From Opitutales bacterium (GTDB taxonomy: Bacteria; Verrucomicrobiota; Verrucomicrobiia; Opitutales; UBA2987): a stretch of DNA of 64,000 bases. Positions 1-64,000 of the stretch are shown here, one piece after another; the stretch's first letter is position 1, and each line of letters begins with the position of its first letter. Location: the NCBI GenBank assembly GCA_965226885.1, contig CBDDEL010000012.1:32001-96000 (forward strand), read 5' to 3'. The notes beneath the pieces were generated by a model that was not told where the DNA came from, searched no databases, and saw nothing but the letters and a program-made list of their open reading frames with translations. Position numbers and translations under genes: made by a program.

Positions 1-568
1 TTTGCAAAGACAGAACCGCTTCAACCTGGAAGAACCCATAGCGGCCATGTGCGCGGACCGGGGATTTGCCTCCCAGCGGGCCCGCCGGCAGTTAGCCCAG
101 GAGGGAATCTACGACGCGCTCTGTCCACGCGATCCGAAGCAGTTGAAAAAACGGATGGAGGAACCACTGTTCAGACAATTGCAAAAGCGCCGGGCCAGCA
201 CCGAAGGGCGGATCGGGGTATTGAAGAATCGCTGGCAGGCCGGGCGGTTGCGCAGCAAAGGCTTTGCCAACCGCTCGATCAGCGTAGCCTGGTCGGTACT
301 CTCGCACAACCTATGGAAAGTAGCCAAGATGCTGGCCCAGCAAGACGAACTAAAAACCAAAGCGGCGGCCTAGAGAGCGGAAAAGCAAGGACAATACTTT
401 TTCACAGCCGTACTGTCGGCTCATACAAAGAAAACCAGGCAACCGGACCCCAAAACCAGTATCCTAACGTCATAGGAGAGCAAAGTTGATACTCTCCCAA
501 ATGCAAATACCTCTAAAATGAGCGCCTATCAAAAGCCCTCGCAAAAATCACCCTTTTGGGACAACCTG
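1..568 (+). mobile_element. 3' part of an ISNCY/IS5-like DDE insertion sequence (transposase C-terminus 2..373), cut by the window edge
   Basis: Near-identical to the 3' part of the complete copy at 54231-56047; ends with TTTTGGGACAACCTG, matching that copy's inverted repeat. Confidence 0.85.
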
Positions 569-670
569 TAAATAACGGCGAAAAACCTATCGCTCGTTAA
601 ATAATTAATAATACTCTGGTCTCTGGTCCGGTCGGCCAATTTCTAAGCCTGTATGCTCAGTTCCGCCGCT

Positions 671-1516
671 TTAAACTTCAATCATCTCATTGTCGATCAG
701 GCGTGTATTTCCGAATTTTACGGCCAGTGCCAACAAGACCATTCCCATTATCTCTTCAATATTCTCTAAGGTCTCTGTATTCACCATTTCAACGTAGTCG
801 ATTTCCGCTCCCGGGCGTGACTCGATAAGCCGAGTCATTCGAGAGAGTATCTCTCTCCTGGAATGTGACTTTTCAAGCAAAAGCTTCTTGCCCAGTAGTA
901 GCGATTCGTAGAGCACGGGCGCGTGTTTTCTTTCCTCTGCCGATAGATAGACATTGCGGGAACTCACGGCCAGCCCGTCTTTCTCCCGTATGGTTGGCCC
1001 GATAATAATTTCGACGTCCATATTGAAGTCGGCCATCATGCGCTTGATAATCAGGGCCTGTTGGGCGTCCTTTTGGCCGAACACAGAGATATGCGGCCGC
1101 ACGATGTTGAACAGCTTGCAGACGACCGTTGCTACGCCCCGAAAAAAAATGGGCCGGGATACCCCGCAGAGCGGCGTCATCATGTCATCGATGTGCAGCC
1201 AGGTCTTGTAACCAGACGGATACATCGTGGTATTGTCCGGCATAAAGACTACTTCGCAGCCGATACCCTCCAACATTTTCAAATCGCGCTCTATACTCCG
1301 CGGATAGGCAGTAAAATCTTCGTGCGGTGCAAACTGTGAAGGATTAACATAGATACTTACGACCAGGACGTTTGTTTTCTCTTTGGCAATCCGCATAAGA
1401 CTAAGATGGCCCTCGTGCAAATAGCCCATCGTGGGAACAAGTCCGATGGTCTTCCCTGCGCGTCGGTATTGCATCATAAGCTGACGCATCGGCTCTATGG
1501 AATCATATATTTCCAT
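671..1516 (-). CDS. panC: Pantoate--beta-alanine ligase (pantothenate synthetase)
   Basis: Motifs VPTMGYLHEGH, SIYVNPSQF, FGQKDAQQ, REKDGLAVSSRN, TRLIDN. Start placed at MEIYDS (1516), just downstream of panB. Confidence 0.97.
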   Translation of the reverse strand: MEIYDSIEPMRQLMMQYRRAGKTIGLVPTMGYLHEGHLSLMRIAKEKTNVLVVSIYVNPSQFAPHEDFTAYPRSIERDLKMLEGIGCEVVFMPDNTTMYPSGYKTWLHIDDMMTPLCGVSRPIFFRGVATVVCKLFNIVRPHISVFGQKDAQQALIIKRMMADFNMDVEIIIGPTIREKDGLAVSSRNVYLSAEERKHAPVLYESLLLGKKLLLEKSHSRREILSRMTRLIESRPGAEIDYVEMVNTETLENIEEIMGMVLLALAVKFGNTRLIDNEMIEV

Positions 1517-1526
1517 GGAACTCGAT

Positions 1527-2333
1527 TTAATAGCTATGTTCCATGCCCGGGAATTCACCGCTTTTGACCTCTTCAATGTAAGCCGTAAACGCACCCTTCA
1601 TGGTGTCAGCTAGATTGGCATATCGTTTGAGAAACCTTGGTGAGAAGTCCTCGGTCTGACCCAGCATGTCATTCACCACCAGGACTTGTCCGTCACAGTG
1701 CTGCCCGGCACCTATCCCGATAGTGGGTATTGTGAGCGCCTCGCTGATATTTTTTGCCACTTCTGCCGGGATCTTTTCAAGCACCAGAGCAAAGCAACCG
1801 GCTTCTTCCAAAGAAATGGCCTCTTCTGCAATCCGGACGGCTGCGGCTTCGTTTTTACCCTGAAGTTTGAACCCCCCGAACTGGTTAACCGACTGTGGCG
1901 TCATACCTACATGCCCCATCACAGGAATGCCTATACCGGTCAACTGTTTGACCAATGGCGCAATATCCTTGCCCCCTTCAAGCTTTACAGCGTTGGCCCC
2001 GCCTTCTTTTAACATACGGCCTGCGTTGCGAATGGTGTCCTCCGCGGAAACATGATAGCTGAGGAAAGGCAGGTCGGCTATTAGCAAGGCTCGCTTGCGG
2101 CCTCGATTGACCGCTTTAACGTGATAAAGCAATTCGTCCACAGTGATCGGCAGGGTGGTTTCATGACCGGAAAATACCATCGCGGCAGAGTCGCCAACAA
2201 GAATACAATCGATTCCCGAGGCATCCAGGAGTCGTGCGGTTTGATAGTCGTATGCTGTCAGCATGCAGATTTTTTCCGCCTTCCGTTTCATGGAACGCAG
2301 CGATTGAGTAGTTACATTTTCTGATGTAGGCAT
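1527..2333 (-). CDS. panB: 3-methyl-2-oxobutanoate hydroxymethyltransferase
   Basis: Motifs MLTAYD, ILVGDS, ADLPF, VKLEGG, GHVGMTPQ, IGIGAG..CDGQVLV; adjacent to panC. Confidence 0.97.
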   Translation of the reverse strand: MPTSENVTTQSLRSMKRKAEKICMLTAYDYQTARLLDASGIDCILVGDSAAMVFSGHETTLPITVDELLYHVKAVNRGRKRALLIADLPFLSYHVSAEDTIRNAGRMLKEGGANAVKLEGGKDIAPLVKQLTGIGIPVMGHVGMTPQSVNQFGGFKLQGKNEAAAVRIAEEAISLEEAGCFALVLEKIPAEVAKNISEALTIPTIGIGAGQHCDGQVLVVNDMLGQTEDFSPRFLKRYANLADTMKGAFTAYIEEVKSGEFPGMEHSY

Positions 2334-2527
2334 GATTCAAGATAGAATTAAACTGGTCTGGTATAGCGATCAGCAACTGAACGCGATACCTAAATCTACT
2401 GGGCGAACTAGATTATCCTGCGGGCAGAGATGCACACATTGATGGGGGGGGCGGTGCAACCCCACACTGGTAAGAGGCAAGGCGAGCAGGCTCGACAATC
2501 GAAATCGCTTAGGCAAGTTTTGCACAG

Positions 2528-3937
2528 ATGGAACCTTTGCCTCTCGAAGCTCTCGCTTGCCTGCCTCCCCTGCCTTCCGGTTCCCTCAGAAAGCAAATTT
2601 TCGAGAGACAGCGGAAATCGGGATTCAAAATCGTAGTTCTCGACGACGATCCGACCGGAACCCAAACCGTCCACGATGCCAATGTTTTGATTCGTTGGGA
2701 TGAGGAATCGCTGGGGCGGGAGTTCGCCAATCCTGAAAGTATTCTTTACCTGTTGACGAACTCGAGAAGCCTGGCCCCGGCTGAGGCTGAAAAGTTGGCC
2801 TACCGGACTGGACGCCTGATTCGCAAGGTCGAAAGCGCGGTAGGACGGCCTGCATTGGTTATCAGCCGGAGCGATTCCACGCTCAGGGGGCATTATCCCA
2901 TAGAGGTGAAAAGCTTGGCCCAAGCCTTGGGAAAACCGAAAGCTGTCCAGGTGTTGATTCCTGCCTTTATTGAGGGAGGGCGCTATACGATCGACGACAT
3001 ACATTATGTGAGAGAGGGGGATTTTCTGGTTCCCGCCGGCCAAACCGAATTTGCCGCCGACGCGACATTTGGGTATCGGTCCTCAAATCTGATCGATTGG
3101 GTGGTGGAAAAATACTCCGGACGGATTAGCCGGGAAGCCGTTCAGACGATTTCCATTGCCCTGCTTCGAAAAAGAGGACCGAAAGGCGTTACTGAATTTC
3201 TGCTCGGGGCGGATGCCGGATCTGTGGTCATTGTCAACGCGTCCTGTAATGACGATCTCGAAATTTTTGCGTTAGGTTATCTCCAGGCCATCGAGCAACG
3301 CCCGGAATTTATACTGCGCACGGCCGCTTCCATGGTACCCGCCCTGGCCGGTTTGCCCCCAAAGGCATTATTGTCTGTCAATCAGGTTGGGAACCTGACG
3401 GCGAAAGGCCGGGGCGGTTTAATTGTTGTTGGTTCCTATGTAAAGAAAGCCACTGACCAATTGAACCGTTTGCTCGATCAATTCGGCGACGGTGGTTTTT
3501 GCCTGGAGGTTGATTCTCTGCTCGACCCTGAGAAGAAGGTTCCTTACCTGAAATCGATTGCCGAAAAAATCGATCGACGACTGGGCAACGATCAATTGGC
3601 AATTGTTTACACATCCCGCAAGTTGCGAAAAGGGTCGAACTCGCAATCGAGCCTCGAAATCGGACGAATGGTGGCGGACGGCTTGAACAGCTTGGCAGGG
3701 CAGGTCAGAACCCGCCCAAGATTCATCATAGCAAAAGGGGGAATAACGTCCTCTGAAATTGCAGGGCATAGTTGCGGCGCTGCACAAGCCAGGATTATGG
3801 GACAAATCGAGGTGGGCGTTCCTTTCTGGATTCTTCGGGACGGCTCGAAGTTTCCGCAATTACCCTACGTTGTGTTTCCCGGCAACGTTGGAGACAACGA
3901 CGCACTCCTCAATGTCCTGCGGAAAATGAACCCATGA
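2528..3937 (+). CDS. Four-carbon acid sugar kinase family protein (DUF1537, DtnK/OtnK-like)
   Basis: Motifs VVLDDDPTGTQ, TNSRS, SRSDSTLRGH, IAKGGITSS, VFPGNVG. Confidence 0.88.
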   Translation: MEPLPLEALACLPPLPSGSLRKQIFERQRKSGFKIVVLDDDPTGTQTVHDANVLIRWDEESLGREFANPESILYLLTNSRSLAPAEAEKLAYRTGRLIRKVESAVGRPALVISRSDSTLRGHYPIEVKSLAQALGKPKAVQVLIPAFIEGGRYTIDDIHYVREGDFLVPAGQTEFAADATFGYRSSNLIDWVVEKYSGRISREAVQTISIALLRKRGPKGVTEFLLGADAGSVVIVNASCNDDLEIFALGYLQAIEQRPEFILRTAASMVPALAGLPPKALLSVNQVGNLTAKGRGGLIVVGSYVKKATDQLNRLLDQFGDGGFCLEVDSLLDPEKKVPYLKSIAEKIDRRLGNDQLAIVYTSRKLRKGSNSQSSLEIGRMVADGLNSLAGQVRTRPRFIIAKGGITSSEIAGHSCGAAQARIMGQIEVGVPFWILRDGSKFPQLPYVVFPGNVGDNDALLNVLRKMNP

Positions 3938-4084
3938 ATTTTGTCATCCTTTTGAGTGAGAACAAAGGGCCGGAAAAACCATTGACTTTTATTGGCCCCT
4001 AACTATGATGCAAAATTGGTTGGATGGGTATGTTAACGAAAAACGCCACCTTTACTTTGACCAGAAAGACGGAATGAGGACCCA

Positions 4085-4683
4085 ATGAAATATACATGTG
4101 CATTATCGCTTGCAGTCATTTTGGGTGGCGGCACAAGTGTAGCGGCAACCGTAGAGCATGGACGCACCAACTACACCGAGACCGGAAGCGGCAATACTTT
4201 TACCGTGCACAGTCGCGAGGGCGGCTCGGCTGGCTTTGACGTCATCGGTCTGAACAGGGGCGACGTCGAGGTCACATTCACGGGGTCGGCCGACATCCCG
4301 AACGAATTTTCCGGCGGCGTAGCGATCTCCTCACCATTAAGCGCTAACTTCAACAACCTGTTCACACCCGATGGGCACGCAACAACCGCCGTTGATAGAA
4401 ACTCAGCGGGTAATTACTTAATTTCGACGTTTCACGTTACAAGCGGCGTTGAAACAAACGTTGAGGTCGCCGTAGGCTACTTCAAGTACTCCGATGGGTG
4501 GCTCGGGGGTGTTTTCCGTAATACCTCGAACGGCGGACCTCTGGCTGACAGCGTGTCATCATTTGCCCCAGGTGTTTCCCTGGCAGCCGGCACGGTCATT
4601 GATCAGGGAGGCGGCACAACCTTGGTCGATCTTCGGGCGTTTCGGGTGCTGTTGGCAGATGGTGTCCCCGCATCCAGCGCTAA
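4085..4683 (+). pseudogene. Secreted/surface protein, N-terminal fragment truncated by IS1380
   Basis: Signal peptide MKYTCALSLAVILGGGTSVAA and G/S/T-rich sequence; the ORF runs into the IS1380 left end at 4684 and no continuation is present. Confidence 0.7.
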
Positions 4684-7362
4684 CCCGGAAATTTCATAAA
4701 AAAAGTATCGCTGATATGCTTATCTGCTGATATACAGCAGGATAGATTAAACATTAAAGCAATATCAGCGATGACAAAAAGTAAACAATTAGAACTACAG
4801 TTGACAAGGGTAAAAGGCCGCCGTGTGCGGGTTGATTTTAAGGGCGGTGAGGTTACTTCGGATGCCGGGCTGCTTTTGATCCGGGAAGTGGATCGGCGGT
4901 TGGGCTTGACCGAGCAAGCGGCCCGGCAATTAGTAGACAAACGGCAGAAGGGCAAAGTGCGCCATGAGATGCTGGCCATGATCCGGCAGCGCGTTTACGG
5001 GCTGGTGGCGGGCTATGAGGATTTGAACGACTTTGACACCCTGCGCCGCGATCCTTTGTTGCAAACGGTAACGGGGCGCACTGAAGCGTTGGCCAGCGCG
5101 CCGACTTTGTGTCGTTTTGAAAACGGGCAGGATCGGCGGGCAGCCTTTGCCCTGAACGAGTTGCTGGTCGAACAGTTCATGGGATCCTTTGCCGAGGAAC
5201 CCGAAGAGATCATCCTGGACTTTGACGCCACCGACAATCCGGTGCACGGGCTCCAGGAGGGACGTTTTTTCCACGGTTATTATGATCATTACTGTTTTTT
5301 GCGCTGTATGTTTTTTGCGGCGATCAGCTTCTGGTGGCCTACCTGCGGCCCAGCAAGATCGATGCGAGCAAGCATGCCGGGGCCATCCTCAAATTGCTGG
5401 TTAAACGGATTCGCCAAAGCTGGCCCCATACGCGGATTATTTGGCGTGCCGACAGCGGATTCTGCCGGGATCGGATTCTCTCGTGGTGCGAGCGCAACGA
5501 GGTTTATTTTATAGTGGGAACGGCCCGCCATGCACGCTTGCAGCAAGCGGCCCGGCAGTTGCAGGAGCAAGCCAAACAATGGTTCGAGGGTAGCGGCAAA
5601 AAGCAACGGCTGTTTCAGCACTTCGAGTATGGGGCAAAATCGTGGCGGCGCCAACGCCTTATCATCCACAAAGCCGAACACACCGCACAGGGGTCCAACC
5701 CGCGCTTCGTGGTGACGAACCTGCAGGGCGATCCCCAAGAGCTTTACGACAAAGTATACTGTGGCCGCGGTGAGATGGAGAACCGGATCAAGGAACAGAT
5801 GCAATTGTTCAGCGAACGCACCAGCGCGCATAAATGGTGGGCCAACCAGTGGCGATTGCTCTTGTCGGGGCTGGCCTACTGATGTGCACTGGAAAAAGTG
5901 GACACGAGATTCTCCTAAATGGAGAATCGAAGCATGGGAAGAAGACGCTTTAGTATAGAGTTCAAAAATGAGGCAGTTCAACTGATGATACTCGATGGTC
6001 TGAGCGCCACCGAGGTATCGACCAAACTTGGGGTCAACACCAACCAATTGTATAGGTGGAAGAGGCTCTATCTGGACGATCAGCAGGGCGAAGCCACCTC
6101 AAAGCGACAGAGCAGTCCGAAGGAGATGGCGGCCGAGATAGATCGTCTTCGCAAAGAGCTGCGCCGCTCGGAGCGGATCAACCAGATACTAAAAAAAACG
6201 GTGGGCTACTTTGCCAAGGACGAACAATGAAGTACCAGTTTGTCAAAGACAACGAGGGGCGCTTCAAGATCGAGGAAATATGCTCGGCGATGGGGATTTG
6301 TCGCAGTGGCTATTACTGCTGGAGGCCCCGAGCGCCCTCGGCCCGGCGGATCGAGGACGAGGGAATCAAGGGGGCGATCCTGAAGGTACACAAAGAGGCC
6401 AAGGGCCGCTATGGGCATCGGCCAATGCACCGCCATCTGAAGGATGATGAGGGCATCGATTGCGGCCGTGACCGGGCTCTGCGTCTGATGCGTGAAATGG
6501 GAATCAAAAGCACCCAGAGTAAACGCTTTAAGCCATTAAAAACCAACAGTAACCATCCCTATGGTTACAGCCCCAATGTGCTTAAAAAGCATGGCCAGCC
6601 GACCCATATCGACGAGGTCTGGGTGGCGGACACGACCTACCTACGGACCCTGGCCGGTTGGATGTACTTGGCCACGGTGATGGACCTGTTCAGCCGACGC
6701 CTGCTGGGCTGGAGCGTTTCCAACCACAACGACGCGAAGCTGGTTGGCAAGGCCCTCAAAGCCGCGGCCATGACCCGCGGCACACTGCGCACCGGGATTA
6801 TTCATCACAGCGATCGGGGCAGCCCCTACGCCAGCGACGACTATCAGAGGCTGGTCTCTGAACTAGGCATGAAGCCGAGCATGAGCGCCCAAGGCAACTG
6901 CTACGACAACGCGGCCATGGAATCGTTCTACGGCCGCTTCAAGACCAGCACGATTCGAGGCCGCCACTTTGCCGACGAGCGCGAACTGCGATCAACTGTC
7001 TTCGAATACGTGGAAATCTTCTACAACCGATATCGCAAACATTCCTCTCTGAGTTACCAAAGCCCAGTCCAATTCGAGGAAAATATTTGCCCCCCATGGG
7101 GGGCAACGAGAAAACAAAACCCTTTACCAAAACAAGCCGCCTGACACACTAATCAATAAACAATGAATATAAGAGAATCCCGTGTCCAACAAATCCAGTA
7201 CACGTCACTGCCCCCGGCACTACCGAACCAATGGGGGAAAGGGGGCAGTGTCTCTACACCCTGAAAAACACCTAAAAATCAAGACGATCTGCTCAAAATA
7301 CAAAGAAATCCATCTCCAATAGCAATAACGAGCCAAACTTTACCCTTCATGAAATATCCGGG
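4684..7362 (+). mobile_element. Chimeric, inactive IS1380-family element (divergent 5' part with a frameshift near 5300), interrupted by an IS3 element
   Basis: Ends CCCGGAAATTTC...GAAATATCCGGG; transposase pieces at 4771-5514 and 5334-5882. Sequence between GGCCTAC and CTGCCCCC is missing relative to the full copy. Flanks are CTAA and TTAG. Confidence 0.9.
5880..7207 (+). mobile_element. IS3-family element type B (orfA 5919-6230, orfB about 6227-7143)
   Basis: TG...CA termini TGATGTGCACTGG / CCAGTACACGTCA; HTH orfA; orfB motifs WVADTTY, HHSDRGS, DNAAMESF. Confidence 0.93.
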
Positions 7363-8220
7363 TTAGGGCGAAAGGCCCATCTTATAACCTGCCATGATTT
7401 GATGGCTATTCGTTCTGCGCGTGGAGATTTTCAGCAAAATAAAACCTCATTTACCGGACGCATATTGCAAAAATATATATTCAATGGACTCAAGAAGGCA
7501 TCTTTTGTGGCCTGTATTTCAGAAAGCACGAAAAGAGATCTCCATGCTCTTGGCTATGCCAGGCCGGAGCGGACCCAAACTATTCCCTTGGGTTTGAACT
7601 ATCCTTATCATCGCGTAACTTGGAGCGAGGCCGAGCGCTTGCTGGAAAAATTCAATTTACCGGAAAATTGCAAAATTGTCCTGCATGTGGGCAATAATTC
7701 CTGGTACAAAAATCGTGATGGCTTATTGCGCATTTTTAGGGCGGCGAAAAAAAATAAGGCATTGGAATCTGCGGTCCTATTGTTTGTCGGGGCACCGTTA
7801 TCTATAATACAAAAACAGTTTATCCACTCCAGCGATCTGGAGTCCTCTGTTTTTCCTGTTGGAAAGGTTGATGATGAAGAATTGAGGGCTTTTTATTCGA
7901 TTTCAGACGCGTTAGTTTATCCTTCTCACTACGAAGGCTTCGGGTGGCCCCCGATTGAGGCGCAGGCTTGTGGCTGTCCAGTAATAGCTTCGAGCGGCGG
8001 CTCTCTTTTTGAAATACTCAGAGAAAGCGCTATGATATGCGAACCCTTGGAAGAAGAAAATTTTGTCCGCAATCTGGTTTCTGTTTTAAGCTCCGAAATT
8101 TTACGGGAGAAATTGCGAAGTAAGGGATATGAAAACATTAAAAGATTTTCCAGCGATGCAATGTTGGAAAAGTACCTGATGGTTTACGAAGAACTTGCGC
8201 AGGAGTCATCCGAAAATTGA
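7363..8220 (+). pseudogene. Glycosyltransferase family 4, 5'-truncated by IS1380
   Basis: ITCHDL remnant plus KNRDG and YPSHYEGFGWPPIEAQACGCPV motifs; begins abruptly at the IS end. Confidence 0.85.
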
Positions 8221-8265
8221 ATAGCATGATACCACCGGGGAGAGCGGCCCGATAACAGAAAGACG

Positions 8266-9462
8266 ATGAAAGTCCTGTTTTGCACCCACTCGTGCAGTCC
8301 CGCAATTGGCGGACCGAGTGAAACTTTGCGCAATTTGCCTGCCGCGCTGCAATCTATGGGGCATGAGCCCGAACTTCTGACATTAGATTCGCCAGACGGA
8401 GCCTGGTTGAATGATTTCCCCTTTCCGGTGCATGTGATAGGCCCTGGCATTTCCAGCTACGGATACACAAATCGGATGATTCCCTGGTTGATAAGGAATA
8501 TATACCGGTTTGATGCGCTAACCGTTCATGGGCTTTGGCAATACCACGGTTTCGCGGTTCGACAGGTCCTCCAGCCAACCTCGATTCCTTATTATGTTTA
8601 TCCGCACGGCATGCTCAATCCCTGGGCCAAGCGTTATTATCCGCTCAAGCATCTGAAAAAATGGATTTACTGGCATTTGGCTGAATATCGTATCTTGCGC
8701 GATGCCCGCGCTGTTCTATTTACGAGCGAAGAGGAGCGGCGTCTGGCTCGCCAGGTTTTTCGTCTTTATCGATGCAACGAGATGGTAGTCAATTATGGAT
8801 CGATCGGTGCTCAAGGCGATTGCAGACGGCAGAAAGAAATGTTTTTGGAACGTTATCCTCATCTGGAAAATAAAAAGATAATTCTGTTTTTGGGTCGTTT
8901 GCATGAAAAAAAAGGACTCGAATTGCTGTTGAGCGCTTTTGCCCGATTGTTGAGATCGAAGAAGCCCTCGGAAATCCGGGATTACCACCTGGTGATAGCT
9001 GGCGCCAGCCAATACAACTTTTATCTGAAATCGCTCCAGGAATTGGAGGCACGGGAATTTGCTATTATCTCTGGTTCCGAAGAGGTCCCCGTTACCTGGA
9101 CAGGATTGCTGCAAGGAGATTTGAAATGGGGCGCTTTTAGGGCAGCAGACGTTTTTATTTTGCCGTCCCACCAGGAAAATTTTGGCATCGCTGTGGCCGA
9201 GGCATTATCCACCGGAACACCGGTTCTCATAAGCGACGAGGTCAATATCTGGCGTGAGATCAAAAACGATAGGGCCGGGTTTATCGAAGACGACACTCTG
9301 GCTGGTTGCCACCGTTTGCTCAAACGGTATTTAGCGGCAGAGGGAAATGAATGGGAGGCCATGCGGTCGAATGCGCGTAGCTGTTTTTTAAATCGATTTG
9401 AAATTACGAAAGCGGCTGAAAGTCTTCTCCAGGTGATTGAGGAGGGCCTGCCCAGAAAATGA
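8266..9462 (+). CDS. Glycosyltransferase family 4
   Basis: Motifs IGGP, PHGML, FLGRLHEKKG, LPSHQENFGIAVAEAL..GTPV. Confidence 0.92.
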   Translation: MKVLFCTHSCSPAIGGPSETLRNLPAALQSMGHEPELLTLDSPDGAWLNDFPFPVHVIGPGISSYGYTNRMIPWLIRNIYRFDALTVHGLWQYHGFAVRQVLQPTSIPYYVYPHGMLNPWAKRYYPLKHLKKWIYWHLAEYRILRDARAVLFTSEEERRLARQVFRLYRCNEMVVNYGSIGAQGDCRRQKEMFLERYPHLENKKIILFLGRLHEKKGLELLLSAFARLLRSKKPSEIRDYHLVIAGASQYNFYLKSLQELEAREFAIISGSEEVPVTWTGLLQGDLKWGAFRAADVFILPSHQENFGIAVAEALSTGTPVLISDEVNIWREIKNDRAGFIEDDTLAGCHRLLKRYLAAEGNEWEAMRSNARSCFLNRFEITKAAESLLQVIEEGLPRK

Positions 9463-10613
9463 AAATTACCATCGTGCAGGGCGCTTTTTTGCCCGTGCCG
9501 CCATTGTTGGGCGGCGCGGTGGAAAAGGTTTGGCTCGAGTTGGGAAAATATTTTGTCAAAAAAGGCCATGAGGTAACGCATATTTCCAGGCAATTCGGTG
9601 AATTGCCGCTTGAGGAATATCAAGATGGTGTCAGCCATGTGCGGGTGGCGGGGTACAACGCGCCGAAATCCATTGTATTGTTGAAATGGCTCGACTTGGC
9701 CTATTCACGGCGTGTTACCCGGTGGCTTCCCTGCGGCGACATTCTCGTCAGTAATACTTTTTGGCTGCCTGTTTTAATAAGAAATGAAAATTTTGGGCGG
9801 CTCTATGTCCATGTGGCTCGCTATCCCAAAAGACAATTGTGGTTTTATCGTCATGCGGACCGGTTGCAGACTGTTTCCGGGGCCGTGGCCGGGGCAATGG
9901 CCTCCCAGGTTCCTTCGTTGAGTGATAAAATAAAAGTCATACCTAATCCGGTATCGTTAAAACCATTGAAGGAGATGAAAATTATCGGCGATGCGGCCAA
10001 ATTCAATTTGCTTTATGTCGGTCGCCTGCACCCGGAGAAAGGTCTCCACCTGATCTTTGAGGCGCTTTCTTTAATGGCAGCCTTGGAAGTTTCCAAAATC
10101 CGTTTAACAATGGTGGGTCCTTGGGAAGCGGCCCATGGCGGTGGGGGTGAGCCTTATTTGCGTAGGCTTAAACAACTGTCGGCCAACTGCGATTGCCGGA
10201 TTGAGTGGGTTGGGCCCGTTTTTAATGCGGATGAGCTGGATTCATATTACCGAAAAGCCGACCTTTTTCTCTATCCATCTCTGGCGGAGAAGGGTGAATC
10301 TCCATCTCTGGCGGAGAAGGGTGAATCCTTTGGCTTAGCCCCATTGGAGGCGATGGCCCACGGTTGTCCCGCATTGGTTTCGGCGTTGGGATGTTTCGAG
10401 GACTTTATCGAAGACGGCAAAAATGGATTTGTCTTTAACCATCGTTTACCCTCCCCTAGGGAAAGCCTGGCCGTAAGACTGAAGGAAATCCTAACTCAAC
10501 CGGAATTGCTGGCCACGGCCGGGATAAATGCCCATAATACAGCAAAAAATTTTTCCATTGAAAAGGTGGCGTGTGCCTACCTTGAAGATTTTCAATCCCT
10601 GTTGAGCATGTGA
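9459..10613 (+). CDS. Glycosyltransferase family 4 with an in-frame 27-bp tandem duplication in the donor-binding motif
   Basis: Motifs GGAVE, YVGRLHPEKG, PSLAEKGES x2 followed by FGLAPLEAMA; ATGA overlap with the upstream gene. Confidence 0.9.
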   Translation: MKITIVQGAFLPVPPLLGGAVEKVWLELGKYFVKKGHEVTHISRQFGELPLEEYQDGVSHVRVAGYNAPKSIVLLKWLDLAYSRRVTRWLPCGDILVSNTFWLPVLIRNENFGRLYVHVARYPKRQLWFYRHADRLQTVSGAVAGAMASQVPSLSDKIKVIPNPVSLKPLKEMKIIGDAAKFNLLYVGRLHPEKGLHLIFEALSLMAALEVSKIRLTMVGPWEAAHGGGGEPYLRRLKQLSANCDCRIEWVGPVFNADELDSYYRKADLFLYPSLAEKGESPSLAEKGESFGLAPLEAMAHGCPALVSALGCFEDFIEDGKNGFVFNHRLPSPRESLAVRLKEILTQPELLATAGINAHNTAKNFSIEKVACAYLEDFQSLLSM

Positions 10614-11162
10614 ACGAAAAATCGAATTTGAATAGCATGGAGCAGGCGTCCAAGTACGCCAGTCCCTGGACCTTCCACCAGCGTTGTTTGATGGCGCTTT
10701 GGAGTTTGTGCTGGGCGCTGTTCTGCACTTGGACACCAAAACCCTTCAACCTGTGGCGGCTTTTCTGGCTGCGATTATTGGGGCCCATTTAGAGGGAGTT
10801 CCGTTTATTCACCAACGAGCGCGTATCACAATACCCTGGAACCTGACTATGGGGGATCGGGCCTGCCTGGGAGATCGGGCTCACGCCTACAGCCTGGGCG
10901 AGATTGAAATCAAAGCTCATGCCACGGTGGCCCAAGAGGTTTATTTATGCGCTGCAACGCATGATTTTGAGCTTCCCTCCATGCCGCTGACGGTCGGTAA
11001 AATAACTGTTGAGGAAAATGTCTTTATCGGCGCCCGGGCATTTATCCTACCTGGAGTGACTATTGGCCGCGACTCCATCATCGGGGCCTGTTCTGTGGTG
11101 ACAAAAGACATGCCTGCCGGAATGATTTGTCACGGGCATCCTTGCAAGCCGATCCGGCCTAG
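10610..11162 (+). pseudogene. WcaF-like hexapeptide-repeat acetyltransferase, frameshifted and 3'-clipped by IS1380
   Basis: N-terminal part (WTPKPFNLWRLFWLRLLG) and C-terminal part (PWNLTMGD, LCAATHD, FIGARAFILPGVTIG) are in different frames, with the shift near 10783. Confidence 0.82.
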
Positions 11163-11909
11163 CCCGGATATTTCATGAAGGGTAAAGTTTGGCTCGTTAT
11201 TGCTATTGGAGATGGATTTCTTTGTATTTTGAGCAGATCGTCTTGATTTTTAGGTGTTTTTCAGGGTGTAGAGACACTGCCCCCTTTCCCCCATTGGTTC
11301 GGTAGTGCCGGGGGCAGCACCAATGCACCCTTTAGGTTGGCACCAATCGGCGGGCCGCATGGTTGAAAAGACTGGCCCAAGGATAACTCTCACTTAGGTG
11401 AAAGTGAATCGTTCGGGTGTTGCGCACGATGACCGCTCCGATCTTGATTAATTTGAGCCGCAGGGTGTGGCATTGGGCCCGCGCCCACTTCGTCCCTTTT
11501 AAGGCTAACCGGCGCATGGCTTCCATCAAGGTGTAGGCCAGCGCCGACAAGAGCAATCGCCACTGATTGGCCCACCATTGATGGGCGCTGGTGCGCTCGC
11601 TGAACAATTGCATCTGTTCCTTGATTCGGTTCTCCATTTCACCGCGGCCACAGTATACCTTGTCGTAAAGCTCCTGGGGATCGCCCGGCAGGTTCGTCAC
11701 CACGAAGCGCGGGTTGGACCCCTGTGCGGTGTGTTCGGCTTTATGGATGACCAACCGCAGCCATCGCCACGAATCGGCAGCATAGACGAAGTCCTGGAAT
11801 AACCGTTGTTTTTTACCCCTTAGTTCGAACCATTCTTTGGCCTGCTTTTGCAACTGCTGGGCGTCTTGCTGCAAGCGTGCATTGCGAGCCATCCCCACGA
11901 TGTAACTAA
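11163..11909 (-). mobile_element. IS1380-family element, 3' half only
   Basis: Right end at 11163 after CTAG; breaks at the internal site GTAACTAA. Confidence 0.92.
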
Positions 11910-12733
11910 CCCGGATATTTCGTAAAAAAAGTATCGTTGATATGCTTAACTGCTGATATACAGCAGGATAGATCAATAATTAAAGCAATATCAGCGATGA
12001 CAAAAGGTAAACAATTAAAGCTACAGTTGACAAGGGTAAAAGGCCGCCGTGTGCGGGTTGATTTCAAGGGCGGAGAGGTTACTTCGGATGCCGGACTGCT
12101 TTTGATCCGGGAAGTGGATCGGCAGTTGGGCTTGACCGAACGAGCGGCCCGACAGTTAGTGGACAAACGGCAGAAGGGCAAAGTACGCCATGAGGTATTG
12201 GGGATGCTGCGGCAGCGCGTTTACGGGCTGGTGGCGGGCTATGAGGATTTGAACGACTTTGATACCCTGCGCCACGATCCATTGTTGCAAACGGTAACGG
12301 GGCGCATTGAAACGTTGGCCAGCGCGCCGACTTTGTGTCGTTTTGAAAACGGGCAGGATCGGCGGGCGGCCTTTGCGGTAAACGAGCTGTTGGTCGAACA
12401 GTTCATGGGCTCCTTTGCCGAGGAACCCGAAGAGATCATCCTGGACTTTGACGCCACCGACAATCCGGTGCACGGGCTCCAGGAGGGACGTTTTTTCCAC
12501 GGTTATTATGATCATTACTGTTTTCTGCCGCTATATGTTTTTTGCGGTGATCAGCTGCTGGTGGCCTACCTGCGGCCGAGCAAGATCGATGCCAGCAAGC
12601 ATGCCGGGGCCATCCTCAAATTGCTGGTTAAACGGATTCGCCAAAGCTGGCCCCGTACGCGGATTATTTGGCGCGCCGACAGTGGATTTTGTCGAGACCG
12701 GATACTCTCTTGGTGCGACCGCAACGAAGTTAG
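11910..12733 (+). mobile_element. IS1380-family element, 5' half only
   Basis: Left end CCCGGATATTTCGT; breaks at the internal site GAAGTTAG. Confidence 0.92.
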
Positions 12734-14240
12734 CCCGGATATTTCGTAAAAAAAGTATCGTTGATATGCTTAACTGCTGATATACAGCAGGATAGATCAA
12801 TAATTAAAGCAATATCAGCGATGACAAAAGGTAAACAATTAAAGCTACAGTTGACAAGGGTAAAAGGCCGCCGTGTGCGGGTTGATTTCAAGGGCGGAGA
12901 GGTTACTTCGGATGCCGGACTGCTTTTGATCCGGGAAGTGGATCGGCAGTTGGGCTTGACCGAACGAGCGGCCCGACAGTTAGTGGACAAACGGCAGAAG
13001 GGCAAAGTACGCCATGAGGTCTTGGGGATGCTGCGGCAGCGCGTTTACGGGCTGGTGGCGGGCTATGAGGATTTGAACGACTTTGATACCCTGCGCCACG
13101 ATCCATTGTTGCAAACGGTAACGGGGCGCATTGAAACGTTGGCCAGCGCGCCGACTTTGTGTCGTTTTGAAAACGGGCAGGATCGGCGGGCGGCCTTTGC
13201 GGTAAACGAGCTGTTGGTCGAACAGTTCATGGGCTCTTTTGCCGAGGAACCCGAAGAGATCATCCTGGACTTTGACGCCACCGACAATCCGGTGCACGGG
13301 CTCCAGGAGGGACGTTTTTTCCACGGTTATTATGATCATTACTGTTTTCTGCCGCTATATGTTTTTTGCGGTGATCAGCTGCTGGTGGCCTACCTGCGGC
13401 CGAGCAAGATCGATGCCAGCAAGCATGCCGGGGCCATCCTCAAATTGCTGGTTAAACGGATTCGCCAAAGCTGGCCCCGTAAGCGGATTATTTGGCGCGC
13501 CGACAGTGGATTTTGTCGAGACCGGATACTCTCTTGGTGCGACCGCAACGAAGTTAGTTACATCGTGGGGATGGCTCGCAATGCACGCTTGCAGCAAGAC
13601 GCCCAGCAGTTGCAAAAGCAGGCCAAAGAATGGTTCGAACTAAGGGGTAAAAAACAACGGTTATTCCAGGACTTCGTCTATGCTGCCGATTCGTGGCGAT
13701 GGCTGCGGTTGGTCATCCATAAAGCCGAACACACCGCACAGGGGTCCAACCCGCGCTTCGTGGTGACGAACCTGCCGGGCGATCCCCAGGAGCTTTACGA
13801 CAAGGTATACTGTGGCCGCGGTGAAATGGAGAACCGAATCAAGGAACAGATGCAATTGTTCAGCGAGCGCACCAGCGCCCATCAATGGTGGGCCAATCAG
13901 TGGCGATTGCTCTTGTCGGCGCGGGCCCAATGCCACACCCTGCGGCTCAAATTAATCAAGATCGGAGCGGTCATCGTGCGCAACACCCGAACGATTCACT
14001 TTCACCTAAGTGAGAGTTATCCTTGGGCCAGTCTTTTCAACCATGCGGCCCGCCGATTGGTGCCAACCTAAAGGGTGCATTGGTGCTGCCCCCGGCACTA
14101 CCGAACCAATGGGGGAAAGGGGGCAGTGTCTCTACACCCTGAAAAACACCTAAAAATCAAGACGATCTGCTCAAAATACAAAGAAATCCATCTCCAATAG
14201 CAATAACGAGCCAAACTTTACCCTTCATGAAATATCCGGG
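12734..14240 (+). mobile_element. IS1380-family element with a 60-bp in-frame internal deletion (tnp 12821-14071)
   Basis: Both ends present; LAYTLMEAMRRLALKGTKWA is missing, deleted between GGCGC microhomologies near 13920. Confidence 0.93.
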
Positions 14241-16712
14241 TTAGCAGGACACAGTTGTTTTTGGGATTTTGCGGCGTCCTTGTGCTCCTTGGGTTATTAG
14301 CCGTGCCCTTGTATCGGCATGTAAAAATTTGGGTAGTGTATTAAGTAGGAATGGTGGCTAATTCTTGATTATATTGATGAATGAAAAGTCTCAGACAGGT
14401 TTCATGCATACTCTTAAGCTTGGAAAAGGAGAGGGTTTTGCGTGTGAAACGACCCAGTCGTTGGCGCAGGGTATTGTTCCATCGTTCCACATGGGCCGTT
14501 TCACCGGTTTCTCTTTTCCCACGGATCGGTTATGAGGAAAGACTTCATCATAAGTGCTCCAAAAGTCGCTGTAGGTGGCACATCTTTTGTAGGCCCGTGG
14601 CAGACGCTCGTAAAGTTCCCGGCAACGATACCAATCCCGAGGCCCAATGGCATAGGAGAGGATTTGACGGGTGCGTCGGCAAAGAGCGATCCAAACCCAT
14701 TGGGCATCGCTCTTGCGCCCCACAAAAGACCACAGTTCGTCCAGTTCAATGACATCATGGCGGCGGGCCGCAAGAATCGTGCTTTTGAGCGGTCGCAGCG
14801 ATTGTCGTTTTTTTTAACCAACTCAAAACGGTGTTGGGACTCACCCCGAAGGCGCGCTGTAAACCGCGTAGACTGCTGCGTTCCTGATAGACTCGAAGGA
14901 TCATTTCTTTTTGCTCTTCGGTGTATTTCACTGTGGGGTTTTGCGGCTTTGTTTACCACAATCATGGCAGCGGTAGCGCTGTTTATGGTTGGGCGTCTTG
15001 CCAAATTTAATGATATTTTCACTTCCACAGTGCCGACAATTAATAATTTTAGTAACCATGCACTAAAAATAAACTGCCTAACGCTATTTGTACAGCTAAA
15101 AATACACAATAACATTCTTTTTTTATACACTACCAAAGTTTGGCGTGCCCGGCGCCTGGCCGAAACGGCTTTGGAATTATCGGCCGACAGGGAAACCATT
15201 ATGGAGGCATGGGAGAAGGCTCAGGCTGCCTACAATCTTGCACCCGCCGACTACGATGCCGTTTATGCTCTGGCCCGGGTTATGACCAAGGGAGACCCTT
15301 CCCTGGCACTGCCGTTTTGGGAGGAGGTCCTGAAGCTATCCAATGGCTCAGCCAAAGATCGGTTGGAACTAGTCGGGACGGCCCTTGCTATAAAAAGGTT
15401 TCCCTTGGCAGAGGAGCATTTGGATATCCTCAAAAAAGAGATACCCTTGCACCCGGAATACCTTTACCTGCAATCGCGGCTTTACCTGGGGCAGAATCAA
15501 CTCGACGAAGCGATAGAGCTGGCTTCCCTTTTATTGGAACAGGAAGACATTCCCGATAAGGCGCACCTTTACTTCGTTCAATTAAGCCAGCTTTCACCTC
15601 AACCGAAAATTCGCCAGGCTGGCATCGATCACTTGTGGGATCTGGCCCGGCGCACCGATGGGCTGGGGATTTCCGCCATCAAGAACCTGGCGCGGTTTCC
15701 GGGGCGAAACCCTGAAACTACTCCAACCCTGATTGGGCTCCTGGATAAACATCCGGCCCCCACCCTGCAGGAGCAATTGCTGCGTTTGGAGATGGAACTG
15801 ACTTTGCCCGGAATCAATGCCGAACAAATTATCCTCAAAGCGGAAGAACAACTCGATTTGCAGGTACCGGAAAAACGGCTGGAATTCGCCCGCTGGCTGA
15901 ATGGAAAGCGTCTGCACGTACACACATTGAGGATTATTGATGAAGAGAGGGCTTTGAGCCGCAAAGATTTTTTTCTGGTCTGGATCGATGCGATGGCCGT
16001 TTTAAACCGCTGGGAGGAGATCGGAGGTATTTTGGAGCAACCGGGGATTCCCCTCGAGACTACCTTTATGCATCTGTTCAAGATGCGGTTCTTAAGGGCC
16101 ACCGACCAGTTTGCGAGAGCTGATATCGAATGGGAAAAAGCTCTTTTTTCCGCTGTCGGCGAGCCGGTCAGACTTTGGTATATGTTTAATTATGCGCAAC
16201 GACTGAATTTATCCCCTTATGCGCGCAGCGCCCTCGAGCGGTTGATTTCTTTCCCCTCAGCCATGCGGGAAGCTTACGAAAAACTCCTGCTTTTGGAACG
16301 CGGTTTGGGCAGCACCGGGGCGATGCTGGCGGTGGTTCGCAGAATGGCAACGGTTTATCCCATCGATTCCGCTGTAAATAACGATATTGCCTACCTCAGC
16401 CTGCTCCTCAGGGAGGACGTTAAAAAGTCGGTCCGCAATGCGCGTCGGCTGGTTGAGGAAAACCCCAGATACCTGTCTCACCGGGTTACCCTTGCCTTGG
16501 GCTATTATCGGCAGAGCAATGCGGTGGCCGCCTTGCAGTTATTTGTCGGCCTTAATTTTGATGAAATTGATATCCCCAATCGCTGGCTCCCGGTTTTTGC
16601 CGCCATTTTGGAGGCCAATGGGTTGTCGTTGCAGGCCGACAATATGCGAAGAAAGATAAATTCCGAGGCTTTGCTGCCGGAAGAGCGTAGCTTGTCGATG
16701 TCCAGCTTTTGA
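14241..16712 (+). pseudogene. Membrane-anchored TPR-repeat protein, start lost to IS1380 and interrupted by IS1
   Basis: Removing 14332-15142 restores SRTQLFLGFCGVLVLLGLLAVPLYRHVKIWRARRLAETA..., a transmembrane anchor followed by helical TPR-like repeats. Confidence 0.8.
14332..15134 (-). mobile_element. IS1-family element (insA/insB with A-run frameshift site)
   Basis: IRs GGTAGTGTA/TACACTACC; 8-bp target duplication AAAATTTG/AAAGTTTG; zinc ribbon CRHC..RYRCHDC; insB-like ELDELWSFVG and YSDFW. Confidence 0.9.
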
Positions 16713-16760
16713 TCGATTTCAATTTCGGCCCATCAATCAAACGAACAATAGGGGGATGGT

Positions 16761-17759
16761 TCAGAGGCTGGCCGGTGGAATCTGAGGCGTTGACTGTATC
16801 GGAATATCCGTGGGCGCAGCTGGGTCTCCAGGGCTGGCAGTAGGGCCGGAAGCAGTGCTGGAAGGAGATTGAAATAACGTAGTTAATATCGGATAATTTA
16901 GAATGGCGCTGCTGGCCGGAATATCTCCGAAGAGACTGATTTCGTATATTTTCAAACCACTGCTCGTTGTGGTTCCTTCTCCTCCTCCTGCATCGCCTCC
17001 GCCTCCGCTTTCCTGTAAATTTCCTAATGCCGCATCGATTTCTAGGTTGGCCTCTGCGACGATTGAGTTGATCTCGGCGGCAATGGCTGGGTCTAAGTTT
17101 TCCATCCTGGCAACCCCGATTTCAGTAATTGCGCCTTGAGCGTCAACCGTCACTGAGAGAACGAGCTGCTTTCCCCCCGTAATCTGGCTGGTATTTCCGC
17201 CGGTAGGAGTGAATTCAAACTCGCCCTGCGCCACACCGATGATGGCATTGACCGTATCCACTGTGATTTGCTGCAATTGCACAATCCAGTCGGTGCCGCG
17301 AATGCCGCCAATGCCGATGGGTGTGACAATTTCAAAGTTCGAACGCGGACGGAGGCTTTTGGTGCTGCCCACGATACTGCCGTAATCGAGCTTGAGCCGT
17401 GTCGTGGACACGCTGGGCTCGCGTGTTAACCCCCTCAACCGGCCCGTTTCCTCGTGGGGTTCCTGGGTAAATTGGGCCACCTGGAGCCGGGAATTTTCCC
17501 TAACCGTGACGGTGGAGCCGCTTGAAAAGAGCAAAGCCACGCTGCCATCGGCTCCTGTCACAATGGTGTATTGGTCCGTAATCTGGACTCCATTGGCTGC
17601 CGTAATGGATTCGCCGGTGGCATCATTGGTCGCGGTTACGGTGCCTTTTACATTGGCCATGATGATTACATTAGAAACCTGGCAGAAGACCTGGAAAGGC
17701 AGGGACAGAAATAAAACCAGAAAAATTGCCGTTTTCGGCTGAGGATATTTGCGAAACAT
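16761..17759 (-). CDS. FecR-domain secreted protein
   Basis: Signal peptide; motifs TGADGSVALLFSSGS.VTVRENS and FEIVTP..GGIRGT. Confidence 0.8.
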   Translation of the reverse strand: MFRKYPQPKTAIFLVLFLSLPFQVFCQVSNVIIMANVKGTVTATNDATGESITAANGVQITDQYTIVTGADGSVALLFSSGSTVTVRENSRLQVAQFTQEPHEETGRLRGLTREPSVSTTRLKLDYGSIVGSTKSLRPRSNFEIVTPIGIGGIRGTDWIVQLQQITVDTVNAIIGVAQGEFEFTPTGGNTSQITGGKQLVLSVTVDAQGAITEIGVARMENLDPAIAAEINSIVAEANLEIDAALGNLQESGGGGDAGGGEGTTTSSGLKIYEISLFGDIPASSAILNYPILTTLFQSPSSTASGPTASPGDPAAPTDIPIQSTPQIPPASL

Positions 17760-17825
17760 TAGATTAAATTAAATTTAAAAATAGTTCGGTTAATCATGAT
17801 GTTGTTATGGAGCGGCCAGCTTTCT

Positions 17826-19043
17826 TTATCCTGAATTGCCCCTATTGCTGGAGGAGGCCTGGGCCGGGCGGACGGGCAGCCAGCGAATGAGCAGGTAACG
17901 GCCTCCGAGGTTGTTAAAATTCATCCGTACCCGCTCTTCTCCGGGTTCCACCTGCTGGACAGCCACCGGTTCATGGTTCCCGAAAAATCTCTCGGGAAGT
18001 CTGACAATATTCAAATTGCCGGCAGGTTTGTTTTGGCTTTCTTTTGGCTCAGGGCTATTATCCAAAACATCATCCAGATTGGGCAGGAAGTAAAACTGGA
18101 GAGTGCCCGGGCCCGATTCATAGAGAAGGGATAATTTGTTGACGGTGGCGTTTTGCTTCAGGTCCAAAACAAGGATGGATTGTTCATCTTCGGGTGAAAA
18201 CTCATAATAGGTCAAAGAGTCATCGTCGATCATGAGGTTGGCGTCGGTAAGCGACCCCGAATTGAGGTAGGCGATTTCAGTGCCCGAGTAGAGCGAGGCG
18301 TAATCGTAACTGACGGTTTCCGTAGTTGCGGAGATATCTAATTCCGCCTCCACCTCATTCACACTTTCCTGGGCGGCCATTTCTCTGCGCTGAAATTTGG
18401 TTTGGCTGATATTGGGTTCTCCAAAGAGCCCCAGGCTGGCAATTTCTCCAGATTTTTCGATTTCAAATTTCAGTTGGACAAATTGGGCTAGAATAATGGG
18501 AAAGGTGTAGTTGGTTCGCTGTTTGGGAGCAATTGAGATGTTTTCGCCGACCTCAGTCCAGCGTTGGCTATCAAGGGGTAGAAATGTGTCGGAGACAGAG
18601 ATATCCACCTTGCCGAGGGCGGAATAGCTCATCAGAAAGACCCGGTTGATGGGGTAGGGATTGACCAGATTGATGATCAGGGTGTGGGAGCCTTGGTTGA
18701 AGTTGTAAGCGAGGGTTTCGTCATCGCTCAAGAGGATTCCAACATCCGAACCTTCACTTGAATTGATGGAAATCTGTGCCTCTTGTCCCTTTTCATCAAT
18801 GTAGGTGATAGAAACATCCATGTGCCAGCGGGCCAGGTTCTTGGGCAGGGCGACCAGGTATTCCTCGCTGACTTGGGGAATTTGATGAAGCTCAAGCGAT
18901 TGGCCTGTGGCTGATGGCAGATACCCGGCCAGTAGTATCAGAACCGGAGAAATAATACGCAAAACGTCCTTTAATCCCATATTCGATACATTTCGGCATC
19001 TATGAAAAGAGCTTAAATACGGAAACTTCATTGAAACTTTCAT
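17826..19043 (-). CDS. Hypothetical exported protein, possibly with two discoidin-like beta-sandwich repeats
   Basis: 405-aa ORF with a signal-like hydrophobic segment and repeated L.DD..L.Y motif; function not recognised. Confidence 0.6.
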   Translation of the reverse strand: MKVSMKFPYLSSFHRCRNVSNMGLKDVLRIISPVLILLAGYLPSATGQSLELHQIPQVSEEYLVALPKNLARWHMDVSITYIDEKGQEAQISINSSEGSDVGILLSDDETLAYNFNQGSHTLIINLVNPYPINRVFLMSYSALGKVDISVSDTFLPLDSQRWTEVGENISIAPKQRTNYTFPIILAQFVQLKFEIEKSGEIASLGLFGEPNISQTKFQRREMAAQESVNEVEAELDISATTETVSYDYASLYSGTEIAYLNSGSLTDANLMIDDDSLTYYEFSPEDEQSILVLDLKQNATVNKLSLLYESGPGTLQFYFLPNLDDVLDNSPEPKESQNKPAGNLNIVRLPERFFGNHEPVAVQQVEPGEERVRMNFNNLGGRYLLIRWLPVRPAQASSSNRGNSG

Positions 19044-19379
19044 ACTGTGATTAATTGTGTTGAACCTATCTTAATCTACGGTCTTTGGCAAGAATTTATA
19101 AGAGGCTTATCATATGCCTTTTGCCAGTTCAAGGTTGCTGTAACTCTTTCTATAAGAATTAAATCTGGAATTTTTTAAAAATAAAAATTATTTTTAAAAA
19201 AAATATTAAAATCATCTTGAAACTGCTATTTTCCCCGAATTTCGACGATATTCAATTGACAGTTGAATCCACCTCAAGTTAACCTGAGACAGATTGGATA
19301 AATTATAGGGGGGACCTATCTTTATCCTGCTTACCTGTTCTTTATCCTGCTTACCTGTTTTATGCTATCATAATAAACA

Positions 19380-20645
19380 ATGGATAAAGAATATCAATTT
19401 TTACAGAGAAATACTTTATATCAGTTTTTGAAATCGAGCATTCCCGCTGCTATCCTCATTATAGTTGCCGTTGGATTGATTTTTCCCACTGGGGCTAAAG
19501 GAGCCCCACCGGCACCTCCCCCTCCTGTTGATTATATTTGGGATGGGGACACAAATGACTTATTTTCCACGGACGATAACTGGGATAATGTAGCGCCGGG
19601 AACAAGTAAAAATGTTGAGGATATTAATACAATTATCTTTAACCGAGCAGGCGATGTCGACCATAACGTTGAGCTCGACCAAGGCGCGGGAGGTTCCAAC
19701 ACACAGCCTATAGGATTAATTAAAATTGAAAGTACAAATAATCGAAGCTTTACCTTCGACGAGTCAACTGAAGGCAATTATGAATATCTCCTATATGGAG
19801 TTGATGTTGGTGGAACAATATTCGGATTTGATAAATGATAGCACCGGCGACCAAACATTCAATGTCAAAGTTGGCATGGAAAACTCCCAGACCTGGCAGT
19901 CAGCCGGCAATGTCACATTCGATGACACGGTATTTTCCGGCAGTAACGGCGAAAATCTGACTTTGAGTGGAAGTTCGGGGATTACCTTTACATTTGCTGA
20001 AGACGTTAACAATGCCTTGGAAAACACAACTGGGAATGAAGTAACCCTCATCCAGGATTTTGCAGGCACAGTTAATATGGATGGGGTGTTTTATCACACA
20101 TCCCTCGAACTCCAGCAAGGCACTTTTCTCTTGCGTGGAAACGATCTTGTCGAGGGCTCAAATTCGAACCCGACTAATCGAACCTGACTAATTTAATATT
20201 CAGCGACATTGGAGATGGCACATTTAGCACAGATGGGTATAACACAGATGGGTATAATGCGACTTTTAATGGGTCGATGACACTATCTGCCAATGGCACC
20301 ATTGACTTGGGATCCGGTGGCGGTACTGTGCTTAATTTTGAAGAGGGGGGAAGCCGCACTGGCGGCACCTTAACTATTGATAATTGGGATGGCGATATTT
20401 GGTCTGGAGGCGGAACGGATCAGATTTTTTTCGGGGAAGGCGAAATCCTTGACGATACATTTCTAAATAACGTTTACTGGAGCCATCTTCCTGCCTATCA
20501 ATTGGGTGCACGACAATTACCATCGGGAGAAATCCTTCCGCTCATTCCAGAACCTTCCACCTATGCCGGAATCGGATTTCTCATTGGATTCATATTTTGG
20601 CGAGAAGGTAAACGCAGAATGGCAGGAAATTCGGACCCCTCATAG
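19380..20645 (+). pseudogene. PEP-CTERM sorted surface protein, two frameshifts
   Basis: Three consecutive frames (19380-19838, 19726-20187, about 20190-20645); C-terminus IPEPSTYAGIGFLIGFIFWREGKRR. Shifts at about 19828 (+1) and about 20165-20192 (14-bp duplication). Confidence 0.85.
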
Positions 20646-20768
20646 AATTCATTTCTAAATAATTTCTATACAAAGAGGTGTTAAATGCTCCAAGCCTCTC
20701 TTTTTTGGCTGGTATGGAAATCGGGGTATTTGACAGTCAAACTCTTGATGCCGTAGCGCTCAGGTGTT

Positions 20769-20922
20769 GGGAGAAGCAAGTAAATCATCTCGATTGACCT
20801 GCCCTCAATACCATGAAGGACCGATTGATTGGGTCTTTCAATGGGGGCCGTAGCCGAAGCATGGCGTTTCCATGGCCCCTCAAATCATAGGACTGAGGTT
20901 CTCTGTAGAATATTGTGCTGCT
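20769..20922 (+). ncRNA. Putative structured ncRNA (6S-like?), 3' end cut by IS21
   Basis: Nested pairings CCTCA/TGAGG, GAAGGACC/GGTCTTTC, GGGGCC/GGCCCC and AGCA/TGCT; TTGACA at 20730. Family not confirmed. Confidence 0.3.
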
Positions 20923-23445
20923 TGTAAACGCCGGGATGAAACCGGTACGGGGGTCGGGGTAAAACCGGTACGCTTGGAATAAGGTTTAGGTTAGTAATTG
21001 CAGGTACGTCAAGGTTTAGGGTTTGGGAGTTGGTTTTGGGGATTGGCTTGGGGTCGGTGAGGAGGCCGGAGGCCGACGAGCCGGGCCCAAGGCGTTTATT
21101 GTTTTGTGCCACGGCGACGGCGTCGAGCATCGCGCAAGCGGTAGCTTTGCCCGTTGGCTTCGAGGATATGCACCCGATGGGTGAGTCGGTCCAGCAGAGC
21201 TCCGGTGAGCCGTTCGGAACCGAGCACTTCGATCCAGTTCTCAAAGGGCAGGTTGGTGGTGACGATGAGACTGGTGCGCTCGTAAGCGCGGCTGACCACG
21301 TCGAAGAGCAGTTCGGAACCGGTCTTGGAAAAAGGGACGTAACCGAGTTCGTCGAGGATGAGTAGGTCGAGCCTTTCGAGTTGCTTCATGAAGCGCTGCA
21401 GGTCGTGGTTGTCGCGTTGCTCGAGCATATGGGTAACCAGGGCGGTGACCCCGAAGAAACGGATCCGCCGGCCCTGGGCACAGGCGGCAAAGCCCAGGGC
21501 GGTGGCCAGGTGCGTTTTACCGGTACCGGCGTTACCGAGGAGCAGCACGTTTTCGCGCTGGTCGACATACTCCCCGCGCATGAGCTCTCGGATGAGCGCT
21601 TCGTTGAGCGAGGGCTGCGCTTCAAAGGCGAAGCTCTCGAGGGTCTTGAGCACGGGGAAACGGGCGTTTTTGATCCGCCGCTGGGCGGCCCGCTGTTCGC
21701 GTTCAATGAGCTCCCGTTCGACCAGATGCAACAAAAAGGCGGCGTAATCGAGCCGGTCCCGGGAACAAGCCGCGGCCACCGCCGGCCATTCGCGCAGGAT
21801 GGTGGGCAACTTCAGTTTCTTGAGGTGATGGTGTAACAGCAGCTGGTTTTTTTCTTCCTTCATAAAGCCCCTCCTGGAATCTTGAGCAGTTCGCTGTAGG
21901 CACCGAGGTCAGGGGCGGCCACACGGACGTGACGCAGGTGTGGATGGCCGTCCAGCCGGAAGGTTCTGCTCCCGTAGTCTTCCTGAGGATAGAGATACTG
22001 GGCGATGGCCTCACGAGTCAGTCCCCCCACCCGCAGGGCCGAGACGACGGCCTGCTGCAAGGCCGCCATGGGGTGTTTCTCCAACAGCCGCAGCACCCGG
22101 ATATACTCCCGGGTGCCTTCGCCCCCGCATTGGCTTTCGAGCCGGCGTCTGAGGACCTGCAGGCACTGCGGCAACTGCCAGCCCGAGAGTGGGCGGGCGA
22201 AGTCCAAAGCGCCCGGTTTTTTCTCCAGCAAAGCCAGGTAGTGCACCGGCTCGAAAGAGACTTGCTCTTTATCCCAAATGCGGCGGTGCCGGGCCACCTC
22301 TTGGCCCCCACAGAAGATCACCACCTGCCGACAGGACCCTTCCACCACCACCGGATGGTGGGCGCAGCGCACCGGCACCGAATAGTCGTTGCACTCGAAG
22401 CGCACCAGCGAGAGGCTGCTGACGCAGGTCGAGCGTTTGCGGCTCGCTTCAAAGGGTATGGGCGGCAACGCCAGCATGACGGCGCGCTCCTCGGCCAGCA
22501 GTTCCTTTTTCACCGCCCTTTTCCCGCGTAATTTACGCTCCATGTCCCGCTCACATGCCTCCAACAGCTTTGCGTTGAGTTCCTCCAGGTCCCGAACCTG
22601 CGGTACCGGTACCAGGAAGTTGGCCCGGGCATAACGCACGATCCCCTCGACCACGCCCTTCTCGTTGGGCCGGGCGGGCAGACAGAAGTGTTCCTCGAAC
22701 AGGTAATGGCTCTGTAGCTGCAGAAACCCGTCGGTCAGCTTGCGTTCACGCGAACCGATAATCTTACCCACCGCCACCTTCGAGTTGTCATAGCTGATGC
22801 GCCGGGGCACCGCCCCGAAAAACTCAAAAGCTCGCAGGTGCCCCTCCCAGAAGCTCTCCGTGCACTCCCGTTCGAACACCTGCACGAAAAAGGCATCGCT
22901 GTAGGGCAGGCTCATGGCAAAAAATGGCCGCCTACGCAATTGCCCCGCCTCCTTCACCAGGGCATGACCGAAGTCCACCTGTCCCTCCCCGGGGCGGTGC
23001 TCCAGCGGCACGAACACTTCCCGCCGCCTCGCTCGCAGCTCGGCCACCACCTCCTTGACCGCCGTGTAGCCCCCTTGGTAGCCCTTCTCCCGACCCAAAC
23101 GCTGGTAGATCCGTTTGGCCGTATGGCGCTGCTTCTTGGGCACGTTCCGGTCCGCTTTGAGCACCTCCTCGATCCAGCCCACATACGGATCGATCTTGCG
23201 CTCTCGCCTCTTCTTGCGCCGGTATCCCGGCGGCTGGGAATAGGCCAGGGCCAGCATCTTTCCCAGGGTCTCCCAGTGCAGTCCCTCTTCTCGCATTACA
23301 GAGCGCTTGCTCTACTTGTCCCGCAGCACTTTGTGCCGCACTCTTGTCCATTGCTTCATATCTCGATACACTCCTCCTTTCTAGGATAAGCGTACCGGTT
23401 TTAAAGCGCCCTCTTTACCGTACCGGTTTTTTCCCGGCGTTTACA
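20923..23445 (-). mobile_element. IS21-family element (istB 21096-21863; istA with an early CAG>TAG stop and a 6-bp duplication)
   Basis: TGTAAACGCCGGG termini; IstB Walker A GNAGTGKT and LILDELG; IstA GQVDFG, YDN, EKGVVE. No target duplication. Confidence 0.95.
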
Positions 23446-23457
23446 CTACCCGGATTC

Positions 23458-23574
23458 GATCATCAAATAACCAAGAAAAGGATTGAAAAATCATAGTGAA
23501 AGCAGAAAATTGGATCGAAATATTGGAATGCAGCTATTTTCAACGATTATTAATGTTCATATGGGAAATCTCGG
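23458..23574 (+). repeat. Dispersed cargo-leader element, copy R1
   Basis: GATCATCAAATAAC...TTGGATCGAAATATT...GCTATTTTCAACGATTATTAATGTTCATATGGGAAATCTCGG, ending 100 nt upstream of the asparagine-synthase-family gene. Confidence 0.9.
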
Positions 23575-23674
23575 AATTTATCTGACTTTGGACCGACTAT
23601 TGCCTATCTGAACACTGATCAATTATATATCGGCATGGATAAAACTTTCAGGGAAACTAGGAAAGCCAGCTAAT

Positions 23675-25693
23675 ATGTGTGGGATTGTGGGATATACGGG
23701 TCATTCCCTAGATGAAAGGAAATTGCAAAGGGCAGTCGATTCCCTCCATCACCGGGGCCCTGACGGGAGCGGGATATACATCGATCCGCATCAGTGTGCG
23801 GGGTTGGGACACGCCCGTTTGTCGATCATCGACCTGGAAACCGGGGCTCAACCACTCTACGCCCAGAATGATGAATTGGTGCTGGTTTGCAATGGGGAGA
23901 TTTACGACTTCGAACGGATCAGACATGAACTCGAATTAATTGGTCACGTATTCTATACTAAAAGCGATTCGGAGGTAATCCTGCATCTCTATCGGGAGTA
24001 TGGAACAGAATTCGTCCACCACCTAAGGGGCGAATTTGCCTTTTTGCTGCTGGATAAACGCAAACGCGTATTCATAGCGGTTCGCGACCGTTTTGGCATT
24101 AAACCTTTATATTTTCACGAGAATGAAGGGAAATTTGTCTTTGCCTCGGAAGCCAAGGCTATTTTCGCAACAGGATGCCATAATCCTAAAATTGACGTAA
24201 TTGCCGTTAGAAACTTTCTCAGCGGGGTTATTCCGGACTCGATTTTTAAAGATATTGAGGTTGTTCCACCGGGATGCCTGATGAAGGTGGACCTCGATAG
24301 CCGGAAGCATGAGATTCACCAATACTGGGATTTGGATTTGCCGCTCGAATGCGAAATCAAAGATGGCAAGGAACTCGATCATCATGCGCAAACCGTCCGT
24401 GAAGCCCTCGATGAAGCGGTTCGTCTGCGTTTGCGTGCGGATGTCCCCGTTGGCATCTATCTGAGTGGAGGAATTGATTCAGCAATTGTGGCCGCATCGG
24501 CCGCCAAACAGCATCCCGGCCGGATTAAGGCATTTACCATATCCTTTCCCGGGGAGGAAAATTTTAATGAGTATCGATTGGCCAAAGATATGGCCAAAAA
24601 GATTGGGGCCGAGTTCCATTCGGTTACCTGCGATCACGAAACAATGCTCAAGAACACCGAGGATTGCTTATGGGTTTCCGAATTTCCTTTTCATAATTTT
24701 CACGGAGTTGGCAAATTTCTCTTGTCTCGTTTGGCACAGCAGCATGTCAAAGTGGTTTTGACCGGGGAAGGCTCCGACGAGGTATTTTTGGGGTATGTCT
24801 TTTTTCAACCCGGCAAAGGCGCCATAACGTGCCAGATGGAAAACCGTTTGAAGACGCTGCGCACTCCCAGTGGACCTCATATCAGTGCAATTATCGAGGC
24901 GATTGGCTTTCTGCCTTGGCAGGAGCATGCGGAATCCTTTACCAAGGGGCGGCAGAAGTTTATAAGGAACCTTTTCCATCCCGACCAACATTCGCGGATT
25001 TCCGATAATCACCCCCTGGAGTGGCTCAAGCGGCGTATAGAGCGAACCCAAACGGATGAACGGTCCCCGGTCAAAAAAATTCAATACTTCTGCATCAAAG
25101 CGATACTGGCTCCCTATATCCTGACAATTCTTGGCGATCGGCAGGAAATGGGACACTCCATAGAAGGGCGCACACCTTTTCTTGATCACCATCTCTTCGA
25201 TAAAGCCAGGAGAATTCCGGACCGTTTCAAGATACACAATGGGGTCGAGAAATATGTATTGCGAGAAGCGTTAAAAGACGAGATTACCGACGAAATATAC
25301 AAACGTGAAAAATGGCCCTTCTGCGCCCCACCCTTGTGGATAAAAAAGGGCATTTATTCAACACTCGATCAGATTTACGATCGTTATTTATCTAAAAAAG
25401 CCATCGCAAAAAGTGGTATTTTCAACTACCGCATGATTCGTCGCTGCCGCTGGCTAGGACAACTGATTTTCTTCGATTGCGCAATAAAACGGAAATTGAA
25501 CCAGATGTGTGTTTTCATTCTCACCGTTCAGATTCTGGACCAGCTTTACGTCCAAAATTTCGAGGAAAATCTGCAAAAACGACTGGCTGACAGGAAAGAG
25601 TCCGCCTACAAAACACCATCGGCTGCATCCAGTCCAAAGAAAAAGGATAAGCCACAGATCAATGATCCTCTATTGCAGAGCGAAAAGCTGTAG
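23675..25693 (+). CDS. asnB: Asparagine synthase (glutamine-hydrolysing) family amidotransferase
   Basis: N-terminal MCGI; motifs HRGPD, RLSIID, NGEIY, RDRFGIKPL, LSGGIDS, TGEGSDE, R.PFLD. True substrate unknown. Confidence 0.88.
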   Translation: MCGIVGYTGHSLDERKLQRAVDSLHHRGPDGSGIYIDPHQCAGLGHARLSIIDLETGAQPLYAQNDELVLVCNGEIYDFERIRHELELIGHVFYTKSDSEVILHLYREYGTEFVHHLRGEFAFLLLDKRKRVFIAVRDRFGIKPLYFHENEGKFVFASEAKAIFATGCHNPKIDVIAVRNFLSGVIPDSIFKDIEVVPPGCLMKVDLDSRKHEIHQYWDLDLPLECEIKDGKELDHHAQTVREALDEAVRLRLRADVPVGIYLSGGIDSAIVAASAAKQHPGRIKAFTISFPGEENFNEYRLAKDMAKKIGAEFHSVTCDHETMLKNTEDCLWVSEFPFHNFHGVGKFLLSRLAQQHVKVVLTGEGSDEVFLGYVFFQPGKGAITCQMENRLKTLRTPSGPHISAIIEAIGFLPWQEHAESFTKGRQKFIRNLFHPDQHSRISDNHPLEWLKRRIERTQTDERSPVKKIQYFCIKAILAPYILTILGDRQEMGHSIEGRTPFLDHHLFDKARRIPDRFKIHNGVEKYVLREALKDEITDEIYKREKWPFCAPPLWIKKGIYSTLDQIYDRYLSKKAIAKSGIFNYRMIRRCRWLGQLIFFDCAIKRKLNQMCVFILTVQILDQLYVQNFEENLQKRLADRKESAYKTPSAASSPKKKDKPQINDPLLQSEKL

Positions 25694-25816
25694 AACCTGT
25701 TTCACCTCTAATTTAATTTTCAGCGGAACTGCCGGGACGCAGAAGGTCGCCCATTCGATAGGCGTCCTTTCCCTTCGATGAATAGAAAAGAGCAAAATAT
25801 CCGCCCAAAACGAAGA

Positions 25817-25860
25817 TGATGTGACCGCCGAAAACACGACCATTGCCAGTGTGAGTCTCT
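25817..25860 (+). mobile_element. Isolated left end of IS3-family type D
   Basis: TGATGTGACCGCCGAAAACACGACCATTGCCAGTG, nearly identical to the left ends at 43977 and 62500. Confidence 0.8.
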
Positions 25861-25987
25861 ATGGGATGGGGAATGAACCCTTGGTTAGGGTATTTCCATT
25901 GCTGTGATGACAAATTTCCGGACGGGTCAGTAGGGCCAAAGCGATTACTTCTTGGCTGAAATAGCTGGATTGACAATTGTCAAAACG

Positions 25988-26081
25988 AATTGTCAAAACG
26001 TATTGAAATCAGATAATTGGATCTTAATATTGTTGCCTACCTATTTTCAACGATTATGAATGTTCATATGGGAAATCTCGG
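25988..26081 (+). repeat. Dispersed cargo-leader element, copy R2a
   Basis: TTGAAATCAGATAATTGGATC...CTATTTTCAACGATTATGAATGTTCATATGGGAAATCTCGG. Confidence 0.88.
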
Positions 26082-26255
26082 TTTGTGGTGAGCTTGGTTG
26101 ATAAAACGCTTGAAGATGGCGGCTGTAGGCTATCAGATAATTGGATCTTAATATTGTTGCCTACCTATTTTCAACGATTATGAATGTTCATATGGGAAAT
26201 CTCGGTTTGTGGTGAGCTTGGTTGATAAAACGCTTGAAGATGGCGGCTGTAGGCT
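26008..26255 (+). repeat. Perfect 124-bp tandem duplication creating copy R2b (26132-26205)
   Basis: 26008-26131 equals 26132-26255. Confidence 0.93.
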
Positions 26256-26324
26256 TATAGTACCCAATCGGCAGATGCGTCAGCGCTGCCTGTAATGAAG
26301 TTAGCTTAACTAAAGGAGATTCTG

Positions 26325-27545
26325 ATGAAAAAAATAACCAATGCAAAAATCGTGTGCGTACTATATGACGATCCGGTTGATGGCTATCCCACAAATTACG
26401 CGCGCAGCGATATTCCTATGCTGGATACGTACCCAGACGGACAAACTTTGCCATCTCCACAGACGATTGATCATACTCCCGGCGCACTTCTCGGCAGCGT
26501 TTCTGGCGAGTTAGGTCTGCGTAAGTTCCTGGAAGAGCGTGGCCATACACTTGTCGTGACCTCCGATAAAGATGGCCAGGAATCTGTGTTTGAAAGAGAG
26601 CTTGTTGATGCAGATATAGTGATCTCTCAACCCTTTTGGCCTGCGTATCTAACTGCAGAGCGGATAGCAAAGGCCAAAAATCTTCAGTTGGCAATCACGG
26701 CTGGTATTGGATCAGATCACGTTGATTTACAGGCGGCGATAGACCATAACATTACCGTTTGCGAAATTACCTATAGTAATAGTATCAGTGTGGCGGAGCA
26801 TGTCTGCATGATGATATTGTCTCTGGTTCGCAACTATATCCCGTCGTACAACTGGGTAATCAAAGGAGGATGGAACATAGCCGATTGTGTTTCGAGGTCG
26901 TATGATATTGAAGGGATGAACGTTGGGACCGTCGCGGCAGGTCGTATTGGAAGCGCGGTACTCAAAAGAATGAAACCTTTTGATGTGAAACTTCATTATA
27001 CCGACAGGCACCGACTTTCAGTTGGAATTGAAAAGGAACTCAACGTGACTTTCCATGAGAGCGTTGAATCCATGATCAAGGTGTGTGATGTGGTGACAAT
27101 CAACTGCCCACTTCATCCTGAGACGGAGCATATGTTTGATGAGAAAATGATTAGCAAAATGAAGCGTGGCGCCTACCTGGTTAATACAGCTCGAGGAAAG
27201 ATTTGTGACCGCGACGCTGTCGCAAAAGCCTTGGAGAGTGGTCATTTGGCCGGCTATGCGGGCGATGTCTGGTTTCCGCAACCGGCGCCTAATGATCATC
27301 CGTGGAGAACCATGCCGCACCATGCAATGACACCACACACTTCAGGCACTTCTTTGTCGGCACAGTCAAGATATGCCGCGGGTAGCAGAGAGATATTGGA
27401 ATGCTGGTTCGAAGGTGAGCCGATTCGGAATGAATATCTCATAGTTGATGGAGGGAAGCTTGCGGGTGCAGGGGCACACTCCTATAGTGAGGGCAACGTT
27501 ACCGGCGGTTCAAAGGAGGCAGAGAAATTCGAGACGGTCGACTAA
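26325..27545 (+). CDS. fdh: NAD-dependent formate dehydrogenase
   Basis: Motifs VLYDDP, LLGSVSGELGLRKFLE, ISQPFWPAYLTAERI, GIGSDHVD, AAGRIG, NTARG, GDVWFPQPAP, PHTSG. Confidence 0.97.
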   Translation: MKKITNAKIVCVLYDDPVDGYPTNYARSDIPMLDTYPDGQTLPSPQTIDHTPGALLGSVSGELGLRKFLEERGHTLVVTSDKDGQESVFERELVDADIVISQPFWPAYLTAERIAKAKNLQLAITAGIGSDHVDLQAAIDHNITVCEITYSNSISVAEHVCMMILSLVRNYIPSYNWVIKGGWNIADCVSRSYDIEGMNVGTVAAGRIGSAVLKRMKPFDVKLHYTDRHRLSVGIEKELNVTFHESVESMIKVCDVVTINCPLHPETEHMFDEKMISKMKRGAYLVNTARGKICDRDAVAKALESGHLAGYAGDVWFPQPAPNDHPWRTMPHHAMTPHTSGTSLSAQSRYAAGSREILECWFEGEPIRNEYLIVDGGKLAGAGAHSYSEGNVTGGSKEAEKFETVD

Positions 27546-27571
27546 GTGAATTCATTGCTATCAAGCGAAGC

Positions 27572-27669
27572 TGTAAACGCCGGGATGCAACCGGCACAGT
27601 AAACGGGTCGCTTTAAAACCGGTAAGCTTCGTCTTCAAAAGAGGAGTATACCGAGATATGAAGCAATGA
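27572..27669 (+). mobile_element. Diverged IS21 left-end remnant with the start of istA
   Basis: TGTAAACGCCGGG...TTTAAAACCGGTA...GAGGAGT...CGAGATATGAAGCAATG parallels the left end of the complete IS21 copies. Confidence 0.75.
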
Positions 27670-27687
27670 GTATAAAGAGGTTTCCTG

Positions 27688-27784
27688 AATTGTCAAATTC
27701 AGCCAGGGAAAGCAGAAAATTGGATCGAAATATTAGAAAGTAGCTATTTTCAACGATTATGAATGTTCATATGGGAAATCTCGG
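27688..27784 (+). repeat. Dispersed cargo-leader element, copy R3
   Basis: GAAAGCAGAAAATTGGATCGAAATATTAGAAAGTAGCTATTTTCAACGATTATGAATGTTCATATGGGAAATCTCGG. Confidence 0.9.
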
Positions 27785-27853
27785 ATTGAATATTCGGTGA
27801 ACGCCAATGTCTAAGCCACTTCCAAAAGATATTATTGCTAGGTTTTTTAAAGA

Positions 27854-28021
27854 ACTTCCGAAGGCCTCGACACCGCCCTCAGAGGCAAAGGTTGGCGATT
27901 CTACGATTTCCCGGACGTCGGCGCTACTCGGCTCATGTGCGGCTGGGACACGACGGAAGACGATGTCAACAAGTTTGTGGCCGATGCCGTAGAGTTGGCC
28001 GGAAAGGAGAAAAGATCATGA
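27854..28021 (+). pseudogene. C-terminal remnant of a low-specificity threonine aldolase-like gene
   Basis: My translation: TSEGLDTALRGKGWRFYDFPDVGATRLMCGWDTTEDDVNKFVADAVELAGKEKRS*. The stop overlaps the ALDH start (ATGA). Confidence 0.7.
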
Positions 28022-29487
28022 AAACCTGTCAACACTTCATCAATGGCGAGTATCAGAGCAGCGCCGAGACATTTGAAACCGTCAACCCGGCGACCGGCGA
28101 AGTAATCGCCACGGCGGCACGGGGAGCAAAAGCGGAGATTGAATTGGCCGTGGATGTCGCCCGAGAGACGTTTATGACGACGTCATGGGCGGACATGGAT
28201 GGTCGGCTGCGCGGGGAGTTGCTGCGAAATGTGGCCGAGGCGATACGCCGGCATGCCGAGGAAATCGTCCCTATGGAAGTCGCCGATGCGGGCAAGACCA
28301 TCGGCGATGCCCGTGCGGAGGTGGAGATCGCGGCCCAGGTCTGGGACTATTATGCGGACCTGACACAGTGCGCCATCGGCACGGTTAATTCCGTGCCCGC
28401 GCCGGATCAGTTCGACTATACCATTCGTCAACCGATGGGCGTAATCGGAATCATCATTCCCTGGAATTTCCCATTTGTGCTCACGGCGCTGAAGTTGGCG
28501 CCCGCCCTGGCGGCGGGCAACACGGCTGTGTTGAAGCCGGCCGAAGACACGCCCGTGACAGCCAGTATGCTGGGCGCGCTGTTGAATGAAGCCGGCGTTC
28601 CCGGCGGAGTTGTGAACATCGTTTTTGGGTTCGGCGAAGAGGCCGGCGCGGCGCTTGCCGCCAACGAGAAGGTGGAAAAACTGGTCTTCACCGGCTCAAC
28701 GGAAGTCGGTTCGCAGGTGATGCAGGCGGCGGCGAAAAATATTACTGATGTCACGTTGGAGTTGGGCGGCAAGAGTGCCAACATCATTTTCGCCGACGCG
28801 GACCGTGAGCAGGCATTGATCAGTGCGGCATTCGGTTGCCTCCTCCACAGCGGGCAGTGCTGCTGCGCGGGAACGCGGTTGTTAATCGAAAATAAGATTT
28901 ACGACTCGTTCGTGAATGAGCTCAGCGAGCGCTTCGAGCGTGTTCGTGTCGGTGATCCCGCCGATGAAAAGACCCACCTCGGTCCCATCATCAATGCCAA
29001 CCAGATGGACAGGATCGAACATTACGTCAACGTCGGGAAAGAGGAGGGAGCGACCCTCATCACGGGCGGCGCCCGAGCCGCGGGCGGTGTGCTCGACAAT
29101 GGTTTCTTCTACCAACCCACCCTGTTCGGTAACGCCAACAATGATATGCAGATCGCGCGCGATGAGATCTTCGGTCCGGTCCTGCCCTGCATGCCGTTTG
29201 ACGACATCGATCAGGCCATCGCCACGGCCAATGAATCCACCTACGGCCTCGCCGCCGGGCTCTGCACGCGCGATCTGGTGAAGGCACATTATGCGGCGAA
29301 GCGGCTTCAGGCAGGTACGGTGTGGATCAACACCTTTAACGGCCTCGCACTCAACGCGCCTTTTCTCGGTTGGAAACGGAGCGGGATCGGCGTCGAGCGG
29401 GGTGTCGAGGGTCTGCACGATCACATGCGGTTGAAGCATGTGCGCATCGACATGTCGCAGAAACCACTGCCCGTTTTTGGGGATTGA
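28018..29487 (+). CDS. Aldehyde dehydrogenase family protein
   Basis: Motifs PWNFP, KPAE, FTGS, LELGGK, GQCC, EIFGP. Start MKTCQHFING at 28018 after GGAG; the longer ORF-track start is unlikely. Confidence 0.95.
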   Translation: MKTCQHFINGEYQSSAETFETVNPATGEVIATAARGAKAEIELAVDVARETFMTTSWADMDGRLRGELLRNVAEAIRRHAEEIVPMEVADAGKTIGDARAEVEIAAQVWDYYADLTQCAIGTVNSVPAPDQFDYTIRQPMGVIGIIIPWNFPFVLTALKLAPALAAGNTAVLKPAEDTPVTASMLGALLNEAGVPGGVVNIVFGFGEEAGAALAANEKVEKLVFTGSTEVGSQVMQAAAKNITDVTLELGGKSANIIFADADREQALISAAFGCLLHSGQCCCAGTRLLIENKIYDSFVNELSERFERVRVGDPADEKTHLGPIINANQMDRIEHYVNVGKEEGATLITGGARAAGGVLDNGFFYQPTLFGNANNDMQIARDEIFGPVLPCMPFDDIDQAIATANESTYGLAAGLCTRDLVKAHYAAKRLQAGTVWINTFNGLALNAPFLGWKRSGIGVERGVEGLHDHMRLKHVRIDMSQKPLPVFGD

Positions 29488-29619
29488 TAGGTTGAGGGAA
29501 TGAGAAGGGTTAAAGGTTCAGGTTGGAATGGTGCTGATTTTCAGAGCCATTCCGATTTTACCCTATTTTCGGTCCGAGTCTTTACATTTACCAGTCGACC
29601 CACAGTCTGGTCCACCGGA

Positions 29620-29936
29620 TGCCAGATGGGGGCCCTCCTCTTTGCACCAGTGCGTCGCCAGGAAGGTGCCGTCTTGCAAGCGCACGGCGGTGGGGAAGCC
29701 GAACATGAAACTATCCAACTCCTCAACGCCCGACTCCAGGCCTTGCGGCCGTTCGCGCCGGGCCCCGCCGTCATACATCAGTCCTTCATAGCGCAGGTCC
29801 CAGGCCGTGTCCGTGAAGCTCACCAGGTTCATGACAATGCCTTGATCACCGTAGCGACGGTTGTAGAGTACCAGGAGCCGGTCCCCACCCAGAGGAATCG
29901 GAGTCATGGTTTGGCCCCATATGCCGGTGGATTGGG
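29620..29936 (-). pseudogene. C-terminal fragment of a sialidase/BNR-type beta-propeller protein
   Basis: STGIWGQTMTPIPLGGDRLLVLYNRR...FGFPTAVRLQDGTFLATHWC; no N-terminus present. Confidence 0.55.
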
Positions 29937-30230
29937 ATCAGAGTTTCATTGGCCCGATCCACGAAAGATTCCACGGCGGACGACATTTTTTTCATGGCCG
30001 CCTCGTAACCTTCCGCTGCCTGCTCCATCGCACGGCCGAACGTCTCCTGATTGATCGACCCCAGATCGAGCAGTTCATTCAGCTTTTCATGTTCAAGATT
30101 GAGCCTTTCAAGGGGTGTACGCGTTTGCTCAATAATAGCCTTGGCCACTCCCTGCAACTCATTGCGCCGAGTCATTAACTGCAAACCCTTCGCGGTTTCT
30201 GTGTTCTCCGAAATGATGGCAGCGACCGCG
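29937..30230 (-). pseudogene. Fragment resembling a phage tail tape-measure protein
   Basis: AKAIIEQTRTPLERLNLEHEKLNELLDLGSINQETFGRAMEQA resembles the RTP.E...L..G.I...T..RA segment of tape-measure proteins. Confidence 0.5.
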
Positions 30231-30249
30231 TCCTGGTTAATTGACTTTA

Positions 30250-30383
30250 TTAAATACTGCCAATTTGATCATCAAATAACGAAGGATAAGATTGAAAAAT
30301 CACATTGAAAGCAGAAAATTGGATCGAAATATTAGAAAGTGGCTATTTTCAACGATTATGAATGTTCATATGGGAGATCTCGG
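30250..30383 (+). repeat. Dispersed cargo-leader element, copy R4
   Basis: TTAAATA...GATCATCAAATAAC...TTGGATCGAAATATTAG...GCTATTTTCAACGATTATGAATGTTCATATGGGAGATCTCGG. Confidence 0.9.
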
Positions 30384-30503
30384 TTTATACGTCAACGAAT
30401 ACTGCCCCTACGAGGTATCTTGCATATCAGGTGCAACCTCAAGAGCAGGTTCTTACTCCTTTTTTTCTAGCCGGCGCGGGCAAAGCCCGACAGTCTTCCG
30501 GAT

Positions 30504-32231
30504 ATGAAACAGGAAATCAATCGTCGTAAGTTCTTGGGAACATCGATCGCGGCCGGCGCGGGCCTGACGCTTGGGGCTTTCGCTCCGCGGAGCAGGGGTC
30601 AGCATAGTAAAACGTATCAGACTTCTTCACCCAAGCTGGGATACATCTCCCCTCGTGGAAGCCGGCGGATCATTTATGTCAGCGATCCCTCCAGTATCGC
30701 CTCAGGTTATTTACCCGATCCAGCCTCTGAGGCAGATTTGCGCCGATGGGTGGATGAACTGGCGCACGCACAGGTCGATACTTTTATCCAGGAGGCTTAC
30801 ACCCAGGGGTGGACCACCTATTGGCGAACGGATGGTTTTGAGTATGACGCCCGCCCGCAGCATCGCCGCTTTCTTCCTCTATTGGATGAGGGCATACAAC
30901 CGCTGGAGGTGCTTCTGGAGCAGGCTCATGAGCGAGGCATGGAATTTCTGGTGGGTATCCGAATCAACGATAATCATGGCCATATCTCGGTAAAACAAGG
31001 CGTGGGTTTCGGAGCCTCCTTTCTGGCAAATAATCCACAGTGGTTATTAAAGGAGGCGCCGCCGGGGCCCTATTATCAGCTAAGTTCGCCCATGGACTTT
31101 AGTTTTCCCGAGGTGCGGGACTACCTTTTCTCCGTCACGGAGGCACTGGTCAGCCGTTTTCACGTTGATGGCCTGGAATTATGCTTCCGGGACCATCGTT
31201 ACTTTCCGCCCGACAAAGGGCGGGAGGGACAGCCTCTCATGACCGAACTGGTTAGGCGGATCCGTCAAATGCTGGACCAGAAGGGCCGAAGTAGAAACAA
31301 GAAGTTGCAACTTGGAGCGCGTGTTTACCAGACGGTGGAAGAATGCCAGATTCAGGGACTGGATGTCCCGGGTTGGATTTCCGAAGGCCTGCTGAATTAT
31401 CTTGCCCCGGGTGATGTCATGTACTCTGATTTAAACGCCCCTTATGAGCAATTCACTCAACTGGCCCGCGCCTCGGATTGCCTGGTCTATCCGGCGCTTC
31501 TACCCTGGAGCAGCCTAAGGATGAGGCGCCGCCTTGGGGGAATGCCTATCTCGCTTGAGCAACAGCGCGCAATCGCTCAGAACTTCTACGGGGCCGGAGC
31601 CGACGGGGTCTCATTCTATAACCACTTCGTCACCTTGAAATGGGCGCCGTTCTATCCGATGATGCTGCACGATTTCGTTGAACTGAAAAGCCCGCCGCAA
31701 GTCTCTCGAGGAAATCGCCATTACGTCTTTGAACCCATCTGGGCGGGCTGTAAGGGCTTCGGCGGCGAGGGACGCACCTCAACCGGCGCCCTGAAGGCAG
31801 ATCGGATCGTCCTGAGGCGCGCCGACTCGGGGGCCGGGGGAAGCTATCGATTTCGCATCTGCGAGGATTTTGAGCAGGTGCGGAGAGCGGCGCTGCTATT
31901 TCGCGGCCATCCCATGACGTTAAAGGACAAGCTGGAGATCCGGCTCAACGGAACTCCGATCTCTTCCGCAGCGCAAAAGCGACGAAACGACGAACAGCGG
32001 GTGGACATGGCCGCTGTGGTAGATGTAAGTTCCCGGACTGCTGCCGGCGAGACGCTTGTCCCTGAGATTCCCAGCGGTCCAATTCTGACCACCTGGTTCG
32101 AACTCACGGCTCCCCCGGCCGTGTATGGGGACAATTGGCTGGAGGTAACGTTGGTCGAAGCCGATTGCGAACTCTCTCAGGATCTCGTCATTGACGAGAT
32201 TGAAGTCTTCATTCGGCCAAAGCGCGCTTAG
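30504..32231 (+). CDS. Tat-exported TIM-barrel protein, glycoside hydrolase-like (GHL10/DUF187-like)
   Basis: Twin-arginine signal NRRKFL; motifs AHERGMEF.VGIRINDNH, DFSFPEVRDYL, VDGLEL.F, GADGV.FYN. Confidence 0.7.
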   Translation: MKQEINRRKFLGTSIAAGAGLTLGAFAPRSRGQHSKTYQTSSPKLGYISPRGSRRIIYVSDPSSIASGYLPDPASEADLRRWVDELAHAQVDTFIQEAYTQGWTTYWRTDGFEYDARPQHRRFLPLLDEGIQPLEVLLEQAHERGMEFLVGIRINDNHGHISVKQGVGFGASFLANNPQWLLKEAPPGPYYQLSSPMDFSFPEVRDYLFSVTEALVSRFHVDGLELCFRDHRYFPPDKGREGQPLMTELVRRIRQMLDQKGRSRNKKLQLGARVYQTVEECQIQGLDVPGWISEGLLNYLAPGDVMYSDLNAPYEQFTQLARASDCLVYPALLPWSSLRMRRRLGGMPISLEQQRAIAQNFYGAGADGVSFYNHFVTLKWAPFYPMMLHDFVELKSPPQVSRGNRHYVFEPIWAGCKGFGGEGRTSTGALKADRIVLRRADSGAGGSYRFRICEDFEQVRRAALLFRGHPMTLKDKLEIRLNGTPISSAAQKRRNDEQRVDMAAVVDVSSRTAAGETLVPEIPSGPILTTWFELTAPPAVYGDNWLEVTLVEADCELSQDLVIDEIEVFIRPKRA

Positions 32232-32397
32232 ATGAAATGCATCGTCATGAAGGTATATTTTGGGATCAATACAACAAAGATGATGAAATACGAAATCAAT
32301 TAGCAGATACTCAGAGTGAATTAGAAATGGTTACAAAGCCTTGCTTTGAAGAGCCGATGAAAACATACACATTATTTACAAAGCAATGGTTCACCAA

Positions 32398-32479
32398 GGC
32401 TAAAAAGGCAAGTGCACCCGGACAGCAATAATCTCCGCGGCACTCTGCTTTTTGCCGCCAGTGATTTGCGACGTTATGT
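32398..32479 (+). other. Degenerate integron attC-like site
   Basis: GGCTAAA-AAGGC-AAGTGCACCCGGACAGCAATAA...CTTTTTGCCGCCAGTGATTTGCGAC-GTTATGT; imperfect hairpin, with AAC mutated to AAA. Confidence 0.65.
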
Positions 32480-32551
32480 GTCTCTTGACGTGGCTGTTTT
32501 ATACAGCGGGACACATTACTCAGTGATAGCGGAAAGTGATTGGAGATTTGG

Positions 32552-32788
32552 ATGAAGAAACTGCCAAGCCATTCCTTGCCAACTTATTCAGAAGAATCCT
32601 GCAAGGACGCATTGTTTCATTATACTACCGCGGACGGTTTGCTTGGAATCCTTCGCGACAACGAAATTTGGAGTTCAGCCTATTATTGTACAAACGACGA
32701 ATCCGAAGACGAATCCGAACTTAGCGCGGGCGAGAACGTTTTAACACAGATCTTTCGAGCGGATATCATTAAGAAAGGCCGGGCCTGA
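32552..32788 (+). pseudogene. N-terminal fragment of a DUF2971-like protein (probable cassette remnant)
   Basis: LFHYTTADGLLGIL...IW......NDESE motif directly after the attC-like site. Confidence 0.65.
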
Positions 32789-32856
32789 GAAAACCGACAT
32801 GGCAACAATCACCGAGGTCATCAACGCTGTGGAAATTTTATACATTCTGAATCGAG

Positions 32857-33168
32857 ATGAAACTCCCCGACGCAAGCATCGGGGTATCGGGGATGAAAAT
32901 ATCTTTACCACAATGTTAATTGACGCAAATCTTCCTTCGGCTTGCCTTGGTCCAATACATATCTCTCCACCAAGGCCAAGGCCCAATTGCCTCGCTCTCC
33001 TACCGTGCCCACATAGTAGCCTGAACTCCAGAAATGCCCGCCCCATAATTCCTTCTTCAGCCACGGCTCCCGTCCACTTCAATGACTCGGCTTGTTCACT
33101 TTTTCTTCTTCCACTCATCCTCTTTATAAGCCACCTATCCCCGACGCAAGCATAGGGGAATTTACAAG
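32857..33168 (-). mobile_element. Internally deleted IS200/IS605-family (Y1 TnpA) element
   Basis: The hairpin CCCC(G/T)ATGCTTGCGTCGGGG occurs at both ends; residual TnpA C-terminus PWLKKELWGGHFWSSGYYVGTVGERGNW...VERYVLDQG. Confidence 0.8.
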
Positions 33169-33358
33169 TTAAAGATTAAATGACGGCCGGATCAAATAAA
33201 GAAAAATGTCCCTATCTCCCCGAGGAGCGCCTACTACCTTTATATTCAGTGGTCTTATCTTCAGCGATTATAAAAAATTCCTCCTTTTCAAAAGTTTTAT
33301 ATACGGGGGGCTCCGGGCATCATCCCGAGTCGCTGGGAGCTGGAGTAAGGTTTCGGGG

Positions 33359-36172
33359 TTAATTCTTGGGCACCGCGGACACGAAGTCTACGCGAACTTC
33401 ATGGAGCCGGGGTGATCGGCAGGCGTAGGGCGAAACAAACACGGCTCGGTATTGCAGCCATCGGGCGCCGCGGGGGGACCCCTTCAATTTCTGACCGGAT
33501 CGTTCATAGAAGGTATTCGGACCCTGCGGACCCATCCATGGGCTCTGAGAGAGTTCCTCCCTGGTAGGCGCGACTCGCATCTGAAATTTTAACTCTGCTG
33601 GCAGGATTACATCGGCCTTCCAGTGAAGCCGTTTGGCCGTCATGTCCGTCATGTCAAATGGCGGGGAAAAGTAGGACTCATCCGGCTCTCGGGTATAGGC
33701 ATTGCCTCGATCGCGGGCGGTCATGCCGTGGGGGCCCAGGCCCGGCAGACGCGTTGCCGGAGCGGCCAGAAAGCCGTCCGGGCCATTCCAGTAAATCAAC
33801 GAGTCAACCTGATGCCCGATGTCATTGCGGTGGCAGGCCAGGACGAGATCAATCCAACCGTCCCGGTTCAAGTCCACTTGGGTGGCGGCGCCGGAACCTT
33901 CCGCCGGCAGATTGACCGGATGGTCCCAGTCAAGAGCCTTTCCGGTGCCCCAGAATACTTGTGCGGGGATGACCCGTGCCTTGGAGGTCGAGTATCCGGT
34001 GGCAGCCACGTCCAGGTGCCCGTCGCGGTTGAAATCGGCAATGGCCGTGAAGATCGGGGTGTATTCCGCCAGCAGCTTCTGCGAGTTTTCGCTTCGATAA
34101 CCGTCGCGGCTACCGAAGAAGACGTGCATGGTGTCTTTTTGCAGGTGGTAATGCGCAGCGCATGAGACAATCAAATCAAGCCATCCATCGGCATTAAGGT
34201 CAGCGGTGTTCACGGCGATTGGATACGGCACCGGGACGCGCCAGCTGTGGTCCCCGCTAAAGCCGTCGGGCCCACCCAGATAGATGAGGATCTCATTGCG
34301 TTTATCGACGCATAAGATGTCGAGGAATCCGTCCTTGTTGACGTCCGCAAGTTTGCCCGTGTTTCCATAAGTCTCTAATCCCCGCGAACGCGAAAGGGAA
34401 TACCCCGCTTCCGAACCAAAGTAAATCCTCGAAGATTTCGCCAGCGTTTCCGGTTTGGCGTCATACACTTGCGCAAAGGCTAGAATATCGAGGTAGCCGT
34501 CGCGATTGAAGTCGGCCAGCCGAAGGTCCTGGAGGCCATCATTCGCCGGGATGTCCTGAAATCGATCCGTCGCCGGGCCGTCCGGGCCTCCAGGATGGAT
34601 TCGAATGTAGGGGGTCCATCCTGTATCTGTATTGACCCCCGCGTCGACGATGAACTCCGGGTAGCCGTCGAGATCAACATCGGCCACAAGGGCAATGCTG
34701 CTGCTGTCGACGGGGAACTCCAACCGCCGCTCGATTCCATATTCGGCTTTTTCGTTGCCGAGATAGATGTAATTGTGGATTTTGGACAGATGGCCGCCCA
34801 TGGTGTTGTTGAAAACAACCTCCGGTCGGCCGTCCCCATTAAGATCGCCGGCCGTATTGCCGACGGCGCCGCCTGTCGGAAACCAGGTCACTCGATCCAT
34901 GGAGAAGCCCGTTGAGCCGTTCCAGAACACCGCTGAATCAACATCGTAGTTCACGTTGTCGTATTTCCGGCTGACCACCAGGTCCTTTCGTCCGTCGCCA
35001 TCGAGATCGGCCGCCGTGACCCAATCGGTGTGTGTCAGCGGCAACGATAGGTATACCGTCTGAAGATCCGTTCCGGAGCGAATCTCCACACCCTCAGCTG
35101 CGGCCATGAGGAGATCGTTTTTGTCATCGCCGGTGACATCCGCGACATCGATACCGATCGCCCCGGTGCTGAAGATGGAAGAATATCCGGTAGCTTCAAT
35201 GATCCGGGTGTCGTCTTTGTTGAGCTTGCCTTGCCGGTTCCAATAGATCTGGACGCGGTTTCCACCTGAAAAAATGACATCTTCCCAGTTGTCGTGATTC
35301 AGATCGGCAACGATCACACGCAAAGGGTAGGCGGTCGGCAGCCGCACCGGCTCGGATGTATCGAATCCACCCTCCGTGCCCCAGTAGACGTAGGACTCCG
35401 TGTTGTAGTCGTGCTCAACTCGATAGTTCGCCAGGGCAAGATCGACAAATCCATCCTGGTTGAGATCGGCGGCGGCAATGGAGACCGCCGCAATTCCCGT
35501 GATCGCATACTCTTCCGTGGCCTCGGTGAACCGGCGATCTTCTCCGCCCAGATAGACCCGGGCGTGCTTGGGCTCTCCGGGATTATGGGGATCGTTCCAG
35601 GAAGTAGGGAAGATCAGATCCAGGATGCCGTCGCGGTTAATATCTAAGACAGCCACATCGTAGGCCCCGGTCGTTGGCAGGTCGGTTCGCTCGACACCGA
35701 GTCCGTCGGGGCCGCCCCAGTAGACAAACGAGGGAAGCTCCGAGGTAACACCGTTTTGGCCGTTAGCCACAACCAGGTCCGTATGGCCGTCCCGATCGAG
35801 ATCAACGATCCGGCTCATCCAACCGCTATCAGCGGACATCTCCTTCCGGGTCCAACTCTCGCCCTTGTCCTGAAGCGTATAAACATGTGTCGGCCCGCGT
35901 TCGATATAATCGTGCGAATTGGCCAGCACCAGGTCGACGTAGCCATCGTTGTTTACGTCCAGCCGGTGAATCATCTCGATGACGCCATTGGCGTTGACGT
36001 AAAGATTGCTCCCGCCGTCTTCGAACTGCCCCTTCGCAAATTCCTCAAAGCCGCGATGAATCCACGCCTGCTCGCCCGCCTGCGCCAGGTGACTTGCCAT
36101 AATTATAACTAATGAATAAACGATAACCGGTATCTTCACCACTTTCGAGCCAGTTAAACCGAGATTTTCCAT
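33359..36172 (-). CDS. Large secreted FG-GAP/VCBS-repeat protein
   Basis: More than 10 D.N.DG..DL repeats and a signal-like N-terminus. The start is either the ATG inside R5 (36172) or a GTG slightly downstream. Confidence 0.88.
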   Translation of the reverse strand: MENLGLTGSKVVKIPVIVYSLVIIMASHLAQAGEQAWIHRGFEEFAKGQFEDGGSNLYVNANGVIEMIHRLDVNNDGYVDLVLANSHDYIERGPTHVYTLQDKGESWTRKEMSADSGWMSRIVDLDRDGHTDLVVANGQNGVTSELPSFVYWGGPDGLGVERTDLPTTGAYDVAVLDINRDGILDLIFPTSWNDPHNPGEPKHARVYLGGEDRRFTEATEEYAITGIAAVSIAAADLNQDGFVDLALANYRVEHDYNTESYVYWGTEGGFDTSEPVRLPTAYPLRVIVADLNHDNWEDVIFSGGNRVQIYWNRQGKLNKDDTRIIEATGYSSIFSTGAIGIDVADVTGDDKNDLLMAAAEGVEIRSGTDLQTVYLSLPLTHTDWVTAADLDGDGRKDLVVSRKYDNVNYDVDSAVFWNGSTGFSMDRVTWFPTGGAVGNTAGDLNGDGRPEVVFNNTMGGHLSKIHNYIYLGNEKAEYGIERRLEFPVDSSSIALVADVDLDGYPEFIVDAGVNTDTGWTPYIRIHPGGPDGPATDRFQDIPANDGLQDLRLADFNRDGYLDILAFAQVYDAKPETLAKSSRIYFGSEAGYSLSRSRGLETYGNTGKLADVNKDGFLDILCVDKRNEILIYLGGPDGFSGDHSWRVPVPYPIAVNTADLNADGWLDLIVSCAAHYHLQKDTMHVFFGSRDGYRSENSQKLLAEYTPIFTAIADFNRDGHLDVAATGYSTSKARVIPAQVFWGTGKALDWDHPVNLPAEGSGAATQVDLNRDGWIDLVLACHRNDIGHQVDSLIYWNGPDGFLAAPATRLPGLGPHGMTARDRGNAYTREPDESYFSPPFDMTDMTAKRLHWKADVILPAELKFQMRVAPTREELSQSPWMGPQGPNTFYERSGQKLKGSPRGARWLQYRAVFVSPYACRSPRLHEVRVDFVSAVPKN

Positions 36173-36292
36173 ATCATCCGTTAGAATCGTTGAAAATAGC
36201 TAGATTCCAATATTTCGATCCATTTTGCTCCTTTAAATACAATTTGGCAATCTTTCCCTTTGTTATTTGGTGATCAATTCCGCGATATTTAA
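36159..36292 (-). repeat. Dispersed cargo-leader element, copy R5 (most diverged, inverted)
   Basis: Reverse complement reads TTAAATA...GATCACCAAATAAC...TGGATCGAAATATTGGAATCTAGCTATTTTCAACGATTCTAACGGATGATATGGAAAATCTCGG. Confidence 0.87.
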
Positions 36293-36303
36293 CGAATAGT
36301 TAG

Positions 36304-37870
36304 CCCAGATATTTCGTAAAAAAAGTATCGTTGATATGCTTAACTGCTGATATACAGCAGGATAGATCAATAATTAAAGCAATATCAGCGATGACAAAAG
36401 GTAAACAATTAAAGCTACAGTTGACAAGGGTAAAAGGCCGCCGTGTGCGGGTTGATTTCAAGGGCGGAGAGGTTACTTCGGATGCCGGACTGCTTTTGAT
36501 CCGGGAAGTGGATCGGCAGTTGGGCTTGACCGAACGAGCGGCCCGACAGTTAGTGGACAAACGGCAGAAGGGCAAAGTACGCCATGAGGTATTGGGGATG
36601 CTGCGGCAGCGCGTTTACGGGCTGGTGGCGGGCTATGAGGATTTGAACGACTTTGATACCCTGCGCCACGATCCATTGTTGCAAACGGTAACGGGGCGCA
36701 TTGAAACGTTGGCCAGCGCGCCGACTTTGTGTCGTTTTGAAAACGGGCAGGATCGGCGGGCGGCCTTTGCGGTAAACGAGCTGTTGGTCGAACAGTTCAT
36801 GGGCTCCTTTGCCGAGGAACCCGAAGAGATCATCCTGGACTTTGACGCCACCGACAATCCGGTGCACGGGCTCCAGGAGGGACGTTTTTTCCACGGTTAT
36901 TATGATCATTACTGTTTTCTGCCGCTATATGTTTTTTGCGGTGATCAGCTGCTGGTGGCCTACCTGCGGCCGAGCAAGATCGATGCCAGCAAGCATGCTG
37001 GGGCCATCCTCAAATTGCTGGTTAAACGGATTCGCCAAAGCTGGCCCCGTACGCGGATTATTTGGCGCGCCGACAGTGGATTTTGTCGAGACCGGATACT
37101 CTCTTGGTGCGACCGCAACGAAGTTAGTTACATCGTGGGGATGGCTCGCAATGCACGCTTGCAGCAAGACGCCCAGCAGTTGCAAAAGCAGGCCAAAGAA
37201 TGGTTCGAACTAAGGGGTAAAAAACAACGGTTATTCCAGGACTTCGTCTATGCTGCCGATTCGTGGCGATGGCTGCGGTTGGTCATCCATAAAGCCGAAC
37301 ACACCGCACAGGGGTCCAACCCGCGCTTCGTGGTGACGAACCTGCCGGGCGATCCCCAGGAGCTTTACGACAAGGTATACTGTGGCCGCGGTGAAATGGA
37401 GAACCGAATCAAGGAACAGATGCAATTGTTCAGCGAGCGCACCAGCGCCCATCAATGGTGGGCCAATCAGTGGCGATTGCTCTTGTCGGCGCTGGCCTAC
37501 ACCTTGATGGAAGCCATGCGCCGGTTAGCCTTAAAAGGGACGAAGTGGGCGCGGGCCCAATGCCACACCCTGCGGCTCAAATTAATCAAGATCGGAGCGG
37601 TCATCGTGCGCAACACCCGAACGATTCACTTTCACCTAAGTGAGAGTTATCCTTGGGCCAGTCTTTTCAACCATGCGGCCCGCCGATTGGTGCCAACCTA
37701 AAGGGTGCATTGGTGCTGCCCCCGGCACTACCGAACCAATGGGGGAAAGGGGGCAGTGTCTCTACACCCTGAAAAACACCTAAAAATCAAGACGATCTGC
37801 TCAAAATACAAAGAAATCCATCTCCAATAGCAATAACGAGCCAAACTTTACCCTTCATGAAATATCCGGG
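36304..37870 (+). mobile_element. Complete IS1380-family element (tnp 36391-37701)
   Basis: Both ends present, TTAG duplication on both sides, intact transposase (TSDAG, LDFDATD, RADSGF, RGEMENRIKE). Confidence 0.96.
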
Positions 37871-38077
37871 TTAGCCGGATATTGTTTGACCATAAACCGG
37901 AGTTTCAGGAGGCGGTACAAACAAATAACCGAGGGTAACGCTTTTGGGATTTTGCAAACATTTCCCAAATTAGCTAAAAGTTTTAATTTTAGCAACGGAT
38001 ACGTGTTGCTGCCCCGTCGGTAAGGTGGAGCAAGCCGTTTTTTTCGAGCCTCCCCCTTCCCCCGGTGCTTTAACAGT

Positions 38078-40738
38078 TGACGTGTGAAGTGGACGGGGTT
38101 GTTTGGACAATTTTGACGTGGGATTAAGGTGGAAATCGTGTTCATATTATTTTTTAAAAATATATTTTGTCCTTAGCCAAAGACGGGCACGCAGGTGCCC
38201 GCAAGCTGTATTGGCGGGGAGGTTGGTTTTGCTCCGATTGCATGGACTTCGGCCGGGGTCCGGTAGCCCAGGGCTTGGTGGGGGCGCAGGTGGTTGTAGA
38301 AGTCCAGGTAGCGGGCTATCCCTTCGCTGGCTTCCTTTGCCGTGGCGTATTCGCGCAGGTAAATGTCTTCATACTTGAGGGTTCTCCAAAAGCGTTCAAC
38401 AAATATGTTGTCCAGGTAGCGGCCACGCCCGTCCATGCTGATGCGCACCCCGGCTTGCCCCAGCACCGAGGTGAACTCGCTGCCGGTAAACTGGCTGCCT
38501 TGATCGGTGTTGAAGATTTGAGGTTGGGCCCGCCTCAGAGCTTCCTCCAGGGCGAGCACACAGAAGCGGCTCTCCAGGGTGTTGGAAAGCTGCCAGCTCA
38601 ACACGTAGCGGCTGAACCAGTCCAACACCACGGTCAAGAAAAGGAATCCTCGGCTCAGCCGCAGGTAAGTGATGTCGCTGCACCATACCTGGTCGGGCCG
38701 CTCGACCGCCAAACCCCGCAGCAGATAAGGGAAAATGCGGTGCTGCCGGTGCCCCTGGCTCAAGTTTCGACGCGGATAAATAGCCTCCAGGCCCATTTGG
38801 CGCATGAGCCGCTGGATGCGGCCTCGTCCCACTGCATGGCCCTCTCGACGTAGCCACTGGGTCATCCGGCCAGAACCAAAAAACGGATATTGGGTGTAGA
38901 GCTCATCCATGCGATGCATGTAGAGAACGTTCTGCTCGCACTGGGCACGGGCCCGATAGTAATAGCTGCCGCGGGCCAGCCCCAGCAACTGACATTGCCT
39001 GCCGATACTGATTTTTCCTTGAAGTGGTTGCACCATCTTGCGCCTCTCACCAACCGAATTGTTCAGACTTTTTTTTTAGCCAATCGCATTCTACTTTCAG
39101 CTTTCCAATCTCCTGGTAAAGGTGATCTTTTTCCGTCTCGTTGTCCTTGCTGAGAGTCTGCCGCTGGCGCGAAAACAGCTCCGTTGCTCCCTGCAAAAGC
39201 TGCTTCTTCCATTGGGTCACCTGGTTGGGATGCACCTCAAAACGACCGGCGATCTCGTTGATGGTATGAGCGCCCCTGATGGCTTCCAGGGCCACTCGGG
39301 CTTTAAACTCAGCACTGTCTTGTCTTCTCTTTCGTGATTTAATAACATTCATAGGTTAGCGGATTTAGTGGTTCAAGACCACCTTATTCCACTGTCCAGT
39401 TTTCCCCGTCCATTTCAGTGTACTGGATTTGTTGGACACGGGATTCTCTTATATTCATTGTTTATTGATTAGTGTGTCAGGCGGCTTGTTTTGGTAAAGG
39501 GTTTTGTTTTCTCGTTGCCCCCCATGGGGGGCAAATATTTTCCTCGAATTGGACTGGGCTTTGGTAACTCAGAGAGGAATGTTTGCGATATCGGTTGTAG
39601 AAGATTTCCACGTATTCGAAGACAGTTGATCGCAGTTCGCGCTCGTCGGCAAAGTGGCGGCCTCGAATCGTGCTGGTCTTGAAGCGGCCGTAGAACGATT
39701 CCATGGCCGCGTTGTCGTAGCAGTTGCCTTGGGCGCTCATGCTCGGCTTCATGCCTAGTTCAGAGACCAGCCTCTGATAGTCGTCGCTGCCGTAGGGGCT
39801 GCCCCGATCGCTGTGATGAATAATCCCGGTGCGCAGTGTGCCGCGGGTCATGGCCGCGGCTTTGAGGGCCTTGCCAACCAGCTTCGCGTCGTTGTGGTTG
39901 GAAACGCTCCAGCCCAGCAGGCGTCGGCTGAACAGGTCCATCACCGTGGCCAAGTACATCCAACCGGCCAGGGTCCGTAGGTAGGTCGTGTCCGCCACCC
40001 AGACCTCGTCGATATGGGTCGGCTGGCCATGCTTTTTAAGCACATTGGGGCTGTAACCATAGGGATGGTTACTGTTGGTTTTTAATGGCTTAAAGCGTTT
40101 ACTCTGGGTGCTTTTGATTCCCATTTCACGCATCAGACGCAGAGCCCGGTCACGGCCGCAATCGATGCCCTCATCATCCTTCAGATGGCGGTGCATTGGC
40201 CGATGCCCATAGCGGCCCTTGGCCTCTTTGTGTACCTTCAGGATCGCCCCCTTGATTCCCTCGTCCTCGATCCGCCGGGCCGAGGGCGCTCGGGGCCTCC
40301 AGCAGTAATAGCCACTGCGACAAATCCCCATCGCCGAGCATATTTCCTCGATCTTGAAGCGCCCCTCGTTGTCTTTGACAAACTGGTACTTCATTGTTCG
40401 TCCTTGGCAAAGTAGCCCACCGTTTTTTTTAGTATCTGGTTGATCCGCTCCGAGCGGCGCAGCTCTTTGCGAAGACGATCTATCTCGGCCGCCATCTCCT
40501 TCGGACTGCTCTGTCGCTTTGAGGTGGCTTCGCCCTGCTGATCGTCCAGATAGAGCCTCTTCCACCTATACAATTGGTTGGTGTTGACCCCAAGTTTGGT
40601 CGATACCTCGGTGGCGCTCAGACCATCGAGTATCATCAGTTGAACTGCCTCATTTTTGAACTCTATACTGCGTCTTCTTCCCATGCTTCGATTCTCCATT
40701 TAGGAGAATCTCGTGTCCACTTTTTCCAGTGCACATCA
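38078..40738 (-). mobile_element. IS3-family type B copy whose right IR is split by a type C element
   Basis: TGACGTG (38078-38084) continues as GTGTACTGG (39418); orfA 40391-40699; orfB ends near 39477. Confidence 0.92.
38085..39417 (-). mobile_element. IS3-family element type C (orfA 39047-39352, orfB 38173-39036)
   Basis: IRs TGAAATGGACGGGG / CCCCGTCCACTTCA; 3-bp duplication GTG; motifs WCSDITY, FNTDQGSQF, DNIFVERFW. Confidence 0.95.
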
Positions 40739-42212
40739 GTTTTTCAGGGTGTAGAGACACTGCCCCCTTTCCCCCATTGGTTCGGTAGTGCCGGGGGCAG
40801 CACCAATGCACCCTTTAGGTTGGCACCAATCGGCGGGCCGCATGGTTGAAAAGACTGGCCCAAGGATAACTCTCACTTAGGTGAAAGTGAATCGTTCGGG
40901 TGTTGCGCACGATGACCGCTCCGATCTTGATTAATTTGAGCCGCAGGGTGTGGCATTGGGCCCGCGCCCACTTCGTCCCTTTTAAGGCTAACCGGCGCAT
41001 GGCTTCCATCAAGGTGTAGGCCAGCGCCGACAAGAGCAATCGGCACTGATTGGCCCACCATTGATGGGCGCTGGTGCGCTCGCTGAACAATTGCATCTGT
41101 TCCTTGATTCGGTTCTCCATTTCACCGCGGCCACAGTATACCTTGTCGTAAAGCTCCTGGGGATCGCCCGGCAGGTTCGTCACCACGAAGCGCGGGTTGG
41201 ACCCCTGTGCGGTGTGTTCGGCTTTATGGATGACCAACCGCAGCCATCGCCACGAATCGGCAGCATAGACGAAGTCCTGGAATAACCGTTGTTTTTTACC
41301 CCTTAGTTCGAACCATTCTTTGGCCTGCTTTTGCAACTGCTGGGCGTCTTGCTGCAAGCGTGCATTGCGAGCCATCCCCACGATGTAACTAACTTCGTTG
41401 CGGTCGCACCAAGAGAGTATCCGGTCTCGACAAAATCCACTGTCGGCACGCCAAATAATCCGCGTACGGGGCCAGCTTTGGCGAATCCGTTTAACCAGCA
41501 ATTTGAGGATGGCCCCGGCATGCTTGCTGGCATCGATCTTGCTCGGCCGCAGGTAGGCCACCAGCAGCTGATCACCGCAAAAAACATATAGCGGCAGAAA
41601 ACAGTAATGATCATAATAACCGTGGAAAAAACGTCCCTCCTGGAGCCCGTGCACCGGATTGTCGGTGGCGTCAAAGTCCAGGATGATCTCTTCGGGTTCC
41701 TCGGCAAAGGAGCCCATGAACTGTTCGACCAACAGCTCGTTTACCGCAAAGGCCGCCCGCCGATCCTGCCCGTTTTCAAAACGACACAAAGTCGGCGCGC
41801 TGGCCAACGTTTCAATGCGCCCCGTTACCGTTTGCAACAATGGATCGTGGCGCAGGGTATCAAAGTCGTTCAAATCCTCATAGCCCGCCACCAGCCCGTA
41901 AACGCGCTGCCGCAGCATCCCCAATACCTCATGGCGTACTTTGCCCTTCTGCCGTTTGTCCACTAACTGTCGGGCCGCTCGTTCGGTCAAGCCCAACTGC
42001 CGATCCACTTCCCGGATCAAAAGCAGTCCGGCATCCGAAGTAACCTCTCCGCCCTTGAAATCAACCCGCACACGGCGGCCTTTTACCCTTGTCAACTGTA
42101 GCTTTAATTGTTTACCTTTTGTCATCGCTGATATTGCTTTAATTATTGATCTATCCTGCTGTATATCAGCAGTTAAGCATATCAACGATACTTTTTTTAC
42201 GAAATATCCGGG
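40739..42212 (-). mobile_element. IS1380-family element lacking its right end (tnp 40815-42125)
   Basis: Left end at 42212; the 3' non-coding part is cut at the IS3 type B left end. Confidence 0.93.
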
Positions 42213-43610
42213 TTAGGTTGGCACCAATCGGCGGGGCGCATGGTTGAAAAGACTGGCCCAAGGATAACTCTCACTTAGGTGAAAGTGAATCGTTCGGGTG
42301 TTGCGCACGATGACCGCTCCGATCTTGATTAATTTGAGCCGCAGGGTGTGGCATTGGGCCCGCGCCCACTTCGTCCCTTTTAAGGCTAACCGGCGCATGG
42401 CTTCCATCAAGGTGTAGGCCAGCGCCGACAAGAGCAATCGCCACTGATTGGCCCACCATTGATGGGCGCTGGTGCGCTCGCTGAACAATTGCATCTGTTC
42501 CTTGATTCGGTTCTCCATTTCACCGCGGCCACAGTATACCTTGTCGTAAAGCTCCTGGGGATCGCCCGGCAGGTTCGTCACCACGAAGCGCGGGTTGGAC
42601 CCCTGTGCGGTGTGTTCGGCTTTATGGATGACCAACCGCAGCCATCGCCACGAATCGGCAGCATAGACGAAGTCCTGGAATAACCGTTGTTTTTTACCCC
42701 TTAGTTCGAACCATTCTTTGGCCTGCTTTTGCAACTGCTGGGCGTCTTGCTGCAAGCGTGCATTGCGAGCCATCCCCACGATGTAACTAACTTCGTTGCG
42801 GTCGCACCAAGAGAGTATCCGGTCTCGACAAAATCCACTGTCGGCGCGCCAAATAATCCGCGTACGGGGCCAGCTTTGGCGAATCCGTTTAACCAGCAAT
42901 TTGAGGATGGCCCCGGCATGCTTGCTGGCATCGATCTTGCTCGGCCGCAGGTAGGCCACCAGCAGCTGATCACCGCAAAAAACATATAGCGGCAGAAAAC
43001 AGTAATGATCATAATAACCGTGGAAAAAACGTCCCTCCTGGAGCCCGTGCACCGGATTGTCGGTGGCGTCAAAGTCCAGGATGATCTCTTCGGGTTCCTC
43101 GGCAAAGGAGCCCATGAACTGTTCGACCAACAGCTCGTTTACCGCAAAGGCCGCCCGCCGATCCTGCCCGTTTTCAAAACGACACAAAGTCGGCGCGCTG
43201 GCCAACGTTTCAATGCGCCCCGTTACCGTTTGCAACAATGGATCGTGGCGCAGGGTATCAAAGTCGTTCAAATCCTCATAGCCCGCCACCAGCCCGTAAA
43301 CGCGCTGCCGCAGCATCCCCAATACCTCATGGCGTACTTTGCCCTTCTGCCGGTTGTCCACTAACTGTCGGGCCGCTCGTTCGGTCAAGCCCAACTGCCG
43401 ATCCACTTCCCGGATCAAAAGCAGTCCGGCATCCGAAGTAACCTCTCCGCCCTTGAAATCAACCCGCACACGGCGGCCTTTTACCCTTGTCAACTGTAGC
43501 TTTAATTGTTTACCTTTTGTCATCGCTGATATTGCTTTAATTATTGATCTATCCTGCTGTATATCAGCAGTTAAGCATATCAACGATACTTTTTTCACGA
43601 AATATCCGGG
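42213..43610 (-). mobile_element. IS1380-family element (tnp 42213-43523) cut at its own stop codon by the neighbouring copy
   Basis: Junction GAAATATCCGGG|TTAGGTTGGCAC; left end at 43610 followed by CTAG. Confidence 0.93.
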
Positions 43611-43976
43611 CTAGGTGATTGGTAGGGGGGAGGCGATATGTGGACATTGCCGGGGAGAATCCGGGCCCTTCCTTTTATAGGCAAAGTAGGAGTAGATTTC
43701 CTATCTGGATATCCCTGAAGCCTTCCCTGCGAGGCGCCCCTCAATCCACGGGCCAGCCCGCCCCAAAAATAGGTCGGATAATATTCAACAGCCTATCAAT
43801 CGCCCTCATTGACACTCCGGTGGCGATGATTTCTGGAATGACCTCCATGATGCCCATCATACCTTCTTTTTCCAAGGTACCCTGTTTTCATCCGCAACAC
43901 CGCCACAAGCTGCTAAAACACAAGGATTGGGCCGTTTTTCATCCGCAACATTTGAGTTCGATGTGCCGATTCCTTG

Positions 43977-46598
43977 TGATGTGACCGCCGAAAACACTAC
44001 CATTGCCAGTGAGAGTCTTTCTGGAGAAATTACCGGAAAGACCTATGAAGCAAAAAAGATACACCCCTGAACAAATCATAACGATACTGCGCGAAGTAGA
44101 CGCAGGCAAAGGCATTCAGGATGTCTGTCGGTCCCACAATATCAGTCCTCAAAGCTACCATCGTTGGCGTAAAAAGTATGGCCGCATGGAGCTGCGTGAC
44201 GCCAAGCGGCTGAAGGAGCTGGAGCGCGAGAACACACAGCTTAAGAAGATTGTAGCCGAGCAGATGCTGGAGAACCGTGTGCTCAAGGTGGTGAACGCAA
44301 AAAAATGGTAGGCCCGAAGCAGAAAAAGGAAGCGGTGAAGCATGTATTGGCCCAAGGGTCGTGCTCGCTGCGTCGGGCCTGTCAGTATTTTGGGTTGCAC
44401 CGCTCAACCTACCTGTATGAACCCAAGAAAGCTACTGAGTATAGGCATAAACTGGTGGCACGCATCATTGCCTTTTCGAAGAAGCATCCGCGCTATGGCT
44501 ATCGTCGGATCCGCGCTTTGTTGACCCATGAAGGTTGGCCCGTGAGTCGCAAATTCGTCCAAAAAGTGCGTCGTTTCGAAGGACTGGGTGTGCGCCCGTC
44601 TGGCAAGCGCCGTCGCCGGCAGGGCCAATCCACGGCTACCCCGACCCGAGCAGTGCAGCCCAACCATGTGTGGAGTTGGGACTTCGTGGCGGATCGCACC
44701 GACCGGGGCGGTCCGCTCAGGCTCTTGACACTGATCGATGAACATACCCGTCAATGCCTGGCCATTAAGGTTGCGCGCTCACTGAAAAGTGCCGATGTGG
44801 TAGAGGTATTGAACGATGCCATAAGAGAGAACGGCAAACCTCAGTGCATCCGCTCGGACAACGGATCGGAGTTTATAGCCCACCAAGTCAAAGAAGAACT
44901 GCAGCGACAGGAAATTGCCATCGCATACATTGATCCAGGAAGCCCTTGGCAGAATGGACATATAGAATCCTTTCATAATCGTTTGCGCGATGAATGCCTT
45001 AATCAGGAACTGTTCCTGAGCGTGACCGAAGCGCGTGTGGTGGTCGAACAATGGCGACACAAATACAACGCGAAACACCCCCACAGCCGATTAGGCTTTC
45101 TCTCCCCAAATACATTTGCCAGACTCTGGCGAACAATCAACTGAAGTGGACGGGGTTGTTTGGACAATTTTGACGTGGGATTAAGGTGGAAATCGTGTTC
45201 ATATTATTTTTTAAAAATATATTTTGTCCTTAGCCAAAGACGGGCACGCAGGTGCCCGCAAGCTGTATTGGCGGGGAGGGTGGTTTTGCTCCGATTGCAT
45301 GGACTTCGGCCGGGGTCCGGTAGCCCAGGGCTTGGTGGGGGCGCAGGTGGTTGTAGAAGTCCAGGTAGCGGGCTATCCCTTCGCTGGCTTCCTTTGCCGT
45401 GGCGTATTCGCGCAGGTAAATGTCTTCATACTTGAGGGTTCTCCAAAAGCGTTCAACAAATATGTTGTCCAGGTAGCGGCCACGCCCGTCCATGCTGATG
45501 CGCACCCCGGCTTGCCCCAGCACCGAGGTGAACTCGCTGCCGGTAAACTGGCTGCCTTGATCGGTGTTGAAGATTTGAGGTTGGGCCCGCCTCAGAGCTT
45601 CCTCCAGGGCGAGCACACAGAAGCGGCTCTCCAGGGTGTTGGAAAGCTGCCAGCTCAACACGTAGCGGCTGAACCAGTCCAACACCACGGTCAAGAAAAG
45701 GAATCCTCGGCTCAGCCGCAGGTAAGTGATGTCGCTGCACCATACCTGGTCGGGCCGCTCGACCGCCAAACCCCGCAGCAGATAAGGGAAAATGCGGTGC
45801 TGCCGGTGCCCCTGGCTCAAGTTTCGACGCGGATAAATAGCCTCCAGGCCCATTTGGCGCATGAGCCGCTGGATGCGGCCTCGTCCCACTGCATGGCCCT
45901 CTCGACGCAGCCACTGGGTCATCCGGCGAGAACCAAAAAACGGATATTGGGTGTAGAGCTCATCCATGCGATGCATGTAGAGAACGTTCTGCTCGCACTG
46001 GGCACGGGCCCGATAGTAATAGCTGCCGCGGGCCAGCCCCAGCAACTGACATTGCCTGCCGATACTGATTTTTCCTTGAAGTGGTTGCACCATCTTGCGC
46101 CTCTCACCAACCGAATTGTTCAGACTTTTTTTTTAGCCAATCGCATTCTACTTTCAGCTTTCCAATCTCCTGGTAAAGGTGATCTTTTTCCGTCTCGTTG
46201 TCCTTGCTGAGAGTCTGCCGCTGGCGCGAAAACAGCTCCGTTGCTCCCTGCAAAAGCTGCTTCTTCCATTGGGTCACCTGGTTGGGATGCACCTCAAAAC
46301 GACCGGCGATCTCGTTGATGGTATGAGCGCCCCTGATGGCTTCCAGGGCCACTCGGGCTTTAAACTCAGCACTGTATTGTCTTCTCTTTCGTGATTTAAT
46401 AACATTCATAGGTTAGCGGATTTAGTGGTTCAAGACCACCTTATTCCACTGTCCAGTTTTCCCCGTCCATTTCACAACAAAGCAGCGGCTGGCTCCATTC
46501 GGCCTACGGCCTCATTGCGCCACCCGCTGCAAAACCTACAATACCAAACCTACGGAAATACTCTCACTTAAAGTGGTAGCAAAGATGGGGTCCGATCA
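43977..46598 (+). mobile_element. IS3-family element type D (IS407-like), interrupted by a type C element
   Basis: TGATGTGACC...GGTCCGATCA termini with CTTG duplication; orfA MKQKRYTPEQII; orfB WSWDF, RSDNGSEF, PWQNGHIESF. Confidence 0.93.
45142..46474 (-). mobile_element. IS3-family element type C
   Basis: Same IRs and ORFs as 38085-39417; CAAC duplication. Confidence 0.95.
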
Positions 46599-46693
46599 CT
46601 TGATTGATGACGAAATAAATGTCGTTCCCCGTGATTGAACCATGGAGAGACAAATACAACAAATACAACGCAAAACACCTCCATAGCCGACTA

Positions 46694-47825
46694 ATACCAA
46701 ATCGCAAAAGGATTGATAAAGATTAAAAAACAGCTATAAAGGCGGAATGAGAAGATATATGGGAACCGATGAAGACCGTGAACGTATCAAGAAATTGCTC
46801 AACAAAGAGGCTGTCGGCTGGCGTAAAGAGCGTTTGGTGGCATTAAAAATGGGCTTCCAGCCGCACCACAGCATTGATGAAATTGGAGCCATCGTGGGCC
46901 GAGGCAAAGCGACGATCCAGCGTTGGTTTGACAAATATCGTGCTGCAGGGCTCGGGGCGGTGCTTACACGCGCCTACAAAGGCGGGATCAAAAGCCGTTG
47001 CGACAAAGAGGTGGAGGCCTTCTTGCTCAATGGTTTGAAGGTCGCGCGCTGGAACACAGCCGTTCAGGCGGGGCAAGAGCTGGAGCGACATTTCGGGCGC
47101 TCCTTCGCCTACAAGACGGTGTGGCGATGGCTAAAAAAATGCGCCGGGGTGCTTCGAGTCCCTCGCCCCGTGCATGAGAAACGGGACTCGGCAAAAGCGG
47201 AAGCGTTCAAGCGAGACTTTTCTAAGATCCTCCAGGAGCTTTCCCTCACCCGAGGCAATCGGGTTCGGGTGTGGTTTGCCGATGAAAGCCGTTTTGGTTT
47301 GCTTCCGGTGTACCGCCGGTGCTGGACGCAAAGAGGGCTTCGGCCGCACAAAAAATATCAGACAAGATACCAGTGGAGCTACTGTTACGGAGCCCTCGAC
47401 GTGGTCAACGGCGAGATGGTATGCATCCAAACCCCTAGCACGAATCTACAGTGGACGGAGGCTTTCCTCCAACAGATCAAAAAGCAATATCCTGAGGAGG
47501 AACATGTGGTTGTATGGGACGGGGCAGGCTTCCATCCGCACGACTCGGAGCACCCCAACGTCCCCCCGGGCATACATATCGTGAATTTGCCGCCGTATAG
47601 TCCTGAACTCAACCCGATTGAAAGACTTTGGGATATGATACAGGATCAAACGGCCAACAAACTGTGGCCGAGCATTGAGCGACTCGAAGAAGTCGTCGCA
47701 ACCCATCTCAAAGACTGGTGGGAGGACACTGAAAAAGTCCTCTCTTTAGTTGGCGGAGGCTGGCAGCACATTCAAGCAAACGCTTCTGCCAAATAACTTA
47801 TTATCATACCTAATGAGATTTGGTA
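46694..47825 (+). mobile_element. IS630-family element (tnp 46747-47796)
   Basis: IR TACCAAATC/GATTTGGTA at a TA site; motifs FADESRFG, VWDGAGFH, LPPYSPELNPIE. Confidence 0.94.
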
Positions 47826-47940
47826 TAAGCTTCCTCTCGCCCAATACTTTTGACAGACTCTGGCCAACTTTCAACAAAGCAGCGGCTGGCTCCATTCGGC
47901 CCACGGCCTCATTGCGCCACCCGCTGCAAAACCTACAATA

Positions 47941-49273
47941 TGAAATGGACGGGGAAAACTGGACAGTGGAATAAGGTGGTCTTGAACCACTAAATCCGCT
48001 AACCTATGAATGTTATTAAATCACGAAAGAGAAGACAATACAGTGCTGAGTTTAAAGCCCGAGTGGCCCTGGAAGCCATCAGGGGCGCTCATACCATCAA
48101 CGAGATCGCCGGTCGTTTTGAGGTGCATCCCAACCAGGTGACCCAATGGAAGAAGCAGCTTTTGCAGGGAGCAACGGAGCTGTTTTCGCGCCAGCGGCAG
48201 ACTCTCAGCAAGGACAACGAGACGGAAAAAGATCACCTTTACCAGGAGATTGGAAAGCTGAAAGTAGAATGCGATTGGCTAAAAAAAAAGTCTGAACAAT
48301 TCGGTTGGTGAGAGGCGCAAGATGGTGCAACCACTTCAAGGAAAAATCAGTATCGGCAGGCAATGTCAGTTGCTGGGGCTGGCCCGCGGCAGCTATTACT
48401 ATCGGGCCCGTGCCCAGTGCGAGCAGAACGTTCTCTACATGCATCGCATGGATGAGCTCTACACCCAATATCCGTTTTTTGGTTCTCGCCGGATGACCCA
48501 GTGGCTGCGTCGAGAGGGCCATGCAGTGGGACGAGGCCGCATCCAGCGGCTCATGCGCCAAATGGGCCTGGAGGCTATTTATCCGCGTCGAAACTTGAGC
48601 CAGGGGCACCGGCAGCACCGCATTTTCCCTTATCTGCTGCGGGGTTTGGCGGTCGAGCGGCCCGACCAGGTATGGTGCAGCGACATCACTTACCTGCGGC
48701 TGAGCCGAGGATTCCTTTTCTTGACCGTGGTGTTGGACTGGTTCAGCCGCTACGTGTTGAGCTGGCAGCTTTCCAACACCCTGGAGAGCCGCTTCTGTGT
48801 GCTCGCCCTGGAGGAAGCTCTGAGGCGGGCCCAACCTCAAATCTTCAACACCGATCAAGGCAGCCAGTTTACCGGCAGCGAGTTCACCTCGGTGCTGGGG
48901 CAAGCCGGGGTGCGCATCAGCATGGACGGGCGTGGCCGCTACCTGGACAACATATTTGTTGAACGCTTTTGGAGAACCCTCAAGTATGAAGACATTTACC
49001 TGCGCGAATACGCCACGGCAAAGGAAGCCAGCGAAGGGATAGCCCGCTACCTGGACTTCTACAACCACCTGCGCCCCCACCAAGCCCTGGGCTACCGGAC
49101 CCCGGCCGAAGTCCATGCAATCGGAGCAAAACCAACCTCCCCGCCAATACAGCTTGCGGGCACCTGCGTGCCCGTCTTTGGCTAAGGACAAAATATATTT
49201 TTAAAAAATAATATGAACACGATTTCCACCTTAATCCCACGTCAAAATTGTCCAAACAACCCCGTCCACTTCA
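47941..49273 (+). mobile_element. IS3-family element type C (orfA 48006-48311, orfB 48322-49185)
   Basis: Same IRs as the other type C copies; ATA duplication. Confidence 0.95.
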
Positions 49274-49444
49274 ATACCAAACCTACGGAAATACTCTCAC
49301 TTAAAGTGGTAGCAATGATGGGGTCCGATCAAAATCGCAAATAAGGTTGCTATAAGGTTGCTATTGGGATGGAATATGAGTGGCATCGAGATGCTAATTG
49401 GGATCCATTCGCAAAAATACATGGTTTAGTTACAAAAGAATAAA

Positions 49445-49500
49445 ACATAACAAGACACTCAACCGGACGCTTAACAGCACCGATTAGTTTAACGTTCGGC
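49445..49500 (+). other. Integron attC-like site
   Basis: ACATAAC-AAGAC-ACTCAACCGG...CCGATTAGT-TTAAC-GTTCGGC, 56 bp, with an extrahelical C; lies directly after a stop codon. Confidence 0.75.
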
Positions 49501-49522
49501 CTAATTCAGGAGTACAACAAAA

Positions 49523-50413
49523 ATGAAAATCGAAGATATTCTTTCCACCCCGGCGAAGATTCTGACCAAGGAACAGCGTGAGTTCTACTTCGAGAATGGC
49601 TACGTGCTACTCGAAGGACTTATTTCGCCTGAGTTGATTCATCGTTTACGCGAGGCGACCGATCGAATGATCGCACGTAGTCGTAACGTGACTACTTCCA
49701 ACGCTGTTTTCGATCTCGAGCCAGGGCATTCTGCGAACGAACCCCGGATTCGTCGTTTGTCGAGTCCCGTGGATCATGACCCGGCCTATTGGGAATTCGC
49801 ATCACAGTCGGTGATTGCAGATGTGGCTGCGGATTTGGTTGGACCAGACGTAAAATACCACCACTCGAAACTGAACTTCAAATGGTCCAAAGGCGGCGAA
49901 GAAGTGAAATGGCACCAGGACATTTCCTTTTGGCCACATACCAATTACAGCCCGCTCACAATTGGAACGTACCTTCTGGATGTGGGAGAGGATCAGGGCC
50001 CAATGGGGATTCTGCCGGGAAGTCATAAGGGGCCTCTATTCGACCAGTACAACAGCGATGGAAATTGGGTTGGATGTCTCGGGGAGGAGACGCTTGCTCA
50101 GCTTGATCTGGATCGTGTAAATCACATGACCGGTCCCGCGGGATCCGTGACCGTGCACAACTGCCGTGCGGTTCATGGGTCGAAGGCGAATCAAGCGGCC
50201 AAAGGCCGGCCCTTGCTCCTGAACACCTACTCCTCAGCGGACGCTTACCCCTACACATACAATCCAATCCAGAGTCCCCATTTTGGTGATATTGTCCGAG
50301 GCACGCCTGCCCAATGGGCGCACCACGATGATCGCCCGTGTCAAATTCCGCCAGACTGGTCGGGCGGCTATACATCGATCTATGCTTTGCAGCAAGAAGA
50401 AACACAGCAATAG
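49523..50413 (+). CDS. Phytanoyl-CoA dioxygenase (PhyH) family Fe(II)/2-oxoglutarate oxygenase, in an apparent gene cassette
   Basis: Motifs Y.ENGY, WHQD, PGSH, H....HGS..N, R; flanked by attC-like sites. Confidence 0.9.
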   Translation: MKIEDILSTPAKILTKEQREFYFENGYVLLEGLISPELIHRLREATDRMIARSRNVTTSNAVFDLEPGHSANEPRIRRLSSPVDHDPAYWEFASQSVIADVAADLVGPDVKYHHSKLNFKWSKGGEEVKWHQDISFWPHTNYSPLTIGTYLLDVGEDQGPMGILPGSHKGPLFDQYNSDGNWVGCLGEETLAQLDLDRVNHMTGPAGSVTVHNCRAVHGSKANQAAKGRPLLLNTYSSADAYPYTYNPIQSPHFGDIVRGTPAQWAHHDDRPCQIPPDWSGGYTSIYALQQEETQQ

Positions 50414-50453
50414 AAGTGTTGCATGAATGTTCGCATGCAACTTGATAAGAAAT

Positions 50454-50525
50454 GGCGAACAAATGGATGCATTTGACTTTCATTTCGCCGCGCTTCATGA
50501 AAGCGAGTAATCTAATACGTTCAGG
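50454..50525 (+). other. Integron attC-like site
   Basis: GGCGAAC-AAAT-GGATGCATTTGA-CTTTCAT...ATGAAAG-CGAGTAATCT-AATAC-GTTCAGG hairpin. Confidence 0.7.
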
Positions 50526-50567
50526 GATCTCCGAGCTGAAACAAGGTATCGTAGGGGGTTAAGATAA

Positions 50568-50949
50568 ATGCCCAAGAAGCCGACCACACCCTTCGGATAC
50601 ATATCATTCTCGAAAGACCGCAAGGTTGACAAGAAGATCTTCCAGCTCTCAGACGATAAGGCCGTTCAAGAAAAGGAAGTGGCCGAGTCGTTCGTGACGG
50701 CTTTCAATAAGCACCCCGAACACCGAAAGATCATTGACTGGTCTGCCTTACCGGAGAACGACCAAGATTTCCTCCTCAAGTTTGGCAATGCTGAGGTCCT
50801 CCTACAAGTGACCGAGCTTGTGGAAAGGGAATTTGTGATCCCGATGACCGAGGAGGAGTACAACGCGGGACAGTCTACTGATGCCTACCTGAAGGATGGT
50901 GGGCCAATACCTTGGCGTATAGACATCGAGAAAAGGGACGAGGCGCTAG
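50568..50949 (+). pseudogene. Hypothetical protein (probable next cassette), truncated by IS1380
   Basis: Starts about 40 nt after the attC-like site and runs into the IS right end at 50950. Confidence 0.6.
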
Positions 50950-51276
50950 CCCGGATATTTCATGAAGGGTAAAGTTTGGCTCGTTATTGCTATTGGAGAT
51001 GGAGATGGATTTCTTTGTATTTTGAGCAGATCGTCTTGATTTTTAGGTGTTTTTCAGGGTGTAGAGACACTGCCCCCTTTCCCCCATTGGTTCGGTAGTG
51101 CCGGGGGCAGCACCAATGCACCCTTTAGGTTGGCACCAATCGGCGGGCCGCATGGTTGAAAAGACTGGCCCAAGGATAACTCTCACTTAGGTGAAAGTGA
51201 ATCGTTCGGGTGTTGCGCACGATGACCGCTCCGATCTTGATTAATTTGAGCCGCAGGGTGTGGCATTGGGCCCGCG

Positions 51277-53793
51277 TGTAAACGCCGGGATGAAACCGGT
51301 ACGGGGGTCGGGGTAAAACCGGTACGCTTGGAATAAGGTTTAGGTTAGTAATTGCAGGTACGTCAAGGTTTAGGGTTTGGGAGTTGGTTTTGGGGATTGG
51401 CTTGGGGTCGGTGAGGAGGCCGGAGGCCGACGAGCCGGGCCCAAGGCGTTTATTGTTTTGTGCCACGGCGACGGCGTCGAGCATCGCGCAAGCGGTAGCT
51501 TTGCCCGTTGGCTTCGAGGATATGCACCCGATGGGTGAGTCGGTCCAGCAGAGCTCCGGTGAGCCGTTCGGAACCGAGCACTTCGATCCAGTTCTCAAAG
51601 GGCAGGTTGGTGGTGACGATGAGACTGGTGCGCTCGTAAGCGCGGCTGACCACGTCGAAGAGCAGTTCGGAACCGGTCTTGGAAAAAGGGACGTAACCGA
51701 GTTCGTCGAGGATGAGTCGGTCGAGCCTTTCGAGTTGCTTCATGAAGCGCTGCAGGTCGTGGTTGTCGCGTTGCTCGAGCATATGGGTAACCAGGGCGGT
51801 GACCCCGAAGAAACGGATCCGCCGGCCCTGGGCACAGGCGGCAAAGCCCAGGGCGGTGGCCAGGTGCGTTTTACCGGTACCGGCGTTACCGAGGAGCAGC
51901 ACGTTTTCGCGCTGGTCGACATACTCCCCGCGCATGAGCTCTCGGATGAGCGCTTCGTTGATCGAGGGCTGCGCTTCAAAGGCGAAGCTCTCGAGGGTCT
52001 TGAGCACGGGGAAACGGGCGTTTTTGATCCGCCGCTGGGCGGCCCGCTGTTCGCGTTCAATGAGCTCCCGTTCGACCAGATGCAACAAAAAGGCGGCGTA
52101 ATCGAGCCGGTCCCGGGAACAAGCCGCGGCCACCGCCGGCCATTCGCGCAGGATGGTGGGCAACTTCAGTTTCTTGAGGTGATGGTGTAACAGCAGCTGG
52201 TTTTTTTCTTCCTTCATAAAGCCCCTCCTGGAATCTTGAGCAGTTCGCTGTAGGCACCGAGGTCAGGGGCGGCCACACGGACGTGACGCAGGTGTGGATG
52301 GCCGTCCAGCCGGAAGGTTCTGCTCCCGTAGTCTTCCTGAGGATAGAGATACTGGGCGATGGCCTCACGAGTCAGTCCCCCCACCCGCAGGGCCGAGACG
52401 ACGGCCTGCTGCAAGGCCGCCATGGGGTGTTTCTCCAACAGCCGCAGCACCCGGATATACTCCCGGGTGCCTTCGCCCCCGCATTGGCTTTCGAGCCGGC
52501 GTCTGAGGACCTGCAGGCACTGCGGCAACTGCCAGCCCGAGAGTGGGCGGGCGAAGTCCAAAGCGCCCGGTTTTTTCTCCAGCAAAGCCAGGTAGTGCAC
52601 CGGCTCGAAAGAGACTTGCTCTTTATCCCAAATGCGGCGGTGCCGGGCCACCTCTTGGCCCCCACAGAAGATCACCACCTGCCGACAGGACCCTTCCACC
52701 ACCACCGGATGGTGGGCGCAGCGCACCGGCACCGAATAGTCGTTGCACTCGAAGCGCACCAGCGAGAGGCTGCTGACGCAGGTCGAGCGTTTGCGGCTCG
52801 CTTCAAAGGGTATGGGCGGCAACGCCAGCATGACGGCGCGCTCCTCGGCCAGCAGTTCCTTTTTCACCGCCCTTTTCCCGCGTAATTTACGCTCCATGTC
52901 CCGCTCACATGCCTCCAACAGCTTTGCGTTGAGTTCCTCCAGGTCCCGAACCTGCGGTACCGGTACCAGGAAGTTGGCCCGGGCATAACGCACGATCCCC
53001 TCGACCACGCCCTTCTCGTTGGGCCGGGCGGGCAGACAGAAGTGTTCCTCGAACAGGTAATGGCTCTGTAGCTGCAGAAACCCGTCGGTCAGCTTGCGTT
53101 CACGCGAACCGATAATCTTACCCACCGCCACCTTCGAGTTGTCATAGCTGATGCGCCGGGGCACCGCCCCGAAAAACTCAAAAGCTCGCAGGTGCCCCTC
53201 CCAGAAGCTCTCCGTGCACTCCCGTTCGAACACCTGCACGAAAAAGGCATCGCTGTAGGGCAGGCTCATGGCAAAAAATGGCCGCCTACGCAATTGCCCC
53301 GCCTCCTTCACCAGGGCATGACCGAAGTCCACCTGTCCCTCCCCGGGGCGGTGCTCCAGCGGCACGAACACTTCCCGCCGCCTCGCTCGCAGCTCGGCCA
53401 CCACCTCCTTGACCGCCGTGTAGCCCCCTTGGTAGCCCTTCTCCCGACCCAAACGCTGGTAGATCCGTTTGGCCGTATGGCGCTGCTTCTTGGGCACGTT
53501 CCGGTCCGCTTTGAGCACCTCCTCGATCCAGCCCACATACGGATCGATCTTGCGCTCTCGCCTCTTCTTGCGCCGGTATCCCGGCGGCTGGGAATAGGCC
53601 AGCATCTTTCCCAGGGTCTCCCAGTGCAGTCCCTCTTCTCGCATTACAGAGCGCTTGCTCTGCTTGTCCCGCAGCACTTTGTGCCGCACTCTTGTCCATT
53701 GCTTCATATCTCGATACACTCCTCCTTTCTAGGATAAGCGTACCGGTTTTAAAGCGCCCTCTTTACCGTACCGGTTTTTCCCCGGCGTTTACA
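51277..53793 (-). mobile_element. Complete IS21-family element (istA 52214-53719, istB 51450-52217)
   Basis: TGTAAACGCC termini; 6-bp duplication CCCGCG. Confidence 0.96.
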
Positions 53794-54230
53794 CCCGCGC
53801 CCACTTCGTCCCTTTTAAGGCTAACCGGCGCATGGCTTCCATCAAGGTGTAGGCCAGCGCCGACGCCGACAAGAGCAATCGCCACTGATTGGCCCACCAT
53901 TGATGGGCGCTGGTGCGCTCGCTGAACAATTGCATCTGTTCCTTGATTCGGTTCTCCATTTCACCGCGGCCACAGTATACCTTGTCGTAAAGCTCCTGGG
54001 GATCGCCCGGCAGGTTCGTCACCACGAAGCGCGGGTTGGACCCCTGTGCGGTGTGTTCGGCTTTATGGATGACCAACCGCAGCCATCGCCACGAATCGGC
54101 AGCATAGACGAAGTCCTGGAATAACCGTTGTTTTTTACCCCTTAGTTCGAACCATTCTTTGGCCTGCTTTTGCAACTGCTGGGCATCTTGCTGCAAGCGT
54201 GCATTGCGAGCCATCCCCACGATGTAACTA

Positions 54231-56047
54231 GAGGCTGTCCCAAAAGGGTGATTTTTGCGAGGGCTTTTGATAGGCGCTCATTCTAGAGGTATTTGCATTT
54301 GGGAGAGTATCAACTTTGCTCTCCTATGACGTTAGGATACTGGTTTTGGGGTCCGGTTGCCTGGGTTTCTTTGTATGAGCCGACAGTACGGCTGTGAAAA
54401 AGTATTGTCCTTGCTTTTCCGCTCTCTAGGCCGCCGCTTTGGTTTTTAGTTCGTCTTGCTGGGCCAGCATCTTGGCTACTTTCCATAGGTTGTGCGAGAG
54501 TACCGACCAGGCTACGCTGATCGAGCGGTTGGCAAAGCCTTTGCTGCGCAACCGCCCGGCCTGCCAGCGATTCTTCAATACCCCGATCCGCCCTTCGGTG
54601 CTGGCCCGGCGCTTTTGCAATTGTCTGAACAGTGGTTCCTCCATCCGTTTTTTCAACTGCTTCGGATCGCGTGGACAGAGCGCGTCGTAGATTCCCTCCT
54701 GGGCTAACTGCCGGCGGGCCCGCTGGGAGGCAAATCCCCGGTCCGCGCACATGGCCGCTATGGGTTCTTCCAGGTTGAAGCGGTTCTGTCTTTGCAAACT
54801 CTCTTGCATTTGTTCATTTTCGCTTGGAGTTCGGCTGCCGTAGAGTTTCCAGTCCAGCAGGTACCCTTCAACGCTTTCTCCCAAAAACAGGGTGTTGCCG
54901 AACTCGACCTCTTGGCCCGCTTTACCTCGCACAATCACCTGCCCATCGAGTTCGTAAACACTCAAGACTTTCTCTGCGTTTTTCACCTGGCGGCCGCCAA
55001 TGATCCGCTCGTGCGCCTGTTTGATGACCACCGGGATTTGCTCGCTCATGCGCTCCATCCGGGCGAGGATCTGTTGGACCTGTTTTTCGCTGTAATCGCT
55101 TTGCTCCCAGCAGGCTTGCAATAATTCCCGGTGACTGCGGGCATGCTCCCCGATCCGTTTGAGCAGCTTTTTCATCTGCCTCAAGATACCCTTGCGCTGC
55201 CGCGCGCTGTCCTTTCGCCGCCGGCTGTGGGTCATCTGTATGCACAGCCGATTCATCTGCCGAGCCAAGGGCTCCGGTTCGATCGGCATGCGATGGCGCA
55301 CACCGGCCTTCTCGCGGATCAGCCGGATCGCTTTGAGCAACGTGCCGGCTACATCCTTGAGTAATACCCAGTCCGTCGGCCAATGAATGTTAGCCTCCAA
55401 ACAGGTGCCGTCGATCAGGCAAATGGTGGGGTCAATCGGCTTGTCCAATCTCACCTGCCGGGCCAGAAGGGCATCGCCCACCACCTCAGTCAAGGTCCGG
55501 TGCAAGGCCCTCAACTGCTCTTCGCTGAAAAACTTCGAGGCCCGCTCCAGGGTGCTTTTGGAGATGCCCCTGATGCCATCGATCTGCCGGACACGGCAAA
55601 AGTCGGCCAACAGATCGCTGCTGCCCAGAGCCCGCGACAAATGCCGAAACGAAATCCCTCCGAGCAGACGGCCCAGCGTATCCATGCGCAGTGCCTTGAT
55701 GGCAAAACTGGCCCGCTGCCGCCGGGCCTTTAGACCCATTGGCGGCCACCCCTCCAAGGCCAGCTCAATGGCCTGCGATTCCACCTCCGAGTCGATCAGC
55801 AGCCGATCGATTCGATCAATGGTGGCGCGGAAGTTATCGTAATCGAGGCACCGGTCGACCACAGTTAAAGCTGGACGCAGGAGGCATTGGATGGCTATAT
55901 TTTTCATAGAAAGGGCTATATTGATTTTCGCTAACTCAATTATAGAACCCTCTTTTGGCCGGATCGAGCAAAAACTTGCTCTTTCCGGCTCTTTTTATCA
56001 ACGTCATCCAGTTGACTATAAAATCTTTATATTTTTGGGACAGCCTC
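54231..56047 (-). mobile_element. Complete ISNCY(ISDol1)-like/IS5-like element (tnp 54426-55907)
   Basis: IR GAGGCTGTCCCAAAA; 6-bp duplication TAACTA; DDE-type motifs IDGTCLEANIHWPTD, GKAGQEVEFG, ADRGF, STEGRIG. Family call is tentative. Confidence 0.85.
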
Positions 56048-56874
56048 TAACTAACTTCGTTGCGGTCGCACCAAGAGAGTATCCGGTCTCGACAAAATCC
56101 ACTGTCGGCGCGCCAAATAATCCGCGTACGGGGCCAGCTTTGGCGAATCCGTTTAACCAGCAATTTGAGGATGGCCCCGGCATGCTTGCTGGCATCGATC
56201 TTGCTCGGCCGCAGGTAGGCCACCAGCAGCTGATCACCGCAAAAAACATATAGCGGCAGAAAACAGTAATGATCATAATAACCGTGGAAAAAACGTCCCT
56301 CCTGGAGCCCGTGCACCGGATTGTCGGTGGCGTCAAAGTCCAGGATGATCTCTTCGGGTTCCTCGGCAAAGGAGCCCATGAACTGTTCGACCAACAGCTC
56401 GTTTACCGCAAAGGCCGCCCGCCGATCCTGCCCGTTTTCAAAACGACACAAAGTCGGCGCGCTGGCCAACGTTTCAATGCGCCCCGTTACCGTTTGCAAC
56501 AATGGATCGTGGCGCAGGGTATCAAAGTCGTTCAAATCCTCATAGCCCGCCACCAGCCCGTAAACGCGCTGCCGCAGCATCCCCAATACCTCATGGCGTA
56601 CTTTGCCCTTCTGCCGTTTGTCCACTAACTGTCGGGCCGCTCGTTCGGTCAAGCCCAACTGCCGATCCACTTCCCGGATCAAAAGCAGTCCGGCATCCGA
56701 AGTAACCTCTCCGCCCTTGAAATCAACCCGCACACGGCGGCCTTTTACCCTTGTCAACTGTAGCTTTAATTGTTTACCTTTTGTCATCGCTGATATTGCT
56801 TTAATTATTGATCTATCCTGCTGTATATCAGCAGTTAAGCATATCAACGATACTTTTTTTACGAAATATCCGGG

Positions 56875-57219
56875 CTAGGCATGAAGCCGAGCATGAGCGC
56901 CCAAGGCAACTGCTACGACAACGCGGCCATGGAATCGTTCTACGGCCGCTTCAAGACCAGCACGATTCGAGGCCGCCACTTTGCCGACGAGCGCGAACTG
57001 CGATCAACTGTCTTCGAATACGTGGAAATCTTCTACAACCGATATCGCAAACATTCCTCTCTGAGTTACCAAAGCCCAGTCCAATTCGAGGAAAATATTT
57101 GCCCCCCATGGGGGGCAACGAGAAAACAAAACCCTTTACCAAAACAAGCCGCCTGACACACTAATCAATAAACAATGAATATAAGAGAATCCCGTGTCCA
57201 ACAAATCCAGTACACGTCA
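56875..57219 (+). mobile_element. 3' fragment of IS3-family type B
   Basis: Matches about 6863-7207; starts at the CTAG hit by IS1380. Confidence 0.9.
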
Positions 57220-57845
57220 TGGGCGCTGACGCCAAGATTTCTGCAGCCACATCTTCGATTAACTGTTCCATCGACAAATCGATCCTAAATTTTAAGCCAC
57301 TCACCTGAACATCTTTCTTTTTTTTGGGTTATTTTTCGAGTTTTCCTCTTTCATGGATTAGTTCACCTTATTTTCCACCTGCCTAGAATGTTAGACAGGC
57401 AACGAGCCGCCCAAATTTTCAACTACTTTGGGGCGTCGCCAGTGGACATCGTGGGATATGATTTGAAGGCGATATCCCCAGACCTCTTCACATATAGAAG
57501 ACGCCAATGTTAAACATATGGGGATTGCCCAGGGGGATTGCCCAGATGCCCGACATTACACATTAACCTCCCACAGCCAAATACTACTGGAAATTAAGGC
57601 GAAAATATCCCGGTGCCATCATCGGTTTCGCTTCAGATTTCGCGGATAATATAGCAATGAAAACGACAGAAAAGGGTCAATACAGGAATTATATGTATAA
57701 TCAAATTCAGGTTATTAAAAATAATTCAATATAAAATATCAAAAAATGTTTTTTAATATAACCATTCTTCAATCATGTGAGAAGTGCTCATTGTATAAAC
57801 AGTTAGTATTTGAGAATAAATATTGGCTTTATGTTTGAGGATGTG

Positions 57846-58461
57846 GGTAGTGTATAAAAAAAGAATGTTATTTTGTATTTTTAGCTGTACAAATAGCGTT
57901 AGGCAGTTTATTCTTAGTGCATTAGTGCATGGTTACTAAAATTATTAATTGTCGGCACTGTGGAAGTGAAAATATCATTAAATTTGGCAAGACGCCCAAC
58001 CATAAACAGCGCTACCGCTGCCATGATTGTGGTAAACAAAGCCGCGAAAACCCCACAGTGAAATACACCGAAGAGCAAAAAGAAATGATCCTTCGAGTCT
58101 ATCAGGAACGCAGCAGTCTACGCGGTTTACAGCGCGCCTTCGGGGTGAGTCCCAACACCGTTTTGAGTTGGTTAAAAAAAACGACAATCGCTGCGACCGC
58201 TCAAAAGCACGATTCTTGCGGCCCGCCGCCATGATGTCATTGAACTGGACGAACTGTGGTCTTTTGTGGGGCGCAAGAGCGATGCCCAATGGGTTTGGAT
58301 CGCTCTTTGCCGACGCACCCGTCAAATCCTCTCCTATGCCATTGGGCCTCGGGATTGGTATCGTTGCCGGGAACTTTACGAGCGTCTGCCACGGGCCTAC
58401 AAAAGATGTGCCACCTACAGCGACTTTTGGAGCACTTATGATGAAGTCTTTCCTCATAACC
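57846..58461 (+). mobile_element. IS1-family element, 3'-truncated by IS21
   Basis: GGTAGTGTA left end; insA at 57929; near-identical to 14332-15134. Confidence 0.9.
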
Positions 58462-60978
58462 TGTAAACGCCGGGATGAAACCGGTACGGGGGTCGGGGTA
58501 AAACCGGTACGCTTGGAATAAGGTTTAGGTTAGTAATTGCAGGTACGTCAAGGTTTAGGGTTTGGGAGTTGGTTTTGGGGATTGGCTTGGGGTCGGTGAG
58601 GAGGCCGGAGGCCGACGAGCCGGGCCCAAGGCGTTTATTGTTTTGTGCCACGGCGACGGCGTCGAGCATCGCGCAAGCGGTAGCTTTGCCCGTTGGCTTC
58701 GAGGATATGCACCCGATGGGTGAGTCGGTCCAGCAGAGCTCCGGTGAGCCGTTCGGAACCGAGCACTTCGATCCAGTTCTCAAAGGGCAGGTTGGTGGTG
58801 ACGATGAGACTGGTGCGCTCGTAAGCGCGGCTGACCACGTCGAAGAGCAGTTCGGACCCGGTCTTGGAAAAAGGGACGTAACCGAGTTCGTCGAGGATGA
58901 GTAGGTCGAGCCTTTCGAGTTGCTTCATGAAGCGCTGCAGGTCGTGGTTGTCGCGTTGCTCGAGCATATGGGTAACCAGGGCGGTGACCCCGAAGAAACG
59001 GATCCGCCGGCCCTGGGCACAGGCGGCAAAGCCCAGGGCGGTGGCCAGGTGCGTTTTACCGGTACCGGCGTTACCGAGGAGCAGCACGTTTTCGCGCTGG
59101 TCGACATACTCCCCGCGCATGAGCTCTCGGATGAGCGCTTCGTTGATCGAGGGCTGCGCTTCAAAGGCGAAGCTCTCGAGGGTCTTGAGCACGGGGAAAC
59201 GGGCGTTTTTGATCCGCCGCTGGGCGGCCCGCTGTTCGCGTTCAATGAGCTCCCGTTCGACCAGATGCAACAAAAAGGCGGCGTAATCGAGCCGGTCCCG
59301 GGAACAAGCCGCGGCCACCGCCGGCCATTCGCGCAGGATGGTGGGCAACTTCAGTTTCTTGAGGTGATGGTGTAACAGCAGCTGGTTTTTTTCTTCCTTC
59401 ATAAAGCCCCTCCTGGAATCTTGAGCAGTTCGCTGTAGGCACCGAGGTCAGGGGCGGCCACACGGACGTGACGCAGGTGTGGATGGCCGTCCAGCCGGAA
59501 GGTTCTGCTCCCGTAGTCTTCCTGAGGATAGAGATACTGGGCGATGGCCTCACGAGTCAGTCCCCCCACCCGCAGGGCCGAGACGACGGCCTGCTGCAAG
59601 GCCGCCATGGGGTGTTTCTCCAACAGCCGCAGCACCCGGATATACTCCCGGGTGCCTTCGCCCCCGCATTGGCTTTCGAGCCGGCGTCTGAGGACCTGCA
59701 GGCACTGCGGCAACTGCCAGCCCGAGAGTGGGCGGGCGAAGTCCAAAGCGGCCGGTTTTTTCTCCAGCAAAGCCAGGTAGTGCACCGGCTCGAAAGAGAC
59801 TTGCTCTTTATCCCAAATGCGGCGGTGCCGGGCCACCTCTTGGCCCCCACAGAAGATCACCACCTGCCGACAGGACCCTTCCACCACCACCGGATGGTGG
59901 GCGCAGCGCACCGGCACCGAATAGTCGTTGCACTCGAAGCGCACCAGCGAGAGGCTGCTGACGCAGGTCGAGCGTTTGCGGCTCGCTTCAAAGGGTATGG
60001 GCGGCAACGCCAGCATGACGGCGCGCTCCTCGGCCAGCAGTTCCTTTTTCACCGCCCTTTTCCCGCGTAATTTACGCTCCATGTCCCGCTCACATGCCTC
60101 CAACAGCTTTGCGTTGAGTTCCTCCAGGTCCCGAACCTGCGGTACCGGTACCAGGAAGTTGGCCCGGGCATAACGCACGATCCCCTCGACCACGCCCTTC
60201 TCGTTGGGCCGGGCGGGCAGACAGAAGTGTTCCTCGAACAGGTAATGGCTCTGTAGCTGCAGAAACCCGTCGGTCAGCTTGCGTTCACGCGAACCGATAA
60301 TCTTACCCACCGCCACCTTCGAGTTGTCATAGCTGATGCGCCGGGGCACCGCCCCGAAAAACTCAAAAGCTCGCAGGTGCCCCTCCCAGAAGCTCTCCGT
60401 GCACTCCCGTTCGAACACCTGCACGAAAAAGGCATCGCTGTAGGGCAGGCTCATGGCAAAAAATGGCCGCCTACGCAATTGCCCCGCCTCCTTCACCAGG
60501 GCATGACCGAAGTCCACCTGTCCCTCCCCGGGGCGGTGCTCCAGCGGCACGAACACTTCCCGCCGCCTCGCTCGCAGCTCGGCCACCACCTCCTTGACCG
60601 CCGTGTAGCCCCCTTGGTAGCCCTTCTCCCGACCCAAACGCTGGTAGATCCGTTTGGCCGTATGGCGCTGCTTCTTGGGCACGTTCCGGTCCGCTTTGAG
60701 CACCTCCTCGATCCAGCCCACATACGGATCGATCTTGCGCTCTCGCCTCTTCTTGCGCCGGTATCCCGGCGGCTGGGAATAGGCCAGCATCTTTCCCAGA
60801 GTCTCCCAGTGCAGTCCCTCTTCTCGCATTACAGAGCGCTTGCTCTGCTTGTCCCGCAGCACTTTGTGCCGCACTCTTGTCCATTGCTTCATATCTCGAT
60901 ACACTCCTCCTTTCTAGGATAAGCGTACCGGTTTTAAAGCGCCCTCTTTACCGTACCGGTTTTTCCCCGGCGTTTACA
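58462..60978 (-). mobile_element. IS21-family element (istA 59399-60904, istB 58635-59402)
   Basis: Both termini present; flanks ATAACC / GCTTCT do not match. Confidence 0.95.
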
Positions 60979-61187
60979 GCTTCTTTGGTGGGAAATTGCC
61001 GGAGTATCCTTTTTGTGCCAGAAAATTTTACAGGAATGCAGACACGGTAGGAGCCACCAAAGTCTTCCCCGCGTGTCCGGTTAATGATTTCCGTAACAGT
61101 TATCCTGCTTCCCTTGGGGTGTTCCCACGCTTTCAAGTGCGGGATTCTTTTTCTCTTATCCGTCCTTGCTTTCATGGGCTCCATATT
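60979..61187 (-). pseudogene. Probable N-terminal (arm-binding-like) stub of a site-specific integrase, truncated by IS21
   Basis: Basic peptide ...SYRVCIPVKFSGTKRILRQFPTKEA starting about 100 nt past the tRNA 3' end in the same orientation. No catalytic domain is left, so the call rests largely on position. Confidence 0.5.
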
Positions 61188-61292
61188 GCCAAAAGGTGCC
61201 ACTTAATCAATAAAAAAGAAAGGAAAAGTTAGGACAATATTTTAGGTAATTCTCCAAAACATTGATTAACAATAGGATAGGTATTGGGAAAT

Positions 61293-61370
<78 letters not shown>

Positions 61371-61396
61371 TTTCGGTTCGGTGTGTGGAAGGCTAA

Positions 61397-61424
61397 AACC
61401 TATGAGTTCATTGTAGCCTGTCAA
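61397..61424 (-). promoter_or_regulatory. Putative sigma70 promoter of tRNA-Asp
   Basis: TTGACA-N16-TAGGTT, ending 26 nt upstream of the tRNA. Confidence 0.5.
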
Positions 61425-61936
61425 GTGGTGTTTATGAATATATTTTGGAAAATTCGCCGGAGTTTATTGAATCGGGTCGTTGGGGAAATCGGCCTTTAAT
61501 CTTGTCTTGGCAGTTGCCTGGAGCAAGATTACAGGGGAACCATGCGTGTTTCAATTTTTGGTGAAAAAATAAGGGGGTGGGTTTTAGAATCCTGAAGGTA
61601 TCTTTTCGTTATTAGGCAATTAATCTATTGAATATCAATAGATTATAGAACTATAACTTTTTTGATAAAATTATGCTTGGCCACTTTTATTGCTCTGCTT
61701 GGCCTTTTTCCACTGTTTGGAATGGCTTCAGAGACCCCCTGTAAGTTTTATTTTTTCCTGACACCCCCATCTATGAACCTGATTAACTGATTAACCTAGG
61801 GGGGGCGCCCAATTTCCCTGGTGGCGATATACGTATTAGTCAAATGCCGATCAAAATTTTTTCTGAAAGGGGGGAAAATGTATTCCTGATTTAGGTGTTA
61901 TCCATTACGGTGGAAACGGTGGAAACAAAGAACCGC

Positions 61937-62479
61937 TTACCCTCCCGTACTCAACAATTGGCGATGGGTCCATACAAAAAGGAGAAGAAAGATAAAGAAA
62001 AGGCTGAATACCAAAGGGATGAACGTAACAAGATTCTTCGATGATGTTACACGCATACATCCTTTTTGTAGACTCTCACGCCGTTCTTTGCTCTTAAGGA
62101 ATGGTCGAGGGCATCTATTTGGGAAACCTTGCTCCATCGTTTCTGCGAATTCGTGATTATCGTCAAGGTAATCGCTTGTTCGACGCCCCAAAGGGGCAAA
62201 GATAAAGCCAAGAATGATGCCCAGAATGCATGGGGACGTAAGAAGGACTGCCTTGTCCTCGAACGGGTCAATTCCCACGAAAAGTGCAACCCAGGCACCA
62301 ACTAATATGGATTCGACCACGATCAGGGTGTTGAGGCGGGTCCACCTTATTTGCTCCGAGTGTATCACCAAGGATGTCAAAACGTTGTACATTTCCGACT
62401 CTGCGACGAAATAATGATAAGGATTTTTCGTAGGCTTTTTCTCTCTCAATTCTGAATCTATATCAAATGCACGAACCAT
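61937..62479 (-). CDS. Hypothetical membrane protein with three hydrophobic segments
   Basis: MVRAFDIDSEL... start lies just outside the IS end; the longer ORF-track N-terminus is IS sequence. Confidence 0.6.
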   Translation of the reverse strand: MVRAFDIDSELREKKPTKNPYHYFVAESEMYNVLTSLVIHSEQIRWTRLNTLIVVESILVGAWVALFVGIDPFEDKAVLLTSPCILGIILGFIFAPLGRRTSDYLDDNHEFAETMEQGFPNRCPRPFLKSKERRESLQKGCMRVTSSKNLVTFIPLVFSLFFIFLLLFVWTHRQLLSTGG

Positions 62480-62481
62480 TA

Positions 62482-63784
62482 TGATGTGACCGCCGAAAAT
62501 GATGTGACCGCCGAAAACACTACCATTGCCAGTGAGAGTCTTTCTGGAGAAATTACCGGAAAGACCTATGAAGCAAAAAAGATACACCCCTGAACAAATC
62601 ATAACGATACTGCGCGAAGTAGACGCAGGCAAAGGCATTCAGGATGTCTGTCGGTCCCACAATATCAGTCCTCAAAGCTACCATCGTTGGCGTAAAAAGT
62701 ATGGCCGCATGGAGCTGCGTGACGCCAAGCGGCTGAAGGAGCTGGAGCGAGAGAACACACAGCTTAAGAAGATTGTAGCCGAGCAGATGCTGGAGAACCG
62801 TGTGCTCAAGGAGGTGAACGCAAAAAAATGGTAGGCCCGAAGCAGAAAAAGGAAGCGGTGAAGCATGTATTGGCCCAAGGGTCGTGCTCGCTGCGTCGGG
62901 CCTGTCAGCATTTTGGGTTGCACCGCTCAACCTACCTGTATGAACCCAAGAAAGCTACTGAGTATAGGCATAAACTGGTGGCACGCATCATTGCCTTTTC
63001 GAAGAAGCATCCGCGCTATGGCTATCGTCGGATCCGCGCTTTGTTGACCCATGAAGGTTGGCCCGTGAGTCGCAAATTCGTCCAAAAAGTGCGTCGTTTC
63101 GAAGGACTGGGTGTGCGCCCGTCTGGCAAGCGCCGTCGCCGGCAGGGCCAATCCACGGCTACCCCGACCCGAGCAGTGCAGCCCAACCATGTGTGGAGTT
63201 GGGACTTCGTGGCGGATCGCACCGACCGGGGCGGTCCGCTCAGGCTCTTGACACTGATCGATGAACATACCCGTCAATGCCTGGCCATTAAGGTTGCGCG
63301 CTCACTGAAAAGTGCCGATGTGGTAGAGGTATTGAACGATGCCATAAGAGAGAACGGCAAACCTCAGTGCATCCGCTCGGACAACGGATCGGAGTTTATA
63401 GCCCACCAAGTCAAAGAAGAACTGCAGCGACAGGAAATTGCCATCGCATACATTGATCCAGGAAGCCCTTGGCAGAATGGACATATAGAATCCTTTCATA
63501 ATCGTTTGCGCGATGAATGCCTTAATCAGGAACTGTTCCTGAGCGTGACCGAAGCGCGTGTGGTGGTCGAACAATGGCGACACAAATACAACGCGAAACA
63601 CCCCCACAGCCGATTAGGCTTTCTCTCCCCAAATACATTTGCCAGACTCTGGCGAACAATCAACAAAGCAGCGGCTGGCTCCATTCGGCCTACGGCCTCA
63701 TTGCGCCACCCGCTGCAAAACCTACAATACCAAACCTACGGAAATACTCTCACTTAAAGTGGTAGCAAAGATGGGGTCCGATCA
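62482..63784 (+). mobile_element. IS3-family type D element, uninterrupted, with an 18-bp tandem duplication of its left end
   Basis: TGATGTGACCGCCGAAAA x2; orfA about 62568-62834; orfB 62828-63757; ends GGTCCGATCA; no target duplication. Confidence 0.94.
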
Positions 63785-64000
63785 CCACAGAGAACAAAGA
63801 AAAAGTCAACTCAGTCGTCAGTGATTGAAATTAAAAGCAAGTCCCAATACCCCGCCCCCAGAAAACTCACATTCTCCCATTTCTTCCAATCAGTAAACCA
63901 CAATTTACTCCGGCTGTGAATGTTCACATGGGATAATGCGCCCCATGGGATAATGCGCCCCTATTGCATATCCAAAAATTATAGATGCTATTTAACCGTA

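Follow-up and report, generated by a model that had tools for sequence, protein, structure and literature searches.

Leader sequences upstream of unrelated genes in an Opitutales bacterium as right-end remnants of an IS1380-family insertion sequence

The window analysed here is a stretch of 64,000 nucleotides from an Opitutales bacterium (GenBank assembly GCA_965226885.1, contig CBDDEL010000012.1, positions 32,001 to 96,000 of the forward strand). It holds six copies of a non-coding leader element, each 72-137 nt long and all terminating in ...ATATGGGAAATCTCGG, in the company of several IS elements. The copies were located by BLAST of an intact parent element, IS-B (described below), against the window, and were also compared by alignment. 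The features are as follows.

20943-23445, minus strand: IS21-family IS, with istA at 21860-23296 and istB at 21096-21863
23454-23574, plus strand: R1, solo right end, IS-B positions 1565-1685
25989-26081, plus strand: R2, solo right end, IS-B positions 1593-1685
26134-26205, plus strand: R2b, final 72 nt of the IS-B end
27572-27668, plus strand: IS21 left-end fragment of 97 nt, an 82% inverted match to 23349-23445
27689-27784, plus strand: R3, solo right end, IS-B positions 1593-1685
30247-30383, plus strand: R4, solo right end, IS-B positions 1549-1685
30292-30319, plus strand: outward sigma70-like match TTGAAA-N16-GAAAAT in R4, a consensus match only
30364-30383, plus strand: right terminal inverted repeat GTTCATATGGGAGATCTCGG in R4
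36159-36293, minus strand: R5, solo right end, IS-B positions 1551-1685
36301-37879, plus strand: second, different IS1380-family IS, with a 456-aa DDE_Tnp_1_4 transposase at 36331-37701

R1 is truncated on its 5' side by the IS21-family element, which is inserted into or beside this remnant, and is oriented towards an Asn_synthase gene (23675-25693). R2 starts 1 nt 5' of a -35-like hexamer, and R2b, oriented towards a 2-Hacid_dh (formate-dehydrogenase-like) gene at 26325-27545, arose together with 50 nt of flank within a perfect 124-bp tandem duplication (26008-26131 and 26132-26255). R3 has the IS21 end fragment on its 5' side, 20 nt upstream, and faces an Aldedh gene (27835-29487), while R4 is oriented towards a GHL10-like gene with a Tat-type signal (30504-32231). 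R5 faces an FG-GAP gene (33359-36172) and is truncated on its 5' side by the adjoining second IS1380-family IS, which a sister genome carries in copies of 99-100% identity and which has been active recently.

A preliminary description of this locus had given the positions of these copies, including a duplicate near 26132-26205 that is now seen to belong to the tandem duplication, and all six were recovered by BLAST. Its observation of a common 3' stop point also stands: every copy ends ...TATGG(G/A)A(A/G)ATCTCGG, all align within IS-B positions 1549-1685 and stop at 1685, and in the alignment the flanks are unrelated directly beyond. The palindrome TATGAA-TG-TTCATA, reported for most copies, is present in five of the six, R5 being a variant that lacks it. 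The genes downstream, described as unrelated cargo, are indeed five real genes of differing domain families and unrelated function.

The leader is almost certainly the right-hand end of a 1685-bp IS1380-family insertion sequence, IS-B, of which it keeps the last 72-137 nt, that is, the right terminal inverted repeat and up to about 120 nt of the tail. An intact IS-B of 1685 bp is found in the related genome G032, with the left terminus CCCATATTTCCCATTTCATC and the right terminus ...GTTCATATGGGAAATCTCGG. Its single ORF, at positions 107-1444, encodes 445 amino acids (L020:1592-2929), scores 365 bits against the NCBIfam equivalog NF033539 'IS1380 family transposase' (cut-off 180) and aligns with Pfam PF13701 (4e-130) from position 2 to position 434 of the 435-position profile. 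The non-coding 3' tail that follows the transposase gene is 241 nt long. Three copies in G032 measure 1685 bp and those in G000 1686-1730 bp, and the usual size in the IS1380 family is about 1.55-2.0 kb. Of the 43 distinct long copies listed, about 25 stay similar for over 110 nt beyond the leader on its 5' side, and an IS-B body of 1.4-1.7 kb is common to 11-17 genomic copies. The homology between leaders thus stops at CTCGG because the transposon itself ends at that base. The preliminary description had held that the leader was not an ordinary IS, and had accepted that its reading would fall if the leader proved to be the end of a known one; this has now happened, as an IS1380-family right terminus is what the leader proves to be. 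The family is already known, and the leader represents nothing new in kind.

The same boundary is seen in more distant elements. At 11 of the 16 distant relative loci examined, the terminal motif ATGGGAAATCTCGG, with up to three mismatches, is found some 215-240 nt past the transposase; the transposases of these relatives, from Verrucomicrobia, Planctomycetota and Aminicenantes, are only 64-68% identical. With a 130-nt model, nhmmer gave no match in 80 loci of distant IS relatives, the terminal 14-nt motif being all that is held in common.

The terminal inverted repeats of IS-B are imperfect: in its consensus copy, CCCATATTTCCCATTTCATC agrees with the reverse-complemented right end, CCGAGATTTCCCATATGAAC, at 15 of 20 positions. 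The right repeat holds an ATG 14 nt before the terminus. IS1380 members normally generate target duplications of 4-5 bp. For IS1247, Table 2 of PMC3281130 gives a length of 1672 bp and a direct repeat of 5 bp. No exact 4-5 bp duplication was found in the 15 nt outside both termini at about 11 left/right terminus pairs from G000, G001 and G032, the closest approach being 4/5 at one pair. Flanks have visibly been swapped among the IS-B copies of G032, so the missing duplications may stem from later recombination rather than from the transposition mechanism. The earlier statement that the element has neither terminal inverted repeats nor target duplications therefore holds for the duplications, none having been seen, and for the fragments, but not for full-length IS-B, which has the repeats. 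Short derivatives with both ends lie outside the window (87, 220 and 292 nt in G000; 393 nt in G001). A MITE was considered for the window copies and rejected, as these have no left terminus.

The leader recurs through the genome far beyond chance. The genome-wide search proposed with the preliminary description returned 58 nhmmer matches at E<1e-3 in 5.48 Mb, most of them ending at one model position. When IS-B was cut into equal-length tiles of 130 nt and each was searched against the genome, the right end was about three times as common as the left end or the body (49 versus 18 versus 11-17 matches), although this ratio is slightly inflated because some 5-6 weak right-end matches come from a variant, 'B2', and the left ends of that variant would go uncounted. 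The transposase and left end of the solo right ends, six in the window and about 35 elsewhere in the genome, have been lost by deletion, rearrangement or the insertion of younger IS. Several remnants have been truncated by IS21 or other IS that inserted later. Thirteen of 35 solo copies start at IS-B positions 1586-1594, right at the -35 hexamer. The copies starting there were examined as possible ends of another, larger element; 6-8 of them have one upstream repeat of about 200 nt in common and so are not independent events. The IS-B copies are 91-94% similar to one another and their transposase genes are broken, whereas other IS are 99-100% alike, which agrees with the earlier proposal that the leaders predate the IS burst. 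The genome is full of IS and rearrangements, with several families present at hundreds of copies.

A further check proposed earlier concerned where homology to the downstream DNA begins. When the flanks of copies in relatives were compared with G000, homology always began at +1 or +2 after CTCGG; the same comparison recovered no clean empty site and no upstream sequence shared within 2.5 kb. The flanks that follow ...CTCGG often start T-T or N-T-N-A.

The remnants are biased in orientation. For 34 of 41 de-duplicated solo right ends the nearest neighbour is a co-oriented ORF of at least 120 aa, compared with 189 of 375 outward ends of three other IS families (Fisher p = 5e-5), and such an ORF lies within 300 nt in 31/41 and 139/375 cases, respectively (Fisher p = 3e-6). 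Copies that retain the IS body are co-oriented with the next gene almost as often (9/12), so the bias may partly reflect insertion preference rather than later selection. In a Pfam scan of 38 downstream ORFs, 29 had domains, and 26 of these were non-transposase ORFs of many unrelated families.

The promoter-like motif of the preliminary description is present as sequence, at 30292-30319 in R4, and intact IS-B has TTGCCA-N16-GAAAAT at the corresponding position, 92-65 nt from its terminus. A consensus scan found two promoter-like sites against 0.9 +/- 1.1 in shuffles. In the 30 copies that have diverged furthest, conservation is about 90% in the -35 block and 80-90% over this block and the last 40 nt, while the stretch between them drifts; 9 of the 58 copies have no promoter-like region at all. 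The IS-B tail may have outward promoter activity, as suggested by a consensus match in an A+T-rich stretch and, indirectly, by the orientation bias and by the start-codon replacements described below. Three metatranscriptome runs, available as contigs that are unable to show transcript starts and so speak neither for nor against a promoter, gave pieces on the FDH-like, Aldedh, GHL10 and FG-GAP genes and none on the element. The claim of a mobile-DNA origin, with a promoter-like signal facing unrelated genes, fares well in that the leader is an IS1380 end, from a family described in PMC9330008 as driving and capturing its neighbours.

In two genes the native start has been replaced by an ATG lying within the terminal repeat of a remnant. 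At C14:20157 in G000 the predicted protein begins MRNLG/LLFVS... (the slash marks the junction), where three sister genomes have MNAWKCL/LLFVS..., and in G002 a protein begins MGNLG/LLIII... where G000 has MKFTN/LLIII.... Both replacements are in frame and both ORFs are intact. As their native start and upstream region have been lost to the remnant, expression of these genes, if any, must come from the remnant.

Three other explanations of the leaders have to be weighed. The preliminary description had likened the leader to an integron site, a multiplied promoter and attI-like sequence where non-cassette genes would be taken up by a tyrosine recombinase. The T-T or N-T-N-A starts of the flanks do loosely resemble G/TT, homology between genomes does begin directly after CTCGG, and the genome has one integron-integrase-like gene with an IS-B copy about 520 nt away. 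However, the boundary is fully accounted for as the end of an IS whose left inverted repeat matches and whose transposase is of the DDE type, the same terminal motif closes related IS in other phyla, and 49-58 dispersed copies are found rather than one integrase-adjacent site. No integron integrase was detected within the window with TIGR02249, and the sole intI-like gene, on contig C10, is split by an IS21 copy into pieces of 186.7 and 233.8 bits, both under the cut-off of 265. At that gene a stretch of 134 nt separates IS-B from the repeat-unit boundary; it was considered as an integron link and proved to be the end of another IS-like repeat (TAGAGGCTGTCCCAAAA...), with no attI-type junction. 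The analogy with attI and IntI is thus unsupported, the conserved 3' end being a transposase-bound terminal repeat, and capture by a recombinase is scarcely credible. That the leader is a structured RNA (a riboswitch, an attenuator or a small RNA), or else the promoter and operator of one regulon whose copies selection keeps alike, is equally hard to sustain, even though the copies lie upstream of genes and the palindrome could be an operator. The downstream genes have no common function, and the predicted fold is weaker than that of shuffles (z = +1.44). The possibility of an Rfam RNA, raised earlier, was checked: at gathering score the only match in the window was a tRNA elsewhere, and at E<=1 the intact IS-B end matched no family. 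Moreover, the sequence is continuous with a transposase gene, so the copies share their ancestry by transposition; binding of the palindrome by a regulator would give the leader a further role but leave this origin as it is.

The more serious alternative is that the solo right ends are functionless, neutral debris of an extinct IS burst, their orientation reflecting an insertion habit and their excess chance or asymmetric deletion. It fits the co-orientation of most body-bearing copies and a genome packed with IS and rearrangements, in which several remnants were merely cut by later insertions, and it fits the element's lack of metatranscriptome contig cover, although contigs cannot show transcript starts. 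Under symmetric decay, however, a threefold right-end excess at equal search sensitivity is unexpected, and neutrality does not readily explain why the -35 block and the last 40 nt are conserved while the stretch between them drifts, or why the native starts and upstream regions of two intact genes have been replaced by a remnant. Neutral debris is therefore a rather unlikely account of the whole, though one with some weight.

Overall it is very likely that the leaders are IS-B right-end remnants, with promoter donation and fixation as the proposed reason for their retention. On this explanation IS-B would work like ISEcp1 and ISPme1: a complete outward promoter in the tail would drive transcription across the terminal repeat and on into the adjoining gene, and remnants that feed a gene would be retained by selection ('promoter fixation'). 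Promoter fixation would account for the roughly 3:1 excess of right over left ends and for the approximately 83% of solo ends that point into a gene start. Where IS-B lands within the first codons of a gene, the ATG of the terminal repeat (ATG-GGA-AAT-CTC-GG/) would supply a new start. That the remnants act as promoters under selection is the less secure part of this explanation, but is still somewhat favoured. A bolder extension is tentative and on present evidence doubtful: the IS-B end could be a complete portable cassette of promoter, leader, ribosome-binding purines and ATG, shared horizontally with a bacterium of another family, to which at least about 30 unrelated host genes remained wired after the IS family died out in this lineage, forming a co-expressed set that is possibly co-regulated through TATGAA-TG-TTCATA.

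As a new system the leaders are unimportant, since the element is an IS end. Their interest would lie in offering a natural example of the reach of promoter fixation outside antibiotic resistance, with the tail of one IS family standing before dozens of ordinary chromosomal genes and supplying the start codon in at least two cases. For annotation, IS-B remnants should be masked as IS fragments, and gene starts at or within 20 nt of ...CTCGG rechecked. More generally, dispersed 'leaders' with a single sharp boundary should be compared with IS termini before more exotic proposals are made.

IS1380 elements are the classic example of promoter donation. ISEcp1 and ISPme1, both of this family, are described as having complete outward promoters and mobilising 3'-adjacent DNA, and in one case a remnant of ISEcp1 some 200 bp long goes on driving blaOXA-232 (PMC9330008). 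IS-B resembles ISEcp1 in its transposase family (NF033539/PF13701), its size and its imperfect repeats beginning CC. Both have a non-coding post-transposase tail, which in ISEcp1 carries complete outward -35 and -10 hexamers reading through the right repeat into the next gene (PMC9330008) and in IS-B a consensus match to such a promoter, and both leave remnants of about 100-200 bp before genes, as upstream of blaCTX-M (PMC9330008). The hexamers differ, being TTGCCA-N16-GAAAAT in IS-B and TTGAAA-N18-TACAAT in ISEcp1 (PMC9330008), and no target duplications were seen for IS-B. IS-B is also distinct in being known from dozens of chromosomal solo remnants in the genome of one uncultured environmental bacterium, where they precede metabolic, transport and regulatory genes, in contrast to the resistance genes of ISEcp1. 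ISPme1 of Paracoccus methylutens, the other IS1380-family comparison, is described as having a strong outward 3' promoter and as able to carry 3'-adjacent DNA as transposable modules, or TMos (PMC9330008, PMC3281130). In a TMo the IS and the DNA 3' of it lie between the left repeat and a surrogate right repeat, with a target duplication. IS-B and a downstream TonB-dependent receptor gene are contained in one 5.7-kb unit present in four copies; this unit is bounded by other IS ends, and may have been moved by those IS.

With the attI/Pc region of class 1 integrons the leaders share a promoter, here a putative one, and a defined junction before varied genes. An integron has a single such site, beside its integrase gene and followed by attC-bounded cassettes. 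The leaders differ in having no adjacent integrase and no single-site architecture, and in that the IS-B junction is the terminus of a DDE transposon. The leaders also resemble putative mobile promoters, highly similar non-coding sequences found before non-homologous genes and in some cases shared across families (PMC3575422). In 'Promoter reuse in prokaryotes', Nijveen, Matus-Garcia and van Passel assigned 210 groups of such sequences to known IS (PMC3575422). Putative mobile promoters are a descriptive class without a mechanism, whereas the IS-B leaders can be traced to the remnant of a specific IS end.

The six copies in the window of what the preliminary description called a leader element (R1, R2, R2b, R3, R4 and R5) are real and much as it portrayed them. 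They are alike over their last ~95 nt, near-perfectly so over the last ~45 nt, and have the same 3' end, ...TATGGGAAATCTCGG, beyond which the sequences are unrelated. The ORFs downstream are genuine and unrelated to each other: Asn_synthase (asnB-like), D-2-hydroxyacid/formate dehydrogenase type (FDH-like), aldehyde dehydrogenase, GHL10-like and FG-GAP. A perfect tandem duplication of 124 bp accounts for the additional copy (26132-26205), and three of the other copies adjoin insertion sequences (IS):

Features adjoining the window copies (window coordinates)
20943-23445: IS21-family element (istA/istB), cutting the 5' side of R1
26008-26131 and 26132-26255: perfect head-to-tail 124-bp duplication, comprising the last 74 nt of the IS end and 50 nt of flank
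27572-27668: 97-nt IS21 end fragment, preceding R3
36301 onward: a different, recently active IS1380-family IS, cutting R5; sister-genome copies are 99-100% identical

The element consists of right-end remnants of an IS1380-family insertion sequence, in itself an ordinary thing. When the 230 nt upstream of 43 distinct longer copies were inspected, ~25 were found to have more than another 110 nt in common beyond the 5' limit originally set. Further extension led to a repeat of about 1.43-1.7 kb, in 11-17 copies; the ~400-aa protein that it encodes shows the hallmark features of IS1380-type transposases. The gene is broken in every copy in the window's own genome, G000 (longest ORFs 392-416 aa), while three copies in G032, a genome from another family, have an intact 445-aa ORF within a 1685-bp unit, here termed IS-B. 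This ORF matches Pfam PF13701 (DDE_Tnp_1_4; 4e-130) and the NCBIfam equivalog NF033539 ‘IS1380 family transposase’ (365 bits, cut-off 180). It stops at IS position 1444, leaving a non-coding tail of 241 nt; by BLAST, all six window copies fall within positions 1549-1685 and each ends at 1685. The left terminus of the unit is CCCATATTTCCCATTTCATC and the right one ...GTTCATATGGGAAATCTCGG; as inverted repeats they match at 15 of 20 positions. The absence of inverted repeats noted earlier thus holds for the window copies, because the window contains right ends only, but not for the full unit.

More distant relatives of the IS, with transposases 64-68% identical, occur in Verrucomicrobia, Planctomycetota and Aminicenantes, the closest being verrucomicrobial. 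A near-match to ATGGGAAATCTCGG lies ~215-240 nt past the transposase gene in 11 of the 16 distant-relative loci examined, and outside it the tail is not conserved in these loci. The sharp common stop at CTCGG, correctly seen from the window alone, is therefore the right terminus of a DDE transposon. No target duplications were found at the IS-B copies compared; Table 2 of PMC3281130 gives 5-bp repeats for IS1247, another IS1380-family member. Duplications may have been erased by exchange of flanks among copies, as is visible in G032. Immediately past CTCGG the flanks favour N-T-N-A: about 70% of 102 distinct copies have T at +2 and A at +4. This resembles a preference for A+T-rich targets, even with no target duplication to be seen.

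The 49-58 copies, the DDE transposase and the matching inverted repeats remove the need for an attI-type site, which is also unsupported, and the integron reading proposed at the outset was not borne out. The only integron-integrase-like gene (TIGR02249) in G000 is on another contig (C10:135438-138898), split by a 2.5-kb IS21-family insertion into halves scoring 186.7 and 233.8 bits, each below the family cut-off. One IS-B copy lies ~520 nt from its start, but the boundary between them is another IS-like end. A structured RNA was ruled out by Rfam search and folding, both negative. Nor is the element a regulon promoter, since the downstream genes have no function in common. Pfam domains were found in 29 of 38 scanned downstream ORFs, 26 of the 29 not being transposases; they include TonB-dependent receptors, aldehyde dehydrogenase, HpcH aldolase, GNAT, DAO, sulfotransferase, amino-acid permease, ECF sigma factor, catalase-peroxidase type peroxidase, RidA, aldo-keto reductases, BNR proteins, Gfo/Idh/MocA, a radical-SAM/SPASM enzyme and UxuA.

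A profile of the six copies has 58 matches at E<1e-3 in G000 (5.48 Mb, 17 contigs); nearly all end at one profile position, and their 5' starts vary widely. Searched by BLAST with one copy, 7 of 41 genomes contain the element: besides G000, all four others of the genus, none of four others of the family, G032 (17 matches, identity up to 95%) and G039 (a single match). The G032 matches, in a 2.6-Mb genome, lie on contigs C1 (340 kb) and C2 (loci L015, L018-L031). Besides intact IS-B copies, G032 has the FDH-like gene, 95% identical, fused 4 nt past the IS terminus; together these suggest that it recently exchanged DNA horizontally with the window's genus. The FDH-like gene lies 119 nt from the terminus in G000, and in G004 the gene is the second behind a copy; such differences indicate that the loci have been rearranged repeatedly. 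The FDH-like gene is 100% identical between G000 and G004, the neighbouring asnB-like gene only 90%. At the asnB-like gene no remnant is present in G004 and G001, and G002 has a diverged variant at the same junction.

Right ends are in marked excess. When equal 130-nt tiles of the intact IS were searched against G000 at one common threshold, the left end gave 18 matches, body tiles 11-17 and the right end 49. Solo right ends (no IS body within 2 kb upstream, copies with identical flanks removed; n=41) were compared with the outward ends of three other IS families in G000 (n=375). The nearest ORF (≥120 aa) is co-oriented in 34/41 versus 189/375 (Fisher p 5e-5), and a co-oriented ORF starts within 300 nt in 31/41 versus 139/375 (p 3e-6). 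Body-bearing IS-B copies are nearly as biased (9/12), so an insertion preference may contribute.

The IS-B right-end remnants have most likely been retained as donated promoters, to judge from their sequence and placement. An outward promoter match, TTGAAA-N16-GAAAAT, turns up in a consensus scan of R4, and the intact IS likewise has TTGCCA-N16-GAAAAT at the corresponding place, 92-65 nt from its terminus; 9 of the 58 copies lack this promoter-like part. The contigs of the RNA runs compared miss the element. Among the 30 copies that have diverged most, 80-90% conservation persists in the ATTGCCAAA block and over the final ~40 nt, and the stretch between drifts. Thirteen of 35 solo copies start at IS positions 1586-1594, the -35-like hexamer, although a single ~200-nt upstream repeat is common to six to eight of them, which are not independent. 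Several genes begin 0-20 nt past the terminus, which leaves only the remnant to hold a leader or ribosome-binding signal, if there is one. The conservation, the start positions and the gene spacing fit a functional promoter there, and the putative promoter would drive the adjacent gene, as with other IS1380 members.

In two genes the terminal repeat's own ATG takes over as start codon. A secreted PNP_UDP_1-family protein in G000 (C14:20157) begins MRNLG|LLFVSILFS..., whereas three sister genomes have orthologues (90-97% identical) that begin MNAWKCL|LLFVSILFS... with an unrelated upstream region. Similarly, a G002 gene (L058, G002:C10) begins MGNLG|LLIIIAV... against MKFTN|LLIIIAV... in G000 (C12:117646). 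In each of these independent in-frame fusions a secreted protein has its native start and first 5-7 codons replaced by the ATG but keeps its signal peptide. Both ORFs are intact; if expressed, they are expressed from the remnant.

The ~200-nt repeat sits before six to eight 93-nt IS-B remnants, is also found without them, and in translation resembles the membrane segment at the C-terminal end of a small ORF (...LLGGMNLTPIYLVYISWFVWIISFLKF...). Its locations, and the contacts between IS-B right ends and the IS21-family element, are:

Repeat and contact sites
G000 C14:20250-20500, C16:562680-562890, C12:130420-130580 and about 6 more: ~200-nt repeat
G000 C14:74628, C15:440077, C11:346669, C13:186134; window 23445, 27572-27668: IS21-family element in or against IS-B

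Such contacts are unusually frequent. IS21 cuts the right end at nearly the same point (profile position 93-95) in two copies and lies directly past the terminus in two, and IS21-family sequence abuts R1 and R3; the IS21-family element may prefer the IS-B tail or its palindrome as target.

Near-identical IS copies saturate G000 as a whole. The load is extreme (e.g. C10:124218-136417), with most copies matching at 99-100% identity. A 1692-bp IS accounts for ~100 full copies, a 2517-bp IS21-family IS for 59 and a 1285-bp IS for 29, with 423-nt, 505-nt and ~92-nt repeats also in large numbers. IS-B copies have mutual identities of only 91-94% and defunct transposase genes, which makes sound the original inference that they predate this burst.

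Only three aspects are unusual: the number of loci involved (dozens), the donated start codons and the occurrence in a genome from another family as well. ‘Putative mobile promoters’ as a general class include many IS, in the account of PMC3575422. Within the IS1380 family, ISEcp1 and ISPme1 are described in passages of PMC9330008 as having complete outward promoters near the 3' end and being able to mobilise 3'-adjacent DNA; a ~200-bp ISEcp1 remnant with promoter precedes blaOXA-232, termed ‘promoter fixation’. The promoter donation described there is the behaviour proposed here for the IS-B remnants.
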